Shown one piece after another: positions 1-64,000 of a stretch of DNA of 64,000 bases. The number at the start of each line of letters is the position of its first letter. The first letter of the stretch is position 1. Origin of the DNA: Minutocellus sp. GHC0000111 (taxonomy: Eukaryota); assembly GCA_977018835.1 (NCBI GenBank), contig OZ361256.1:1984001-2048000 (forward strand). The letters run 5' to 3'. The notes under the pieces are model-generated. The model did no database searches. It was not told where the DNA came from and saw nothing but the letters and a program-made list of their open reading frames with translations. The position numbers and the translations under genes are program-made.

Positions 1-16
1 GACTTGCATTACTTGC

Positions 17-934
17 GTGCATGAACTCATTGGAACGGTGACACAAGAAACCCTTCATGGGACCCTTTTGTCTGCGTTGGAATATGATCCTACGGATAAA
101 TATCGCTGCCCTCTGTGTCGTGATCTGCTGCCCTTCACGCCACAATCTGCTGGAATTGCACTGGTTTCTCAATCTGCCAAAGGTAATCCCCTTTGTCAAT
201 ATGTACTCGCACATTTTCATCTTGGCTTTTATCGCAAAGGCCATCCGATTCTACCTCGACCTACTCCAGCTCTTTGAGTGAAATTTTTGCACGACGCAGC
301 CGGCCGTAGATATCCACCTGCCTGTATTTTACTTGGAAATTTTCATCTCGAAGGTCTTGAGGAAGAGGGCAAAATGTTAATCGAACGCAGCGTCCCAAAA
401 GCGCTCCAAATACTTCATAGTGTTGAGGATACTGGCGATCCACAGATATTGTCAATGTTAGCAGATGCATATCATCGTGAAGGGAACAAATACAAAAACT
501 TGGTATACCTGAAGTCGGCCGCGGAGGCAGGCCACGCTGGAAGTGCAGGTAAGATCGGGATCATGTACCTCAGCGGTATGGGCAAGGACAAGATCCAACG
601 AGACAAGGCGAAGAATTATCTCCGTCTAGCATTCGAGGAAGGCCATAGTTCCATCCGAGGCAAGTACGGTTTTTATCTTGCAAATCTTTATCGTGAAGAG
701 GGAGAAGTCAATAGTTACATTGATTCGCTCGACGCAGCAGCCGCCTTCCATGCAGAGGCTTCGTATGTACTCGGTAGCTATTATCTGACCGGCAAATATG
801 TTGAGCTTGGTCGCGAGAAAGCCCGATTCTATTTGAATCAGGCTGCAAATATGGGGCACTCTGTTGCAGCTGAAGTGACGGAATTGCGCGGCCTTTGCAA
901 GGCTGCTGGAGCCATCACACTGCGTGACACTTGA
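17..934 (+). pseudogene. Sel1-repeat protein with an N-terminal CxxC (RING-like) remnant; one in-frame TGA at 275-277; 5' end may lie outside the window
   Basis: ORFs 17..277 and 278..934 are in the same frame. Motifs YRCPLCR, and Sel1-like repeats (KSAAEAGHAGSAGKIGIMY, EASYVLGSYYLTG, YLNQAANMGH). Confidence 0.6.
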
Positions 935-1092
935 ATACATACATTTGTCATACCAGGGGCTCATGGTCATACATGGTATTTTGTATAGTAACTCAAATAA
1001 TACTGTGCTTGTGTGAAAGTATCACTACTTATTTTAAGCAGCCATCCTCAAACGACAGCCGCATCCCTTGGACAGAATTTTCCTCTCCAATC

Positions 1093-2163
1093 TTACGTAT
1101 CGGCCGGGTCGGCACCATACTTGGCGGTCTTGACGCCGTCCTTGTCGATGACCTTGATGATGAAGTTGGGCTGAGCGATGAGGAAACGGGTCTGCAACTC
1201 CTTCATGCAGTGCTCAACGATGGCCACGGCCTCGTCCTCGGTAAGGCCCTCCTTCCAATCGCGGTCCATGATGGAAAGGCAGAAGTTGGAGGCGTAGCCC
1301 TGGCAGCCGTAGTTGACCTTCTGGAGGGAGGCGAGATAGTCCAAGAAGTACAGGGAACTGGACTCGGTGTCGACGTCGTATCCGCCGAGGAGAACATTGA
1401 CCTGATACGGACCACGGCGGAGGGCGGCGGCAAGCTCTCCGCGCATAAAGTTGGCCTGGGCGTGGGTGGAAAGCTTCATGCCGTCGTTGGACAGCTCGTA
1501 CAGAGCAATGTTCTTTTGGATGTACTCACTGAAGTTGACGAGGTCGGCGTTCGGGCCGGAAACACCCAGGGCCGAATGGCTCGACAACGGCACGACCTTG
1601 TCCAAATTCCTTTGGTACATGAGGATCGACCTGGCGTTGCCCTGATCGGCCGCTATGACGACTGTGTGTTGGTGTGGGCGGGGGGTTCAGAGGAGTGGAG
1701 TGGAATGAACAAAGCGTGAGAATACGGTGAAAATCAATCAATGCTGCACAAATAAACCCTGATCGGGCAGGGTCATCCTTCGGTCGGACACCCGAGCTTA
1801 GGGCAGACAGAGATATCATCCGAGCGGCAAACGCCGGAGGGGTCGGTCGGTCAGTCGGCGTCGGCCGGCCGCGGAGATACGCAGTGGTCGACGCGGTCGG
1901 CACATGTTGCGTCTTGCAGGATAACCACCGCGCGCAGTCCACCCTCCGCCTAAAAACAATCATTGCATGGCGAATGTAGTTGGCTTTTGTATGATGCCAC
2001 GCCGACGACCACGGCACATGGTATCGATCAGATGAGACCGTCTGCAATACACCCCCGACGGCACGACGCATGCGCTTCGTGTTCGCTTTGCACTCCACAG
2101 CCCGCAGCCGCCTGACCAAAACTCACCACCGCCGTCATATTTCACTCCGAATACGGTATCCAT
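1093..2163 (-). CDS. PSMB2: 20S proteasome subunit beta type-2 (beta4), 2 exons (2163-2127, 1661-1093)
   Basis: Spliced N-terminus MDTVFGVKYDGG|VVIAADQGNARSILMY via GTGAGT...CACAG intron; RRGPYQVNVLLGGYD and LYFLDYLASL motifs. Confidence 0.95.
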
Positions 2164-2326
2164 CGTTGATTTACAATTTGAGCGAGCAATGCACGCCGCT
2201 GCGGAGGTTGCTTGGGTATCGTTTATGCAGGTTGGAGCGGTCCAACTCTGCCGCTCTCCATCCATGGTCTTCCGGCGAGCTCCAATGTTGGCTTTCTCCT
2301 TCGTCATGTTGATGCAACCACGAACT

Positions 2327-2349
2327 TACGTACGTACGTACGTACGTAC
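2327..2349. repeat. (TACG)5 self-complementary microsatellite in a divergent promoter
   Basis: tacgtacgtacgtacgtacgtac between the PSMB2 and DNAJC11-like start codons. Confidence 0.9.
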
Positions 2350-2415
2350 ATACCATCGTCTTCGCAAAACCACCGCGGCACCACCGGCCACAAACCACAA
2401 AAATGAGCAGCAACC

Positions 2416-4083
2416 ATGGCCGGCGAAGGAGAAGCCCACGTCAGTGCAGCATCTCCCGCCCTGGATCGGCTTGGATCAGACGAGGAGGCACGCATCGAGC
2501 GCCTGATCAAGTCCAAGGAAGATCAGCTCGACGAAAGTTCCGGCCAAAACGAGCATGATCCCCACCATGTCGCCCGCAGCCTGTCGTCCTTTCGGGGCCG
2601 AGGCCATCACCGACGGTCGATTGGTGGTAGCGGCATAGGTGTTGGGAAGCAGACATTGGGCGATGGTGCATTTGACTTTACTGTCGATGATCGGGAATCC
2701 TTCGCCAACAGTGGTTCCATAGAAATTCCCATGGCCTTGTCTCTTGGAAATGTTGCAATCGCAAAAGCCGAGGGCGAGAAGGATGATGGTCACCAGCCAG
2801 CCACCCTCTCGGTGCAATCCACCAGAATGGCCCTGGCATGGAAGATACCATCAAAGCAAGGGGCTCGTTGGAGCGCATCGTTTGCATCGCAGTCCTTTGC
2901 AAAGCAAAAGCTCGGCTATGCAAGCTGTACTAGTCGAATCGGATACGACCTACTACCCTCGACGCAACTGTACACCGAGATGGACTTGGGAGTGCACCCT
3001 CGAAGCACAATTGGTACTGCAGTTCGATTGTCCCAAAGCAGTTCCGTACAGGTAGGATTGATCGGTGGTGGTCCAGGCGGTTTGGACATCCGTGGACAAC
3101 GCAACTTTGTCCAAAATCGCATCCGTGGTACCCTGGCCCTCACCGTGGATTCCACCCGACGCTTTCGGGTGCTGCAGATTGGACTGACCACCTTGGTCGA
3201 TCGTCTCCCCACCCTGTCGTTGGGGATTAATCTGGGCGTCAACGTTGATCCTGTCCAACTGACTGTTGAAAATGAACGCGCCTGTGCATCGATCGGTTGG
3301 AGAGGATTCAAGAGAGGACTGGCCTTTGATGGCATAATACGTCGGAGCTTGTCCAATTTTGCAGCCTTTGGCGTTGGAGTACGCGCGGTGGCTGGAAAGG
3401 GTGTGGTATGGCTCTTCCAATTGGAGAGAGGTGAATTTGTAATGAAGATTCCCGTCGCAATTTGTCTCAGGCTGGATGCTGGTTCGTCAATAGCTCTGCT
3501 GTACATATCTTTTTTGTCAGGTGTCATTGATGGTATCATTGGAGACTTTACAAGCACAAGCAGTACGACTTCTGACGTTACTGTCGAAGGAAACAAATCC
3601 AACAATATCAATATGTTGCGCAAGACAAAGGCCAAGGAGGACGCTGACCGTCAGAAATCGCTGATGGAGCGACAGGCCAATAGTAAGAGAAAACGAGAGC
3701 AGGAAAGAAAGGGATTGGTAATCGATCAGGCCATTTACTACGTAGAGGACGGGGATAGACTGGACGTTACAACGCAGATTCAATTCTGGGTAACCGACTC
3801 TTCGTTGTATCTACCATCGACGCCAAAAAGCAATCTCTTGGGATTCTATGACGTGTCTTCAAACAAATCGAATTCTAGTGACACAAAACTGGGTAAGTTG
3901 ACAAGCTGGAAGCAGATAAAGGAAGGGTTTTGGTCCGAGACAAAGTCTCCGGATCCAACTTTGTACATCAGATACACGCACGAAGGTGAAATATTTGAAG
4001 TATCAATAAGAGACGAAGAGGAGCTCGTATTGCCAAGCCCATCTGGTGTGCGCGTAAATCGATCGGAGGAAGAGAAAAACTAA
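2416..4083 (+). CDS. DNAJC11-like protein (beta-rich core plus DUF3395-like C-terminus) lacking a J-domain
   Basis: C-terminal GLVIDQAIY..DVTTQIQFWV..SNLLGFYD..PTLYIRY..LVLP aligns by eye with the neighbouring DNAJC11; no HPD motif. Confidence 0.75.
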   Translation: MAGEGEAHVSAASPALDRLGSDEEARIERLIKSKEDQLDESSGQNEHDPHHVARSLSSFRGRGHHRRSIGGSGIGVGKQTLGDGAFDFTVDDRESFANSGSIEIPMALSLGNVAIAKAEGEKDDGHQPATLSVQSTRMALAWKIPSKQGARWSASFASQSFAKQKLGYASCTSRIGYDLLPSTQLYTEMDLGVHPRSTIGTAVRLSQSSSVQVGLIGGGPGGLDIRGQRNFVQNRIRGTLALTVDSTRRFRVLQIGLTTLVDRLPTLSLGINLGVNVDPVQLTVENERACASIGWRGFKRGLAFDGIIRRSLSNFAAFGVGVRAVAGKGVVWLFQLERGEFVMKIPVAICLRLDAGSSIALLYISFLSGVIDGIIGDFTSTSSTTSDVTVEGNKSNNINMLRKTKAKEDADRQKSLMERQANSKRKREQERKGLVIDQAIYYVEDGDRLDVTTQIQFWVTDSSLYLPSTPKSNLLGFYDVSSNKSNSSDTKLGKLTSWKQIKEGFWSETKSPDPTLYIRYTHEGEIFEVSIRDEEELVLPSPSGVRVNRSEEEKN

Positions 4084-4143
4084 CTAAAATAAGTCACTTG
4101 GTGTAGTGACCTACGACGTATATAGAGTCTATCTAATCTCCTT

Positions 4144-6003
4144 CTATTTTACGTATCGGCCATCACCAAGCTTGAGTGCAAGGGGAGACGGCAACGAAAG
4201 CGGGTCTTCGTCTGCAACGCATATCTCATAAACACTGCCTGAATATTTGTACCTAACTGTCAAAGTTGGCACAGGCCCTCTCCTGATATCAGATGGGCAA
4301 TCGAATAGACCAAATGTAAATCTAGATACAACTCTTCGCCATCCAGATGAGGCAATGGTGCCCTCTTCGCTCTCAGGCACTGTTTGTCGTATATCATAGA
4401 AACCGAGTAAATTACAAAAGGCCGTCGCAGGCAACGCTAATCTCGAATTTGCAATCCAAAATTGCAATTGATTCGAAACGTCGAGTGAGTCTCCTCCTTC
4501 GACCTCATAAATTGCTCTCAAGATCACAAGGCCATCCTTCTTTTCTTCTACTTCTCGTTTCATTTCCGCCGGTCCCCTCATCAGGGCTACTTGCTGCTGT
4601 GCGTCAGCTCTCGCTTTATTCATTCCAGCTAAATGGGCCTCTTCTCGTCGAAGTGCATCCTTATTGTCCTTGGTATCGTCATCATCCTCCACGATGAAGC
4701 TCGAAGTCATTTCAGAAACAAAATCTCCAATAGCCTCGTCAATCAACAGAGACAAGAATGTCATGTACATGCACTTGAAATGATATCCAGGGCTGGTTAT
4801 CGAACTGATGCTGATAGGAATGCTGAATGTCATTTGTCCTCTTTGAATCCTCAACAGCCAAGTCAGTCCCTTGGCAGCTACGTGCTTGATGCCCACTGAA
4901 AACTTGCTGTATTTCGACAATACTCGAGTCATTACGCCCGATAGCTCAACACCCTTTGGTCCCCAGCCATACGAGAGCTGTCCAGAATGTGTCTTTGAGA
5001 AATCATGGTCCGCTGACAATCGAAGAGGGTAGTTATCGATGCCGATGTTAAGTTTGGCCGTATAGCGTGGCTTGGTTTGCAGAGATGTGAACTGCAGCAA
5101 CCCGTAGTGAAGGGAGAAGTCTGGCGATGAACATCCAACGGCCCAAGTACCTCGAACCGTATTTCGAAAGAGCGGTCGGTGCGATGAGAGTGAAAGTGCA
5201 AGCTTATCCGAGCCAGGCAGAGTCGATACAGATGTAGTAACGAGTGTCTGGCTCAGTAGTACTCTCGTGGAGCTGAGAGACACCTTTGCATTCTCGCCAA
5301 CATCGACATCGAGTGACATATCAGTTCCCTGCACAGGTGTATACCCAACTGATACTGATCCAGATCCACCAGCTTGCCCATTTTGCATATGTGTCGAGCC
5401 ACCAAAGGTGGTGCTCCATTTGCTATCATCGCTGTGCACTGTACCGACAGAGAAATTCATTGCAGCTTTCTCAACCTCTGGCAGTCCCAACGGTTCAGCT
5501 CCCTCATTCAAGAAGGCAGTATGGAGCATTGAACATCGAAGTTCAATTGATCCCGAGGCATCAATTTCGGATGACATGTGCTGATACTCATTGAATTGGA
5601 TCGCTTCATCAAGGACCTGCTTCGCCTCTTTTCGCTTGCCGACCTTATGAAGTCGAACCAGTTGCCGAAAGGTTGAGTTGGGATCTGACGAGTTCATACT
5701 TCGCTTCACGAAGTACACACCATAGTGCCCATGGTCGTCATATGCCTGTCTTAAGACCGGGTCGACCAGTATGTCATGGGCCACCTTGAACTCGACAAAG
5801 GTTGCCTGCGCATCTTCCCTCTTTCCTGGATCGGGCTGCTTGTCGGGATGGAACGCACGAGACAGATGCTTGTACGAGCGCTGGATATCATCCAGAGTTG
5901 CCGACGGGGCGACAGCGAGGACAGCATAGGGGCACTTTGGCTGAACCTTTTCGCCGTCCTCGTCCACTTCCCGTGGCCCGCCACCCCCGCTGCTGTTGCT
6001 CAT
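4144..6003 (-). CDS. DNAJC11: DnaJ subfamily C member 11 homologue
   Basis: J-domain (PYAVL..HPDKQ..RQAYD) and C-terminal GLVILRAIY..DVSNQLQFW..LLGFYD..LTVRY domain. Confidence 0.88.
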   Translation of the reverse strand: MSNSSGGGGPREVDEDGEKVQPKCPYAVLAVAPSATLDDIQRSYKHLSRAFHPDKQPDPGKREDAQATFVEFKVAHDILVDPVLRQAYDDHGHYGVYFVKRSMNSSDPNSTFRQLVRLHKVGKRKEAKQVLDEAIQFNEYQHMSSEIDASGSIELRCSMLHTAFLNEGAEPLGLPEVEKAAMNFSVGTVHSDDSKWSTTFGGSTHMQNGQAGGSGSVSVGYTPVQGTDMSLDVDVGENAKVSLSSTRVLLSQTLVTTSVSTLPGSDKLALSLSSHRPLFRNTVRGTWAVGCSSPDFSLHYGLLQFTSLQTKPRYTAKLNIGIDNYPLRLSADHDFSKTHSGQLSYGWGPKGVELSGVMTRVLSKYSKFSVGIKHVAAKGLTWLLRIQRGQMTFSIPISISSITSPGYHFKCMYMTFLSLLIDEAIGDFVSEMTSSFIVEDDDDTKDNKDALRREEAHLAGMNKARADAQQQVALMRGPAEMKREVEEKKDGLVILRAIYEVEGGDSLDVSNQLQFWIANSRLALPATAFCNLLGFYDIRQTVPESEEGTIASSGWRRVVSRFTFGLFDCPSDIRRGPVPTLTVRYKYSGSVYEICVADEDPLSLPSPLALKLGDGRYVK

Positions 6004-6412
6004 GCTGTTGAACTTTGCTGATTGAGCAAGAGGAATAAGACCACACAGAGCTCCGGCTGATGACGACGAGCATGAGAGCCGAAAAAAGGGTCGGTCAGGG
6101 AGGTTTGCGACTGCAGGTTGCAAACATTGACGACGGACAGACAGCAAGACACCCATTCCTCAATGCAATCTGCAAATCCCCATCGCATGCCATGGCCAGC
6201 ATTTTCCTCGCTCCCTCTTTAATATATATGTAGCCTCAACTCTTTAGACTAGAGGAGTAATTTTCATCATCAATCATGGCCAACCCAAAAAGCATCTGCA
6301 GTCAAATCGATCTACCGGTACCACCGGTAAATGCAAGATAAAAAATATGTTGTAAAATTTTCATTATCTTTGATTCGATTCTCTTCCTTTCCAATTTTAT
6401 AAGATCTACCGC

Positions 6413-8850
6413 TTACCGTTTATTCTTTCGCATCAGTCTTTCGCCGGCACTTCGAAAGGAATTTCTTCTTACAGGTTTGTTTGGAACAGTCAATGTCTGC
6501 TGCCGCTTGATCTCTTCGTGCCATTCTCTTTTTGTCTTTGGTTTCGATTTAGTACCTCCAGCAGCAGCACCTCCGTTGAAGGTGGATGCAGTACCAGATA
6601 CCCTTCCTGGTCGACCTGCAGACATATGTCGTTCGGCGGGAGGTGCCTGATTTAGCACGCGAATGGATCCATGGCCATTTGAGCGCCCAATTTGTGGAGA
6701 AGATGATCTAGAACGATAAGGCGGGGCAGAATTTGCAGAACTTCGCTGATTGTGCGGAACGACACCTCTTGAAGGCTGGCCTAGTGCATGTTGCAATGAC
6801 ATTTGAGGATGTCTTGTCTGGCTGATAGGTCGGTGTGGCTGGCTTCGTTGTCTGTACTGCCCTTCTCCACCATAAATCTGCGGTATTTCAGGCCTTGATC
6901 TACCAGGATATGACCTTTGATCTCTCGTCGGCGTTCTACTTCTATCAAGTCGAGGCTGTGGAACGTCCGGTCTTTCTCTGGGAGCCCTCTGCATCGACGG
7001 ATCTGCCCGAGCAGGATGAGGACGAAATGACGCCCATTTATTCATGTCCTGCCGATCATCAAACATTGGAGGTCGGGGACGGCTGGGCGATGGACTCAAG
7101 CTTCGAATATTGGCTTGCATCGGAGCCTCTGCCCCGGAAGGTGGCACGTTCACATCTCCAATCATGTATCTTTCGGGAGACTTTGGACGATTTTTTTGCA
7201 GCAGTGGCCGAAAAAGTCTACTTGTATCGCAGCACACCGGCCGGCATCGCACAAAAAGACGAGCTGAGATGAGATCATTGTCTTTCCTTGGTGAACGAGC
7301 TCTCTCTCTTTCATCAGCTGTCAAAAGAGTACGCGATTTTGACCCAATCACTCTTCTCTCCCTCTTACGAACAATATGCAAGAGAATCGAGGTAAACACA
7401 ATGGCGGACAGAGTCAAGTACATATTTGCTTTGATTCGCGTGCCGTGCCTGTAAATTCTGCCCCCACCTTCCCACGAACCAAATGTTTGGCCTCCAACCT
7501 GGACCTCAGTAATCGAACCTTGAAAGCTCCCCTTCAGCAAGCATTCACCGGTACAAGGGTAGGAATCATGCGAGTGAAACTTCCAACATTGATTGATTAG
7601 GTCGTCCTCATCAGTACCATCGTCACCTGAATAGGAAATATATTGAGAGATCATGGAATGTTAGGATGCTTTGAATAAATAATATATACAAACAAAACCA
7701 CGGCGAGATACTCATGCAGATCGTCATCATTACCTATCAAATAGCCATCCTGGTAGGAAGGATAGTCGATGCAAGGGGTACAATATTTGTAGGTCTCGAA
7801 CACACTGTTCACTGCTTCCAGCGTTGGCTCACGGGCCGAAGCCCAGGCCTGGCAATCCATGTTGCCATCCCCGTCATTGTCACCAAGACGTCTTCGATCA
7901 TCACCATTACAGACATCGTCCTTGTCTTCGTCCAGCTTTCTTCTTTCCCTGCCCTTTTGGTTTTGGTAAACATATTCATCGTCGTCGAATTGGCTCCAGT
8001 AAGAGTTGTAGTAGTACTGATCTTCGTACACCGACGAGAATGCTGTATCTGTCTTTGGGATTCTACAACCGGCATCTTCAAATAGCGACATTTGGAAAGT
8101 ACCGCCCTCGGAGGGCAAGACGCCGGCGTAGTAATATGTGCCATCATCATCATTTGGATACAACTGAAAGCAATCGTCTTCTGTCATGTACTCGAGGCCT
8201 CCCCAAGCAACGGCATACTCGTACTCATCAATAGCCCATAGATGCTTGGCGATCTGCTCAAGAAATTGATAGAATTCTTGCCGATAAACACCAATTAGTT
8301 GCCATTCCGTATCTGCCTCGTGACAATCCAAACTTCCTGTTCGGACTCCATCGTCGTCGAAGTATTCATAGTAGCCGTTGCCCTGGTAGTTCGGATTGGC
8401 ATATGCAGCCCACATCATCCAACGACCACATGCATTTTGGCCATAGGCGTCGTCGTCATTGGCATTGTTGTCATCAACATTGTTGTTCAGATTTCTGTCG
8501 TATGCATGGCCTGTGGCATTGGTCGCCATCGATGCCGTTCGTCTCCTCTTTCGGCGGTTCCTGTAGTTGGCCTACTGATCGTACATATTGTCCCCACCTT
8601 GCTGCCAATCGCAGTCTATGAAACCGCCGAGCATTCGATAGGCCGTGGCCCACATGTCCCAGGGATATCCATCGGCATCGTACGAGCTGGCATAACCGGT
8701 CTCGGAATACGAGTAGGGATCTTATTTTTTGTGCCGTCTCGGAGTCTTTCGTTTGGTGACGCGGCTGCCGCCGCCAAAGAGTCCCAGCCCAGCCAATCGC
8801 CGGACTTCCTCGGGGCTGAGACGGTCGAGGGTCTCTACCTTGGGTCTCAT
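6413..8850 (-). CDS. Diatom-type single-pass membrane protein with N/D-rich luminal part and RXL motifs (silicanin-like architecture); possibly disrupted
   Basis: Blocks YRMLGGFIDCD, CGRWMMWAAY, LDCH..GVYRQEFYQF, INQCWKFHSHDSYPC; RKL/RRL motifs; TM YLTLSAIVFTSILLHIV; intron about 7734-7629; in-frame stops at 8722-8724 and 8572-8574. Confidence 0.55.
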
Positions 8851-9090
8851 GGATGGAATCTTCAGACTGTGCTGTTCATCCCATGGCAACGGCAAAAAAT
8901 GGCACATCCGTTTAATCGAGTGAGTCTTTTGACTCGCTCGATCTATCGAAACCTGAAGAAACGCCCTGAACCCAAAACGAAGCGCAAAGAAGCCATCACG
9001 TCTCGGCCAGGGTGCTTTCCTCTCCGACAACAGTGAGTTGGTTGCATTCCAACACGATAAATAAGTTGCACGTTGGCGCGAGAGAAAGAT

Positions 9091-9552
9091 ATGTCATCGT
9101 CAACATCATCAGAACAAGAATCATTCAGCGACAATGATCTCGTCAGCAGCACAATTTACCACGAGCAGTTCGCTCCGCCGTGGAGGATACTTCTTGCTGT
9201 CGTGTTTCCCATTGCACCGATATTCTGGAACTACAGAGTGGACATTACCAAGCATATACTGACAATCGGGTACAGCTTTTGTTACTCAGATATTGACCGA
9301 AATGACATCATCAGTGCAACACCAATCGATATTGTGAATGGTCTCAAAGAATGGGGTGGATGGGGTCTTCGATACAATCTGAAGTGGGAGACTGGGTATA
9401 TCGTCAAGAACGGATCGGCCGTGAGAATTGAGGTTCGTAAGAAGGCCAGTAGTGGTGATGGCGTTGCCGATGATGATGATACGAATGTGAAAGTTTATGT
9501 ATTCAATACAGACGAACCAAAGAAAGTTTGTGATATTTTGAATGGCGTCTAG
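9091..9552 (+). CDS. Small hypothetical protein with one TM segment and a bacterial-PH-like fold
   Basis: Open frame with EWGGWGLRY..GYIVKNGSAVRIE and YVFNTDEP motifs. Confidence 0.6.
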   Translation: MSSSTSSEQESFSDNDLVSSTIYHEQFAPPWRILLAVVFPIAPIFWNYRVDITKHILTIGYSFCYSDIDRNDIISATPIDIVNGLKEWGGWGLRYNLKWETGYIVKNGSAVRIEVRKKASSGDGVADDDDTNVKVYVFNTDEPKKVCDILNGV

Positions 9553-9794
9553 CTACGTAGCTTCAAGTAGGAATTTAGAGACTTATTTAGCATCAATTCT
9601 TATTGAAATAAGAGGTATTGATATATTTCAATCAAAAGGAGGGTATCGCTTGCATCGAACTATCTCGTATGTATGTGTGCTGCACATAAATCACCCCGTC
9701 TTCGTATCAAGGGAGGGCTCCCTTGTTGGTATTTCCCTTTGCGGAATGTATTGAAAGTGTAGCAACCAAATAGCCACCGCCCCTTATCTATATC

Positions 9795-10361
9795 TCAACC
9801 CTCTGCCCTCCATTCGCCGCCCACGCAAACAAAGCCCACTTCTCGATCACACTTTGCAAGTAACGGGTGCTCGAAGTGGAAGACAGCCCGAGTAATCTGG
9901 TCACCTTCAATCCGATCAACGCCCCTGCCGCATCGTATGGCCGCGATTTCGGCTATAAGGTTCATCCATTGACCGTCAGCTTCCGGTGCTGTCGTCAAAT
10001 CTTGCAGGTATGCTGCTGCATCCCCCACTGAGAGATCCAAAGGGACAAATTGTGATACAAAGCCAGCTCTGTCGTTTGCCATCCCGAGTTGTGTGAGCTG
10101 GTCCAATTTGGCTTGAAGAGACGAGGAAGTGGTCTGGAGGAGCTCAACATCAGAAGGCCCGTCGGAAGCATACGTTATGGCCTGCTGCGCCGTCATGGTT
10201 GGCGGCGGGAGTGGCGGAGCTTGAGCAGCGGCAGCAGCTGCCTCGGCGAGATTGGCTTGCATTTGCTGTGCGGATGGGACCACATTGTTGCCACTGCTGC
10301 CACCAGCACCTGAGCCATTGCCACCTCCAACAGTCCGGGTTCGTCTACTTTTCTTCCCCAT
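9795..10361 (-). CDS. Hypothetical protein (188 aa)
   Basis: Clean ORF with AT-rich flanks; globular C-terminus ending CDREVGFVCVGGEWRAEG. Confidence 0.65.
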   Translation of the reverse strand: MGKKSRRTRTVGGGNGSGAGGSSGNNVVPSAQQMQANLAEAAAAAAQAPPLPPPTMTAQQAITYASDGPSDVELLQTTSSSLQAKLDQLTQLGMANDRAGFVSQFVPLDLSVGDAAAYLQDLTTAPEADGQWMNLIAEIAAIRCGRGVDRIEGDQITRAVFHFEHPLLAKCDREVGFVCVGGEWRAEG

Positions 10362-10632
10362 GGTGTTGATCTACGTAGGTGCCTATCAAAAATAAATGAT
10401 CAATGAGGGCGTCTAGGCCGAGCTATTTGCTGAAGCGGTATGCTGATTGATAAGGTCTAGCTCCTTTGGAATCCTAGCTAGCCTACTTCTTCGCCGCTCT
10501 CGCAGGAAAAATGAGGCTGACAGCAGAGCAACAGGTGACGGACAGACCACCAAATCTCAAAACTTCATTCAACGCAAACACATCTTGTGCCGACGGCGGA
10601 TACGACGAGATACGACCTCTTAGCCGGCTTTA

Positions 10633-12620
10633 ATGTCAAGCTCGGCAGCTCGCGACTGGGACCGAGCACATAATGTCGCCGGCACGTCCACTGACGATGG
10701 AAGAGTCCCCTCGCGCCTCTACACCGATGAGAATCCCGCGACGACAATCAAGGGTACCGGTTTCAAGAATCGGGCCATTGCCGAGCGAACCATCCGCCTG
10801 ACGTCGCAGCCGGGAGTTCGCTACAAGCAGTACTGGACGATACGGGCCATGAGAGAGCGGGCGGCCCACCATCCGCACCAGACGGATGGGATGCGGGAGG
10901 CGATTGCCGTCTTTGACGAATGGCTGATCAACTTCACCGACCCAACTGCCGAGGAGCGCAAAGCCCAGAGAAAAGAGTGGGAGGAATTCAACCGACTGTG
11001 CAATTCGGTCGCCAACCAGCATGCATATGGCAAGGAGCCGACGTCAGAGGAGCTCAAGAGAGCCCGCCAGGATTTAGCGGAGGGCCAAAAGTTGCTTGTG
11101 GACCTGCTGTCGTCCAGTCTGCGATCAACATCGCGCAAAAGTGATTGGAACAAGAACGGACTTAAATTTCCAATCACTAAATTTACTGCACTCTTTGGCG
11201 GTCCTGGCATACACGGGTATGGAAAACATACTGTTGCAAATTGCTCTGAAGAAATGGGAAATGGCGGTGCCACTTGTTGCTATGCATCATCACAAATTGA
11301 TATTGATGGGTTGGAGGTTGAAGAATTAATCGGCAAACCAAATACCACAAAGCTCGGCCTTTTTGCGGCTGATATTCGTGTCCACGTGATCTACAATCGC
11401 AACGACCAGACAGCCACGGTGAATGTCGAGAGGGGACAGTCTAGTGCTACGCTCACGAGTCTGTGGGGAAAGGGGGGCAGTGTTGATAGGAGCAATGCAA
11501 AAAAGACTCAACAGAATGACGATTCAGTGCGCGCTGAACAAAACGGCAACGGTGAAATCTCTTGGGCTTGCACTTCTTGCACTTTTCTCCATGAAGGCAA
11601 GGCCAAGGAGGCATTCCTCGCGTGTGAATTATGCGGTTCGGAGCGAAGAAATGGCATTGAGAAGGGCTCTGCCAATAACGGGCGTGTCAAACAGATACCA
11701 TCGGCCCCTGCAGCAGCAGGATCACCGACATCTCCATCGTCATGGGGGTGTCTGCGCGCTCCAACCCAAGGGGACATCACCGGACCTCGAAAGCGCCGCA
11801 AGGAACTCGATGAACCGCCACCAATGATGGACTACCTTATCGTATTGGACTTTGAATGGACAGCAGATTACAAGCGCAAGATGGAGCCGGTTGCTGAAAT
11901 TACTCAATTTCCTTCTGTCGTTATGAAACTATGTGAATCAAAGATGATTAGAAAGAATGATTGTGGTGAAGTCGATGGTACTTCTGGTGGTGATGCTGGG
12001 CTGGGTAATACACATGCACCAATGCCGGGCCATGTTGAAAATGGCATACATGTACCCGAGGATCTGAGACCTTCACCAGTCGAAACGAAACGAGATGCGC
12101 ATTGCGTCTCGATCTACAATACCTTTGTCCGGCCCACATTGAATCCAACCTTGACGAAATTTTCCATTGAACTCACAGGCATCACACAAGATGAGGTCGA
12201 TCGGGCTCCTGCTATCGACGAAGTGATTGTGGATTACATGAAGTGGCTTCGAGGTCTCGGTCTTGCCGATGCGGGTGGGAATCGGATTGGAAGTTGGAGC
12301 TTCGCCACCTGGAGCGATGCTGATTTGAGCATACTTGGAATGGAGTTGCAACACAAGTCGATTGATCTGCCACCGTGCTTTGATCGGTGGGACCTCGTGG
12401 TGGTTTGAGAACATGCATCGAGTCCGTTGGGGCAAAGTGGGAAGGCCGAGCTCACAATGGTCTGGTGGACAGCATCAATACTGCCAAAATTGTCAGAGAC
12501 ATGGTGCGGACGGGATTTCGCTTCACAAGATCCACAAGGGGTTTGGACCGCAACGGGGTGCCTTTTGGGCGGCAGCAGAGGGGAAAGAAAGCAGCAGCAG
12601 GAAGTGGGGGAAAGGGATGA
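10633..12620 (+). CDS. ERI1-family DEDDh 3'-5' exonuclease with RanBP2-type zinc finger; frameshift or deletion near 12390
   Basis: WACTSCTFLH..ACELCGSER; IVLDFEWT; FVRPTLNPTLTKFSIELTGITQ; TWSDAD; in another frame WEGRAHNGLVDSINTA. Confidence 0.8.
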
Positions 12621-12796
12621 GAATCGCCCATAAATAGAGTACCGGTACTAGCTAGTACGTGTAAAGCTCTAGATTTAGTACATGCATGCAATAAAAAGCA
12701 AAGAGAGTAGAAGCGAGTTACATGTTCATGTAATTTTTTCTCTCTGGTGGCGTGCCGATCTCTGGCATCTTGCGGTGGTGCGTAGCGCTCCATTTT

Positions 12797-12828
12797 CTAC
12801 GTACGTACGTACGTACGTACGTACGTAG
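12797..12828. repeat. (TACG)7 microsatellite forming a perfect 32-bp palindrome
   Basis: c-tacgtacg...tacgta-g read directly. Confidence 0.9.
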
Positions 12829-14280
12829 CATTTTGACCTGGATTTGTGCTGACTGACTCACTGCGAGCTTGGGCAAAGTGTGCTCTGGGAACAAAGAGAA
12901 AGAAAGTCCGGATTTCATTTTTTCCCAAGGATCTTCTTTGTGCTTCCTCAAACAAGGTCCCATTTTACAGTTTCTGGAATTGGCTTTCGCAATGATGCAG
13001 GTTTATGTCGCAACAGGCGTTTTAGCAGGTTTTGCGGGGGAATGAACCCAGGATTGACAAAAACACGACGCACTCAACAGCGCCGTTTCTGCCTGATTTG
13101 AATGGACGTGAAACGAGAGACGGTCTCGATCCTCCTTCCCTCGTCGTTGTTAGCACTCTTCCGGGCCAAGAAATGCGAATCAACTCTGCCACCTTGCAAC
13201 CTGAAATTCATCCATCGCATGCATGCATGCACACACACACAAAAGAAACATCACATCGATGTCGTCTCAGCCCTCGTCTCCGACGGGAGCCGCCCTCGCC
13301 ACGGCGTCGGAGCTGGCGGCCCGCCCTGTGCCTGCCCCCGCTGTTCCCCCGGCTTCGTCGGCTGCAGCCGGTGGCAATGGCAATGTCTCCAAGACCACCG
13401 ACGTCGGCCTTGTTGCCAGCACCGCTGCAGCCAGTGCTCCTGCTCGTCCCGGCGTCGGTCCACGTCAGAACTCCAAGAAGGAGCTGATGGAGTCGGCCCA
13501 CCTCCTTTGCTCCCTCTTTGGCGGCGGCGGCGGTGGTTCTGGCAGCAACTCTCCTTCTCGCACTGCCGCTCCTGCTTCTGCTTCTGAAGAAGCCAAGGCT
13601 GAGGCTGCTGTGCCTGCTGTTCCCCCTCCTGCCGCCCTCGTCCGTCACGGCAGCAAGGGACCACTCAAGAAGCGCATGATGATGCCGGTCTTTGACGATG
13701 CCGACGACGACGCTGAAGAGTCAGCCGCTAGCGCCAAGGAGGACGGCCCAACGAGTCTCAAAACTGCCGCTGTTGCCGCCGTGGCCATGCAGCGTCAGCA
13801 GCAGCAGCCGCAGAAAGAACCGAGTGCTGCACTCACTGTTTCTTCTAGCACCTCCACCTTCACCACGGGCACCGCCGGCACCCCCAACGGGGACTGCTGC
13901 ACCATCCTCTACACGCCCGGCGAGGACGAGATCTGCCTCAGCCCCCAGCTGTGCCTGACCCCGCCCAAATCGAAGCCTTCGAGGCCCAGCCCGCCGACGC
14001 ATCCTCCCGCCGTTCGGCCGGCGGCCGGTCCATCAGCCGGACCCTCACGGCAGGGCAGGTGGGTCTGCGGTGCATCCACTGCAAGCACCTGACCCTCCGC
14101 GACCGGTCCATGTCCGCCGTGCGCTGCCCCGGATCCATTCGCCTCGTGTGCCAACCAGTCCGTCCGCAACTTCCAACGCAACCACTTCCTCCAGTGCAAG
14201 GCCATGCCCCAATCCATCAAGGACGAGTTCCAGACCACCCGCTCCCGCTTCGTCCAGTCCAAGGGCCGCAGCCATGTGTG

Positions 14281-14327
14281 CGAGGTCGCGGACAGCAGTT
14301 TCAGGGACCCGGTTTTTGGGTCTTTGG
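14281..14327 (+). repeat. Left terminal inverted repeat
   Basis: Inverted copy at 18253-18300. Confidence 0.92.
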
Positions 14328-15405
14328 GCAAAATCTCATAAAAATCAGCACAAACGCACGCAGCAAGCAGCATTTGTTTGCTGTCGTCCTGTCTTCAAGA
14401 TGGCGGTGACGGCAGTGCCGACGGCATCCGCTTCACGCAAGGGATGCAAGGGATGAGCGTGGTGTCTCCAGAACGGTTTGGTCCTTGACCTTGGACCGAC
14501 TCGGAGACATCGATTTCATCTTCCCATGCCAGCGTCTGGCCGATTCACCCCATCCATCGCCCCTCCCGACTTCTGCCAGTTTTTCCGATGACAACCGGTC
14601 ACCTCCTCCACCTCCCGACCCCACCACCACCTCCCAAATGCATTGATTCAAGTAGCCATGTGGTTTGAGCTCCGACATCGGTCTCCATGGTCCCCATGGT
14701 GGCGCATCTTGTGCGGTCCGGGTGACCCCGCGCCAAAATCGAGCGGGCCAAAAAAGTCATCACCCACCCGGCGCGCCCGCCACTCAATGAAACCTTCCTC
14801 ATTTCCAACCCACCCGACATGCAAACTGTTGCTCTGCTGCCACAAAATACTGCATCCAACACCACATTAATGCAAATTGCTGTTGCTGCTGCTGCCACCG
14901 CAGCTGATGCGCCAGCATGTCGCCGCTCCCGTCGGTCCGGCAGCTCCATCCCATGCTTTGACTGTTTTGTCCATCGGAGCGGCACCATCGATGCCTCTGC
15001 GATTCGTGGCAAGTCTCCTGGGATGATCCAGACCATAGCGAACCGGGCATGGGCGGGCCTCTCACTTCAGAAACAGCAGGATGTTGTGGAGCAAGCCCGA
15101 GAGGAGGAGCTGTGCTGTCCGAGCCAGACCGGTCCTGATCCGGCACAAGATGTGCCGATTTCTCAAATTCAAATTGCTCGGCGCAATTCGTCATCCAACA
15201 ACGCCGATGCCAGCCCTGAGCCGACGGTCGAGGACAATGCTGGTGTCGCTGCTCGTCCTGGTGATGATGATGTCGAAGCTGGGGGCATCGCCGAGTCCAT
15301 GGTGGTGGATGGAAGCGGCAACAGTGAAGAATCTGGCAATCCTGCCAGTGTCGGTGTTTCTGCTCTACCGGCACCGCCAATTCTGGTGGATCGACCGGGG
15401 AGAAT

Positions 15406-16868
15406 TTGGACGTGCTGCTGGTTGAGGCCGAAGCGCAATGCAAAGCTGCAGAGGAGGCTTTGAAAGGGCTAAGGGACACCTTGAAACGAGAAAAGCGGAA
15501 GGATGAAAAGGCCATGGCCGATGCCGAGAAGAAAAGGAACAAAATGAAGGAGGCGATGCGTCATTTGGAGCAGAGGGTACAAATGCGTGAACATCTTCGG
15601 TCGCACAGGATGCCGACGGATGCACCACCCGAACGCAAGAAAGCAATGAGAATGGAAGATAACATGCGACCTGCCATCAGTACTGGGGAATGTGTCCTTG
15701 TGTCTGCCGACTTCAGTCCCAACATGAATCGGCCTGAGGGCAAGGGATTTGTTATGGTCAGTCGAGGTGTCGGTGGAGGCACTCTTTGCGATGTCCAGCA
15801 TGAGAAGCCTTTTGGTGGCATGATGCATAAGAATGTGCCTCTCAAGGCCATCACCCCGATCCCACTCGGCCTCAACACCGATTCAATTGCCAAGGACAGG
15901 CGCAAACGGACGGCAATTTACCGAATGGAAAGAAGCGAGTTCTCCTCGTGCATTACGATGAGAAATGGTTCTGGGGTCTCGTCCTCCGAGCTTTTGCGAA
16001 GGCTTGCGAGGAAATCGGCGTGAAAAAGCGAGATTACGTGGCCTTTCACAGGAGCCACATCAACAAGGTCATGGCCATTGCATTTGCTGCCGCTGTCTTT
16101 GACGGTTCTCTTGAGAGTGGGTGCAAGGTTGTAAAACTGCCACTGGTGCGAGCTCAAGCTCCTAAAATAGCGGAGCGAGCTCAGTGCGAAGCAGCATCAC
16201 AGCCTGATGGTTCAACACAGCACCCAAATACCAACCCCGATGGGACACCAAAGGAACCTCTTCGCCGGAAAGGAGAGTCGTTTCTTGTTGATTGTTGCAT
16301 TACTGGATCGAACGAAGGCACCAAAAAGGATCCGAAATGCTCTTTGCTCCTCGTATTCAAGGAGACTATTTTCCCAGCGATTCTCAACCTTGTCGGTCCG
16401 GGCAAGCAATACGAAGATTGCCATGTTATTATCCAGGGCGACCAGGCCGGGCCTCACGAGGACGGAACCTTCACGCAATTTGTTACTAACTTCTGTGCTG
16501 AGCAAGGCTGGACGTGGCAGCCACAGGCACCGCAGATGCCTCACGCCAACGTCCTTGACTTGAGCTTGTTCCCCGCGATGAGCCGGCGGCACTCGGAATG
16601 GGCACGAAAAATGGTAGGCACCTCCGTCATTTCCACCGACCAGATCTGGGACACTGCCGAGGACGTTTACGATAGCATGCCTAACTGCAAAATTGCTTCG
16701 GCCTTCATTCAGTACTGGAGGATAATGGGCCTGGTGATTAAGGCCGGTGGTAGCAATGAGTTTGTTGGAAGGTTGGGTGACGAAAACTTGCACACTGGAA
16801 TTAGGATCGACTTCAACGAAACGGCCAAGGGGATGGAGCCCTCAGCTCGTCATCCTTCTAATAAATAG
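15406..16868 (+). pseudogene. Tc1/mariner transposase, frameshifted and probably internally deleted near 15920
   Basis: HYDEKWFWG, QGDQAGPH and QAPQMPHANVLDLSLF; 38 residues between the second and third Asp. Confidence 0.88.
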
Positions 16869-16963
16869 ATAGTATTAATATCTTTACACATGTATTAAAT
16901 AAATGTTACACATCTACAAATTATTTATAGATCTACATGTAAGATGCAGCAGCATTGGTTTGT

Positions 16964-18100
16964 TTATATCACGGTGGGCTTCTTTGTTCTTCTATTTCTA
17001 CCGGTATTCTTTTTTGCCTCCTTGGCCTTCTTATGATCATTAGAAAGCCACACAGCGTGGAGGGACTGACGAATCTTTCCGCGCTTCACACCATATGCAT
17101 CGGCAAGTTTATTGTCAGTGAGGGCAGGGTGAGCAGTTGGTTGTTTACTCCCATCCTCATATCCCAACTTATATGCATCTAATGCAATCTTGTCAGTAGA
17201 TAATGCAATAGAGAATTCTATTGTCTTGTTATCATACAATCCGAGTTCTCTGCTTCTCCACCCTTTCGGGTAGGCACCACGACCCTCTCTTACTTGGCGA
17301 TCGACTTCGATCATGCCTAGCACTGTGGTGACCGCGACCTCGCTACCCCAACCAGGAACTTGTTTGAAGGGGAGGTAGACCCCTTTCTCTTTTCTTCTTG
17401 GTTCGGGCCTCTGACTACATGTGGGTGACTTGTAGTTCTTTATATCTTGTGGTAGTGGTGCTTCTCCGTACGTCAAAAAGCACGCAAGCCTCCGATGTTC
17501 CTCAACCTCTCGTTCAATCTGTCGTTCGGTTGGTTCGGTTGGAGGCAAGGGCTCCAAGATGGTAGGGGATGACAATTGAAGGTTGCTGAACGACGGGCAT
17601 GAGCGGCTTGGGGTAAGAGCATACTGAGTATGAACTGACATTGGACTTGTTACCATGGGCGTGGCGGAGGGAAGGTCGAATGAGCTCACGGGCTTTCTCC
17701 TCTCGCCGCTTGGCTTTGCGTCGGCGGTTGCTATGCTCATCTCTGAGAATGAATCATCTTCATCAGAATGAGATGAAACGGTAGCGGTACCGCGAAAGTC
17801 GGCACGCAATATGTCATGATGCAAGTACTTCCTTGCTTGGGCTTGTTCGGCGGCGAAGCCATCCTCTTCGTTGTACTCGCGTCGATATTTCAACACACGA
17901 GGAGATGTGAGGTCTGACGATGCCGGTGGGACCCCTTGGTTGTCCTCCTCGTCATCGTTGTCCTTGTTCTCTCGATACCGCGGATGTTCCGGCGTTTCGT
18001 TGGAAGTTTCCTTCTCATGGCGCGAGGGGCTGAATGCAGTCGCCTCGGCGCGTTTCGGTGGACGCGGTGGACTGAAGATGTGTCCCTTTGGAGTATCCAT
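16964..18100 (-). CDS. Second ORF inside the transposon, function unknown
   Basis: About 378-aa uninterrupted ORF between the TIRs; disordered N-half, globular C-half, basic tail. Confidence 0.6.
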   Translation of the reverse strand: MDTPKGHIFSPPRPPKRAEATAFSPSRHEKETSNETPEHPRYRENKDNDDEEDNQGVPPASSDLTSPRVLKYRREYNEEDGFAAEQAQARKYLHHDILRADFRGTATVSSHSDEDDSFSEMSIATADAKPSGERRKPVSSFDLPSATPMVTSPMSVHTQYALTPSRSCPSFSNLQLSSPTILEPLPPTEPTERQIEREVEEHRRLACFLTYGEAPLPQDIKNYKSPTCSQRPEPRRKEKGVYLPFKQVPGWGSEVAVTTVLGMIEVDRQVREGRGAYPKGWRSRELGLYDNKTIEFSIALSTDKIALDAYKLGYEDGSKQPTAHPALTDNKLADAYGVKRGKIRQSLHAVWLSNDHKKAKEAKKNTGRNRRTKKPTVI

Positions 18101-18252
18101 GAGTATGGAAGCTTCTTGAAGCGCCAGTCGGCAGAAGTTGCCCAGTCTATTTGTGGTAATTGCTTGGAGGTCGGTTGTTGACGGATGTGTTTTGATTTGC
18201 TTGCTTTGCCGCGTGTTTTTCAAGGTGCGCGCAAACCGCCGTGTCGGAAAGT

Positions 18253-18300
18253 CCAAAGACCCAAAAAACCGGGTCCCCGAAATTGCTGTCCCGGACCTCG
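18253..18300 (-). repeat. Right terminal inverted repeat
   Basis: Inverted copy of 14281-14327. Confidence 0.92.
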
Positions 18301-20035
18301 TGCTGGGCCAAATCCTGCGCCGAGAAGGGCATGGTCGACACCGTCGACGGGGGCATCCGGTTCAACGTCGACGCCGGGGGGACGGTCGTCCCCGCCAACC
18401 CCGACAGCGCCGTCGAGGCCACCGAGGCCTTCATGGCGCAGAATGCCTCCCGGGGACCGGCCGCCCGGAAGAGGAAGGCCGAGCGGGATGCCAGCAGTGG
18501 TGGCGAGGACGAGTCGACCAACGCTAGTACTAGTAAGGAGACAACGACGACGACGACGAAAAAGAAGAAGAACAAGAAGAAACGGGCCTCCAAGAAGACG
18601 GTCGCTGCCGCCGCGGCGGCTGCCGTCGCCGCACGGGGTACCACCGGTACTGCCGCCTCTAAGACCGGAGTCACCGTCACCACCACTACCAAGGTTCGTA
18701 TCACGGCGAAGCCTGCTGCCGCCACTACTGATAGTACGGATGCCAAGCCATCTGCCGAGACGAGTATGGAAAAGGAGGACTCTCCAAACGCTCCGGCAGC
18801 CCTTGCCCAGCCGTCTGCGCTCGCCGCCGCCGTTGCTCCGGGCCCGGCCCCCACGGCGCTCGTTGCTGCTACCAGCACCGGTTCCATTCCCAACAACGCT
18901 GGGGGCGTCATCGCCCCACCGGCCCCGGCCCTGACCGCCCAGGTCTCCCTCGACGCCGAGCAGCTCCTGCGTCGCCAGATGCAGGAGTATCAGCAGCTGC
19001 AGCGGTTCTCGTCCCCGCCGGGTCAGATGGTCGCCCACCAGGGACAGGAGTCCGCCCTCGCCCAGGCCGATCGCATGATCCTGGCCTCCCTTCTCGAGCA
19101 GGAGCAGCAGCGGCAGCTGCTGGCGGCCCAGCTCAGTGGGCAGTACCATCCGCAGCACCTCCAGCAGCAGGCCCTGACCAACAGGCCTACGGCGTCTCCC
19201 GCGCTCGCCGCTGCCTCAGCCCCTGCCGGTGCTGCTGCCGCTCCTTCCGCGGCGTCCCTTCTCCGCCAGCAGCAACAGCAGGATGCTGCAGCGTCTCTCG
19301 GTCTGAGCCTGCCCGATCCCGCCGCTACTGCTGCCACTGCTGCATCCGCGTCCTCTTCGCCCGGAGCCACCGCCAACGCCGCCGCGCGCGCCGAATATCT
19401 GGTATACCTCGAAACCCTCGACCGGATGTCGGCCTCGATCAATGCAGCCCAGAATCTCGAGGCCGCCTACCGGACCAACCCAACCGTCGTCGGCAGGCTG
19501 CAGTACCTGGCAGCCAACGACGAAATGGCCGCCGTCATGCACCGGGCCAAGATCCAGGCGATGAATCTGCAGCGCATCCGCCTCGAGAGTCGTCTGAACG
19601 ATCTCAATGCCTCGCTTGGTACTGTCATGCAGGGTGGTGCGCCCGCCCCGGCTCTTGCCGCTGCCGCAGCAGCTGGGACTGGCGTGGTCCCTGATGCCGG
19701 TGCCGGTGCCATGCAACTCTCTCCGAATTCGCTACTTCGACAGGTGAGCGATTGACAATCAGCGCCGGATCCCAATGTTAACACTACGAAATGATGTACT
19801 ACAACAGAAGAAGGAATTCCTAGTGCAATGCTCGGACATCTGGCAACGTCGATAAACAACAATGAGAAGAAAAGCAACCCAGAACAGAAACTCTCATAGC
19901 TACTTAAAATAATGTAAATTAAACCACCACACGCTCACAACACTCTTCAAATACTGCACATAAAAAGAACTCCAATGGCTTCTATCGAAATTTACCTGGC
20001 AATCTAACTATTACGCAATTACTAGGCCTCCCTAT

Positions 20036-23000
20036 CTACACATCTAGCAAAGTGGTGCATGCCAAGGCTGCGTGGTGGGTGTAGGCCAGGGACTTGAACA
20101 CCTCGGGATTCCGAGAGTGGACGGAAATCGGCGGAAGGGCCTTGGATTTGCCACTGCCACCGGCAACTGGAGAGGAGTCATCGTATTCTAAGACAATTTC
20201 TGGCCATCTCTTGATAAGCCCGCTTTGAGTCGGGATGCCGACGAAGTCCAGCTTGAATGAGGTACCATCACTGCTGTTGTCGGCCACAAAGCCCTGCACT
20301 CTACCCCCAAGGATCCAGTCAGCCTCATCGCAGTACACGGTGTACACGATGGGTAGCCGCGAGGATGATTTCAGGGCACTAAGGTCGACCTCGAACGTGA
20401 ACTTCACTGGTGATCCCACCACACCCTCATACGAGGAGCATAGAAGCTCGGCGGTTGCCACATTCATGCTGGAGAAGTCGTCTTCCCGTCGCATCTGAGC
20501 GAAAACGTTGTTGAGGCTGAGCGGAAGTACTTGTCGGAAGGTTTTCCCAAACTCGTCTTGAAGAATCACGTGCAATATGGGTTCATCATCGGGACTCTTT
20601 GAGGACGATCCTGAATCTTGTCGAATGCACTTGAAGCCGAAGAATAACTCCTCACCCTCCGCTACGGCATGTCCGAACATTTGCTGATTCATATCACCAT
20701 CCTCGGTGACCTTGAGAAGTGACGGATAACTCACACTCCACTCCTTTAAGAAGAATGGAACAGGAGTGTTACAATGTAGAGTCACACTGACCATCACATG
20801 GTCGTCGTCGACCGTGAAGGCATCGGACTGGCTCACAGTGAGGGCTGGGCGGTCAAGGGTAGTTACCATCGCCTCGAGGAGTGTGGACATGGCTTCGGAC
20901 TCTGGCTCTTCTCCCTTGGATATTATTTCGCCGTACTTGGAACGGTGGTAAAGGGTTGTTACTCGCGCTTGCATCGTCTGGACAATCGCATCGTCAAACG
21001 ACTGGATATTTTGGAGATTGCGATTATTCGGATCGGATGGTCGCTTCATAGCCTCGCTCTTGACAGATGTTCGCAGGACTATTTCTGAATCTGGTCCACA
21101 AGCCTCGAGCGGAATAGAACAGCGATCACACCACGTATCGTCAGATGGCTCGACACCGGGTGGCACAACCTTGAGTCCGTCGGAACAAATGAGCTCGACT
21201 TTGCCCTCCCGAACAATGTCGGATCCAGAATGGAAGACGAGGCGGATGAGGAAGAGAGGATTGAGCTCGATGGTCTGGGTAGGCTCACTGGGCATAACTT
21301 CTATTGATTGGACCGGCCTTCGTAAAGCAGATGCGTCAAAATGAAATGATGCTTCCTTCCATTGTACTTCGACCGTGCCTAATATGTAGTGACCAATTGT
21401 CATTGGGGTCCATTCAAATTTCAATGTGTTAGGCCCGGGCTGAATCTCTACTGGGCCCTCGATGGCCAAGACACGAAACGAGTCTTCCTCTTCTATCAAA
21501 CCGTGAGCTACTCTATGCACCGCTTCGTACCTCTCGGAAGTAAGGAGGAACATGCGGATACCATCGACTGTGATAGGTCGAGGAAGATGACTCGTTATGG
21601 ACAGTGCTCGGTTTCACCAACATAGCAAAAATGCTTTACCAATTTCTTCCGAAGGAACCCAAGTGGCTGCGCTGTCTTGCCCGCCGGGAGTGGCTGCACT
21701 GCAAGCTCCACCTCTAGGAATGGTGCAACGCCAAGGCGATATTCAGCCACCTCACTTTCCCCGACGACATATTCTAAATCTGTTTGGAGCAGACTAGCAG
21801 ACTTGGCCGGGGCCACTGCAGCCAAGCGAGGACCAAAACAGCGAGTAAGAGTATTGAGGTAGGAAGCCGCTTCGCCCGTCATTCGTTGACAAGACGCCAA
21901 TTGGAAGAGGCGCCAGTAATATGCCCCGTCCCATTGGTCGTGCGCGAAAACATCGACAATCGACATCAAGGTCTGTGCGGCCTTCTCGTAACTCTTTTGA
22001 AGGATGAGAATCTCAGCCTTCTCGCCAAGAAGGCGAGCTGCAAAGCGATATCTACCTGAGTGCTCGTTTAGAGCAATAATTGCGGAGGACAGTTCCAGGT
22101 ATTTCTTGATGTAGGCATCGGTAGACGTAAATGCACTGCGGAGCCATGGGGAAACGTAGCGTCTGGACATGCCCGACTTTGTGGTCGTTGGTGCGGTGGA
22201 CGCTGCATCGGGTGCACCGTCGATGTTGAGATTTTCCAACGATGGAGGAAGATCCAGACTGCCTTCCGACATCGATCGTTCCGTGGATTGATCTGAATTC
22301 TGCGCCTGTCTTTCACGATTCAGAGCCTCCCACCCCACCCAGGACTCGTTCATGTCCTTAGGTCGTTCTACATTGGCATCGCGAATGGGATTGCTCCCGC
22401 CAAGCTCCACATCGCCGAGCCGCAACAACCGGAGGCGTGCAAATGCCAACAAATCGCCAAGTTGACAGGCCGCATCACGCTCTTCTTCCGCTTGGTAAGG
22501 ATCTCGAGCTACTTCTGACAGACCGCCACTATTGGGCACCGGGCCGCCACCATCAGCAGCACCCTGGGGCAACATTGAATTGTCAGCACCTGGATATGTC
22601 TCGTCTAAATTTCCCGAGCTGTAATGGCCAGATTCGCCCATTGCGTCGGCATCAACGACGAAGGAAAAGTATCCATCGGCCGCACACTTGACGTCCCAGC
22701 AGCTCCCAAGCGCCCACGCTTCAGCTTCGGCCCGGGCTCTGATGACATGTGCTTCATCGCTAGCGGCCAGTGCTCTATCCAGCATCATGCGGTACTGTTG
22801 AGCAATGTTCCGTTGCGTCCTTCGGATTACCTCCACAGGATCCCCCATCTTGAACAGCAGGTGAACCTCTCGGGCATACAAGTACTGATGAGTCAAGTGA
22901 GCCATACCAGGAGTCAGTTCACCCTTGGTCTTGCGGATTTTGCGTCGGAATCCAGAGGCATTGCCACTGTTGGCTAGGTCGGCAAAGCCGAACGAATCGG

Positions 23001-24918
23001 CATCGGCTAAGATACCACTGCTACTTGCGGTGCTACTGATGGAAAGGGCCCCGCTACTGGCAATGGTAGCGGTATCGCTAGCTAGAGCTTCGTCAACAGC
23101 GTCGTTGTCAGACGAGTGCCATCTTCCCTCTGGAACGATGGCGCCCAGCTCCTCATACTGGAGCAATGCCTCACCGGGCAATTGCATCTGCTCGTACGTG
23201 AAGGCCAAGCTCTCCTTGATCAGGAAGAAGTGTGCCAGGTCAAATGCATCTCCGGCAGTAGCCGCCGCACCACCGCCCTTGCTGGGCGAGCTAGCCGCCG
23301 CCCGCAGTGCATTGAGCCGTCTCAATTCATCGTCGTATCGGGCCACCCGCTCCCGGAAGCCGGCCACAATGGCCGAGCCCAGAGCCTGGAGTAGTGTCTT
23401 CCACTCCTGATTCTTGAGCGGACTGCACGCCGCCATGGCGCTCTGGCTGGACTCCAGCAACGACGACAGGATGACGGTCCGGCCGTTGGGAAAGTCGTTG
23501 CAGAACTTTTTGTGCAGTTCCTTTTCGTGCTTGGCGGAGTGGACGATCGGTCCCGGAGGCGGGGCGGCCGAAACGGCATTGCTATGACTCCCGGTGTCGG
23601 CCGACAGGCCGGACATGCTGCTGGCGCGGGTGTCGTCGTCGGCCCCGCTGTTGGCCTCCGTGACGGAGGCGGTGGTATCGGTAGTTACGGACTCGGCATC
23701 CGCGTTGGCCCCGCCGCTTCCACTTCCACCACTGCTGCTGCCGACGGTCGGTCCGACGCCGGTGCCCATCCGCTCGGCATGGGCCGCCACGTTCCGCGCC
23801 CTGGCCAGCCGATTGCGCAGACCAAGTCCACCGCCACCTCCACTGCGCTGCTCGCCACCGCCACCACCACTGGCATTGTCGTCCTGGTTGTTCCCGGCAC
23901 CGGAATCACCGTCATTGTCAGCATCTCCTCCATCACCACCCTCATCCCCCCCTTTCTTCCGATCCGATATGGGCACATAAACAATGAGATATTGGCTGGA
24001 GTAGTTCCCCCCACCGACGGCACCGGCGGTAGCCGCCGCCATGGCGGCGGACCCATTCCGATCCAGGCCGGCCGCGCTGCTTCGTTTGGAGGAGGTGCCC
24101 TTCCCACCGCCCTTGCCACCAGACCTGTCGCTATCGCCCTTGGCATCGGCGGCGGCAGCCGAATCGACCGCCAGTCCCGATCCGGCTCCCTCCACCTGAC
24201 TGACAAAGGCCTGGAGGGCCGGACGGACGCGGGCGCGGTAGTGGTCGATGTCGCGGCAGGCGGCGACGTAGACGTGACAGTACGGTCCGTGGTGCCACTC
24301 GGCCGGATCGCTGCTGCCGCTGCAGCTGGTTTTGCTCGGGGAGGCATTGTTGGCACTCGAACTTCCACTTCCACCTTCACCAGTGCCGCCGGCACCGGCC
24401 AGATACGGCCGGACCGGCAGCACCTCGATCGATTCGGCTGTTCCCGTCCGGAGGTTGCGATACGGCACCCCGTGGAGGGTGCAGGCGTAGTCTCGCTCCA
24501 GGATGGTTTGGATCTTGTCGTACAGGTTGCGTCCCTTTTCGTGCTCGACGCTCAGGCCCGTGACGCGCCGAGTTCCGCAGGGTGTGTTGCTACTATTGTT
24601 GGTATTATTATCGGCGCCGGCGGGAGTTGGCGGTGGCGTGGACGGATCAATGAAACTCACGGACGCGGCCGAAGCGAGCAGCTGCAGGGCGGCATTCTCG
24701 CCGTCGGCGGATGATGCCTTGTTGCTGCTAGTGCCAGAGGCGGCGGCAGCATTTGGGTCTCCACTGCCGCCGATGATTCCCGGCATGAGGCCGCCCGCGC
24801 TCTGCCGCCGCATGCTGCCCGACATTGACCGCTGCTGGGTGAGGGTGGAGAATCCGTGGGCCAAATGTTTGTGCAAGGCGGACGAATTTGACGAGGAGGC
24901 ACCGGCACCGCTCTTCAT
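20036..24918 (-). CDS. TRAPPC10: TRAPP II subunit TRAPPC10/Trs130 homologue (frame break near 21590)
   Basis: PYCHVYVAACRDIDHYRARVRP; FFLIKESLAFTYEQMQLPGEALLQYEEL; QYLYARE; C-terminal WILGGRV..VGIPTQSG. Confidence 0.85.
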
Positions 24919-25373
24919 GGAAGAAGGGGTGGATCATCGTTGCTTTCCGCTTTCCTCAGGTTGCGCAGCACTGGTGCCTTTTGTGCTGGTTTTGCATACA
25001 GTCAAGACACGAGATGTGCCGGAATGAAGATACGATCAGTCAATCCACTGGCCTGGCAGAATGAGTTGCGGTGGGCCAAAGGCGAATTGCAGAATGTGCC
25101 GTATCTTATTGCTCTCGGCCTTGAGGTATGATACCATATCATTCCTGCGCTGGAACGCACGGCGTTTTCATTCAGTACAAAGGGTACTTTTGAGGTTTTA
25201 GTATCTTTCTCTTCGACGTCGCGTCAAATGCGAACCACCGCTGCTGAAGTGCGAACCCTGAAAGACAATCAGTTCAACACGACACAGGCAGGATCCAAAC
25301 TGTGAATGGCAATTGCAAAGCGGGACGATCACAACAACATGATATCGCAATATCAACACACGTCAGAAAAGCG

Positions 25374-26445
25374 ATGAAAGCCACAATATTCAAACGTAGT
25401 AGTATTCTCCCCCTCCTGCTCTCCGTCTTCACGAACGCCCAGCAGCCCCAGCTGATCATGCTAAGCAACGGTCGCGATCCCGTCACCAACGACGAGCTCT
25501 GCGTCGCCGCCGAGGCATGTGAGAAGGGATCGTGCGGCATGCTGACGGCAGGTTCGACCCTCACACTGTCGAGGTGCCATCGAATCAGTCAAGCCCAGCG
25601 GTGGCTCACCAATGGAAGGAGGATTCGAACCGTCCACGCACCGGAGGAGTTATGCGTTCATTATTCCGGCAGCAATAAGGGACCCGAAGAAAAAGCAAAA
25701 GTGGAAACGAAGCAAGGTTACCGGCCATATAGTTCCCAAGAAGAAGACCAGCATGTGCCTGACCTACGCGAAAGAATCACCGTCAAGCCCAAAGAGTGGG
25801 GACGTGGTCAACGTGGAGAAATGCGATCCATCCTCAAGTGCTCAGGAGTGGGACTTTGTCGACCCGGCCGATTGCCTATGCTTGGATGGGCTGGCCAAGA
25901 ATTGTTCCGTGCCTGCATATTCAGTGGTAGAGAAGCCGGCGAAGAAGTGTGGTGATATGTCCCTGAATGGCAACCCTCATGCCTATTGGAATAATCGAAA
26001 TTTTAATATTCACACCGATCAGAGACCATGCTCAACGGATGCCGAGGGATATGCGTTGGTTAGTCGAAAACGAGACGCAGATATTGAGATTGAGCTGGGA
26101 GATGGCCAACCGACACTCTACTTTTCATCCAGCGCCACGATGGGACCAGACGATAGGCAGTGGGGCGCAGGAGAGGTGTGGGCAATGTTTACAGATGAAT
26201 CTGGAGATCTCATTGATCCGAAGCAAGAAAATGTGCCATGCGTTCGATTCTACTCGGAAGGCGAATGGAAAACCTTGCAAGCAGACGATACTGATCACGA
26301 CTTTCCAGACCGCAACGACTACAAATTTGGCAGTCTGGAATGTTGCGAGCAAAATTGGCCATCTAATCGCCGCTTCTTTATCATTCAGGATGGAACTCTC
26401 ATTGGTGTGTGCGGTATGAATGACAACAGGGTACGAAGCTGCTGA
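25374..26445 (+). CDS. Secreted protein with ricin-B lectin-like (QxW) repeats; frameshift near 25620-25680
   Basis: Signal peptide ILPLLLSVFTNA; C..SQAQRW and CLTY..EKCDPSSSAQEWDF in two frames. Confidence 0.55.
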
Positions 26446-26525
26446 GGGCAACTGATGCATACATAGATTATCACCTATTTAATATAGATGGACCCAACCC
26501 CCTTCAGTCAAATCGTACTAGCTAG

Positions 26526-27125
26526 TTAGGAGGACCTAGCCTTCTCCGATAGCTCAATGATGTTCTTGAGACCATGTTCAGTTCCACCAACCACTGCCTT
26601 CGAATTGAAAGTGCTAAATAAAGTTCCAAGCAATCCCTTCATTCCAAATTTGTACTGTACGAGAGTTTCATTTGGACCCTTCTCATCAAGAACAATGGTG
26701 CCTGTAAACTTCATCAGCCCTCCCGCGGCCGACCCCTTGAACATGAAGCGCTCATTCTCCACCACGTCAACACAAACTATCGGCAACTTTCCTCCGCCGC
26801 TTTCTTTCTTCATGACAAAGGTCGCTTTTGCACCTTCTACCAATCCCGCGGTTTCGTCGATATCCTCCATCCGCAGCACATCGGGATCCCAAACGTCGAA
26901 TTTCATGTGTTGGAAGCACTGTATTTTGACCAATATTGTCGCAATGATTTGCATGATTTGATGGTGGCAAGAAAGGAGGTGAAAGTAGATCAGATGCGTG
27001 AGAACAATCATACGAAAAGCAGTGCGTCTCCTCGCTCAGAATCTGCAATATTCAGCAAGACGTACCGTGCTCCATATTGTTGCAGCGGATGCCTTGCACG
27101 TGCCATCTCTTTCGACTACTCCCAT
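26526..27125 (-). CDS. SRPBCC/START-fold (polyketide cyclase-like) protein, 2 exons
   Basis: MGVVERDGTCKASAATIWST|gtacg...tacag|CFQHMKFDVWDPD; C-terminal helix GTEHGLKNIIELSE. Confidence 0.75.
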
Positions 27126-27370
27126 GTTAGCTCTGGCTCTTCTTCAACTCGGCGGCAGAGTGGGAAGTGGGAAGAAGACTGAGCCATTTGCTGGCTTGCG
27201 GTGACACCCGGATATACCAACCCTTCGCTTGCCGCGCGCTTGCCACATGGCCTACTAGGCCTAGGTACGGCTGCCATGCATCGACCGATGCGCACCGTGC
27301 GAAGCAACAAGCATGGATGCACCGTTAGCGTTGCTTGCACAGTGGCCGCACACATAAATATCACAAAAAC

Positions 27371-29320
27371 ATGTCAGCATCTCGCTCGAATAAGGGGTAT
27401 GGTGCGCCCGTTCAACAGGGTGACGAGACGGCACCAAATGATGCCCCGGACACGCTGTCGCAGACGAAGACGAAGGGCCTCATCAAGAGCAGCCTTTTGA
27501 CGATGACGATGATTATGTTGCCGATGAGATGAAGCAAATTTCCGGGACAAATGAAACGTTATCTTACGAAGACAGCACTCGCAATCGCAGATGTCGAAAG
27601 GCTGCGCTGATAGGTCTCATTGGCCTCACCTTTGCGGGTTCGGCTCTGGCTGTAGCCCTCGTTGGTGGGGAGTCCCACAAGACTTCCTCGGGTCAAGGTC
27701 CCGACGCGAACCAATATGTAAACGCAGATGGCAGAGACTATTCCTATGGGCCGCCACAGGATTGGGGCAAGAGTTCCTGTGGCCGAGCCACTGCGGAGCT
27801 CTCCACGTTGACACATATCCAACCCGTCGAAGGCTCGCCGATAAGTCGGATTGCCTTCGCAAGCTGTTTTCGGCCATACCTGCAAGTTTCGGACGCCCTT
27901 TGGAGGCACATGCGTGAAACCTTTCAGCCAGACTTATTCATTTGGTTGGGGGACAATATGTGTGCGTACGAGATGCGCTTCATGAGGCGTGGTCGTCACT
28001 TCAATACTCCAAGGCCATACAATTGTACTTACCCACTTATCTCTCTTATTTATTTTCGTGTTATCCATTTAACCCTTCAGATTTGGATACACATACTTCC
28101 ATGAATGACAAGCGAAGGTCATACAATCAGGCAAAAGAAGACCAATATTATTCCCGATTCGGTCCGGTAGCCGAGCCAAAGATACCGACGGTGGCCATTT
28201 GGGATGATCATGACTTTGGAGAAGACAATATGGGGAAGGAGTATCCATGCTTGGCAAGTTCCCAAAACGAGTTTGTTAACTTTTTCAACCTCCCTTCGAC
28301 GGATCCTCGCCACCCAGGGCAGGGTTCCAAACAGCAATTTGGTATCTACAGCAGCCACATGTTTTCCGTGCCGCAAAATCCCGACCAGAATGGCATTCAC
28401 ATCATCAATCTTGACAATCGGTCGCACCGGTCTCCAACATTTGCCGAGCACTGTCCCTGCCAGGGAGCTAGCTCCACTATGCTGGGAGCTGCGCAATGGA
28501 AATGGCTTGAACAAGAGCTACTGGGTAAAAAGTCAGTGATTAAATTGGTATCGTCAGGTGTGCAGGTGCTCCCTCCAACAAACAAAGATCGACCGGCAGA
28601 AGAATATTGTGCTTACGATGGGGAAGACGGAACGTTTGTAAGGTCAACGATGGATATGGAGGAGGACGGTCCAGAAGCAGAAGGGACGAAATATGAAGGG
28701 TGGGGAGAGATGCCCGCTGAAAGAGCGCGATTACTCCGAATCGCACAAAAATCGATTAACACCGGACAGGCGGAGCATGTAATCTTTCTCACGGGTGATC
28801 AACATTGGGCTGAGCTACAAGCCAAGGAATTAGTGATTCGGAAGACGCGGGACCATCACGCATTTTGTTCAGCGTGACTGCGTCTGGAATCGATCAGCAT
28901 TATGCCGAATCTGTGCCCAATCAGAATCGGCTGCGAGTCCGCACTGCTGATAAAAGAGGAAATGGGTCCTTCGTAGAGGAATGTAACTTTCCATTCGTTG
29001 TTGACGGGAAAAGTTACGACGACTGTGTCGACGTGTTCGGTAGTGGCACTCCGGGATGTGCTATAAGGACGAACCCTAATAATGAGATGATTGATTGGGG
29101 GGACTGCCTTGAGGCAAAGGAAGAGTTAGTGGCAAGGAATGACATGACATATGGCAAAACAAATATTTGTACCGACAATTTTCACCACACGTGTGCAGCT
29201 CAGGCCAACTATGGGGGCCTCGTTGTTGACTGGGAGGCTGGCAATATTGAAATATCTCTCTTCACACCACATGAGAACGAGCAAGTTGCTTCCTCTGTGA
29301 GAATTGATTTGTATAATTGA
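27371..29320 (+). CDS. PhoD-type alkaline phosphatase with N-terminal TM anchor and C-terminal fibronectin type II-like module (intron about 27961-28080; frame breaks)
   Basis: RIAFASC, FIWLGDN, IWDDHDFG, LDNRSHR, MLGAAQWKWLE, FLTGDQH; CNFPFVVDGKSYDDC..WGDC. Confidence 0.85.
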
Positions 29321-29381
29321 ATAATATGTGAATTGAAATGATGTTGATATTCTTTTTTAGACACTGTGTTGGATTCAGTTA

Positions 29382-30422
29382 CTATCGATGCATCCAAACA
29401 CGCGATACTACAGTTTCTTCCGCCAAGGCACCTTGTGTTGCCTCAGGAGCCGATAATTTGATGGTTCTCATTTGATGATCCCTCCTTCGCTCGTTGCCAA
29501 GAAGCCATATCTTCGCCGCCTTTACTTCGTCGGTATCTTGCCTGATGTCCTGGATTTGATTCGCATTCCAATCAGATTTTGCGTTGCATTGTATCTCATC
29601 GCTAGATCCGCCTTTGTATGCTTCTGTGTCATCTCCTTTGTGTCCCTCCCCAATGTTCAAGCTGACCCCTGTCGGTGCTCCTTTTGTCCATACGTTGAAC
29701 AATATCACCGACCTACCCCATTCCTCTTCCGGTTCATAGACTGCAGATCCCATTACGAATGGAAGAAACCAGAGGTTATGCGGCCGAGGAACCGCATGAA
29801 GAGCTGATCCTGGAAATCGAAGCAACCTCCCGTCTTTTGCTGGGACAATGAGAAGCTCTATTTTGTCGTCTTGGCTGCTTGCTTCGGAGCATGTTTGATC
29901 TCCCTTGAGCAATTCTCCACCACTTCGTCTACCAGGCCAAACACAGGTAGGTCCCCTGACCTCGCTTCCAACCTGCAAATACAAAACATGTCCAAACTTT
30001 GGATACCGATACCCATCAGGACCCAACGCGGCTATAGCAGGTGCCTCCGATGAGGAATCCTCCTCCTTGGCGCGAAACTCGTCCACATCGGCATGTGCCT
30101 CGATTGACCGCCACTCCTGCCGACTCCAATATTCAACGTAGGTGATATCGTTGCCGTCATCACCGTCCATTTCCAGCAAGATCTTATCCAACGCCCGTTC
30201 GATTGGGTTGTAGATGCCGTCAGCCTTCAAAGGCCGGGCAAACGCACGATGTCCAAGGCCAACTGCCTTCGCGGATTCATGAAGTGTGGAGGCGGCTTCG
30301 GACAAGACGCCATCATAGACTTCAATTGCTGGTGGATTAGAGGAAGAAGAGAAGGCAAGAGCGACGCGGGTTAACAATAGACTTGCCGCGAGAAGCGGCA
30401 GGTGGAAGGAGCAAGAGGCCAT
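29382..30422 (-). CDS. Probable plastid-targeted 2OG-Fe(II) oxygenase-like protein
   Basis: Signal peptide ending ALA-FS; EYWSR..HADVDE, HVLYL, GRLLRFPGSALHAV..RSVILFNVW. Confidence 0.65.
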   Translation of the reverse strand: MASCSFHLPLLAASLLLTRVALAFSSSSNPPAIEVYDGVLSEAASTLHESAKAVGLGHRAFARPLKADGIYNPIERALDKILLEMDGDDGNDITYVEYWSRQEWRSIEAHADVDEFRAKEEDSSSEAPAIAALGPDGYRYPKFGHVLYLQVGSEVRGPTCVWPGRRSGGELLKGDQTCSEASSQDDKIELLIVPAKDGRLLRFPGSALHAVPRPHNLWFLPFVMGSAVYEPEEEWGRSVILFNVWTKGAPTGVSLNIGEGHKGDDTEAYKGGSSDEIQCNAKSDWNANQIQDIRQDTDEVKAAKIWLLGNERRRDHQMRTIKLSAPEATQGALAEETVVSRVWMHR

Positions 30423-30646
30423 CGTCTGCATGCTGGAAAAAATGAGCTCGTTTGCAGGTGACGGGCGAAGGTCAGAGCGCGCAAAAATTCCCAAGTTTAC
30501 CCGCAGGGCAAACTTTACCCGCGGAAAGAAAAAGAGGAAAAAGAAGGAAAAGGGAGCGAAATGATAAAAGCATCTCTGCTCGGCGAGTCTACATGTAACT
30601 ACCGGTAACTTCATGTTTACTACATGTGTTGGTAATGAATGATTAC

Positions 30647-33049
30647 TTATTTACGAAACATCCCAAAAAGACCCCCATTGGACCTCGGCCATGCATTGTC
30701 TGGTAATTTCTGGGCATTCGCTCCCACTCCTAGCACCTGCGCTGTCAACCTGCTTTTGGTGAGATTCTTATTCATCTTGCTTGCCAACCACCGACGGACT
30801 TCAAGATCTAAAGCCTTTCCTTTTGCCACTAGTTCGGCCTCATCGATCTCGGCTGCTCTAAACACATCATCCTGATCTTTTGTGACAGCTGCATCAACCA
30901 CACGCATTGCCAACTTATATTTTGTCTTTTCATTGCGATCAAAAGCCCTGGGAAGTATTGCCAGCGGCGGAGGCATGGATTCATGCGACGACCCTGACTT
31001 CAGCTTTCCAGATCGAGCCAGTTCTATTACTATTTCGCTCATGAGCGGCCACTTATTCTTCTTTTTGCCCCCAGCGCTGCTGACAGTTGACAACTGCTCC
31101 GTCGTTGGTAGCGGTGGAGGCCGAAGAGCCGTCGGTAGCGGTGGCGCTCCTCCAACCATTCTCCTTGCTATGGCAACCGGCGATACTGCAATGGCAGATA
31201 TTGCGGTGCCGATAATGCCAGAACCTCCAGCGGTGCGCTGCCGCACGTTTCGGCCAGGGGATCGCGGTGGGGATGGCTCTCTTCGTCGGATGGTGCCACC
31301 GGCAGGTCTACTGGTACCAGCAACCGCCGAATCAACACCACCAGAAGCAATCAATGGCACCGATGTTCCATTTAGCGCCCTTGCATCCGATTTTTGTAGC
31401 TGAGTCTCAAGGTGACATGTTGTTCTTGCGTTGGTTGCTGCCAAAGCCTTCAAATCGGCAATCTCCTTCCGCAAATCTGATACTAAACGATTGTTTTCAG
31501 CTACCACAGTAGCAAGCTCCTCCTCAGCGGATGAATACGGTGCATTGATGGCCTTGAAATCATCTGCCACCTTCCTTGACCACCCCTTCAATTGAGACAG
31601 ATCAATACCGAGCTCGTCCCCCACATTCATCATCCGACGAACGGCAGGGCCTGCAACTCCAAGAAAAGACAGCTTCGTCGAAAAATTCATAATGTTGGTG
31701 GCCAGCACCTCCCGTACCAGCTGCCGTAGCCTCCCTCCAGCCTTGAAATCAGGCATTGTCATTGGATATAATTTGTCTGCAAACCGATCCAAAAGAGCCA
31801 TGTCGTCAGGCAAAGTGCTGATGGCAATGAGCCGAGGAGGACGGTGGGACTTCCGAGGAGAGGGATGGCCAGCAAGAGACCTCATTGGCACATGTTGCAT
31901 CGCCCGCCGAGATAGCACGTAGTGCCTGGTGTTATCAGCAGGAGCGTGGCCTGATCGTGCCGTGAGCTCTGGATGATTCACCGACGGATCTTCGTGATGG
32001 TGGGTAGTGCCGCCGTATCGCATGCTTCGACCAGATATGCTGTCCCGTATTGAATCCGGCAGATCATCTCGCAAGGTTTCGGTGAGGGTCTTGGAAGTCC
32101 AGGAATCGCTTCGAGCCTGGCACATCGGTACAACAAAGGCCTGGAGAAAACCTATATTGCCAGAGGAGTTGCAGGTACGAGAGAGGCCACCATCGACGCT
32201 CCAGTGGTCACCAAGGGCATCAAATACACAAGTCTCCCACCGGTCATAATCTGTACAGAAGGTAGTCGGCCTGGTCGTGCCATTCTTCAAGTCCTTCCAG
32301 TCAGCAGCAGCACAATTACCGACGGGATCATATGTCATGCCCTGGTAGTTGAGATATTTCACCTCCCCGGACCGGCCATCGGCGGCATATGTCAAGTTGA
32401 GAGCAAGGCGTCGCTGGTGCTTGTCGCCGAGCTTGCTGGTTTTCAGTAGCTTGCGATTGATGGTGACCATGTCGGGAACATCGTCGGCAAATGGACTGGT
32501 GCTGACACCGTCGTGTCCTTCAATAACACCAGCATCGGGGTTGAGGCGAACGATGCCGATCTTGCCGGGTACTTCGTCGACACCAGATGTGCCACGGACG
32601 CTGTCTCTCTCCAGCTTCTTGACGAGCGCGCCCTTGGAGAGGGTGAACCAGGTCTCGTCGGTCCAGTCGACGTGGGGGCCGAACCGGTCCTTCAGGTACT
32701 CCTTGATGAGGCCGAAGCCGTTGCCGACGCCGTCAGCCTTGAGGAGCTTGTCCCGGTTGTTCATGTACCTCGGAGGGTTCGTCGACATGTACTCGGCCCA
32801 AGAGCACATAATTGATTCGATGTCGCCGGGCGATGCGACGTCTTCGGGCGTCAAGTCGTCGACAAAGGGAAGACCGATATGCTGAAGATATGCATTGAAT
32901 CGGGTCTTGTACGATGATAACTCGGGTGGTGCCCTTGGGACTGCCGTGCGGCGAAGGCCGGCGGTGGCGTTCGTGGCGGCGGTAGCAGCAGTAGTAGCGG
33001 CGGCCATGGTGTCAAAAGACTTCTGTTTTTTATTTTGGCTCGCAGCCAA
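30647..33049 (-). mobile_element. Crypton-like tyrosine recombinase ORF (800 aa, intact); element ends not identified
   Basis: YR catalytic-type motifs DGRSGEV, KDLKN, GRSMRYGG, ARSGH, NTRHY; no RT nearby. Confidence 0.75.
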
Positions 33050-33275
33050 GATGCGCTTTCAGTTGGTGCTTGGCATCGCGGGGAAAATCTTGAAGTCTTC
33101 TCGCAGCAAACATGCGAGCCAAACTTTACCCAGGAATCCCCCCGAAACACCCGGGTAAAGTTCGGAAGCAAGGCGCAAAAAGATCGCGTCAACAACACAA
33201 AGCAGGGGTGGCGAAGAGAATAAGATTGGCTGAGCACACTAATGTACGGCTCGTCAAGAGAGCGAATATTGAAAT

Positions 33276-34793
33276 ATGTCCAAGAAGACAATAATATTGC
33301 TATGCCAGCATCGCATCAGAATAATTTTTATACTGTGTGCTGTATTTGTCTTGCCTTCTATCACCGCCGTATCTTCGACCGCTACTTTGACATCTCCGCC
33401 CGTACGCCAGATTCCATTATGTGGATCACTGCCTGCAAATAAAGCCACTTCCTTGGGTGGAGCGTCTGCGCGTGGGCAGAAGAGTTTGGATATCCAAAAG
33501 GGAGTTGTTGGTATTAGGGGTGGGGCCATAGCATCGTCGGAAGAGAACCGCCTTTCACAATGCACCAGGCAAAGGTTGACCGTCCTTCTCGTGGCAACCG
33601 CCCTGTTCAATGATATGCTGCAGCTCACAATGCTCCTACCAATCATACACACACTGGTGACAAGTCCACCGCCGTTAGGTGTAGAGGGAAATAGCGAGCT
33701 TGCGCTTGGCGTCTTCTTTGCCTCGAAGGATATATGCCAAATGGCAATGGCTCCTGTGGCTGGGGTGCTTACCAGCAAGACATCGCCAAATGTAGCCCTT
33801 CTCCTCTCGACCGTCGGTCTTGGGCTGGCAACTGCCGTGTTTGCTGAAGCGACAACATTTTGGCAGCTTCTCTTTGCCAGAGGGGCACAGGGCGCGGCTT
33901 CGGCGGCTGTATTGTGTGGAGGGATGAGCCTCATTGCCGAAACCCATTCCGCGAACATTCGAGGGTCAGCCATCGGTTTGGCACAGACAGGCCTTGCTGG
34001 CGGCTTGCTCTGCGGACCGTTAATTGGCGGTCTTCTATTCGAGCGACTGGGACGAAAGCAAACTTTTCGCTTGGCGGCGATGATCGTCCTGGCGAATGCC
34101 CTTGCTCAACTTATTTTGATGAGCTTTGCTCCTCCAGAGAGGCATATTACAGCAGAAAATGCCGACCAAGAGGGTAAACGAAAGCAGAATAATGGAGAAG
34201 AGACGACTATTTTGGCGTCATCACGCTTACTGCTTACCAATCGCGACATTTTGGCTGTCACCGCGTCTACATTTGCAATTCACGCAGTTGTGGGCGTAAT
34301 CAAGCCTCTTTCGCAGGTCGTGCTGGATCGAGAATTTGGTGTTTCAATGGTACATCGCTCGCTCATCATCTCGATTGCAACAGTGACCTACTTTATCTCA
34401 ACTCCTATTTCGGGTTGGCTCAGCGACCACATGTCACGACCGCACCTGGTTGCTCTAAGTTTGGGGGTGATGGCATTGTCAGCAGTTTCTTTTGCCCTTC
34501 GCAGTAGTTTTGGTATGTTGGCATTCAATATTTCTGTTGGTCTGCTTGGGACAAGTATGGGAGTCGCTGGCAGTTCCAGCCAAAGCTTACTGGCAGATCT
34601 TGTCGACCACAATAATATCGGGAGCTATTCGATGGCATATGCTTTGTCAGATGTTGCAGATTCGCTTGGATTGATAGTTGGGCCCATTGTCTGTTTGTTT
34701 TTGAGTCAACATTTCGGTGCGAGCTCGGGCGTGATGTCTGTTGCAACATTATGTGTCCTTCTCACACCCATCATACTGAGAATCAAGCCGTAA
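33276..34793 (+). CDS. MFS transporter (SLC18/DHA1-like)
   Basis: LFNDMLQLTMLLPII, GVFFASKDICQ, ARGAQGAAS, RGSAIG, GWLSD; about 12 hydrophobic segments. Confidence 0.88.
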   Translation: MSKKTIILLCQHRIRIIFILCAVFVLPSITAVSSTATLTSPPVRQIPLCGSLPANKATSLGGASARGQKSLDIQKGVVGIRGGAIASSEENRLSQCTRQRLTVLLVATALFNDMLQLTMLLPIIHTLVTSPPPLGVEGNSELALGVFFASKDICQMAMAPVAGVLTSKTSPNVALLLSTVGLGLATAVFAEATTFWQLLFARGAQGAASAAVLCGGMSLIAETHSANIRGSAIGLAQTGLAGGLLCGPLIGGLLFERLGRKQTFRLAAMIVLANALAQLILMSFAPPERHITAENADQEGKRKQNNGEETTILASSRLLLTNRDILAVTASTFAIHAVVGVIKPLSQVVLDREFGVSMVHRSLIISIATVTYFISTPISGWLSDHMSRPHLVALSLGVMALSAVSFALRSSFGMLAFNISVGLLGTSMGVAGSSSQSLLADLVDHNNIGSYSMAYALSDVADSLGLIVGPIVCLFLSQHFGASSGVMSVATLCVLLTPIILRIKP

Positions 34794-35010
34794 TTGACTA
34801 ATAACGCTGCGATTGTGTACCTAGAGACTAGCTACCCTAGGTCCTAGCTACATTAGAGTAGCTATGGGAGCATTGAGCAGTATCATGCTGGGAAAAATGA
34901 GCTCGTTTGCAGTGAGCACGGTTGAAGAACAGACAGATTTTCAGATTTTCGCTCATTTCATTTTCCAGGTCGAGGAGCAGATCCACGTTCCGTTCCGTTT
35001 GCATTGCAAT

Positions 35011-36153
35011 ATGTCCGCCTCTCCCATGAAGATTGACGGCATCGGCGCCGCTGACGCCGAAGAAAATCCATCAGAGATGGTGGTGGCTAATGCAGGCGAT
35101 TCCGCCAAGGGCATATCTCGTGCAAGAACCAGCACAAATAAAGTACCGCTACCCTTGGGCTGGACACAAATCCGCCGTCGTCCTCCCGCTTCTCTTCCCG
35201 GCGAAGATGGTGGTGTCAAACCATTGATGAAAACTCGCATCAGTGACAATCTTGGATTTAGTATGAAGGGCATTTCCAGAGAGGACCCCGATGGCAAGAC
35301 CAGCAGCAACTATCGAGTCGAATTGACTGCCGATACCTACTGTTGTCCCGATCCCACGTGCATTCGGAACCTTTCCCAGGTGGCCGCCGACTCGGCCGAT
35401 ACGGCAGCATCCGTCGCTGCGTATGTCGCCAGCGGTGGGCCGCCCGTTGCGACCCTCCAGGGCATGTCGGTCTTGCTCCTCCCCTCGATTGAGAGCCGGT
35501 GGTTCCAGGGACACTTTGTCCCTCAGTCGACCCACCTGAACGGATCGATCAAACGCTCGACGAATTTTGGGTCCATCCGACCCATTGGTCTGTTGGCCGT
35601 GGAGCGCGATGATACGGACGAATGCCTACAGTGCCGTGATGGAGGATATCGCGAGGTGGACCTCACCATCCTCGGACCTAGTGGTGGAGCGGGCGGCAGG
35701 AAGCGCCGTACCTTCGATCGATCGATTTGTACGGGTGGTGACATGATTCGTCTTCGTGCTGGGAGGATGGCGGATCAAGATCCCACTCGGCCTACCTCGC
35801 CTAGTATTGAGGGAGTTGCCTTTGATGCCGAGCGTGTTCTGACGGGGCGCAAGGCCGCACCGTACTTGGTCCGATATTTCTCCAGCATTGTTACCAAAAT
35901 GATGGAGGAGAATGCTGCAAGCGGCAATGATGGTGGAGGTAGGGAGGAAATGGTCAGCCCTGTCGGAGTGGATGGGCTGACATGCCATGAAGTCAAGGCT
36001 CTGGAGGCGCTTCCTGATTGTGCCATCATCCTGGGTGAGATGATATGCACTGTGCCTGTGAGTCTGTTGGGTAATACTGGTGGTGGAATGATCGGCGAAA
36101 AGAAAAAGGGAGGCCATAACGATGATGATTCTGATGGTTTCATGAGTGACTAG
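35011..36153 (+). CDS. Hypothetical protein
   Basis: Long clean ORF with intergenic-type flanks; no recognised domain. Confidence 0.6.
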   Translation: MSASPMKIDGIGAADAEENPSEMVVANAGDSAKGISRARTSTNKVPLPLGWTQIRRRPPASLPGEDGGVKPLMKTRISDNLGFSMKGISREDPDGKTSSNYRVELTADTYCCPDPTCIRNLSQVAADSADTAASVAAYVASGGPPVATLQGMSVLLLPSIESRWFQGHFVPQSTHLNGSIKRSTNFGSIRPIGLLAVERDDTDECLQCRDGGYREVDLTILGPSGGAGGRKRRTFDRSICTGGDMIRLRAGRMADQDPTRPTSPSIEGVAFDAERVLTGRKAAPYLVRYFSSIVTKMMEENAASGNDGGGREEMVSPVGVDGLTCHEVKALEALPDCAIILGEMICTVPVSLLGNTGGGMIGEKKKGGHNDDDSDGFMSD

Positions 36154-36467
36154 AACTTTGTGGCTGAGGGCCATGGTAACATGCTCGTGTAAATCAATCT
36201 AAGAAGACAATTGGGTATCTAGAAACATCTACAAACATGCACCTGTAAATGGGTCCTCCTTCGATGCTTCACTACATGTACCGGTAAAACCACCCCCGGC
36301 ATGATCAATTTTTTGCTGCGAGCCGGCCGGCCGGCAAAGTTCGAAAGTGGCATGGCTGGCGCGCTTCCCGCGCCACTCATTCAAATCGCGCCGAGCGAGC
36401 TGCTGCAGTCAGACCACCCCCCTTGCTCACATGAGACGTATCTGAGCCCCCTGCTTCTCTGACGACA

Positions 36468-37193
36468 ATGAGACCCAAAACAAGCATTGACTTTGTGCCC
36501 GGCGCAACGCTGCTCTGGTCATCCAACGCAGTATTATCGGATGAAATCGCAAAGGTGCTGCAGACATGCTTCCCCGAATTCGTGGGCCTTACGACCGAGG
36601 ACACACTTGAGGAAGGCATTGGTTTCCATGCCCTGAAGGACACAACGTGGCTCATACTACGGAACCAGTCCAATGGAGAAATCATCGGCATGGTCACTGC
36701 TATTCGATATCACGATGGCCTCTACCTCTCCAACTTCTCCGTCGTACTAGAGTGGCGAAATAAGGGCATCGGATTGGATATTTTAGAGGCAGCTGGGCAG
36801 CTGTGCGTCAAGCTTGGCACCTGCAGATTGATTGGCAATGCCAGGGCAGATGATCGATATATTGTTGAATACTACAAGAGTCTGGGAGCGTCAATTATTC
36901 AGACGGGAGTGGGAGGTGGAGGAGGCAGTACTGATACGAGAAAGTGGAAGTTCATATCGTCGTCATCATCATCCACAATAGTGTCAGTACGAATGATACG
37001 AGATATTCCAGATACACCTGCGGGTGTAATGGAATTCTTTGAATCACTTCGAATTGATCGAATAAAGAGACGAAGGGGGAGAAAAATTGGGCGCATTGCG
37101 TTTGGCGTTCTGCTGGTGACTGCAGCCAGCGTTGGAATGATTTTCTTATCCAAAGGGGATAAGGACCAAACAAAGAATAAAGTCAAGAGCTAG
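36468..37193 (+). CDS. GNAT-family acetyltransferase with C-terminal TM anchor
   Basis: YLSNFSVVLEWRNKGIGLDIL (motif A), VEYYKSLG; TM IAFGVLLVTAASVGMIFL. Confidence 0.8.
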   Translation: MRPKTSIDFVPGATLLWSSNAVLSDEIAKVLQTCFPEFVGLTTEDTLEEGIGFHALKDTTWLILRNQSNGEIIGMVTAIRYHDGLYLSNFSVVLEWRNKGIGLDILEAAGQLCVKLGTCRLIGNARADDRYIVEYYKSLGASIIQTGVGGGGGSTDTRKWKFISSSSSSTIVSVRMIRDIPDTPAGVMEFFESLRIDRIKRRRGRKIGRIAFGVLLVTAASVGMIFLSKGDKDQTKNKVKS

Positions 37194-37236
37194 TCATTTC
37201 TTATTTTAATATCCCAGTGAGTAGAACGCCTTAAAT

Positions 37237-38232
37237 TTAGAAGACAAATTGCCGTCTTACTCTGACATCGGCAGCTACCGGTCCACCAGCAGCTTCCAAA
37301 GGCAGAGTGGCATCGACAACCCATTTGCCGCTCATACTTTGATCCGTCCATTTCATTTGGATGTATTCGGTCGGATCAATCCGGCAGGACAAGGAGCCTG
37401 AATCCAATTGCGATTCCCAGTTGACCGTGATTTTTCCCGTCGGCAATGATATCTCGGGCGATAGCGTATTGCGTTCGTCAATGGCATGTACAAGAGTTAG
37501 GGTTGGCTCTTTCAGATTCCAATTCAAAACTGAATTGGTTTTGCCAGATGTTGATTCTGCCATGATTGTGGCACTTGGAGACTTTTTCGCCACACTGATC
37601 GCGGGCTCAACAGTCACAGAATTTATCATCTTACTAAGGAACGATGGTGGAGAGGTTTGATACGAGCCACGCACCATCTCCACACCTCTCTTGGTTTTGG
37701 ACGATAGCTTGGCAGAGGCCCACCATCTTGCTCGTTTGTGAGACAGTCGGAATGAAATATTTGCTCGTTCAGATTTGACCTCATAACTCGGACTGACTTG
37801 CAGCATTCCAGCTGGCGTGTCCACCAAGACATCTGCATCTAGAAAGCTGGGCATGTTCCGAATATCATCGTATCTGTACCCTACAGCTGCCTGGCACGAA
37901 AGTACCGAGGGCATCGAATCGCGCAGCGGTGGACGAGTCGAGCGGATAGTCCAGAGCAAAGTTGGGTTAAAGAAGGCCAGGCTTTCCCAGACATCTTCAT
38001 CACTTGCCGATGATCGCCGTCCAGATGACAGGAGGGACGCTTCGGGCGATTGGAACGGGTCCTTCAGAGTGATGCTAAGCACGGGGCCCTCCGTTTTGAA
38101 CGCAGGTTCAGATGGAGGCGGGGATAACACTGCGGCATCTGCAGTTGGTGTGGCTTGCTCAGCAACGCATCTTTCGATGGCGCCGACAAAGAGCAAGCCA
38201 GCAGTGGCGATGGAGGCGCGAGAAACGACCAT
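37237..38232 (-). CDS. Signal-peptide protein with amphipathic beta-strands (possible membrane beta-barrel)
   Basis: Alternating beta-strand pattern, TLSPEISL, C-terminal VRVRRQFVF. Confidence 0.55.
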   Translation of the reverse strand: MVVSRASIATAGLLFVGAIERCVAEQATPTADAAVLSPPPSEPAFKTEGPVLSITLKDPFQSPEASLLSSGRRSSASDEDVWESLAFFNPTLLWTIRSTRPPLRDSMPSVLSCQAAVGYRYDDIRNMPSFLDADVLVDTPAGMLQVSPSYEVKSERANISFRLSHKRARWWASAKLSSKTKRGVEMVRGSYQTSPPSFLSKMINSVTVEPAISVAKKSPSATIMAESTSGKTNSVLNWNLKEPTLTLVHAIDERNTLSPEISLPTGKITVNWESQLDSGSLSCRIDPTEYIQMKWTDQSMSGKWVVDATLPLEAAGGPVAADVRVRRQFVF

Positions 38233-39092
38233 GGCATGGCGTGGGGAGGATGTGCAGAGTGGGTGCCGTGCAAAAAGCTTCATATTCATTCCTCAGTGGT
38301 CTGTTTTCGTCCGATTTCGGAGAAATAGAATCACATGCAGCAACTTCGCCGAAAGTCTCATAAGTACCGCCAAGGACGATCAAGATGTGCTGGAAAGATA
38401 CATGCTCCACATGCAAGGTAAATCGACGATGAATATGTGGCTTGATATGATTTGCTTGGGCGATGTTCCTCATCGCCATTATTCTCTGAATATCAACAGA
38501 TGAATGAGTTTGTTCGGATGTTCTTCAGGTGTCAGCACAACAGCACTCGCGAAGAATTATCCACCTTGACTGTCTTTCCATGCAAGTCATGAACTGACCG
38601 GTCGTATTGCATTTCTATTCGTCTCACATGTAGAAATTCACCTGGGCTGGGTGAGGAATGCATATTGACAGCGCTCTCGCGGGCGTGCCCGAAGATCAGC
38701 GCTGTCCTGGCTGGAAGACCGGCAAATGCACCGCTGGCTCGGGTGGTGTGGGCTTCACCTGCCCCGATTGCGGTATGGCTATGAAAGCCAGTAGCGACGC
38801 CTTCATGAAGGAGGTGATCGATGCTCACAAGCAGGTTGGGGACGACGGACTTAGCCAGTGCACTCGAAACGCATAACGGAAGGTTCGCATGTGCATAGTA
38901 GGAATGGCGGAGAAATTCGCGGGAAGACGTCGTTTTGCTTTGAATGACGCAGGGTCGTGATGCAGTTGAAAGTACATGCTATTTCGCGGCTGTGTTGAAG
39001 ATAATGCCAAGAGATTAACCCAAAATTGACGCAACAATGCACATTGTATACAATCGTTTGCAATTGCTATTCAGACTATTTTTAGTGTAAGG

Positions 39093-40334
39093 CTACAATT
39101 TTACTCCTTCAGTCTCGCCAGTAGCAACCTCTTCGCACAAAAGCAAACCATCTTGCTGCTCCGTCTGGACACCAACATGGTTGTGGTGGAAGGTCTTGTT
39201 GCATCCCTCGACACCGCAGTTGTAGAATTCTTCCGGCTGCGCCTGATTGGCGGCAGCAGCCGCAGTGCGTTCCATGGCCATGTTCTCCAGCAACATCATC
39301 TCCTCGGGTCGGATGCGGCACAGATCTTCAAATGCGGGTGGATCCCGAAGCAATACGCCGGCCCTGTCCAGAAATTCCTCCACCGCACGAGGTTCAATGG
39401 TCCCCTCCGATTTGATACCAAGATTCTCCAACGCAGGACAATGCGCAACCACGTTGCCATTGCGGATGGCAATGAGTGCGGGCAGATCGGCCTCTGGACG
39501 AAGACGGGGCAGCTCTCTTTGCGCCAAGTTGGCATCCAATAGCAAGGCAGGTCGGCCACTCCCTCTCAGAAACTTGGTACCATGATAAGTCCCGGCCATT
39601 TGCGGTCCCTCCAGAAACAGATCGAGGCTTGCCGACATGTCACTCTCGGGATCGTAGAGATGCAGTACCACCGCCGGTGCCACCGTGGCGGCCATGCCGC
39701 GCTGGTCCATGCCCAGTCCCGCCGCACGGAGGACTCGACTGGGATGCATCTGCCGATGCGCCCCAAAGCCATGTTGGATGGCGGCCTCGCGCTCCATGAC
39801 GGTCATTTCCAACTCGGCCCGTCGTGCCTCCTCCAGTAGGGCGAGGGCGGACGGCTGCCCATCTTCTCCAGGCAGATCTTCGTCGAGTAGGTAGTCGAAT
39901 TCATCGTCGGAATCGGAATCATCAGAGTTGTCACCGTCGTCATCTTTTCGTCGTTCCGCAAAGGCTGGCTCCGATGTGATCTTCTTCTCGTCGTCATCAT
40001 TGGCCGCCTCGTCATCATCATCATTCCCATCACCATCAACCTCTCCTCGTTCCTCGGCCAAATGCTTCCTGGCCTCCATCAGCGCACCATATTCCCCACC
40101 GTCGCTGTTGGGGTCGTAGCAGCACCGACAACCGTTGCCCCACGACAGACCATTGAGCAGATGCTTCTTGCGTCGTTCGGCCAATGCCACGCGGTCGTGT
40201 CGCTGGAGAGCCGATACGACGGCATTCTGCTTGCGATTGCTCTCTGCCTCGCGACGGCAGCACGCATCCAGGGTGGGGTCAATGTCCGAAAAGTCCGGCC
40301 GGTCGAGGCGGACTGGTCCACCGAAGCCCTCCAT
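39093..40334 (-). CDS. Phosducin/thioredoxin-like protein
   Basis: DACCRRE, acidic DDEFDYLLDED, HGFGAH, VVLHLYDPES, TKFLR, LPALIAIRNG. Confidence 0.7.
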   Translation of the reverse strand: MEGFGGPVRLDRPDFSDIDPTLDACCRREAESNRKQNAVVSALQRHDRVALAERRKKHLLNGLSWGNGCRCCYDPNSDGGEYGALMEARKHLAEERGEVDGDGNDDDDEAANDDDEKKITSEPAFAERRKDDDGDNSDDSDSDDEFDYLLDEDLPGEDGQPSALALLEEARRAELEMTVMEREAAIQHGFGAHRQMHPSRVLRAAGLGMDQRGMAATVAPAVVLHLYDPESDMSASLDLFLEGPQMAGTYHGTKFLRGSGRPALLLDANLAQRELPRLRPEADLPALIAIRNGNVVAHCPALENLGIKSEGTIEPRAVEEFLDRAGVLLRDPPAFEDLCRIRPEEMMLLENMAMERTAAAAANQAQPEEFYNCGVEGCNKTFHHNHVGVQTEQQDGLLLCEEVATGETEGVKL

Positions 40335-40836
40335 GGTTGGAGTGGTGGGTGAAGGCTCTTTGCAGAGCAGCCACCAGCAGCGGCGAGTGCGAGTCTGCCC
40401 GTCACTGTGCTAAAAAAATTGCGTGGCTCTGGCGGATGGCGGTACCGCCAGCCTCTGCCCCTTAATTTGCCAGCCGAACCCTCGCCGCTCCTCCTGGACG
40501 AAGCAGATAGCGCTGGGCTACCCCGGGTATGTACTGCTGCATTTAGGTGAGAGTCTGCTGTCGTATCTCGGCTCGCCTTGCGCGTATCTTCGGTTAAAAA
40601 TTTCCAGCACGAGATGTGCTTTTTTGTCTATCTGAGGTTTTGACCCGCCTTATTTTGCTCAAGTCAACAATGCCTCACCACGTTTATTGCCTCTGTCGTC
40701 CTTCGTACTTATCCTCCTACAGATTGCCTTGGCGCGTTTATATCCCTTGTACGTAGTTTTGAGACGTTATTATCGAGTCACTCAGATTAGTAATGGCAAA
40801 GGACACTAGACGTGGTCGTACCCGGCCGTCCAGCCG

Positions 40837-43488
40837 ATGGACACTACTACCGATGCTGTGACCGCCTCGTCGACATCGGCCGCCGCAGCTGCCGGCTCCT
40901 CGGCATCAACGCCAGTGAACAAGGAGGCCGATACCAAACAGAAGGATGCGTCCGCCGCTGACGCAAACAGTACTATGGCCGCCGCCATCGTGGACGGTGG
41001 CAAGACGGTCGGGGTTACCGTCAAGGTGGACGGTGGCGTCGTCGAACCTCAAGAAGAGCAGGCGGAGGACGCGGCGGCCGATGGCGCCACCGCCAAAAAG
41101 TCCAACCAAAAGTCCGGCGGGGGGGGGCAAAGAAGAAGCCCGCCCAAGAAAAGTGCACCGATCCCAACATCACCGCCGACGAGGACAAGGACCTGGCCTT
41201 CATTTGGATCTGCACCGAATGTCGCGAGGCCGAGTGCCTCACCGACCCCGACTCGCCCCTCCTGGTCTGCGAGGGACCCTGCCAGCGTCCCTTCCACTAC
41301 CCCTGCGCCGGACTGAACGCCGTCCCGCCCGAGAACGAAACGTGGATTTGCAACGACTGCAAGCAGAACCGCCATCAGTGCGCCGTGTGCAGTGAGTACG
41401 GTGCCGACGACGAGGAGGTGTTCAAATGCGACCGTGCTACTTGTGGGCTGTACTTTCACGAGAATTGTTTGGCCATGTACGAGAACGTCGACATGACCAT
41501 TGTGGAACGGACTGTGGAGACCAAGGAGGTCGATCCCGATACCGGTAAGGAGGTTGTCACGGGCACGCAGGTCATCTGCCGGCCCAAGTTCAAATGTCCG
41601 GCCCATACCTGCTGGTGTTGCTCTGGTGGGATGCCCCCCGATCCAAATGCCGCGGCTGCGACGGATGCAGATGGCGGCGCTTCTGGTGGTGATGGAGGTA
41701 CCGACGGTAAGGATGGGACCAGTCCCAAGGTCGGTGCCAAGGGCAAAAAGGGTGGCAAGAAAGGCAAGAAGAGGAAGAAGGCCAAGGTTGACAATGCCTT
41801 TGGAGAGAAAAAGGAGCAGCTATTCGTAAGTGCTGATTTGTGTTGGGTTTTGTATTGTTTTTTGTATTCTACAATGTACTTTTTAGATCACGTCCTGATT
41901 CTCACTTTGTTCAATTTCCCTCTTATTGTATTATTTCATTGCCTTGCCACAGCGATGCCTCGACTGCCCCATCGCCTATCACATCACGTGCATCCCGCCG
42001 TGCACTCGCTTCCACAAGCTCGCTCTACTTTGTCATGAGCACTACACCAACAAGCTGCCCGATCTGGATACCGAGAGCTCCTTCCAGGCCGAAGTGGAGG
42101 CCAAGGCCGATGCCATGGTGGAGGAGATGCGCGAGAAGAAGCGTCGCAAGCTGGAGCGGCTCAAGAAGCAGAAGGAGAAGAAGGACGATCACTACGAAAG
42201 CATTGGCTTCAACAAGTTCCATTTTGGTATGAAGGGTACGGCCATCTCGGAGGCTAAGCAAGATATCCGCCTCCTTGACGACTCTGATACCGTCGAAGCT
42301 CCGACTTCAAATGCTGATGGTCAGGAAGAAGGCGATTCGGCTGCAAGGCCTGTCAAGAAGCTCCGCCAGGTCGAGTTCTGTCTCCCCTGCGACTTTCAGC
42401 AGGATGTATATTCGAAGCCACCCAGTTACACACACGTCCACGGCCTCAAGTACGACCCTGCCAACCGGCCCAAGAAGCATCCTCCTACCAATGAGGTTTG
42501 CAAGTGCAAACCATCTGGTAAGGACGGCGTCGTTACCTGCGACGATCATTGTCTGAACCGCATGGTAATGACGGAATGTGTTGGCGACAAGAGCAAGAGC
42601 GAGAAGAATCCGTACTGGAACTGCAATGCCGGACCCAACTGCGGCAATCGTGCCATTGGACTGCGCAAGTATGCCAAGTGCCGCCCGAAGCGTGAACAGG
42701 GCAAGGGCTGGGGCCTTGTGGTTGTAGATGGTGTGAAGAAGGGCGGTCTCGTCCAAGAGTACGGTGGTGAGGTCATTGATGAAGCGACCAAGGAGGCTCG
42801 TCTCGCCGAGTGGGCACGAGATCATCCCAACGATCCCAACTTCTACATCATGAGTCTCGAGCCAGGATGGTACATCGACGCCAGAGTCAAGGGCAACCTC
42901 GCCCGATTCATCAATCACTCCTGCGGTCCAAATTGCCATCTGGTGCCCACCAACGTTGCGGGCAATATGAGGGTAGCGGTAGTTGCTCTTCGCGACATCA
43001 AGCCTGGCGAATTCCTTTGCTACGACTACCAATTCGACACCAAGCATGGTGACAAGTTCGTCTGCCGTTGCGGTGCCCCCAACTGCCGCGGGACCATGAA
43101 AGGCGGCGAGAAGGGTGGTGTCGGCGGCGTCGAAGCGAAGAAGACCAAGAAGCAGCTGTGGGCTGAGGCCAAGGCTCGCTATGATCGTGACAAGAAGTTC
43201 CTTGACGACCTAGCCGTGGATCAAGTGACTCGGTTGAATCAGACCGGCCTGCTTGTCCCCGGCGAATTCCAGCAAAAGGATAGTTCCACCATGGTAGCCA
43301 GTGGTCCTCAGGAGAAGGACCGTGATTATGCCCAAGGCCGCCGTATCTTCCTTTGGCGCAACGTTTATCCAGGATCCAACTTTTCGTCGAGGTATTGGAA
43401 GTTTGAGGATGCCAAGAAACACGCCAAGCAAGGGCCCACAGCTTCGTTGCCAAACGTTGATGTGCTCTCGCAAATTAGGGGCTCCTAG
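40837..43488 (+). CDS. NSD/ASH1-type histone H3K36 methyltransferase (PHD fingers, AWS, SET, post-SET); intron about 41826-41953; frameshift in G-run near 41120
   Basis: KCPAHTCWCC, CLNR..EC, GKGWGL, EYGGEVI, GNLARFINHSCGPNC, YDYQF, CRCGAPNCRG. Confidence 0.92.
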
Positions 43489-43918
43489 AATATTAAATCA
43501 TATTAAATAAATAAATTGAACGAATATGATCGTAGAAGCTACAAAGAAGGTGGTGACCACTGTGTGCAAGACATCTTGGTAGAACTTTTACTAAGGTATT
43601 CAGTGTCATAATAGCAGTATGAAAAAGCGGGAATTATTTGTAACACACACAAAAAGTATCACCCGGCTTCCAAGTACTTTGTACTCTAGAGTATATCGGG
43701 ATGATTGCCGGCGTTCCTCACAAACATTCCCAAAAATCTTGAGCTGAAGAGATCGGTGGTTACTTCTGCCCTACTGTGTACCACGTACGAATACAGGTAC
43801 GTTGGCCAATTTTCGTCTTTTGTCCGGACTTGCATACTATAATTCCAGCCTTCGATTGGAACAGCGCCAAATGCTGCAGAACTGAAATCATCCACCGCCT
43901 GAAACAAACCTCTCCTCT

Positions 43919-44338
43919 CTACTTTCCAATCAATCTCCTCATTCGCAATTCGATGCTCTTGCCATTCACTCCACCGGACGACGCCAGCCGACGCTTTCTT
44001 GTGTTGATTTTGTAGCCCGTATTGTGTGACATGCCCGCCTTGTTCCGCTTGACACTGCCGGAACCTCGCACCCGAAAGCGTTTGGCAGCCGATTTGTTCG
44101 TCTTGAGACAGGACTTGTTGCCCATGAACCGGCACAGCATCGTGGTTGGACTAGCTGCGCTAAGGCCAGAGCTGGAGAGGAGCAGGTGTCCGACGTGGTT
44201 TTGAGGTTGTGGCGATGCCGCCGCTATTCTGGATGGTGCCGAAGGGAGCGATGAAATCGACCGCAACCCACCGACGCAAAGGGCTCCCAGCCGGGACGTG
44301 GGGCTGGGAATCGACGCTTGGGCCAGTCTACCGAGCAT
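43919..44338 (-). CDS. MRPL35: Mitochondrial ribosomal protein L35 (bL35m)
   Basis: Transit-like N-terminus then LKTNKSAAKRFRVRGSGSVKRNKAGMSHN. Confidence 0.9.
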   Translation of the reverse strand: MLGRLAQASIPSPTSRLGALCVGGLRSISSLPSAPSRIAAASPQPQNHVGHLLLSSSGLSAASPTTMLCRFMGNKSCLKTNKSAAKRFRVRGSGSVKRNKAGMSHNTGYKINTRKRRLASSGGVNGKSIELRMRRLIGK

Positions 44339-44549
44339 GGTTGATGTGATTACTACGTAGTATCCCCTGCCCTTGCTCTATCGCTACTAGTACGTTCCTT
44401 CGCGCTTCGACCGGCATGAAACGTGGGGCGGCCGAAGGATGGACGAAATCGGGCGAAGGACAGGCCTCATTAAAAGGGCACTCCTCAACCGAGTTTTCCC
44501 CGCATGTAGTTGAAGAGGTAAATTAGAGGAGTAATGAGCTGGAGGAGAG

Positions 44550-44611
44550 CGATGACACATCGAACACAGCACCTCCCTCCGCAAATGAAACTTCTTAGAC
44601 GGGTTTGAGGG
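44550..44611. repeat. Split direct repeat B2
   Basis: cgatga..catcgaacacagcacctccctccgc plus aaatgaaacttcttaga also occur at 44857-44889 and 44974-44990. Confidence 0.85.
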
Positions 44612-44615
44612 AATT

Positions 44616-44856
44616 TAAAACTAACTAACTACTGAGAGAGAGAGAGACAGGCTCTGGGAGCCGGTACTGTAAGCTGACTTAGCAATTGCAACGGCAGCAA
44701 TCGCAGATGGTTTTGTGGTTTGCTTGGTCAGTTTTGAGACGACGAGAGGAGGCGAAGGTGGTGGTCAGCAGAAAAACTGGGCACTACAGGAATGCAGTTT
44801 TAGTGCCTGCTGCTAACCACCGTCGCCAGCTCATCCCCACCGTGCGGCACCCACAA
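44616..44856. repeat. Split direct repeat A2
   Basis: Near-identical to 52686-52913 apart from small indels and one CA/TA difference. Confidence 0.95.
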
Positions 44857-44998
44857 CGATGATGCATCGAACACAGCACCTCCCTCCGCTGATTCTCCCA
44901 ACTCCATGCAACTTACTTAGTAGAACATGAAAAATGCAGTTTAACTACGTGAACTGGAGCTGGCATTGGCGGTAAATGAAACTTCTTAGAGGGTGAGG
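44857..44998. repeat. Split direct repeat B1 (84 bp longer than B2)
   Basis: Matches B2 at both ends; 44890-44973 is absent from B2. Confidence 0.85.
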
Positions 44999-45049
44999 TC
45001 CCTCTCCCCCTCCTCCTTTCCGTAGCACAGATCGGCCAACAATGTGTGT

Positions 45050-46200
45050 CGTGCTTAGGTGAACAGGGCGAAGGGGGCATTGGAGTCCCGAAGCCGGCAT
45101 TTCGGCCAATGCTGTTGTTGATGCCGGCGAAGGATTGGCGGCAATTTGGGGTCCTTGGGTCTTCGCGATGGCTCGTCGAGTGTGCGTGGGGCACGTTGAA
45201 GAAGGAACCTCGTTGGATCATGCGTGTGGAGACTCCGGATGTAAATTCTTGGACCTGGCGACGGATGTGCTTGAGGAAGGCGTCACTGGACCACCGCCCT
45301 ACCAGCATGATTGTGTGCGTGGGAACATAATTTAGACACATTGCCATTGCTGCTCCGCTGCGAATGGAGTGTGATCCGAATTCAGAGGGATGGCAGCCCA
45401 GGACGTCCTCTCCAATCACTGTGGCCGACGCTCGGATCTTGTCAACTATTCGGGTGGGGCAGGAATGTGTTTTAACACGCCGTTGACCACGAAGGCATTT
45501 ACCGGCGCATCGCTGTTGGTACTAGGGTGCCCTAGGACTCGTTTCACCAGGGCAGCCCAAGCTCGAACTGGGCAGAGGGTGGCGTCGTGGGTGCAGTGTT
45601 GCGTAGTCGTGACGTCACGCTCGTCGTTCTTCTGGAACTCAAAGGTGACGGAGACAGAGTCTGCTGAGAGGAGGGACCGGTGGTCGTTGTGATGCATGCG
45701 CCGTCGGCCGCGGCAGAACTGGATGTTGCGGAGGCGGAGCAGCTTGGTCCTGCGCTCACCGCTGACTCTGGAGTGTTCGCAAGACCTCATCGCGAAGAAG
45801 AAGGCGCCGACGGCTAGTTGCCCGACTGCACGGTCCTCTTCCGTTTCCCTGACGGAGGCGATCTCTCGGAGGAGCCGGCAGGTGATCGCCTTCTCCGGCC
45901 ACTCGGCCGGGTCGGACTGGCTGTGTCCTCGGAACTGCCGCTGTAGAAGGAATGAAGGCTGGCCGATGTCGTCTTTCCCTGGGTCCCTGCGCTGGTTGTG
46001 CCGGAAGGAAGGACGAGCATGCACATGTGAGACGGCATCTCGGACTGTCGACGCAGCCAGTCGCGAAAACTTTGGCCCCGAAAAGCTGGCCTGTCGGACG
46101 GCGTGGGCAAAGGCGCCGAGAATGACTGTTCGGTCTCGGGGTGACACCTTGTCGAGGAAGACGTCGTCCCCGGTCCCGATGAGCTGCAGGAACTCAGTCA
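45050..46200 (-). pseudogene. Ngaro tyrosine recombinase, frameshifted, catalytic Tyr replaced by His
   Basis: FFFAMRSCE, FEFQKND, LCPVRAW, HSIRSGAA, GRWSSDAFLKHIR. Confidence 0.9.
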
Positions 46201-48380
46201 GTCCAGCGGCTCCACGCGAGAGCGTGCTTCTCGGCTGTGGCCGTTGCAACTGCTTCCTGATGGGCAGCGTCCGCGCCTGCGAGACAATCCAGGAAGTAAT
46301 CTCGTTGGGCAGTGGTGCAATCCTGAAATTTGAGGGAAGCTGACATTCGGGAGATGACAGAAGCAATTTCGTGAGGTCAGCATCAGAGAGATCGGTGTCA
46401 CGAGAAAGAGAATCGGCCTCCGGATTGCGCTTCCCCTGGAACCACTGTGAGCACAGCATGGTGTTGGTCTCGATGAGCATGTCGGCTAGTTTCCGCGCCG
46501 TGGCCAGCTTGACCGCTACGTCGGCATCCTTCTCGCCGTGAGACACGAAGTTCGACTTCCTGAGCCATCCCTCGGCCGTGGTGCTGTCGGTCCCTGACAG
46601 TGCGCAGGAGAGGGTTGGTAGGTTGCCCTCGATGTGGTCGATCCATGGGCCAATGACGGCGGCGAGGAATTCCAGGTAGTTGAGGGTGAACCGGCCCCAT
46701 GGCTCCTCGGGGAGGGCAAATCTTCACGCTCTGCCGGATGAGGACCATCCGCCGATGCCGTGCTCGCAGGCGTCACTTGTGTGCTCGTGGGTGGGGCAAC
46801 GGCACGTGAGGAGGTTCATGCTCATGCCATCGGCGGCCCTTCGGAGGAAGCGGAGCCATCCACAGGTTGAGGTCTTCTGCATCCTCAGAGTCGAACCGTT
46901 GGCGGCCGTGGCGGCGGGCCTTCCAGAGCCGATCCCGAAGGCGGCTGAGGAAGTGTCGTGCGGCTGGAATGATGTGTCCGACGTGGTTTAGCCTTCCGAC
47001 CAAGGTGTCCAGCTCTGATCTGGTGGCGCCGCGGGCTCTGAGGAGCATGTCATCGCGCCAGGCCAGGCACTTGCTCCAAGGGAGCCAGCCTCAGCAGGAG
47101 CCGCCGGGTGTCAGCATCCCACCCCAAGAGACACAGCACTTCGGAAGGCGTCCCTCGGCGAGCAGCTTCTTGATGGAGGCAAGGTCATCTCTGGGCAGTG
47201 GCTCGCTGTCGGACACCGGTCGGCCAAGCGCGTGGATGGCGAGGAGGGTGGCAGCGGACATCCGATCCTTGTTGTCGCCCAGGTCAGGGGCTGCGGCGAT
47301 GAGGTCATCGATGTGCGGCTCGACGATGCCATCCTTGTTGTCGGGAAGGGTTGCGATCATGTCCAGCGCCGGCGCGAACGGTGCATCGTCGCCCTCCACC
47401 TTGGGGCGACCCAAGTGCTTCTGCTGGGGGCATGGAGCTCTGACGGGTCCCAGTCCGAGCATTGCAGGAGGGCCCTGGCCAGGTCGGCCGCCGATTCGGA
47501 CATGTTGCACCATTCGCTCGGGCAAGGGCGTCCGCCGAAAGTCAGCCGGAGGGACATGAGGGCAATGCCATCCAGGGTGGTGATTGTTTTGACGGCCGTG
47601 CTGGGAGCCAAGTGGGCCCGGCGACACGCAGCCTTGAAATCGACCTTCTGCAGGAGGATGGGAGCACGGGGATGCTTGTGACGGGTGTCTACGATGTAGT
47701 GGATCACTCGCCGGAGGGCATGGCCGAACACCACTGGCTGGTGGTCCTCCATGCGTGCTCTGTTGTTGACGGACCGTGCGGCACCGATCTCGAAGGATTG
47801 GTCGTGAGTCAGGCGGTCCTTGGGCATGATCTCGCCAGCCTCGCTGATCGTGCTCTGTGCTGCCAAACCCATCAAGCCACCTCCGCTCCAGGAATGAGGG
47901 GCGCGACCTTTGCTGGCAGAGGGAGGACGAAACCGCGGGTCACGTCGTCGAGAACTTGGTCCTTGAGTGCCTCCGGCCTGTCCCTGGCCGATTTGTGGTT
48001 GCCTCGGCCGATGTTCTTTGTCACGCTGTCCAGTCTGCTTTCGTCGCTCACCGGATCGAGGGCCCAGTCGGATCCACTGTCGAGAATGGAGCGGAAGCGG
48101 GGCCACAGCGGGTGCCGGCCAAGAATCGGCTCCAGAAGACTCAGGTCTCTGAACTCCGATCCCGGTTGGAGTGGCGACCCGCCCTGCGCCTCGAGTGCCC
48201 TGCTCAGAGAACGATCGTGTTTCTTGAGGACCGACCAATTGTGAGCGGCGGCCTCCGTCAAGAGCTCAAATCTGAACTCCGTGGGCTTCGGTGTGGCCGA
48301 CGGGGACTCGACTGCTCGTCGGACGCACTGTGCCAAGGTGGAAACATCGAAGATGGGCTCTAGTTCCCACGTGGAATTGC
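46200..48380 (-). pseudogene. Ngaro reverse transcriptase/RNase H, multiply frameshifted
   Basis: RGNHKSA, KDRLTHDQSF, KVDFKAACRR, RLTFGGRPCP, PHIDD (YxDD position), VGRLNH, SDACEHGIGG, LNYLEFLA, DSTTAEGW, NPEADSLSR. Confidence 0.9.
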
Positions 48381-49017
48381 ACAAGGCGAGAAAAAGGTGA
48401 GATGTGTGCATGCTGCACGTTCACGAGCACACGGGTCTGTCCGACCATGGTGGGCCCATTGTGGGCGCTGGGCTGCCCCGTTTGTTGTAGAGGTGTTTCT
48501 TCACCTGTTGGTCTCACTTGCCATTTTGGCGTGTCGGTTCTGCTTCCTTGCTGTGCACAGGGGAACCAGGGGGAGACTGTGCTTCGGGTTGGGGCTGCTT
48601 GCCTAGGAGATCCTTCTCTCGCTGGCCTAGCCGGTCGAAGAGGTTGTCGGTGGCTTCCGCACCGCCAGCGTCAGTGGTGCTGGAGCCAGAGCCTGAGATG
48701 CTGTTGTCGGCGCAGGCATCACCGCTGGTGTTAGGGGGACCAGGACCCGACCGAAGGTCACTGCTAACGCCTCGGCCTTCTGCTCCGGTGTTAGGGGCAC
48801 CGGAGAGCCTGGATTGGTTGCTGATGTCGTTGCGACCGCACACGCCGGATTTTGGGGTGCCGGACAACCTTGGGCGGCTGGAGCCACCGGGGCGGATCGA
48901 CGCCGACGTGTCTGGCTGCACTCGACGGCGCTTGGAGGGACGAGCTCGGCCGGCTGGCCGAGATGTTTCTCCAGCATCCTCCGAGGGTGGGCCACGCCTC
49001 TGTGCCCACCCGATCCG

Positions 49018-51069
49018 TCATTCCTCCGCCTCCTCGCACTTCCGATCGCATTTCTCGACGTGCTGCTCGACGGGTCCTCTCTCCGATGCCTTAAGAGGCC
49101 TCTTGACATGCGACTTCTTGAGCTTACACGAGGATCCGGCGCCGCAGACACCTGTCAGGATGAATGGAGGGCAGAATTTACAGCCATTAATTTCAGGTCT
49201 GTCCTCATAGGGCTCGGATTTCTTGCCATGCCGTTTTGCAAAGTTGCCGGGGTTGATGTCGAACGTGACGAAGTGTTCGTGCTGGTGGGCTCTGCCGCTG
49301 GCGCCGCCCGTCTTTTGCTTCTTTTTCGGACTGGTTCTTGGCTCTGATTTGTCGGAGTCGGAATCCGAGGAAGGGGTGGGAGCGTCGGCCGATTGGACGA
49401 GCTTGATGTGGCTGGGGTAGACGAAAGGATTCTGAGTCTTCATTGTCATTTTGGACTCGTCGGCCATTGAGAAGCAAGAGAGGTCGTTGCCGGCGTCGTC
49501 GGGGGAACGGAGACAAGCTTTCCAGAATGCATGGATGGAGGCGTCGACATTGTGGAACATCGCCAGCCAGAACTTCTCGCCATGGCTCTCGGCGATGTCG
49601 CGGCACTGGTCCTCGTGTGTCTCCATGTGACTGAGGACCCTGGCGACGTAGCGAGCGGGCTCGGAGTCCTCTCCGGCAAGGAAGGAAGTGCCAGCGCCGA
49701 AGGCCGAGATGTGACGTTTGGCACCGTCGCACTCGGTTGGGGACCGGCGGTTCTGCTTCAGAAGAGCCTTCACCTGAGTCGAGGCATGTCCTTTCTTTTG
49801 AGAGGCGGCGAGGTGCAGGGGCGCATTGCTGCTGCTGGAGTTTGCCGGGCTAAAGGCGAAGACAGAGAAGCCATCGTAGATTTTCTTGTCGCTCTTCCCG
49901 AAGCCAAAGAGGCGGACGTAAGTGGTGAGGCCCTGGAGAGATGTCCTGACTCCGGTCTTGCCCTTTACATGCAGCTCGAGGCCGACAGCTGCTTGCGTGA
50001 GGTTTGACTCTTCCAGCAGTGCTTTCAATCCTTCGGGAAGATTCGAGTCGATCGCTGCTACATCATCGTCATGCTCGGTCGAGACCCGGCAGAAAGCGGC
50101 ACAGGCCTTGAGGATGGCGCCATTCATCGAGTGCTTCTTGTCGACCTTGTCAGTGTAGGCCATGACTGCGCCGGTGAGGGAGGATGCTTCGGACGCGGCC
50201 CTAGTCATGGCGTTGGCCGCGGCAGCAACTGCAGAGTCGGTCGGGGCGCCACCGGCTGGTGGTCCGTCGCCACTGGCGCCAGTGATGTGCCGAGCGTGCA
50301 TCTCACGGGCGCATGTCTTGAGAGCCGGGTCCGTCGTTGGGTGCAAGCTGACGGCCGGGATGTCACCTTGCTCGGACGTGGCGACGAACCACAGCCACTT
50401 GACGACGTGTTGAACAGCCTCATTGGAGCGAAGACCTGCTGCACCATGACCCTCGTCGTCACCGCTGTCTGATGCGTCGTCGCTGCCGGCGTCCTCATCC
50501 AGCCGACGTTTGATGGCGGACAGGATGGCCCAAGGCGATGCCTCGTGCTCTTCCAGAACATTCTGCAGAATCGAAGGTGGCAGCTGCACAAGGGACTTAA
50601 ACTTCGTGGAGGCACTCCGGTGGCGGGTGTTGGAGCCTTCCTGGGTGAGACCGGTTAGGGCGGCTTCTGACGGTGCCCCCAGCATGGCTTCCACCGATGG
50701 GGCTAGGACCTCCTTGTGCCGCAAGAGGCTAGGTTGGGCCAACGACATTGCCGGGGCTACATCGTCGATCCCGAGGAGCCCACCCAACCTGAGGTCGGGC
50801 TGCATGGTGGTGCCTCCCTGAGCCACGGCATGGTGAATCACCACGACTTTCCCTTCTGGATGGTGGGCCAGCATGGACAAACCCTCGGCGTCGCGGATTT
50901 GCTGCTGGATCGCTCGGGCATGGCTCTGGACCACAGCGGCCGTGGGGTCGGTTTCACAGACGTTGTCGGCGAGGAATCTCTGGAAATCTCGAGCCACGGC
51001 GGCGTCGGGCCCGGCCGGCATCTCTTGTGCCAGCAGGACTGACTTCCAGGTGTTGAAAGATGAAGCCAT
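49018..51069 (-). CDS. Ngaro ORF1 (gag-like) with C-terminal CCCH-type finger
   Basis: About 683-aa ORF upstream of pol; FCPPFILTGVCGAGSSCKLKKSH. Confidence 0.8.
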   Translation of the reverse strand: MASSFNTWKSVLLAQEMPAGPDAAVARDFQRFLADNVCETDPTAAVVQSHARAIQQQIRDAEGLSMLAHHPEGKVVVIHHAVAQGGTTMQPDLRLGGLLGIDDVAPAMSLAQPSLLRHKEVLAPSVEAMLGAPSEAALTGLTQEGSNTRHRSASTKFKSLVQLPPSILQNVLEEHEASPWAILSAIKRRLDEDAGSDDASDSGDDEGHGAAGLRSNEAVQHVVKWLWFVATSEQGDIPAVSLHPTTDPALKTCAREMHARHITGASGDGPPAGGAPTDSAVAAAANAMTRAASEASSLTGAVMAYTDKVDKKHSMNGAILKACAAFCRVSTEHDDDVAAIDSNLPEGLKALLEESNLTQAAVGLELHVKGKTGVRTSLQGLTTYVRLFGFGKSDKKIYDGFSVFAFSPANSSSSNAPLHLAASQKKGHASTQVKALLKQNRRSPTECDGAKRHISAFGAGTSFLAGEDSEPARYVARVLSHMETHEDQCRDIAESHGEKFWLAMFHNVDASIHAFWKACLRSPDDAGNDLSCFSMADESKMTMKTQNPFVYPSHIKLVQSADAPTPSSDSDSDKSEPRTSPKKKQKTGGASGRAHQHEHFVTFDINPGNFAKRHGKKSEPYEDRPEINGCKFCPPFILTGVCGAGSSCKLKKSHVKRPLKASERGPVEQHVEKCDRKCEEAEE

Positions 51070-51559
51070 GGTGATCAATGCTCGACCACCTTGCCTGTCG
51101 CCTTTGGCGTCGGTCCTCTCGGCGCTGGATGTGGTTCAGATCGGCCGTGAGGGTGAGGATGCGGTCGGCGATGTCGGGCTCTCCAAAGGCGGATAGAAGG
51201 ATGTTGAATGCCTGACGCGGTGGCTCTGATGCCAAAATATCGGCGGTGATATCTCGCAGGCGGATAGGTGCCTCGAGATCGTCGGGGCGCCGGTGAATTG
51301 ATGCTCTTGGCCAGACGCGGCAGTGGGCACCCTCCCAGCGATTTGGATCGGCCGTGTCGTCTAGCCACCTCGGATAGACTCGATGGTAGGTGCCTACCCA
51401 GCGGTGTGAGGGGGACGCCGTTAGATCTGCCAGCCTTCCCCCCAGTGTTCGTACGGGTTGACCTCCACTCGGTGTCCAAGAGGATTGCTGTCAGGCCGAA
51501 TGTGTCGGAGTCGAGCGCTGGTGAGGCTCTCGAATCCACTGTCCCAGTTGATAATAGCT

Positions 51560-52516
51560 TCAGTGAGTTGGTCCGGTCGTAGGTGCTGCCGTCTCTGGAA
51601 CGAATGGGTACGGCGAATCCAGCGGGAACTGGGTGATCAGGGCGAAAGGGCCGATGAGATCTCCTCGCTCCAATGCCACACTGACGCCAGCCCGCTCGGT
51701 TCGGTCGTGTGCGTCACGTGGGTAGAAGAGTGGCCTTACCTCCCACTCGAAATAAGTGAGCGGCAGCGTTGGTGGAAGCTCGCTCCCCCGTGAACCTATG
51801 CAAGCGTACGGTGTCGGCTCTAGAGGTCTGCCCTCTCTGGCCGCGATGCGCCGTCTTTCTTTTCGGTCGGCCTGGTAGTGGAGGATGCACTGCGTGAGCC
51901 GGCAGAGCTGGGGCCAGATGCAATGGTGTTGCCGCGCTGCTGCTACCGATGCCTCCGGACACCTTCGCCCCCGACACTGTTGAACCACGACGCCTCCGTC
52001 TGCCCGTGGTAGTCGGTACAGTGCACTGCTCAGGTCCAACTCAGTTGCCGTCTCGTGTGCCCGGCGGATCTCAGGCTCGTTAAGGCGCATGGCTATCAGC
52101 CAGATGTTGACGAGGTGCGTGGGCCAGTCCGGTGACACCAAGAAGGCTTGTTGCTCGAGGTACTCGGCGACCAGACCGTGCGCTGCTGGAGCAAGGTGTG
52201 AAACGGCTGCTGCTGGGGATGGCTGGTACCCCGTGGCTCTCGATGGGAGGTAGCCTGTGGCGCGCTCGACGAGATCGGTGAGGTACTCGGTAACGTCGAT
52301 TCGGCCCTCGGCAAAACTTTTCCACCAATCCAGTGCGTCTGTGGTCAGTCTCTCGGACGACGCCCTGGCTGTGAAGAAACTTCTGCGCACGGGCCGAATC
52401 GGACGTCTGAGTCTGTCCCAGCCTCGTGGAAGGTCAGGAGAGTCTCCTCGGACGATGAGGTCTCTTGCCACTCCGAACAACACGTGATCCAGTTCCGGCC
52501 GATCTGGTTCGGCCAT
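51560..52516 (-). CDS. Extra ORF of unknown function inside the Ngaro 5' region
   Basis: About 318-aa ORF between A1 and gag, on the same strand. Confidence 0.5.
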   Translation of the reverse strand: MAEPDRPELDHVLFGVARDLIVRGDSPDLPRGWDRLRRPIRPVRRSFFTARASSERLTTDALDWWKSFAEGRIDVTEYLTDLVERATGYLPSRATGYQPSPAAAVSHLAPAAHGLVAEYLEQQAFLVSPDWPTHLVNIWLIAMRLNEPEIRRAHETATELDLSSALYRLPRADGGVVVQQCRGRRCPEASVAAARQHHCIWPQLCRLTQCILHYQADRKERRRIAAREGRPLEPTPYACIGSRGSELPPTLPLTYFEWEVRPLFYPRDAHDRTERAGVSVALERGDLIGPFALITQFPLDSPYPFVPETAAPTTGPTH

Positions 52517-52685
52517 GCACTGTTCTGCCGTCGTAGAGACTGGTATCGGATCTACGTGCACTATCAACGGAGCTGAGCCGTGGCCGTTTGACTCCGGAGT
52601 CGACTGCGGTCTCTGGACTAACTAACAGCAGTGGTGGTGTGTCGGCCAATAATTACGAACTCGTAGAGTAGCACCAACCTAATGC

Positions 52686-52913
52686 TAAAACTAACTAACT
52701 ACTGAGAGAGAGAGACAGGCTCTGGGAGCCGGTACTGTAAGCTGACTTAGCAATTGCAACGGCAGCAATCGCAGATGGTTGTGGCTTGGTCAGTTGAGAC
52801 GAGAGGAGGCGAAGGTGGTGGTCAGCAGAAAAACTGGGCACTACAGGAATGCAGTTTTAGTGCCTGCTGCTAACCACCGTCGCCAGCTCATCCCCACCGT
52901 GCGGTACCCACAA
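52686..52913. repeat. Split direct repeat A1
   Basis: taaaactaactaactactgagagag...gcggtacccacaa, a copy of 44616-44856. Confidence 0.95.
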
Positions 52914-52956
52914 AGGTGGCCCAAGGCAAGAGTTGATAACCAGCCTGCACTAAGCA

Positions 52957-53961
52957 ATGAAGAGGCCACGATCTTCTGCCATTGGTGTTGTGACCGCTAG
53001 TGGCATTGCTACTGCTCTATCCAAACTCTCAGCTCACTCATTCGTCTTGGCACCGCAGGCACCATCACCCCCACCCCACCGGCGGCGGCGGCTGCTCACA
53101 TTGCTGCACCAATCATCGGTGTCCTTCTCGGACCTTGCGCGCGATTATGAGACTCGAGTGGAACCAGTAACGACCATGTTTCTGGAGGAAATGATTGAGC
53201 CATTTACCTTTGAGGCCGGCGATAATCGACTTCTCGATGTGGGCTGTGGATGTGGTGGCGGTGCCTTACATGCTGCCAAGGCTGGCTTTGCTGTGACGGC
53301 AATCGACAATTCACCCGCTTTCATCGGCAGATTGTCGGAACGATGCGACGAGCAACAAGAAGATGAATCCTTGAGCATAAGAGTTCAGGTTGCCGATGGT
53401 CAAAGCATGCCGACAGAATTCACAAGTGAATTTGACTTTGTCGTGTCCAGCTTTGCCCTCGTATTCTTTCCTGATCCATTGGCTGGATTGCAGGAAATGC
53501 ACCGTTGTCTTGTGCCTGGAGGTCGAGTGGCGATATCTGGATGGGGCGATAGGGGCGACTCGCCGGCATTTCGAATCATTCCCGATGCGGTGCGAGCAAC
53601 AGCCCCAGAGCTTATATCTGCAAGCAGCAAGAAGAAACCATTTCTTCGTACTCCCGAGGAAGTGGTGACCCTCATGGAACAAGCTGGCTTTGTCGATATT
53701 GAGATCAAGTCTGATATTAAGCGAACCCTAGCAATTTCCACGGCACAAGAATACTTTGAGAGATTTGCAATGGGGTCGCCACCGACTCGGAGTATGATGG
53801 TATGGATGCGAGATAACATGGGTGAGGATACTGTGACCAAATTCAAGGATGAAGTGATGAAGCTTGCGGTTGAAAGAGGTAGCTGCAAGCCAAATGGTCC
53901 GATAGAGATTGTATCTCCGGCCTACATTGTCTATGGAAGCACAAAGAAGAAGGAAACTTGA
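52957..53961 (+). CDS. Class I SAM-dependent methyltransferase with probable organelle leader
   Basis: LLDVGCGCGG, AIDNS, FDFVVSSFALVFFPD..LQEMHRCLVPGG. Confidence 0.88.
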   Translation: MKRPRSSAIGVVTASGIATALSKLSAHSFVLAPQAPSPPPHRRRRLLTLLHQSSVSFSDLARDYETRVEPVTTMFLEEMIEPFTFEAGDNRLLDVGCGCGGGALHAAKAGFAVTAIDNSPAFIGRLSERCDEQQEDESLSIRVQVADGQSMPTEFTSEFDFVVSSFALVFFPDPLAGLQEMHRCLVPGGRVAISGWGDRGDSPAFRIIPDAVRATAPELISASSKKKPFLRTPEEVVTLMEQAGFVDIEIKSDIKRTLAISTAQEYFERFAMGSPPTRSMMVWMRDNMGEDTVTKFKDEVMKLAVERGSCKPNGPIEIVSPAYIVYGSTKKKET

Positions 53962-54079
53962 CTTTTTTGGTTATATTTATTTATGAACAATTGATTAATG
54001 CTACATTATGTTTTCCAGGAAGGAAATAGTATAGTAGCGGGGCACATAGATACTTTGCCAACATCACTTCTCACATACA

Positions 54080-55345
54080 TTAGGCAGCGATTGGATACAA
54101 TCCAGCCTTGTCCAACAGAATGTTCCACACCAAGACAGTTGGTAGCATTAGTAGGGTTCCACATGCGACGTTAGCGGCTAGATCGGCCTCTCCAATCTGG
54201 TATTGACGACCAAGAGAAAACGATGCCAGTGATATTGGCAAAGTAGCAATCAAAATTGCGGCTCTGCCTTGTTCGTCGTTGAGACTCATAGCATTTGCCA
54301 GGCCGACCATGATGAGGGGTACAACTATGAGTTTCGATATCATAAACATTGACAATTTGGGCAGGCCGACAGCAAACAGCTTTTGAGTGCCTTGGCCATG
54401 CAGCCACAATCCCATTGCAAATAGACTGACTGGCGAGACGGCTTGGCCAAGCCACGTGAGCGTCGAGCTAATCCAACCCAATCCTTCGATGCAGGTCTCG
54501 GATGGACAGCGAAGATATTTGCCAGCCGTCGATAGACTTAGTACAAATCCACAGAATATTCCCCAAAGTACAGGATTATGGAGGATTCGAAGGCCAATCT
54601 TGCCCCAGAGGCGTGTACTGGAGATGTGTTTGCTATGTACCAAAGACCACCACTTGATTTGTTCTTCTTCTTCCTCCTCTTCTTCTGGAGTAGCATTTTT
54701 GTTTGGTTCATCATTGTCAAGAGTGGCAGGGCTCAGTGAAGTATCAGGGGTCACTTGGATCGTCACGTCAACGTTGGATTTTCCATTCTCTATTTCCTCC
54801 CGCGGAGAGGAATGCGCGTGGACCTGGTTTCCTCTGGCATGCGTCTCGGTCGCATGACATTCCAGGAACATGAGCTGCAGCGGTAGCTGAAAGATGAAGG
54901 AGCTGATGCCAGCGAGAATGCCATATTTCTGTCCAAGCTTGGGGTTGCCGAATACCGCACTTGATATTGGAACTCCCATTATAACCGTGGAAATCCACGT
55001 CAGTGTCAGCCATAGCACGGCGACGTGGCCAATGCCTTCGCGTCGTCGTTTCTCTCTCCAGTTGGTAAAGAGAATGACCGCGATTGCCAAGGCCAGAGAG
55101 ATGGCACGAAGAATGAGAAAGGCAACGATGTAGGCCCAGATATTCTTCTCGGAATAAAAGTCGATACCAATACCTATTCCTTTGGTGACGAGGCATGGGA
55201 GGGCAATGTAGAATACAAAGCGGACTGCCTGTGGGACGAACTCATCGGGTTGGAGTACGCCGAAGACACCACACAAGCCTCCGATAAAAATTGTAGCGAA
55301 CACCTGCAGCAGAGTATTGAGTACAGGAAGATAGGCCCAGGTCAT
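54080..55345 (-). CDS. Auxin efflux carrier (AEC/PIN-like) membrane transporter
   Basis: RFVFYIALPCL, STVIMGVPI, hydrophilic loop, HNPVLWG, PVSLFAMGL, KLIVVP, ATLPISLASF. Confidence 0.88.
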   Translation of the reverse strand: MTWAYLPVLNTLLQVFATIFIGGLCGVFGVLQPDEFVPQAVRFVFYIALPCLVTKGIGIGIDFYSEKNIWAYIVAFLILRAISLALAIAVILFTNWREKRRREGIGHVAVLWLTLTWISTVIMGVPISSAVFGNPKLGQKYGILAGISSFIFQLPLQLMFLECHATETHARGNQVHAHSSPREEIENGKSNVDVTIQVTPDTSLSPATLDNDEPNKNATPEEEEEEEEQIKWWSLVHSKHISSTRLWGKIGLRILHNPVLWGIFCGFVLSLSTAGKYLRCPSETCIEGLGWISSTLTWLGQAVSPVSLFAMGLWLHGQGTQKLFAVGLPKLSMFMISKLIVVPLIMVGLANAMSLNDEQGRAAILIATLPISLASFSLGRQYQIGEADLAANVACGTLLMLPTVLVWNILLDKAGLYPIAA

Positions 55346-55761
55346 GAATTTCTTGAGGATATTGGTGTGAAGTTTTTTTATTTGAATACGAGTTGAGTCG
55401 AGTCGATTGGTTGATTGATTTGTTGGTGGTTCATGAGTGAATGGTCTACGGCTCTTTCGGCTTCGGTTTGAATGCGGATGCGGCGGAGCGGAAGTGAAAT
55501 TCTGACAGATGGGGTGATGTCTTCACATTTTTCGCTTAAAGGAGCTCGCAAAGGGAACAACAAAAACGGCTACAGTGTATCGAGGTCCTAAGGGTACAAA
55601 TTACGAATTTTCTGGGAGGAAAAAGAACATCGAGGAACGTGTTCAATGCTAAGAGGCGCCGAGAGAAGCCGAGAGGTTTGTTCGTGTTGCTTGCATGCAG
55701 CCGTTCATCAATCCCAGAGAATAACATAAAATCCGTATACAACACAAATACAACACTCAGC

Positions 55762-57150
55762 ATGAGACCCAATCATACCACAGCATTACTTGGACTGGTC
55801 CTCTTCGCCGTCAATCCATCCGACTGCTTCATCGTTCCATCGCATCCACCGAGGGAGACGATTGTAGCCACTCGCGCGGCGGCTACCGCAATCCAGCCAG
55901 ACACTCGTGCACAGGCTGTAGGCCTAGAAAAGCTCACTCCAGAAGCTCGAGAGCTAGAGGATGTGCTAAGGAAGAAAACTGACGATCACAAACTATTGGT
56001 TGCGCAAACGGCGCCATCAGTTCGAATCTCATTTCCCGAAATGTATGGCGAGGAGCCTGGATCATTCAATACCGGCCAACTTGTCGCGTCGCTCAAGGAA
56101 TTGGGCTTTGATATAGTCCTAGATACCAACACAGCAGCCGACTTGACGATATGCGAAGAAGGAACGGAACTACTGCATCGCATTATGGCAAGGCAGAAGC
56201 TAAAGAAGGAAGGAGGAGGCGAACACGATGCTGAACCTCTTCCACTCTTCACGTCGTGTTGCCCTGGTTGGATGTCAATGGTGGCCAAGTCGGCCCCTGA
56301 GCTCATACCCTACATATCAACATGCAAATCTCCCCATATAATGTATGGCGCCGTGGTGAAGCGCAATAGCGAAGAACTATTTGGACGGCCGGCATCGGAA
56401 ATTTACACTTGTTCAGTCATGCCCTGCGTGAAGAAACGCGCCGAGGCCGATCACCCAGTCTTTACGAACAATAGTGTGAGAGACGTGGATAATGTAATTA
56501 CGACGAAAGATCTTGGGGCGCTGCTAAGCAAACACGATATCGATCCAAGAAAGCTTGATCCAATACCTTTTGATTCGCCGTTTCAGAATCAGAATGAAGA
56601 AGCCTTGGATGACGACGACGATGGTCTTGGTAGTGGAGCTGGACAGCTATTTGGAGCAACCGGAGGCGTTATTGAGGCTTCGGTGAGGTCTGTATACGAG
56701 CTCGTTACAGGATCGAAGCTTCCCAGGCTCGATTTAGAGGAGGTCCGTGGCTTCGAAGGCCTCAAGGAGACGACGGTGCCGCTTCATTCAGAGGACACTG
56801 GAAAAGGCTTGGATATAGAGCTCCGCGTGGCTGTTGTAAACGGACTTGGCCAAGCCAAGAAACTTATACAACAAATGAAGGATGGCGAAATAAAGTACGA
56901 CTTTGTGGAAGTCATGGCTTGTCCAGGAGGGTGTATTGGTGGAGGTGGTCAGCCCAAATCAGACAAGGAAACACTATCGAAGAGAATGGAAGTTCTGTAC
57001 AAGCTTGATAAGAGCTTGCCTGTGCGTCGATCGCATGAGAATCCAACTGTCAAGAAACTTTACAAACGTGTGTTGGGTGGAGATTTTGGAAGTGAAGAGG
57101 CCGAACAAATCCTTCATGTCCAGCCGGTTTATGGTGACGGAGGAGAATGA
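55762..57150 (+). CDS. hydA: [FeFe]-hydrogenase, H-cluster-only, with signal peptide and probable plastid transit peptide
   Basis: L1 FTSCCPGW, L2 MPCVKKRAE, L3 EVMACPGGCIGGGGQP; QTAPSVR, FGATGGV, RRSHENP; leader ALLGLVLFAVNPSDC-FIVP. Confidence 0.92.
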   Translation: MRPNHTTALLGLVLFAVNPSDCFIVPSHPPRETIVATRAAATAIQPDTRAQAVGLEKLTPEARELEDVLRKKTDDHKLLVAQTAPSVRISFPEMYGEEPGSFNTGQLVASLKELGFDIVLDTNTAADLTICEEGTELLHRIMARQKLKKEGGGEHDAEPLPLFTSCCPGWMSMVAKSAPELIPYISTCKSPHIMYGAVVKRNSEELFGRPASEIYTCSVMPCVKKRAEADHPVFTNNSVRDVDNVITTKDLGALLSKHDIDPRKLDPIPFDSPFQNQNEEALDDDDDGLGSGAGQLFGATGGVIEASVRSVYELVTGSKLPRLDLEEVRGFEGLKETTVPLHSEDTGKGLDIELRVAVVNGLGQAKKLIQQMKDGEIKYDFVEVMACPGGCIGGGGQPKSDKETLSKRMEVLYKLDKSLPVRRSHENPTVKKLYKRVLGGDFGSEEAEQILHVQPVYGDGGE

Positions 57151-57677
57151 GAGAGAGTGAGCGAAGAGAATGAGGGATTTCAGAGAGCATATAGGTATTG
57201 AAGCATACTACGCCACATTCAATTGTACATCTATTTACCAATTTAGATACATGCAGCCGTCTATGAACCTGTTGCTGTATTGTACCGGTAATGAAGAACG
57301 TGGTTGTCATCGGTTTTGACTCCTCCAAGTCAAAAGCATCTCGTCACTCCCAAGCATTCGAGAAAAGGAAAATTATTGCCTGACGCAGAACGAACAAGTG
57401 ACATCGACGACCGCCCACTGCCATGAATGCCATTGCCAAGGACCAACATCGAAACGCACGTATGAACGCGATTACCCCTTCGCGGCTTACATTCCATTGT
57501 AACTAATCTAATTGATATTCCTGGTACAGAGTAAAAGCAGGAACTGAAACGGCTGCTGGAACGAACCAGCACGGGCCTCATCTTTCAAGAAACCGAACCG
57601 GCACGTGCGTAGGCCTACTTTGCTCTGCAGCACCCATCATTTTATTCTCACAACGAACTGCCTCACTGACGGACGCG

Positions 57678-60600
57678 ATGACAGTCAAAGAGGAGTCGGC
57701 GACGCCACCGCCGCCCGGTGAGCCTCAGCCAACCGACACCGTCCCGCCCTCTCCAAACTCCTCCTCCGAGGATGTTGAGGAGGTGGAAATGTTTGCCAAT
57801 GAAATATCGGAAGAAAAGCTGGCGTCTGGAGGAGCTGCGGGCATTGAGGATTCCGATCGCGACCCCCCGCGTGTATCGCTGATGGACCGTCATGGCATCC
57901 GAACACAGTCTTTGGAAGACCAGGCCTCGTGCCTGTCGGATTGGTTCCTGGCGTATCTCAATCCTCTCCTGAAGCACGGCTCGTCCAACGTCATCGACGC
58001 CGATGACATTGGCGTTCCGTCCGAGCAAGACCGGGCCGGTCCGACCTTTGAGCTGGCGCACAATCTGTGGGAGGCCGAGATGGAGCGCACCCGCCTGATC
58101 AACGAAACGCGCAAGGCCAAGCACGATGCCAAGCTGGCCAAGATGTCCGACGCCAAGCGGGCCAAGGCCCGGGCCTTCAAGCCCGCCGAACCCTCCGTCG
58201 CGCGCATCCTGCTCCGAGGTTATGGTCGGGGCAAGTGCGCTCTGGCCATGTTCCTGTATATTTGTTCGGCGATGCTCAACTTCCTCCCCGTCCTTCTGCT
58301 GAACGACCTCGTGAGCTTCTTCGAGGCCGGTGCCCCCATCAACGACTGGCGGGGCATCACCCGCGTCCATCCGTGGGTGGAAGTGGTTGGGCTAGGCCTG
58401 ACCCCCCTCCTCGTATCCCTCCTGCAAACCAGGTCGATGGTCGTCTTCCAGCATTTGGCCATCTTTGTCCGCACGGCGGTCAGTACCCTCCTCTACGAGA
58501 AGAGTCTGTGCATCAGCGCGGCCGGACGTGCCGCCACCTCGACCGGACAGGTTGTCAACATGATGAGCAACGATACCACCCAGCTCCAGCGCTTCATTCA
58601 GTTCGGCGGCATGACCATGGTCGCTCCCCTCCAGATCATCGTGGCGCTCGCCCTCATCTACCAGCAGGTCGGCAATGCCACCTGGGTCGGCGTCGCCTTC
58701 ATGCTGGCCCTGGCCCCCGTCAACGTCGTTGTGTTCAGCGTCGTTGGCAAGATGCGCCGCAAGGTCCTCAAGTACTCCGATCTGCGCGTGAAGATGATGA
58801 ACGAGATTCTGGCGGGCATTCGCATCATCAAGTACTATGCATGGGAACGTCCCTTCGCCAAGGAGGTGGGGAAGATCCGTGACAGCGAGCTCAAGGCGCT
58901 GACGAGGTTGGCGTACGTGTCGGCCGTCGGTTTCTCCCTGATTTTGCTCAGTGCGCCTATCATTCAGCCGATACTGGTCTTTTTGACCTACATCAAGATT
59001 CAGGACGAGCCTCTCAGTGCTGCCACGGCCTTTACGACTGTTGCACTGTTCAACATTATGCGTTTTCCGTTCGCTTTCATGCCGATGGGTATGCTGCAGT
59101 TTATCCAAAGTCGTATCTCTCTCCGCCGTTTGGCCAGATACCTGGAGCTGCCGGAATTGGAGAAATATGTTGTCTCGGAGCCTCCCACCGACGACGATTC
59201 TAGCGATGCGTCGGCGCAGGTTGGTAGTATCACCATCAAAAATGCATCCTTCGCCTGGACAGCTTCCGGCAAAAAGATTGGTCCCATCGATGATGCTGCC
59301 GAAAAGGCCAAGAAGAAGAAGGAGGCAAGAGAGGCCAAGAAGGCCAAGCGCCGTAGCAGCAAGGCGACGCCAAATGCCGAGGATCTGCGAAAGTCGGCCA
59401 CTGCAGAGCAGCTGCAAAAGATGCGAAAGAGTGCGAGTGTCGGGTCCAAGTTGGATGATCTCGAGGGTACCAACCATTCCTCCTTTGATGCCGAGTGGGG
59501 ACCCGATAATCACACCACCCTACGCGATATTACCTGCACCATCGAGGCGGGATCGTTGATCGGAATTGTCGGTACTGTTGGAAGTGGCAAGTCATCGTTT
59601 CTGTCCGCTGTTTTGGGAGAGATGGAAGCAGTCGATGGCGCCAAAGTGTACGTCCCCAGAGATGAAAGTCCTAAGGAGCGAAAGAATTCCAACTTTAGCT
59701 CGTACTGTGCCCAGACGCCTTGGGTTGTGAACGACACTCTGAGGGGTAACATTTTGTTCGGCCGCCGGTACAATAAGGAACGATATGAAAAGGTGATCGA
59801 AGCCTGTGCTCTTCTTGACGATCTTGCCGTGCTGCCTGCTGGAGACAAGACAGAAATTGGCGAGAAGGGAATCAATCTGAGCGGCGGACAAAAGGCCCGC
59901 GTATCGCTCGCCAGGGCCATGTATTCTGAGGAGACCAAGCTCCTCCTTCTGGACGACCCACTTTCGGCGGTAGATGCCCACGTCGGCGAGCATCTCTTCA
60001 GGAGAGCCATTACCGGAGAAGTCTCTGCCGGCACTACCAGGCTGCTTGTTACCCATCATGTTCACTTCTTGCCTCGCTGCGATAAGGTGATCGTTTTGGA
60101 AGGTGGAAGAATCAAACACTATGGAAAGTACTCCGATTTGATTGACGAGGGTGTTGACTTTGCTGGATCGGTAGACGTAACCAAGGGCGACGATGCACCT
60201 GATGCTTCCACTACCGAAGATGATAAGGCGTCGTCATCCAGTGCCTCTCCTGCCAAGAAAGCTGAAAAGAGCGAGGATGACAAAAAGGACGCAGACGGTG
60301 GTAGCGCTGATGACAAGACCAAGGCAGCCATGAAGAAACGTGGCCAGAGTCTCGTCCAGAAAGAGGAACGTGAGGAGGGATCGGTGGCAGGCAGCGCGTA
60401 TGTGCACTACGCAAGGGCTGGCGGTTTTTGCGCATTTCTCACCATGTTCATGATTCAAGGATTGGGAAGAGCATCCGAAATCGGCGCCTCGTTCTGGCTT
60501 GCCTACTGGGCTGAGAATGCTATTGGCGCAGCCATGGCCGGTACCCCCCTTTCGGATGAACGGACGGTTTGGTACCTCAACATCTATGCCTTGTTCGGGA

Positions 60601-62177
60601 TGGTTGCCGTCTTCGGTCTCACTATCCGTTCGGTTCTTATGGCTGTTCATCGTCTTCACGCCTCCAAGACTCTTCACAAGAATCTCTTGACGAGGATACT
60701 TCGTGCTCCAGTGGCGTTCTTCGATGTCACCCCAACAGGCCGTGTATTGGCTCGATTTGCCGCAGACATGGACAAAATTGACCTTGACCTCACCCAATCG
60801 ATCGGACAGGGCATGGGAACCATCTTTTCGGTCCTTGGTGCGATCGGTGCCATCGTTGCCGCGACCAAGGGTACCTTCCTCATCGCTTTGGTTCCCATGA
60901 GCTACTTCTACTATTTGATACAAAAGTGGTTTCGCCGAACGTCGACCGAACTTCAGCGCGTTACCAGTATTAGCATTTCGCCCATCTTTGCCGACTTTTC
61001 TCAAGTTTTGTCGGGCACATCGACTGTTCGCGCCTACTCCGAGCAATCGCGATTCTTTCGACAATGCCAGAGCTCTTTCGACAAATTCAATGCATGCTAT
61101 AGCGTCCAGCAAATGTGCAACTACTGGCTTGGACTTCGATTGGATTTGCTTGGTGGTTTTATTGGATTCTTCGTTGGTGCCATCGCAGTGGGAACTGCCC
61201 AGTATGGTTTCATTCCCGCCGGTTGGCTTGGACTTGCTCTTAGCTACTCTATCGAGGTGACTGGCTTCCTCAAGCACGGCGTGCGCATGATTGCTACCGT
61301 CGAGGCCGACATGAACTCTGTTGAGCGTGTCCTTTACTACTCTGAATCCATCGACACCGAGGCTCCTGAAGAGGTGCCCGACAAGGACCCTGCCGCTGAT
61401 TCCTGGCCTAGCAAGGGCCAGATCGACGTTGACCATACCTCGATGAGGTATCGTGATGGACCCCTCGTCCTCAAGGACATTTCCATTACCATCAATGGCG
61501 GCGAAAAGATTGGCGTCGTTGGCCGCACGGGTTCCGGGAAGAGTAGTCTGATGAATCTTCTATTCCGGATCACCGAGGCAGAAAACGACGGTGGCCGAAT
61601 CGTCATCGATGGGGTCAATACCGCAGAGATTGGAACATCGACCCTTCGACTCAACCTCAGCATCATCCCGCAGGATCCGGTCATGTTCTCAAATACGGTT
61701 CGTTACAACTTGGACCCCTTCGTTGAGAAATCTGACGAAGAGCTATGGGAAGTCCTCAAGAAGGTCCAGCTCGCTGAGGTCATTGCCATGCTCCCCAACG
61801 GCCTCGACGATCAGGTCGCGGAAGGTGGAGAGAATTTCAGTCAGGGTCAGAGACAGCTGTTGTGTATTGCTCGATCTCTTTTGAGAGGTAATCGCATCCT
61901 CGTGATGGACGAAGCCACAGCCTCCATCGACAACAAGACTGATGCGGCTATCCAGAAGATGATCCGTGAGAACTTTGGAGATTGCACCGTACTCACTATT
62001 GCTCATCGTTTGGGTACTATTTTGGACAGCGATCGAATCCTTGTTCTGGATGATGGACACGTTGCTGAGTTCGACACTCCCGCGGCGCTACTCGCCAAGA
62101 AGGACGGAATCTTCAAGGCCATGGTCGAAAAGAGCAAGGCGTCGCATTCTGGCGGCAGCATTGAGGAGGAGACCTGA
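57678..62177 (+). CDS. ABC transporter subfamily C (MRP-type), 1499 aa
   Basis: [64 protein letters not shown]. Confidence 0.96.
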
Positions 62178-62684
62178 GATATGAAACCTGTAGATCTACT
62201 CACATTTGAAGTAAACACATAGGAAATTCCTACATGTAGCATGCTATATAGATCTACATGAGAGCATTTACATGTATGAATAGATTCCTTCGGTTCGATT
62301 TTTCTGCTGCTGTTCTTGGCCCTTACTGGTGCGACTGCTGGCTGCAGGGCTGCTCTGGCGTTACTGCGTACCTTTCGAGTTCAGAGGATTTGAAAGTGAC
62401 GTGATGATGACGTATTAGAAACACGACCACACCAGACCAAAAATCCAAGCTCACTTTTTCTAACTCCGAGGAATAAATGACGGCCAAGATGGAAGTCGGG
62501 GCAAGAACCAAGTTATGGTCACCAACTTCTACATATAGTCGAGAGATATTGTGCACCAGAACCAATAAATGTACATTATGTGATGATATTTTTCGACATT
62601 TGCATTCCTCACCCCGGGAAAAAACACATTTTTGGAAGCACCAAATCAAAATGTAATGAATAGAAATGGACATGCTATGATAAG

Positions 62685-64000
62685 TTATAGCAAATCAATG
62701 ACTCCATCGTCTTCATCATTTTCATCTATGTCGTCCTCAATGTCATCATCTTCGCCGGGAGCATCAATTGGCCAGAGTGGTTCACCATCCTCTTCAGCTT
62801 CTTCCTCTCGGCAATTTTTGCGAGACCAGCCTTTCCCCGTCTGGTCTCCACAAGATTGTTACCGCCACGACTTCTCTTGATGTTGTTATATATCACTGGA
62901 AGTTTTCCAAATACATTGAGAAAGGCCTCTTTTGATGCGACATTGGCCCATACTTTCATCACAGTCTTGTCAAGAGCATTCGCATCATTCTTCTGACCGC
63001 GATGCTCCTTTTCGACGGCCGACTGCAAAGACATCCAGATGCCGAGATCAAGAACATTTGTCTCGGGCGACCGAGGAACCTGCTGGATTATCTCAATCTT
63101 ATATTTGTTTTTGAGGTCCTCGGTGTACTTCTCAACTGCTTCATTGGACCCATGACCGCCGGCATTGTCCATCATAAGACATGTAACATCAGACTCCTGA
63201 ATATTTTGTGGATCCCACTTCACCCAATGATGTGCGTCTCGAATCGCCTTCCCGACCTCATTCATAGTCTCCAACATCCATTTGGAGTCGCAGCTACAGT
63301 CCTTGGTAACCTTATCGCCCCGTTGATGCCGCACCCCGAGCTCAAGGTCGTCGATCTCAACCTTCACCTTCTCTCCATTGCTGCTATCAGGAGTGTGTCG
63401 CTTGAGACTCGAGATCTTTTGATTGTAGCCAACAGCGGCATGCTTGCGACTTTTTGCCTGACCGTCGGATTTATAGTCCTCGTATTGAAGTTCCAATCGC
63501 TCTGTGTAACAAACTCAGAAAGGCCGTAGATTTCGGCAGTGTGGTCGCAAAGATGGCCGGCGGTCATGTCAGCATTCTCGTCGTAAATGTCGCGCCAATC
63601 TTTGTCATTTTTTAGCGCATCGTTGACCTTAGCATCTGGAGAGAAATTCTGATTACGCGTAAGCTTTTCCACCTTCTGCTCCCTGGCGACTCTCTTGATC
63701 ATGATGCGCCCATTGAAATCAACGTCTTTGGTTTCATCCTTCATTGGTCGGCCAACAACTCCAAGATACATAACTTTGACAGGGTGTCTTCTGGATCGAA
63801 TTTTCGGGCTTGCCTCGGAAGCATGGATAGACGCGAGGTTCGGACTGCTTAGTTCTTCGTCAGAAAGTGGCAACATCTTGATCTTTCGTCGCCGAGTAGC
63901 AGTGTAAAACCACTTTTCATCAAGATACGCTACAGGAATGTTGGGATCGGTCGTAATGTCCTCCCACTTTTCGATCCAATCAAGTCGCTTCCTACAACAT
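62685..64000 (-). pseudogene. Tc1/mariner DD39D-type transposase, frameshifted, 5' part beyond the window
   Basis: YLDEKWFY, KVMYLGVVGRP, MDNAGGHG, QVPRSPETNVLDLGIW; 39 residues between the second and third Asp. Confidence 0.88.

Follow-up and report, generated by a model that had tools for sequence, protein, structure and literature searches.

Why should a Tc1/mariner-type transposon stand between two TG dinucleotides rather than two copies of TA? The question is raised by a locus of the diatom Minutocellus sp. GHC0000111, in a stretch of 64,000 nucleotides of contig OZ361256.1 that we call the window (positions are counted from its first letter). The initial annotation had proposed that both flanking TAs mutated to TG after insertion, through a process acting on DNA.

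A transposon copy flanked by TG on both sides

At the left junction the window reads CAT GTG TG and then CGAGGTC; this TG occupies 14279-14280, and the element begins at 14281. At the right junction, GGACCTCG runs up to 18300 and is followed by TG (18301-18302) and CTGGGCC. The element between them, at 14281-18300 on the plus strand, measures 4020 bp. Both TGs are confirmed in the window letters, and the reading frames on either side are as claimed: ...SKGRSHV followed by tgc upstream, and C WAKSCAEKGMVDTVDGGIRF downstream.

The ends pair as terminal inverted repeats (TIRs). Positions 14281-14320 match 18261-18300 over 40 nt at 88%, and a match of 14308-14327 to 18253-18272 extends the repeats to about 47 nt in total, with one indel in a T run. 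The left TIR (14281-14327, plus strand) is free of TA; the right TIR lies at 18253-18300 on the minus strand. The inner TIR word has no other match at up to 3 mismatches in the window and matched in 0 of 100 shuffles, so the pair did not arise by chance. The ends are also fixed independently, by contigs of other copies whose similarity to the window breaks off immediately before 14281 and after 18301. With TA restored, both sites become G-TA-C, in which the element supplies the left C and the right G as its terminal bases. A GTAC context had been proposed for both, and it is there, but the relevant context is T-A-pyrimidine, of which GTAC is only a special case.

The empty allele and other copies carry TA

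An empty allele reading GTG TAC TGG had been predicted. Contigs from public sequencing runs indeed join 14279 to 18303 with a single A between, giving GTG TAC TGG and skipping 14280-18302. This joint was present in five of six runs, from four studies (X15 and X16 from one study; X1, X11 and X9 from three further ones). Both target-site duplication copies, at 14279-14280 and 18301-18302 on the plus strand, therefore read TG in the window and TA in the empty allele. The flanks of other copies are known as contig consensus rather than as per-copy counts of TA, TG and CA; this consensus is TA before 14281 (3 and 4 contigs) and T followed by A after 18300 (4-5, 4 and 1 contigs). At that resolution, TG duplication is not routine in the family. 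Among 19 domain instances of host-family homologues, whether orthologues or paralogues, the interrupted codon specifies Tyr 18 times, Pro once and Cys never. The codon is conserved as Tyr (TAY).

A tract of A:T to G:C changes crosses the left junction

The host-gene exon 5′ of the insertion carries converted sites over 13770-14278 (plus strand), with G/C in the window where the empty allele has A/T. Between 13715 and 14279, the window and the empty-allele contig show 18 differences and 5 gaps, and from 13870 on all nine differences are window G/C against A/T in the empty allele. Nine of the 13 upstream sites, the left duplication included, are T-A in the empty allele. When the right duplication is added, the changed base is preceded by a 5′ T at 10 of 14 flank sites (background 0.24, P = 2e-4), and four are not TpA. 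At 14123 and 14126 the empty allele encodes His-Tyr and the window Arg-Cys; homologues have Tyr or Phe, making this a second polarised site.

Within the element, 22 sites over 14376-16221 have G in the window, on either strand, where A is the family majority or a large share. Among these listed places, 16 are T-A in other copies (background 0.30, P = 4e-5), 15 are T-A-Y (P = 4e-8) and six are not TpA. The non-TpA sites of element and flank are ApA, GpA or CpA, and part of the CpA class may reflect CpG decay on the other lineage. Altogether, TA-type differences span 13770-16221, a tract of about 2.5 kb that crosses the left transposon/host junction, and both strands are changed within it, at about 2:1. 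The polarity of the changes was assigned from the empty allele, from homologues in the host family and from outgroups of the transposase.

The direction of change was also seen against reads. Over 14200-18400 the X16 reads differ from the window at 41 places (12 of them outside those listed with position and context), 30 of which have G/C in the window and A/T in the reads; in X1 this holds for 30 of 42. The reverse direction occurs at 8 places in X16 and 9 in X1, and at the listed positions all seven reverse transitions are CpG decay. The observed/expected ratio of TA is 0.13 in 12967-14280, 0.13 in 14281-15500 and 0.27 in 15501-16300, against a background of 0.57-0.62; TAs remaining within the tract are mostly TAG or TAA. 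The TA-poor stretch at 12967-13770 is partly common to the unconverted haplotype, since over 13500-13744 an X15/X16 unitig shows no difference from the window, and its low TA may be natural composition. In the same part of the element, a 358-bp segment (15552-15909, plus strand) is missing from a large share of the family depth, with TGAGA instead; the joint from 15551 to 15910 was found in X15, X16 and X5, and P0001 and P0003 read across it.

From these data, we think it likely that both TAs were converted after insertion by TpA-directed A:T>G:C hypermutation of DNA. The initial claim of a DNA-level process gains support from the TA to TG or CA changes on both strands in host DNA beyond the element, and from family-wide Tyr>Cys/His replacement.

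The TGs and the nearby G/C letters might instead be no true alleles but artefacts of assembly or base calling, caused for example by modified bases. All six public runs examined lacked the filled allele, including the TGs and the converted flank, and at 14224 X15, X16 and X1 each have an empty-allele contig only; the window letters there are thus without support from independent reads. The five gaps in the flank, and a host frame that shifts twice in the window, point the same way. However, the window equals independent unitigs letter for letter over the listed pieces of 17122-18258 and over 18303-19000, and the changes are motif-specific and limited to one tract. In independent runs of other studies, G also occurs at these TA positions, at 12-76% of the family depth, and Tyr>Cys/His changes recur in family proteins from many contigs. 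The same signature also appears in Illumina mutation-accumulation data of another alga, Bigelowiella natans, considered below. We regard an artefact as quite improbable and keep to post-insertion conversion of real alleles.

The right TG stands alone

The right part of the element, 16231-18258, is unconverted. Compared with the high-depth unitigs listed for X16, it has 3 differences over 16231-17094, all of other than TA type, and 0 over 17122-17235, 17265-17533, 17695-18103 and 18138-18258. Its right ~1.1 kb is identical to the family majority. Among the listed differences from public-run contigs, none over 16222-18300 is of TA type, and TA observed/expected is 0.68 in 16301-18300, where 83 TAs remain. 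Beyond the insertion, the host gene continues at 18303-19755 (plus strand) with no conversion seen: the X16 contig has 0 differences over 18303-19000 and the frame is open to 19755. The annotators' protein P0088, which begins MVDTVDGG, lies in this 3′ part. Since the right TG is isolated, with an unconverted right end on one side and an unchanged 3′ flank on the other, the second conversion needs its own event.

Such an isolated TG would also be expected if the target had already been TG. The same mutator would have converted the host site before the element arrived, TG would have been duplicated on integration, and later hits would have extended the tract into the element. Identical direct repeats TG..TG are the outcome of duplication, while two independent hits need not match and a symmetric error at both ends would yield TG..CA; moreover, converted host flank adjoins the site and the right end is otherwise unconverted. 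Sleeping Beauty provides a precedent: TG (4853) and CA (5511), of 2,018,489 sites, are its most used non-TA targets, and some sites were confirmed to carry perfect duplications of a non-TA target (PMC5801840). Yet TG targets make up about 0.24% of Sleeping Beauty insertions, and the follow-up paper describes non-TA events as mostly one-sided and aberrant (PMC7987939). This order of events also needs unique host DNA to have been hypermutated before the transposon was there, whereas all empty alleles seen, in four studies, are unconverted and have TA. The tract is continuous over the junction, with equal TA depletion on each side, and one post-insertion episode is the simplest explanation. A target that was already TG is therefore unlikely, and we continue to favour conversion of both TAs after insertion.

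The insertion looks recent, given that the flank haplotypes (13500-13744 and 18303-19000) and the right 1.1 kb of the element are identical to their counterparts. Ordinary mutation cannot yield about 40 changes in an insertion of this apparent age. Two unrelated point mutations at the duplications would leave about 40 further TA-type changes unexplained, and with 0 divergence in about 1.8 kb around the right site a chance A>G at that very base would be very unlikely. Polymerase errors in filling the 2-nt integration gaps could account for the left TG through G:T mispairing, the commonest polymerase error, but from the geometry of strand transfer the two-fold symmetry of the element would then give CA at the right end, not TG. 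We hold such an origin of the two TGs, by point mutation or by gap filling, to be very improbable.

The transposase family repeats the signature

The TIRs, the absence from the empty allele and transposase relatives identify the element as a DNA transposon of Tc1/mariner type. A catalytic-domain open frame (HYDEKWF ... GDQAGPH ... LDLS) lies at 15831-16868 on the plus strand and has relatives 82-97% identical, among 161 clustered sequences. By sequence, the catalytic part has no Pfam, NCBIfam or PDB match. A model of the intact relative P0002 (mean pLDDT 81) was compared with the PDB using Foldseek and matched Mos1 (E = 5e-9), the transposase domain of SETMAR (TM 0.71) and the catalytic domain of Sleeping Beauty (TM 0.64). 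Across 15 relatives, in P0002 numbering, D331 and D370 never vary and D170 is conserved to at least 90%; D170 and D331, the first two of these acidic residues, are unusually far apart. The helix-turn-helix (HTH) domain PF01498 is present in P0002 and in all 15 relatives, and residues 1-153 of P0002, which bear it, have no match anywhere in the window. Because it encodes no HTH domain, the copy at 14281-18300 is likely a non-autonomous family member.

In its inverted ends, the 2-bp TA duplication of the empty allele and other copies, and the Mos1-like RNase-H-fold DDE/D domain modelled for P0002, the family agrees with IS630-Tc1-mariner elements. This copy differs from them in its TG..TG duplication and in lacking the N-terminal Tc3/paired-like HTH domain, and the family in having no Pfam catalytic match and a long D170-D331 spacing.

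The catalytic-domain alignment (61 sequences, 307 columns) contains Tyr>Cys 22 times at six sites and Tyr>His 35 times at five sites, against 0 cases of Cys>Tyr or His>Tyr. Transposase outgroups have Tyr or Phe at three of the six polymorphic Tyr sites. Many family copies have single isolated changes.

Comparison with known mutators

Repeat-induced point mutation (RIP), which occurs in Neurospora and other fungi and depends on duplication and on a sexual stage, changes C to T at CpA, turning CpA/TpG into TpA. Like RIP, the process seen here works at the DNA level and on both strands, hypermutating mobile or repeated sequence through transitions at a particular dinucleotide, and it leaks into adjacent unique sequence. 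Unlike RIP, it runs from TpA to TpG/CpA. Fungal RIP was rejected, since the direction is opposite and TA is depleted rather than enriched.

APOBEC enzymes, acting on cDNA, and ADAR enzymes, acting on dsRNA, modify replication intermediates of retroelements. Their edits are likewise clustered, context-specific transitions in mobile elements, but at this locus the changes affect host flank and the target-site duplication of a DNA transposon, requiring action on the chromosome. ADAR- or RT-mediated editing of a retroelement was rejected because the changed bases include positions beyond the TIRs, in the duplication and in host coding sequence, and occur on both strands. The initial annotation had dismissed reverse-transcriptase error and RNA editing, rightly so: the tract of this cut-and-paste element crosses into unique host DNA, and neither acting on the element can explain it. 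ADAR-like editing or reverse-transcriptase error fixed in DNA would have in its favour a 5′ U preference resembling that of ADAR, and in a read-through transcript the paired inverted ends would put both flanking TAs in one stem. Against this stand the position of the changed bases and the presence of both strands in one tract, and we know of no reverse-transcription step for such a locus. This origin is hardly credible, and action on the chromosome itself is the reading we retain.

A parallel comes from the chlorarachniophyte B. natans (Rhizaria). A 2026 preprint by Mettrop et al. reports mutation-accumulation lines in which de novo changes are A>G/T>C only, at TpA only, within giant-virus and virophage sequence integrated in the genome; the enzyme proposed for the signature is an ADAT2/3- or TadA-like adenosine deaminase, and TpA-poor genes are enriched in DDE and RT domains (bioRxiv 10.64898/2026.01.13.699255). 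As described there, the changes at our locus are almost only A>G and T>C, here mostly at TpA (giving TpG or CpA according to strand), on chromosomal DNA. In both cases they are local and leave tracts that are depleted in TpA and enriched in CpA and TpG. In B. natans they fall on integrated foreign sequence and much faster than background; here they fall on foreign sequence and host exon alike, and would also have outpaced background mutation. The viral insertions described for B. natans are 25-186 kb, whereas ours is a 4-kb Tc1/mariner copy in a diatom, and the preprint text, in its available part, makes no mention of a diatom, flank or trinucleotide context. Here the tract takes in the left portion of the element only, leaving the right 2 kb intact, and extends for at least 0.4 kb into a host exon, where it affects conserved Tyr codons; it shows a 3′ pyrimidine preference (T-A-Y), and about a quarter of its sites are not TpA. 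In B. natans the changes arise de novo at a high rate per generation; here recency is inferred from the identical flanking haplotype and right end.

A model for the locus and its implications

These observations are consistent with the following model. The element would have inserted at a TA and generated a second copy of it. Attracted by the fresh insertion, a mutator would then have rewritten susceptible TA steps in duplex DNA, changing A to G on either strand. The resulting tract would extend over 1.9 kb of the element from its left end and over no less than 0.4 kb of host gene upstream, the left TA to TG change being part of it, and the right TA, likewise an optimal G-TA-C site, would have been converted separately. 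The mutator is predicted to be an adenine deaminase, with an ADAT2/3- or TadA-like adenosine deaminase as a candidate by analogy. Excision of Sleeping Beauty is hampered without TA flanks, and by the same analogy the loss of TA may hamper excision of this copy.

More broadly, and tentatively, diatoms may have a fast, insertion-triggered, adenine-directed DNA mutator with an R-TA-Y preference. It would be the same system as in Bigelowiella, hence old within SAR, and soon after a transposon lands it would rewrite the element, its target-site duplication and hundreds of base pairs of host gene. If so, rewriting of the duplication would disable the excision site, and this genome defence would bear a direct mutational cost for host genes.

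Results

Ancestral state of the insertion site

The transposon at 14281-18300 is flanked by TG at 14279-14280 and by TG at 18301-18302, in agreement with the initial annotation. A symmetric gap-repair error at both ends would have given TG..CA instead of this TG..TG. The element breaks an open frame that reads ...SKGRSHV followed by tgc upstream and C-WAKSCAEKGMVDTVDGGIRF... downstream. We aligned Logan contigs from six public sequencing runs, belonging to five studies, to 13500-19000 and 14200-18400. A contig joining 14279 to 18303 via a single A was found in five of the six runs and four of the five studies: X15 and X16 (same study), X1 (sponge metagenome), X11 (biofilm metagenome) and X9 (marine metagenome). 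This uninterrupted, empty allele reads CAT GTG TAC TGG GCC, exactly the sequence that had been predicted from the window. Contigs of other copies of the element part from the window just before 14281, with a consensus end ...TA (three contigs in X15, four in X16), and just after 18301, where the next base is A (four to five contigs in X16, four in X11, one in X9). These flanks are known as a consensus of contigs rather than as copy-by-copy counts of TA, TG and CA.

We then searched the 43 residues upstream of the insertion against 1.84 billion representatives (E<=0.001) and obtained 16 proteins; with the downstream host piece as query, the sole match was the window's own protein. Had the homologues carried Cys at the interrupted codon, the proposed loss of a TA would have been in doubt. 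The codon is Tyr in 18 of 19 domain instances (QYW, QYY, HYY, QYF), Pro in one and Cys in none; one instance was counted twice, and the distinct figure is 17 of 18 Tyr. At a second polarised site, 14123 and 14126, the window has cgc tgc (Arg-Cys), the empty allele has cac tac (His-Tyr), and the homologues have Tyr or Phe (AV.YP or AV.FP). Since homologues have Tyr at the interrupted codon and the second site points in the same direction, these alignments indicate that TA is ancestral and the window's G derived. The opposite direction, in which the empty allele and all other copies would have undergone a RIP-like TG>TA change, was ruled out by the conservation of Tyr in both the host homologues and the transposase outgroups.

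A converted tract spans the host exon and the left part of the element

Compared with the window, the empty-allele contig has 18 differing places and 5 gaps over 13715-14279 and, in X16, no differences over 18303-19000. The window matches an X15/X16 unitig base for base over 13500-13744, just upstream of the tract of changes (13770-16221). Between 13870 and the junction the window has G/C, and the empty allele A/T, at all 9 differing places and at the left target-site duplication. There are 14 flank sites, namely the right duplication and 13 upstream sites; read on the purine strand, 10 of them have T before the changed base, all T-G-C (expected fraction 0.24, P = 2e-4).

The same bias continues into the element. 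Over 14200-18400, X16 and X1 each show 30 places with G/C in the window and A/T in the reads, and the reverse at 8 and 9 places, respectively. Among the 31 element differences listed (12 of the 41 differing places in X16 over 14200-18400 lie outside this set), 22 are window G versus A in other copies, 7 are reverse transitions, every one a case of CpG decay, and 2 are transversions. At 16 of the 22 listed G sites the other copies have T-A (P = 4e-5), and at 15 they have T-A-pyrimidine (P = 4e-8). All 22 fall within 14376-16221. To the right, the listed high-depth X16 unitigs differ from the window three times over 16231-17094, never in a TA-type change, and not at all over 17122-17235, 17265-17533, 17695-18103 and 18138-18258. 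The ratio of observed to expected TA follows the same boundary: 0.13 in 12967-14280, 0.13 in 14281-15500, 0.27 in 15501-16300 and 0.68 in 16301-18300, against a background of 0.57-0.62.

The filled junction was not seen in the six public runs, of which X5 does not cover the host flanks, and this is not evidence of absence. Since no run examined carries the filled allele, we leave a very small chance that the window's TGs are an artefact rather than real alleles. Such an artefact would have to be motif-specific, as the changes are, and to either side of the tract the window matches independent unitigs letter for letter.

We also considered that the target TA had already become TG before insertion and was then duplicated. 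This would explain the identical direct repeat at once. However, it needs hypermutated unique host DNA before the transposon arrived, while all empty alleles seen are unconverted, and a second episode would have to extend the tract, at unchanged density, into the element. Insertion into TG would also be a rare event by Sleeping Beauty figures, which are 1.4% for non-TA sites and 0.24% for TG (PMC5801840); another report describes the non-TA insertions as mostly one-sided aberrant integrations (PMC7987939). We regard this order of events as unlikely. Probably, the TA duplication was changed to TG in both its copies, on the chromosome and once the element had inserted, within TpA-directed A:T>G:C hypermutation. 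One tract event would take in the left TA, and a separate hit would convert the right TA, which adjoins the otherwise untouched right end. Such a separate hit is plausible, given that isolated single conversions appear common in the family.

The host gene's 5' part (12967-13770) is almost without TA, with none between 13151 and 13729. Within it, the TA-poor stretch 13500-13744 is identical to a unitig that runs on into the unconverted empty allele. This part may owe its scarcity of TA either to the base composition natural to a GC-rich, low-complexity exon or to earlier conversions that both haplotypes share. Homology to the host family lies in three frame segments: frame 2 to ~13960, frame 1 over 13969-14163, and frame 2 again. 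In addition to the insertion and its Tyr>Cys changes, the window allele therefore needs two frame changes (~13950-13970 and ~14147-14160). The 5 gaps of the empty-allele contig are placed to within 13715-14279, the span that holds both frame changes.

Target motif

Most of the TAs left in the tract are TAG or TAA, frequently in a CTAG-like form, so the preferred target appears to be the A of T-A-Y. By this rule R-TA-Y would be open to change on either strand; the two duplications, once restored, read G-TA-C and would be of that optimal kind. The GTAC context singled out in the initial annotation thus holds for both duplications, as a special case of T-A-Y. A GTAC-specific process was ruled out: CTAC, ATAT and similar contexts make up most of the converted sites, and (ACGT)n arrays retain their GTACs. 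A TAC-only motif was dropped in favor of T-A-Y as well, since the element has converted TAT sites. All GTAC sites are intact in the (ACGT)n microsatellites at 2316-2364 and 12791-12839, which shows that no GTAC-directed change runs across the whole window.

A second TA-poor tract lies at 44616-52918 (core 45901-51400), 8 kb between direct repeats of ~240-300 bp that are 98-99% identical. Its observed/expected TA is 0.21 (43 TAs versus ~118 expected), 26 of the 43 survivors are TAG, and its plus strand has G > C and T > A. One difference between the two repeats, GGCACC versus GGTACC, sets CA against TA within an R-TA-Y context. We did not call the 44.6-52.9 kb region an LTR retrotransposon; Pfam gave no match for its 36 ORFs.

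The element and its transposase

The window is eukaryotic DNA of ~53% G+C. The element (14281-18300, 4020 bp) has inverted ends CGAGGTC...GGGTCTTTGG, 40 nt at 88%, or ~47 nt if one T-run indel is allowed. The inner word of these repeats has no second occurrence within the window, and the repeat patterns had no match in metagenome, viral and genome contig collections. Folding the left end as single-stranded DNA gave z = -1.75. An open frame inside the element (15831-16868) carries the motifs HYDEKWF, GDQAGPH and LDLS and has 87 relatives. Among them, five 90%-identity clusters (161 member sequences on many large contigs) are 82-97% identical; the others are mostly 36-54% identical, many with PF01498 (Tc3-type HTH). 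The three relatives with organism names are all diatoms: Cylindrotheca closterium, Nitzschia inconspicua and a Bacillariaceae MAG.

Sequence searches of the window ORFs, this frame included, gave no catalytic-domain match in Pfam, NCBIfam or PDB, and a fold search settled the domain's identity. We modeled an intact-looking relative, P0002 (pLDDT 81), which, like 15 of 15 aligned relatives, has PF01498 above cut-off. Its best PDB matches were the Mos1 mariner transposase (E = 5e-9), the SETMAR transposase domain (TM 0.71) and the Sleeping Beauty catalytic domain (TM 0.64). Residues D331 and D370 do not vary, and D170 is nearly invariant. On the basis of these fold matches and the conserved acidic residues, the predicted structure places the element in the Tc1/mariner type. 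P0002 residues 1-153, which bear the HTH, have no match in the window copy, which is therefore likely non-autonomous.

A large part of the family depth (X15, X16, X5) has TGAGA in place of the 358-bp segment 15552-15909, and two predicted proteins, P0001 and P0003, read across this shorter form. In X5, a contig of 2849 nt that also lacks 14742-15909 joins the right end of the element, 18298, straight to the left end, 14281, as the palindrome GGACCTCGAGGTCC with no TA between; X1 has a comparable joint. Excision as a circle, two copies in tandem or a false join in the assembly graph at the inverted repeat could each account for the joint. The right third of the element is filled by a 465-codon stop-to-stop frame on the minus strand (16964-18361), for which Pfam gave no match. 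At 63559-63993 minus, tblastn with P0018, the transposase relative from Cylindrotheca, gave a weak match (23% identity over 147 residues, E = 1.6e-4) that may be the remnant of an old, related element.

Family-wide changes

We aligned 60 cluster members and the window frame to P0002 over 307 catalytic columns. The 301 deviations from the majority include 35 Tyr>His (5 sites) and 22 Tyr>Cys (6 sites), affecting six of the seven majority-Tyr columns; Cys>Tyr and His>Tyr do not occur in this alignment. Ile>Thr (16), Thr>Ala (13) and Ile>Val (7) each exceed their reverse, whereas Ala>Val (30) goes in the opposite direction. At three of the polymorphic Tyr sites the outgroup of 42 proteins has Tyr or Phe. 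Many copies have one or a few Tyr>Cys/His-type changes and almost nothing else. These patterns suggest that the TA-to-TG/CA process acts family-wide. In runs of other studies, the G variant makes up 12-76% of the family depth at several of the window's G sites, so the G variants are real in independent data.

Discussion

Our literature search found no description of TA-directed A>G hypermutation in diatoms. A preprint on mutation-accumulation lines of Bigelowiella natans reports ~6e-7 mutations per site per generation in two integrated viral regions. These are almost exclusively A>G/T>C, every one lies at a TpA, and an ADAT2-like adenosine deaminase serving in defence is put forward (Mettrop et al. 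2026, bioRxiv 10.64898/2026.01.13.699255). By comparison with the preprint, the Minutocellus tract appears to bear the same signature. The settings differ: here the host is a diatom, there a chlorarachniophyte, and here the target is a 4-kb DNA transposon, there integrated viruses. Here the tract is small and partial and spills into a host exon; about one-quarter of our sites are non-TpA, whereas there all are TpA; and the 3' pyrimidine preference is not discussed in the preprint's accessible text. Fungal RIP is a functional analogue of the diatom process with the opposite chemistry.

When a cut-and-paste transposon inserts, the target site that it duplicates is host DNA whose starting sequence and time zero are both known, and for Minutocellus the untouched allele of the insertion site is also present in public data. 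The locus is therefore a clean, polarised before/after record. On the best reading, the TA-to-TG/CA changes of this diatom transposon are chromosomal and post-insertion, and did not arise in an RNA or cDNA intermediate. The process spills into the neighboring host gene, where it alters conserved tyrosines. A signature so far described in that one 2026 study of viruses integrated in a chlorarachniophyte is now extended to a diatom and to DNA transposons, with a 3' pyrimidine preference added. Since the ancestral site and time zero are both known, Minutocellus provides a well-controlled instance of it. The locus offers concrete sites for testing candidate adenine deaminases and lets one ask whether the element can no longer move once its TA flanks are gone.

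Follow-up and report, generated by a model that had tools for sequence, protein, structure and literature searches.

Recurrent, copy-specific change of TA to TG or CA at TAY sites, with loss of tyrosine codons, in two unrelated repeat families of a 64,000-nucleotide window

The window, the whole stretch of 64,000 nucleotides that was analysed, contains a degenerate copy of a Ngaro-type tyrosine-recombinase (YR) retrotransposon on the minus strand. The element and its parts, in the sense of the element, are as follows.

44550..52913, minus strand: Ngaro-type tyrosine-recombinase retrotransposon, degenerate copy, 8364 bp, frameshifted relative to most other copies
52686..52913, minus strand: terminal repeat A1, the 5' end in element sense, aligning to 44616-44856
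51560..52621, minus strand: ORF1, 353 aa, without known family, in the lightly mutated part of the window copy
49018..51135, minus strand: gag-like ORF, 705 aa, no Pfam match
47091..48420, minus strand: reverse-transcriptase (RT) region, in three frames, homologues at 45-53% identity
44913..46201, minus strand: tyrosine-recombinase region, in two frames
44857..44889, minus strand: repeat B1, downstream of the YR region, pairing with B2
44616..44856, minus strand: internal repeat A2, a direct repeat of A1
44550..44582, minus strand: terminal repeat B2, the 3' end, pairing with B1

A sequence-only reading had assigned positions 45000..51230 to the element. This core is indeed TA-depleted, but the element is larger, and its 5' 1.7 kb keeps 11 RTAY (purine-TA-pyrimidine) sites in the window copy. 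In contigs from runs X1 and X10, which come from one sample, position 44549 is followed directly by 52914; these contigs lack the 8364 bp and correspond to the element-free form of the site, the insertion being polymorphic. With the other copies as reference, contig comparison placed indels at 47151, 47873, 46003 and elsewhere. A run of organism C contained 0.27 of the element's words.

Ngaro elements are defined in the available portion of PMC4157794 by an RT domain, a YR replacing the integrase, split direct repeats in the order A1...B1-A2-B2 and, as distinct from DIRS and PAT elements, the lack of a methyltransferase domain. Pfam searches of all element ORFs and of intact relatives gave no RT or YR match, and the RT alignment, searched as a profile against the PDB, returned 0 matches; both assignments were settled by fold searches with predicted models of relatives. 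The model of relative P0012 (pLDDT 76.8) matches the RTs of foamy virus, MLV, HIV-1 and Ty3 (E 2.6e-5 to 1e-3; best 7o0g_A), which together with the 45-53% identity of homologues identifies an RT domain in the window element. For the model of relative P0050 (pLDDT 80.5) the matches, at E 6e-8 and above, include Cre (1crx_A, 6e-8), XerH and the integrase of Tn1549, and in the relatives' profile HxxR...W...Y falls on Cre 288-327 (E 0.03), indicating a Cre-like tyrosine recombinase, although the nucleophile column in the window copy reads CAC (His, 45267-45269). Split repeats are present as A (52686-52913 and 44616-44856) and B (44857-44889 and 44550-44582), the internal repeats coming after the YR. 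No Pfam match to a methyltransferase domain was obtained in any ORF, which is weak evidence because Pfam also missed RT and YR. That both domains were missed is a warning for annotation, such elements evading Pfam models.

A second repeat, TE2, unrelated to Ngaro, spans about 13.0-16.9 kb of the window and comprises the following.

13024..15577, plus strand: TA-depleted part of TE2, 2554 bp with 11 TA and 1 RTAY, present in many copies
15328..16868, plus strand: TE2 ORFs, including a DDE_3-like transposase lead (15831-16868) from Atlas similarity

The TE2 ORFs gave no Pfam match, and no convincing terminal inverted repeats were found at the ends of the repeat. In the Atlas it lies close to DDE_3 clusters (0.92) and to a Bacillariophyta cluster (0.94), a feature-similarity lead suggesting that TE2 is DDE-transposon-like. 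A NARF-like host protein gave no information on the host taxon in the Atlas. Related proteins number 24, of which 22 are at 81-97% identity, and are distributed across many contigs. Multi-copy status of both repeats rests on such distinct protein copies, since summed contig depth, which on the repeats greatly exceeds the depth of the contig that spans the empty Ngaro site, is no copy number. Contigs of both repeats occur in runs labelled RNA; contigs cannot show transcription or editing.

The Ngaro core (45000-51230; 6231 bp, GC 0.61) contains 50 TA dinucleotides, an observed/expected ratio of 0.22, compared with 0.58 in the left flank (1-44000), where 549 of 1419 TA are RTAY. The 50 TA of the core are distributed as RTAY 1, YTAY 10, RTAR 17 and YTAR 22. 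The RTAY share of 1/50 is far below the 0.223 expected from the core's own dinucleotides (binomial p 5e-5) and below that of the host sequence of the window, where RTAY accounts for 676 of 1745 TA or 39% (Fisher p 1.8e-9). The loss of TpA noted on first reading, with a single RTAY among about 45 TpA, is therefore borne out and is stronger than had been stated. Two unstranded features delimit the effect.

44666..51237, no strand: zone saturated for RTAY loss, with 62 TA and 1 RTAY (expected share 0.22, p 3.6e-6)
45519..45522, no strand: GTAC, the sole surviving RTAY in this zone

The surviving site is also the only G|TAC and lies in the first codon of a stop-to-stop frame. Relative to host density, survival in the core is 0.90 for YTAR, 0.20-0.35 for the half-sites and 0.013 for RTAY, so that RTAY is down about 80-fold with YTAR untouched. 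The dinucleotides AT, AA and TT are not depleted (observed/expected 1.01-1.05), and the best-preserved TA context is TAG (CTAG 10, GTAG 11 and TTAG 6 of 50). An excess of TG over CA on the plus strand of the core was seen in all contexts and thus reflects strand composition, not the mutational process. The TA-depleted segments are GC-rich (0.57-0.63), yet host stretches of equal GC at 18-20 kb and 23-25 kb have normal TA (observed/expected 0.60-0.62). The 4-mer losses of TE2 match those of the Ngaro core and host genes do not show them, in agreement with the proposed link to repeats within this one window.

The protein-coding consequence is a scarcity of Tyr, which makes up 0.28% of residues in 14 close copies; in 171 distant relatives the figure is 2.1%, and host ORFs have 2.12%. 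Asn (2.4 vs 4.5%), Ile (3.7 vs 6.1%) and Lys (3.2 vs 5.5%) are also lower in close copies than in distant relatives. As had been noted, the ORF at 45446..46546 has no Tyr, and each of the nine Tyr codons of the gag-like, RT and YR frames has C or T before it; the gag-like ORF contributes six of these (0.85%) beside 31 His and 14 Cys. ORF1 of the window copy has 10 Tyr, six of them as G|TAC. In the RT region the motif-A Tyr column is Cys (47624-47626) and the YxDD Tyr is His (47313-47315).

The direction of change was established by comparison with relatives at below 70% identity (40-70%), using the eight columns at which at least 50% of these relatives have Tyr. In the window copy these columns read His in five cases, Cys in two, Pro in one and Tyr in none, and all seven His or Cys codons are preceded by a purine. 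The Tyr expectations of the sequence-only reading held when checked, relatives mostly carrying Tyr at these columns: the YxDD column is Tyr in 19 and Phe in nine of 28 relatives, and the column aligned to the Cre Tyr (...NYIRN) is Tyr in 29 of 31. Conserved residues were kept at 0/8 outgroup-Tyr columns and at 341/380 others (Fisher p 3e-8), and single-step transitions at conserved columns comprised 12 W>S and 1 S>W. In 80 related RT loci from metagenomes the RTAY share is 0.16-0.36 and TA observed/expected 0.34-0.94, the RTAY-loss signature being absent from all 80. The outgroup comparison shows that the direction of change is from TA to TG or CA, and from Tyr to His or Cys.

The same codon encodes Tyr, His or Cys in different close copies, and TA, TG and CA are found at one site in DNA contigs. 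Of 203 variable site-alternatives in close copies, seven pair His with Cys, a two-base difference, and this type ranks third in frequency. Among close copies the YxDD column is His in four and Cys in two, and the motif-A column is Cys in six of seven. Across 20 ORF1 proteins, Tyr sites preceded by a purine were His or Cys in 28 of 49 Tyr/His/Cys calls and those preceded by a pyrimidine were changed in 10 of 38; His/Tyr and Cys/Tyr (10 each) were the two commonest of 165 alternatives, with a pattern that differs from copy to copy. His and Cys were equally frequent in ORF1 copies (23 each), and both strands are thus equally affected. Coordination of His and Cys by strand within copies, expected of a processive single-strand deaminase, was not detected (statistic 33, permutation mean 32.0, p 0.39; few sites). 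At the nucleophile codon (45267-45269), Tyr is encoded by X1 contigs of other copies and by most contigs in X10, and X2 and X17 contigs read as the window does. The claimed loss of the catalytic Tyr therefore applies to the window copy, which has His, and is not fixed in the family, most other copies keeping Tyr. Positions 45269 and 45317 are examples of changes private to the window copy. In TE2, the copies carry a mixture of Tyr, His and Cys at codons 38, 122 and 158; in DNA contigs, positions 14865-6, 15268-9 and 15439-40 each occur in three states, and at 15578-9 the X1 depth of 6019 is divided between GCAC (2906) and GTGC (3113). These changes arose independently among copies.

The sequence context of the changes was derived from samples, namely the best-supported 40 of 153 and 40 of 53 variant rows; 32 of the 40 for the Ngaro element and 37 of the 40 for TE2 are transitions. 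Of the TE2 transitions in these best-supported rows, 20 of 37 fall at T[A/G]Y or R[T/C]A, where a share of 0.10 would be expected (p 3e-11), and in the Ngaro element nine of the 32 do so, with 0.08 expected (p 7e-4), so that tabulating substitutions by context, a check proposed with the first reading, gave an excess at TAY/RTA in both families. Sites of YTAY type in TE2 vary between TA and TG in 7/7 cases and those of RTAR type between TA and CA; three of 15 half-site or non-target TA events (15269, 50995 and 48672) break the rule. The split repeats of the Ngaro element itself are affected in the same way: A1 and A2 differ by a single substitution, GTAC in A1 and GCAC in A2, the remaining differences being indels, and the sole difference between B1 and B2 is ATGC versus ACAC, both products of one ATAC. 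The changes follow the rule that the A of 5'-TAY-3' becomes G, whichever strand carries it, which reads as a change at the T of RTA when on the other strand. It gives RTAY two targets, YTAY and RTAR one each, and YTAR none, the last being spared. The palindrome RTAY, proposed on first reading as the target, is nearly gone, but the target is the half-site TAY/RTA and not the palindrome as such; the direction, polarised by outgroups, and the context dependence and involvement of both strands proposed with it are supported. Decay of 5-methylcytosine was also considered as the driver and was ruled out by CpG-type transitions, which at 13/32 (Ngaro) and 10/37 (TE2) of the transitions in the best-supported 40 rows each are not above the expected share (p 0.14 and 0.61).

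Recurrent, copy-specific change of TA to TG or CA at TAY in two unrelated repeat families probably reflects a host process acting on repeat DNA, with a logic like that of repeat-induced point mutation (RIP) run in the opposite direction. A more specific version, in which we have less than even confidence, is that a diatom-like protist may possess a dedicated genome defence that mutates repeats from A:T to G:C at TAY, via a DNA adenine deaminase or an oxidised or otherwise modified thymine, erasing Tyr codons and TA-containing signals copy by copy. Such a process would act on chromosomal DNA rather than RNA, and its target mark would be the repeated or silenced state. The enzyme responsible could be an adenine deaminase of the TadA/ADAT kind working on DNA; alternatively, modified thymine or adenine on silenced repeats could mispair at replication. 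A lesion on A is indistinguishable here from one on the paired T, and the TAY context would fit a TadA/ADAT-like deaminase.

In the saturated gag-pol-YR core many changes are common to copies and thus old and inherited; the mutated elements must still have been copied. ORF1 is affected at a different subset of sites in each copy, indicating recent changes. Essential sites such as the nucleophile Tyr, kept in most copies and lost in the window copy, would fit mutation per copy opposed by selection in a lineage that is still mobile. That a second repeat family is affected is what a repeat-directed process predicts; the evidence for a restriction to repeats comes from a single window, with two families and about 51 kb of host sequence. 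Some segments are spared: the Ngaro 5' part is only partly affected, and TE2 at 16.2-16.9 kb is nearly invariant among copies, with RTAY kept in all copies seen and only two of the best-supported 40 variant rows lying beyond 16200. A purely homology-driven process such as RIP would leave no such gaps unless selection or age explains them.

An account without a dedicated system is unlikely, whether TA is removed by a passive bias of mutation or repair in silent chromatin or by GC-biased gene conversion between copies. The GC-richness of the depleted segments, the lower content of Asn, Ile and Lys (amino acids with AT-rich codons) in close copies and the preponderance of transitions among the best-supported differences are all as it would have them, but AT, AA and TT stand at their expected frequencies, YTAR is intact against a roughly 80-fold drop in RTAY, TA is normal in host regions of the same GC, and three-state sites within 2.3 kb call for a very high rate of mutation at specific sites, beyond what biased fixation provides. 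Selection for motif avoidance, whereby elements that lose RTA/TAY would spread because they are no longer recognised by a host nuclease, silencing factor or UA-cutting RNase, appears quite unlikely. The many core changes common to copies do indicate that depleted elements spread, and avoidance of palindromic motifs is a classical mark of restriction pressure; against this, conserved RT and recombinase residues are destroyed, some losses are private to single copies (including that of the nucleophile Tyr, kept by most others), and the host itself is RTAY-rich. Each ORF1 copy, moreover, has its own random subset of changes in both product forms, which inserted copies cannot gain by selection.

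We regard as very unlikely that the changes were made in element transcripts by ADAR- or ADAT-like A-to-I editing and copied back by reverse transcription. Ngaro replicates via RNA, as its RT fold indicates, element contigs are present in RNA libraries, and a preceding U is the usual ADAT/TadA context. On this route, however, only sense-strand A>G would be heritable, yet sense T>C is as frequent (His 23, Cys 23); the DDE-transposon-like TE2 bears the same signature; TAG, the context preferred by ADAR, is the best-kept TA context; and the element's own terminal repeats differ by substitution only at such sites. Systematic A>G miscalls do occur at methylated motifs in some long-read assemblies, but a basecalling or polishing artefact, or an intrinsic composition of the retrotransposon clade, is largely refuted: the TG and CA states are reproduced by Illumina RNA-seq contigs, which agree with the assembly and among whose listed differences none restores RTAY at 49155-50311, and by other runs, Tyr is lost also in predicted proteins from many other contigs, and 0 of the 80 related loci carry the signature.

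The probable reading, then, is a host process that mutates repeat DNA at TAY. Hypermutation directed at repeats is known as C>T, by RIP in fungi and by APOBEC in vertebrates, or as A>I on RNA, by ADAR, and no report of TA>TG/CA hypermutation of repeats, or of a DNA-level A:T to G:C counterpart, was found in the literature covered, which excludes subscription journals. If true genome-wide, the process would represent new chemistry in eukaryotic genome defence and a natural enzyme changing A:T to G:C in DNA, would account for GC-rich, Tyr-free 'fossil' transposons in this lineage, and would make RTAY versus YTAR a sequence index with which to detect it in further genomes and to date the activity of transposons.

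RIP takes place in the sexual phase and requires a DNMT-like enzyme (RID/DIM-2). In the portions available of the descriptions of RIP in ascomycete fungi and of RIP-like TCG hypermutation in Microbotryum (PMC3318451, PMC5381629), the resemblance lies in context-specific transitions on both strands of repeats, apparently confined to them, that differ between copies and destroy coding capacity while host genes are spared. RIP as described there converts C:G to T:A (CpA>TpA), raising TA and lowering GC, whereas the window repeats change from A:T to G:C at TAY and lose TA (TA>TG/CA, observed/expected 0.22, GC 0.61). As to confinement to duplicated DNA, 2/2 repeat families in this one window are affected and host ORFs and flanks are not; the repeats, unlike those described for RIP, are partly spared, and the host, on a weak lead, is a diatom-like protist and not a fungus.

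Footprints of ADAR (A>G) and APOBEC (G>A) in retroelements, as far as the available parts of PMC4866542 and PMC2873906 describe them, likewise consist of transitions of the deaminase type that favour certain neighbouring bases and are fixed in genomic retroelement copies. These enzymes act there on RNA or minus-strand cDNA, strand-asymmetrically and on retroelements only, whereas in the window both strands are equally affected and a DDE-like repeat is included. The A>G on the transcribed strand with a preferred 3' G that marks ADAR hyper-editing is not what was found, His and Cys being equal, TAG kept and TE2 DDE-like.

The TadA/ADAT enzymes are tRNA deaminases, and bacterial mRNA editing changes Tyr TAC to Cys at TACG. 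The likeness to the window is in A>G at an A with T/U before it and C after it, and in Tyr being recoded as Cys; the substrate of those enzymes is RNA loops, on one strand, whereas the window changes affect DNA on both strands, accept T as well as C after the A and extend over thousands of bases. A different precedent comes from dinoflagellates, in which 5-hydroxymethyluracil is put on transposable elements by a TET/JBP homologue (PMC11572971). The available part of that source reports no mutational footprint or TA context; the modification and the window changes are alike in concerning A:T pairs on repeats, the dinoflagellate modification being enriched there and tied to silencing, and chemistry on T in protist repeats therefore exists.

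The signature described here is carried by a tyrosine-recombinase retrotransposon with split repeats.

44550-52913, minus strand: Ngaro element, 8364 bp, carrying the TA-loss signature
52686-52913 and 44616-44856: long direct repeat (A), 228-241 bp
44857-44889 and 44550-44582: short repeat (B), 33 bp

The order A1...B1-A2-B2 is the defining layout of Ngaro and PAT elements as given in PMC4157794, and the window element shows the same arrangement. A Pfam search of the element ORFs recognised none. In its predicted structure, a relative sharing 50% identity with the RT region resembles the reverse transcriptases of retroviruses and Ty3. A modelled relative of the 3' ORF likewise resembles Cre, XerH and Tn1549 integrase, and the HxxR...W...Y segment of the family profile was aligned to Cre 288-327; models of relatives and the profile identify the predicted domains as a reverse transcriptase and a Cre-like recombinase. 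The window copy is degenerate, with pol spread over several reading frames and small indels separating it from most other copies in the aligned contigs. In contigs from X1 and X10, two runs of one sample, 44549 is continuous with 52914 and 8364 bp are skipped, indicating that an element-free form of the locus exists and that the insertion is polymorphic or heterozygous, despite the many indels that set the window copy apart from other copies. The insertion is flanked by an NSD-like PHD and SET-domain gene on one side and a class-I SAM methyltransferase gene on the other (40962-43488 and 52954-53961; Pfam); neither gene is proposed to be connected with the signature. Elsewhere, adjoining convergent genes at 2407-4083 (+) and 4144-6159 (-) both encode a DnaJ-like C11 C-terminal domain.

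The scarcity of RTAY that the sequence-only reading had reported for 45000-51230 was borne out, and its codon claims, that ORF 45446..46546 has no Tyr and that C or T precedes all 9 Tyr codons found in gag, pol and YR, were correct on recount. TA observed/expected was 0.22 in this core and 0.58 in the flanks; RTAY accounted for 1/50 and YTAR for 22/50 of core TA contexts, as against 549/1419 and 173/1419 in the left flank. The stretch 44666-51237 is free of RTAY bar a lone site at 45519-45522. The RTAY share of 45000-51230 is significantly lower than its dinucleotide composition predicts (p 5e-5) and than the share in host sequence (p 1.8e-9). The most depleted 4-mers, all containing TA, are listed below; TA-lacking AT-rich words dropped only to 0.3-0.5 of host density. 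In host ORFs Tyr makes up 2.12% of residues and a purine precedes 106/202 Tyr codons.

Most depleted 4-mers in the Ngaro core, with expectation from host density and both strands counted
ATAT: observed 0, expected 48
ATAC/GTAT: observed 0, expected 37
AATA: observed 1, expected 44
GATA: observed 1, expected 43
GTAC: observed 2, expected 44

Host regions with GC equal to that of the depleted segments have normal TA, all host and repeat comparisons being confined to the one window. Among 80 related RT loci on metagenome contigs (40-55% identity) TA observed/expected was 0.34-0.94 and the RTAY share 0.16-0.36, and none (0/80) carried a window-like signature. A basecalling artefact was ruled out, since contigs of one Illumina RNA-seq run carry the same TG and CA states as the window.

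The polarity of change was assessed against 171 lower-identity relatives, to which the window frames were aligned. Eight columns hold Tyr in 50% or more of those relatives that fall below 70% identity; there the window shows His five times, Cys twice, Pro once and never Tyr, so that the proposed Tyr to His/Cys direction is upheld. All the His and Cys codons are R|CAY or R|TGY. The window retained 341/388 conserved columns, comprising 0/8 Tyr columns and 341/380 others (p 3e-8). Tyr to His and Tyr to Cys were the most frequent changes at conserved columns, and single-step transitions there ran 12 from A/T to G/C and 1 in reverse. The loss of Tyr columns and this excess indicate that change ran from TA to CA or TG.

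Fourteen close copies on other contigs (at least 85% identity) contain 0.28% Tyr, with His (4) or Cys (2) at the YxDD column and Cys (6) or Tyr (1) at the motif-A column; His/Cys alternatives, two bases apart, made up 7/203 variable site-alternatives. ORF1 (51560-52621) of the window copy retains 10 Tyr. Across 20 related proteins each G|TAC codon of ORF1 shows a Tyr/His/Cys mixture (28/49 calls changed), while pyrimidine-preceded Tyr codons were changed in 10/38 calls (Cys 7, His 3). H/Y and C/Y were the top two among 165 alternatives, the hit pattern was individual to each copy, and totals of 23 His and 23 Cys were accompanied by no per-copy strand bias of His versus Cys in these proteins (p 0.39). 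At the DNA level, among the best 40 of 153 variant rows from contigs aligned to the window, window GTGC is GTAC in other copies at 45269 and 45317, GCAC is GTGC at 47137-8 and 49604-5, ATGT is ACAT at 49787-8, and GTAC is GCAC or GTGC at 52017 and 52285. The recombinase nucleophile codon has its first base at 45269; Tyr is present in all X1 depth (one contig) and 72% of X10 depth, and the aligned contigs of runs X2 and X17 match the window. The reported nucleophile Tyr to His change therefore belongs to the window copy and some others, most X1/X10 depth still being Tyr. Within the window copy, the sole substitutions are GTAC/GCAC between the A repeats and ACAC/ATGC between the B repeats. Four recombinase/pol relatives at 60-84% identity (P0073, P0046, P0044 and P0056) also have 0-0.9% Tyr and have Cys where the window has His, in P0073 even at the nucleophile column; several subfamilies thus seem independently hit.

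A second, unrelated repeat family, TE2, shows the same 4-mer losses as the Ngaro core.

13024-15577: TA-depleted stretch of TE2, 11 TA in 2.5 kb

An ORF across the edge of this stretch has 24 relatives, 22 at 81-97% identity on many contigs, several of which match Ngaro-bearing contigs in length. Such length matches, together with near-identity, suggest that the protein copies of both families are related to the genome of the window. The downstream ORF appears to resemble DDE_3 transposases by Atlas features only, and a single Atlas cluster label hints that the host may be a diatom. Copies carry His (11), Tyr (4) or Cys (3) at codon 38, His (4) or Tyr (1) at codon 122 and His (6) or Cys (1) at codon 158. 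Alignment of contigs to 14600-16900 yielded 37 transitions among the best 40 of 53 variant rows, 20 of them at T[A/G]Y or R[T/C]A (expected share 0.10, p 3e-11), with three-state sites at 14865-6, 15268-9 and 15439-40. GCAC and GTGC each account for close to half of the X1 depth at 15578-9. The transposase-like end, 16200-16900, is nearly invariant among copies (2 of the best 40 of 53 variant rows) and retains RTAY sites, unlike the adjoining 2.5 kb. Just upstream of the depleted part lie a perfect (TACG)n, GTAC-rich microsatellite (12798-12828) and further GTAC clusters (12640-12680), and the contrast in RTAY density at this edge is sharp within 200 bp.

Survival in the Ngaro core relative to host density was 0.90 for YTAR, 0.35 for RTAR, 0.20 for YTAY and 0.013 for RTAY, a series of approximately 1, p, p and p squared. 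These values are thus most simply summarised as A>G at 5'-TAY-3', whichever strand carries it, which amounts to T>C at 5'-RTA-3'. The RTAY motif of the sequence-only reading holds as the most depleted context, but the half-site TAY describes the data more simply than a palindrome. In the best 40 of 53 TE2 rows, variable YTAY-type sites were TA/TG in 7/7 cases, RTAR-type sites were TA/CA plus one extra TG, and YTAR sites did not vary. In the best 40 of 153 Ngaro rows, 9/32 transitions fell at T[A/G]Y or R[T/C]A (expected share 0.08, p 7e-4), with two events within the rule and two against it; over both sets of best 40 rows (of 53 and 153) 12/15 events obeyed it. Occasional Tyr to Arg changes fit both strands of one site having been hit. 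At 14698-14699 and 14756 the window has TGGT and AAGT where most copies have TAAT and AAAT (best 40 of 53 rows); these A>G changes do not follow the TAY rule and hint that A in other contexts may also be hit, though less strongly.

These data point to a mutational process that follows a strict sequence context, acting on repeats rather than genes, on single copies and on both strands equally. Strand equality and a target of DDE type make DNA a likelier substrate than RNA that is afterwards reverse-transcribed. The lesion may lie on A, as deamination to hypoxanthine, possibly via a modified A; alternatively, an oxidised or otherwise modified T in the pair could pair with G. The two are indistinguishable from sequence.

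A full-text literature search for A:T>G:C hypermutation of repeats found no report, returning 5hmU on repeats of dinoflagellates (PMC11572971) along with RIP, RIP-like C>T systems and APOBEC and ADAR footprints. We rate the signature as falling within repeat-directed hypermutation, and categorically new chemistry remains a bold reading. A simple analogy to RIP is complicated in three respects. Core changes are largely common to copies, so that mutated elements went on spreading, perhaps by mobilisation in trans; P0053, a relative at 75% identity, retains Tyr at 4/4 covered columns. All TE2 copies seen have an unaffected transposase end, and the 5' part of the Ngaro element is affected only in part. 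These spared and shared parts would be explained by selection in still-moving lineages or by modules of different age.
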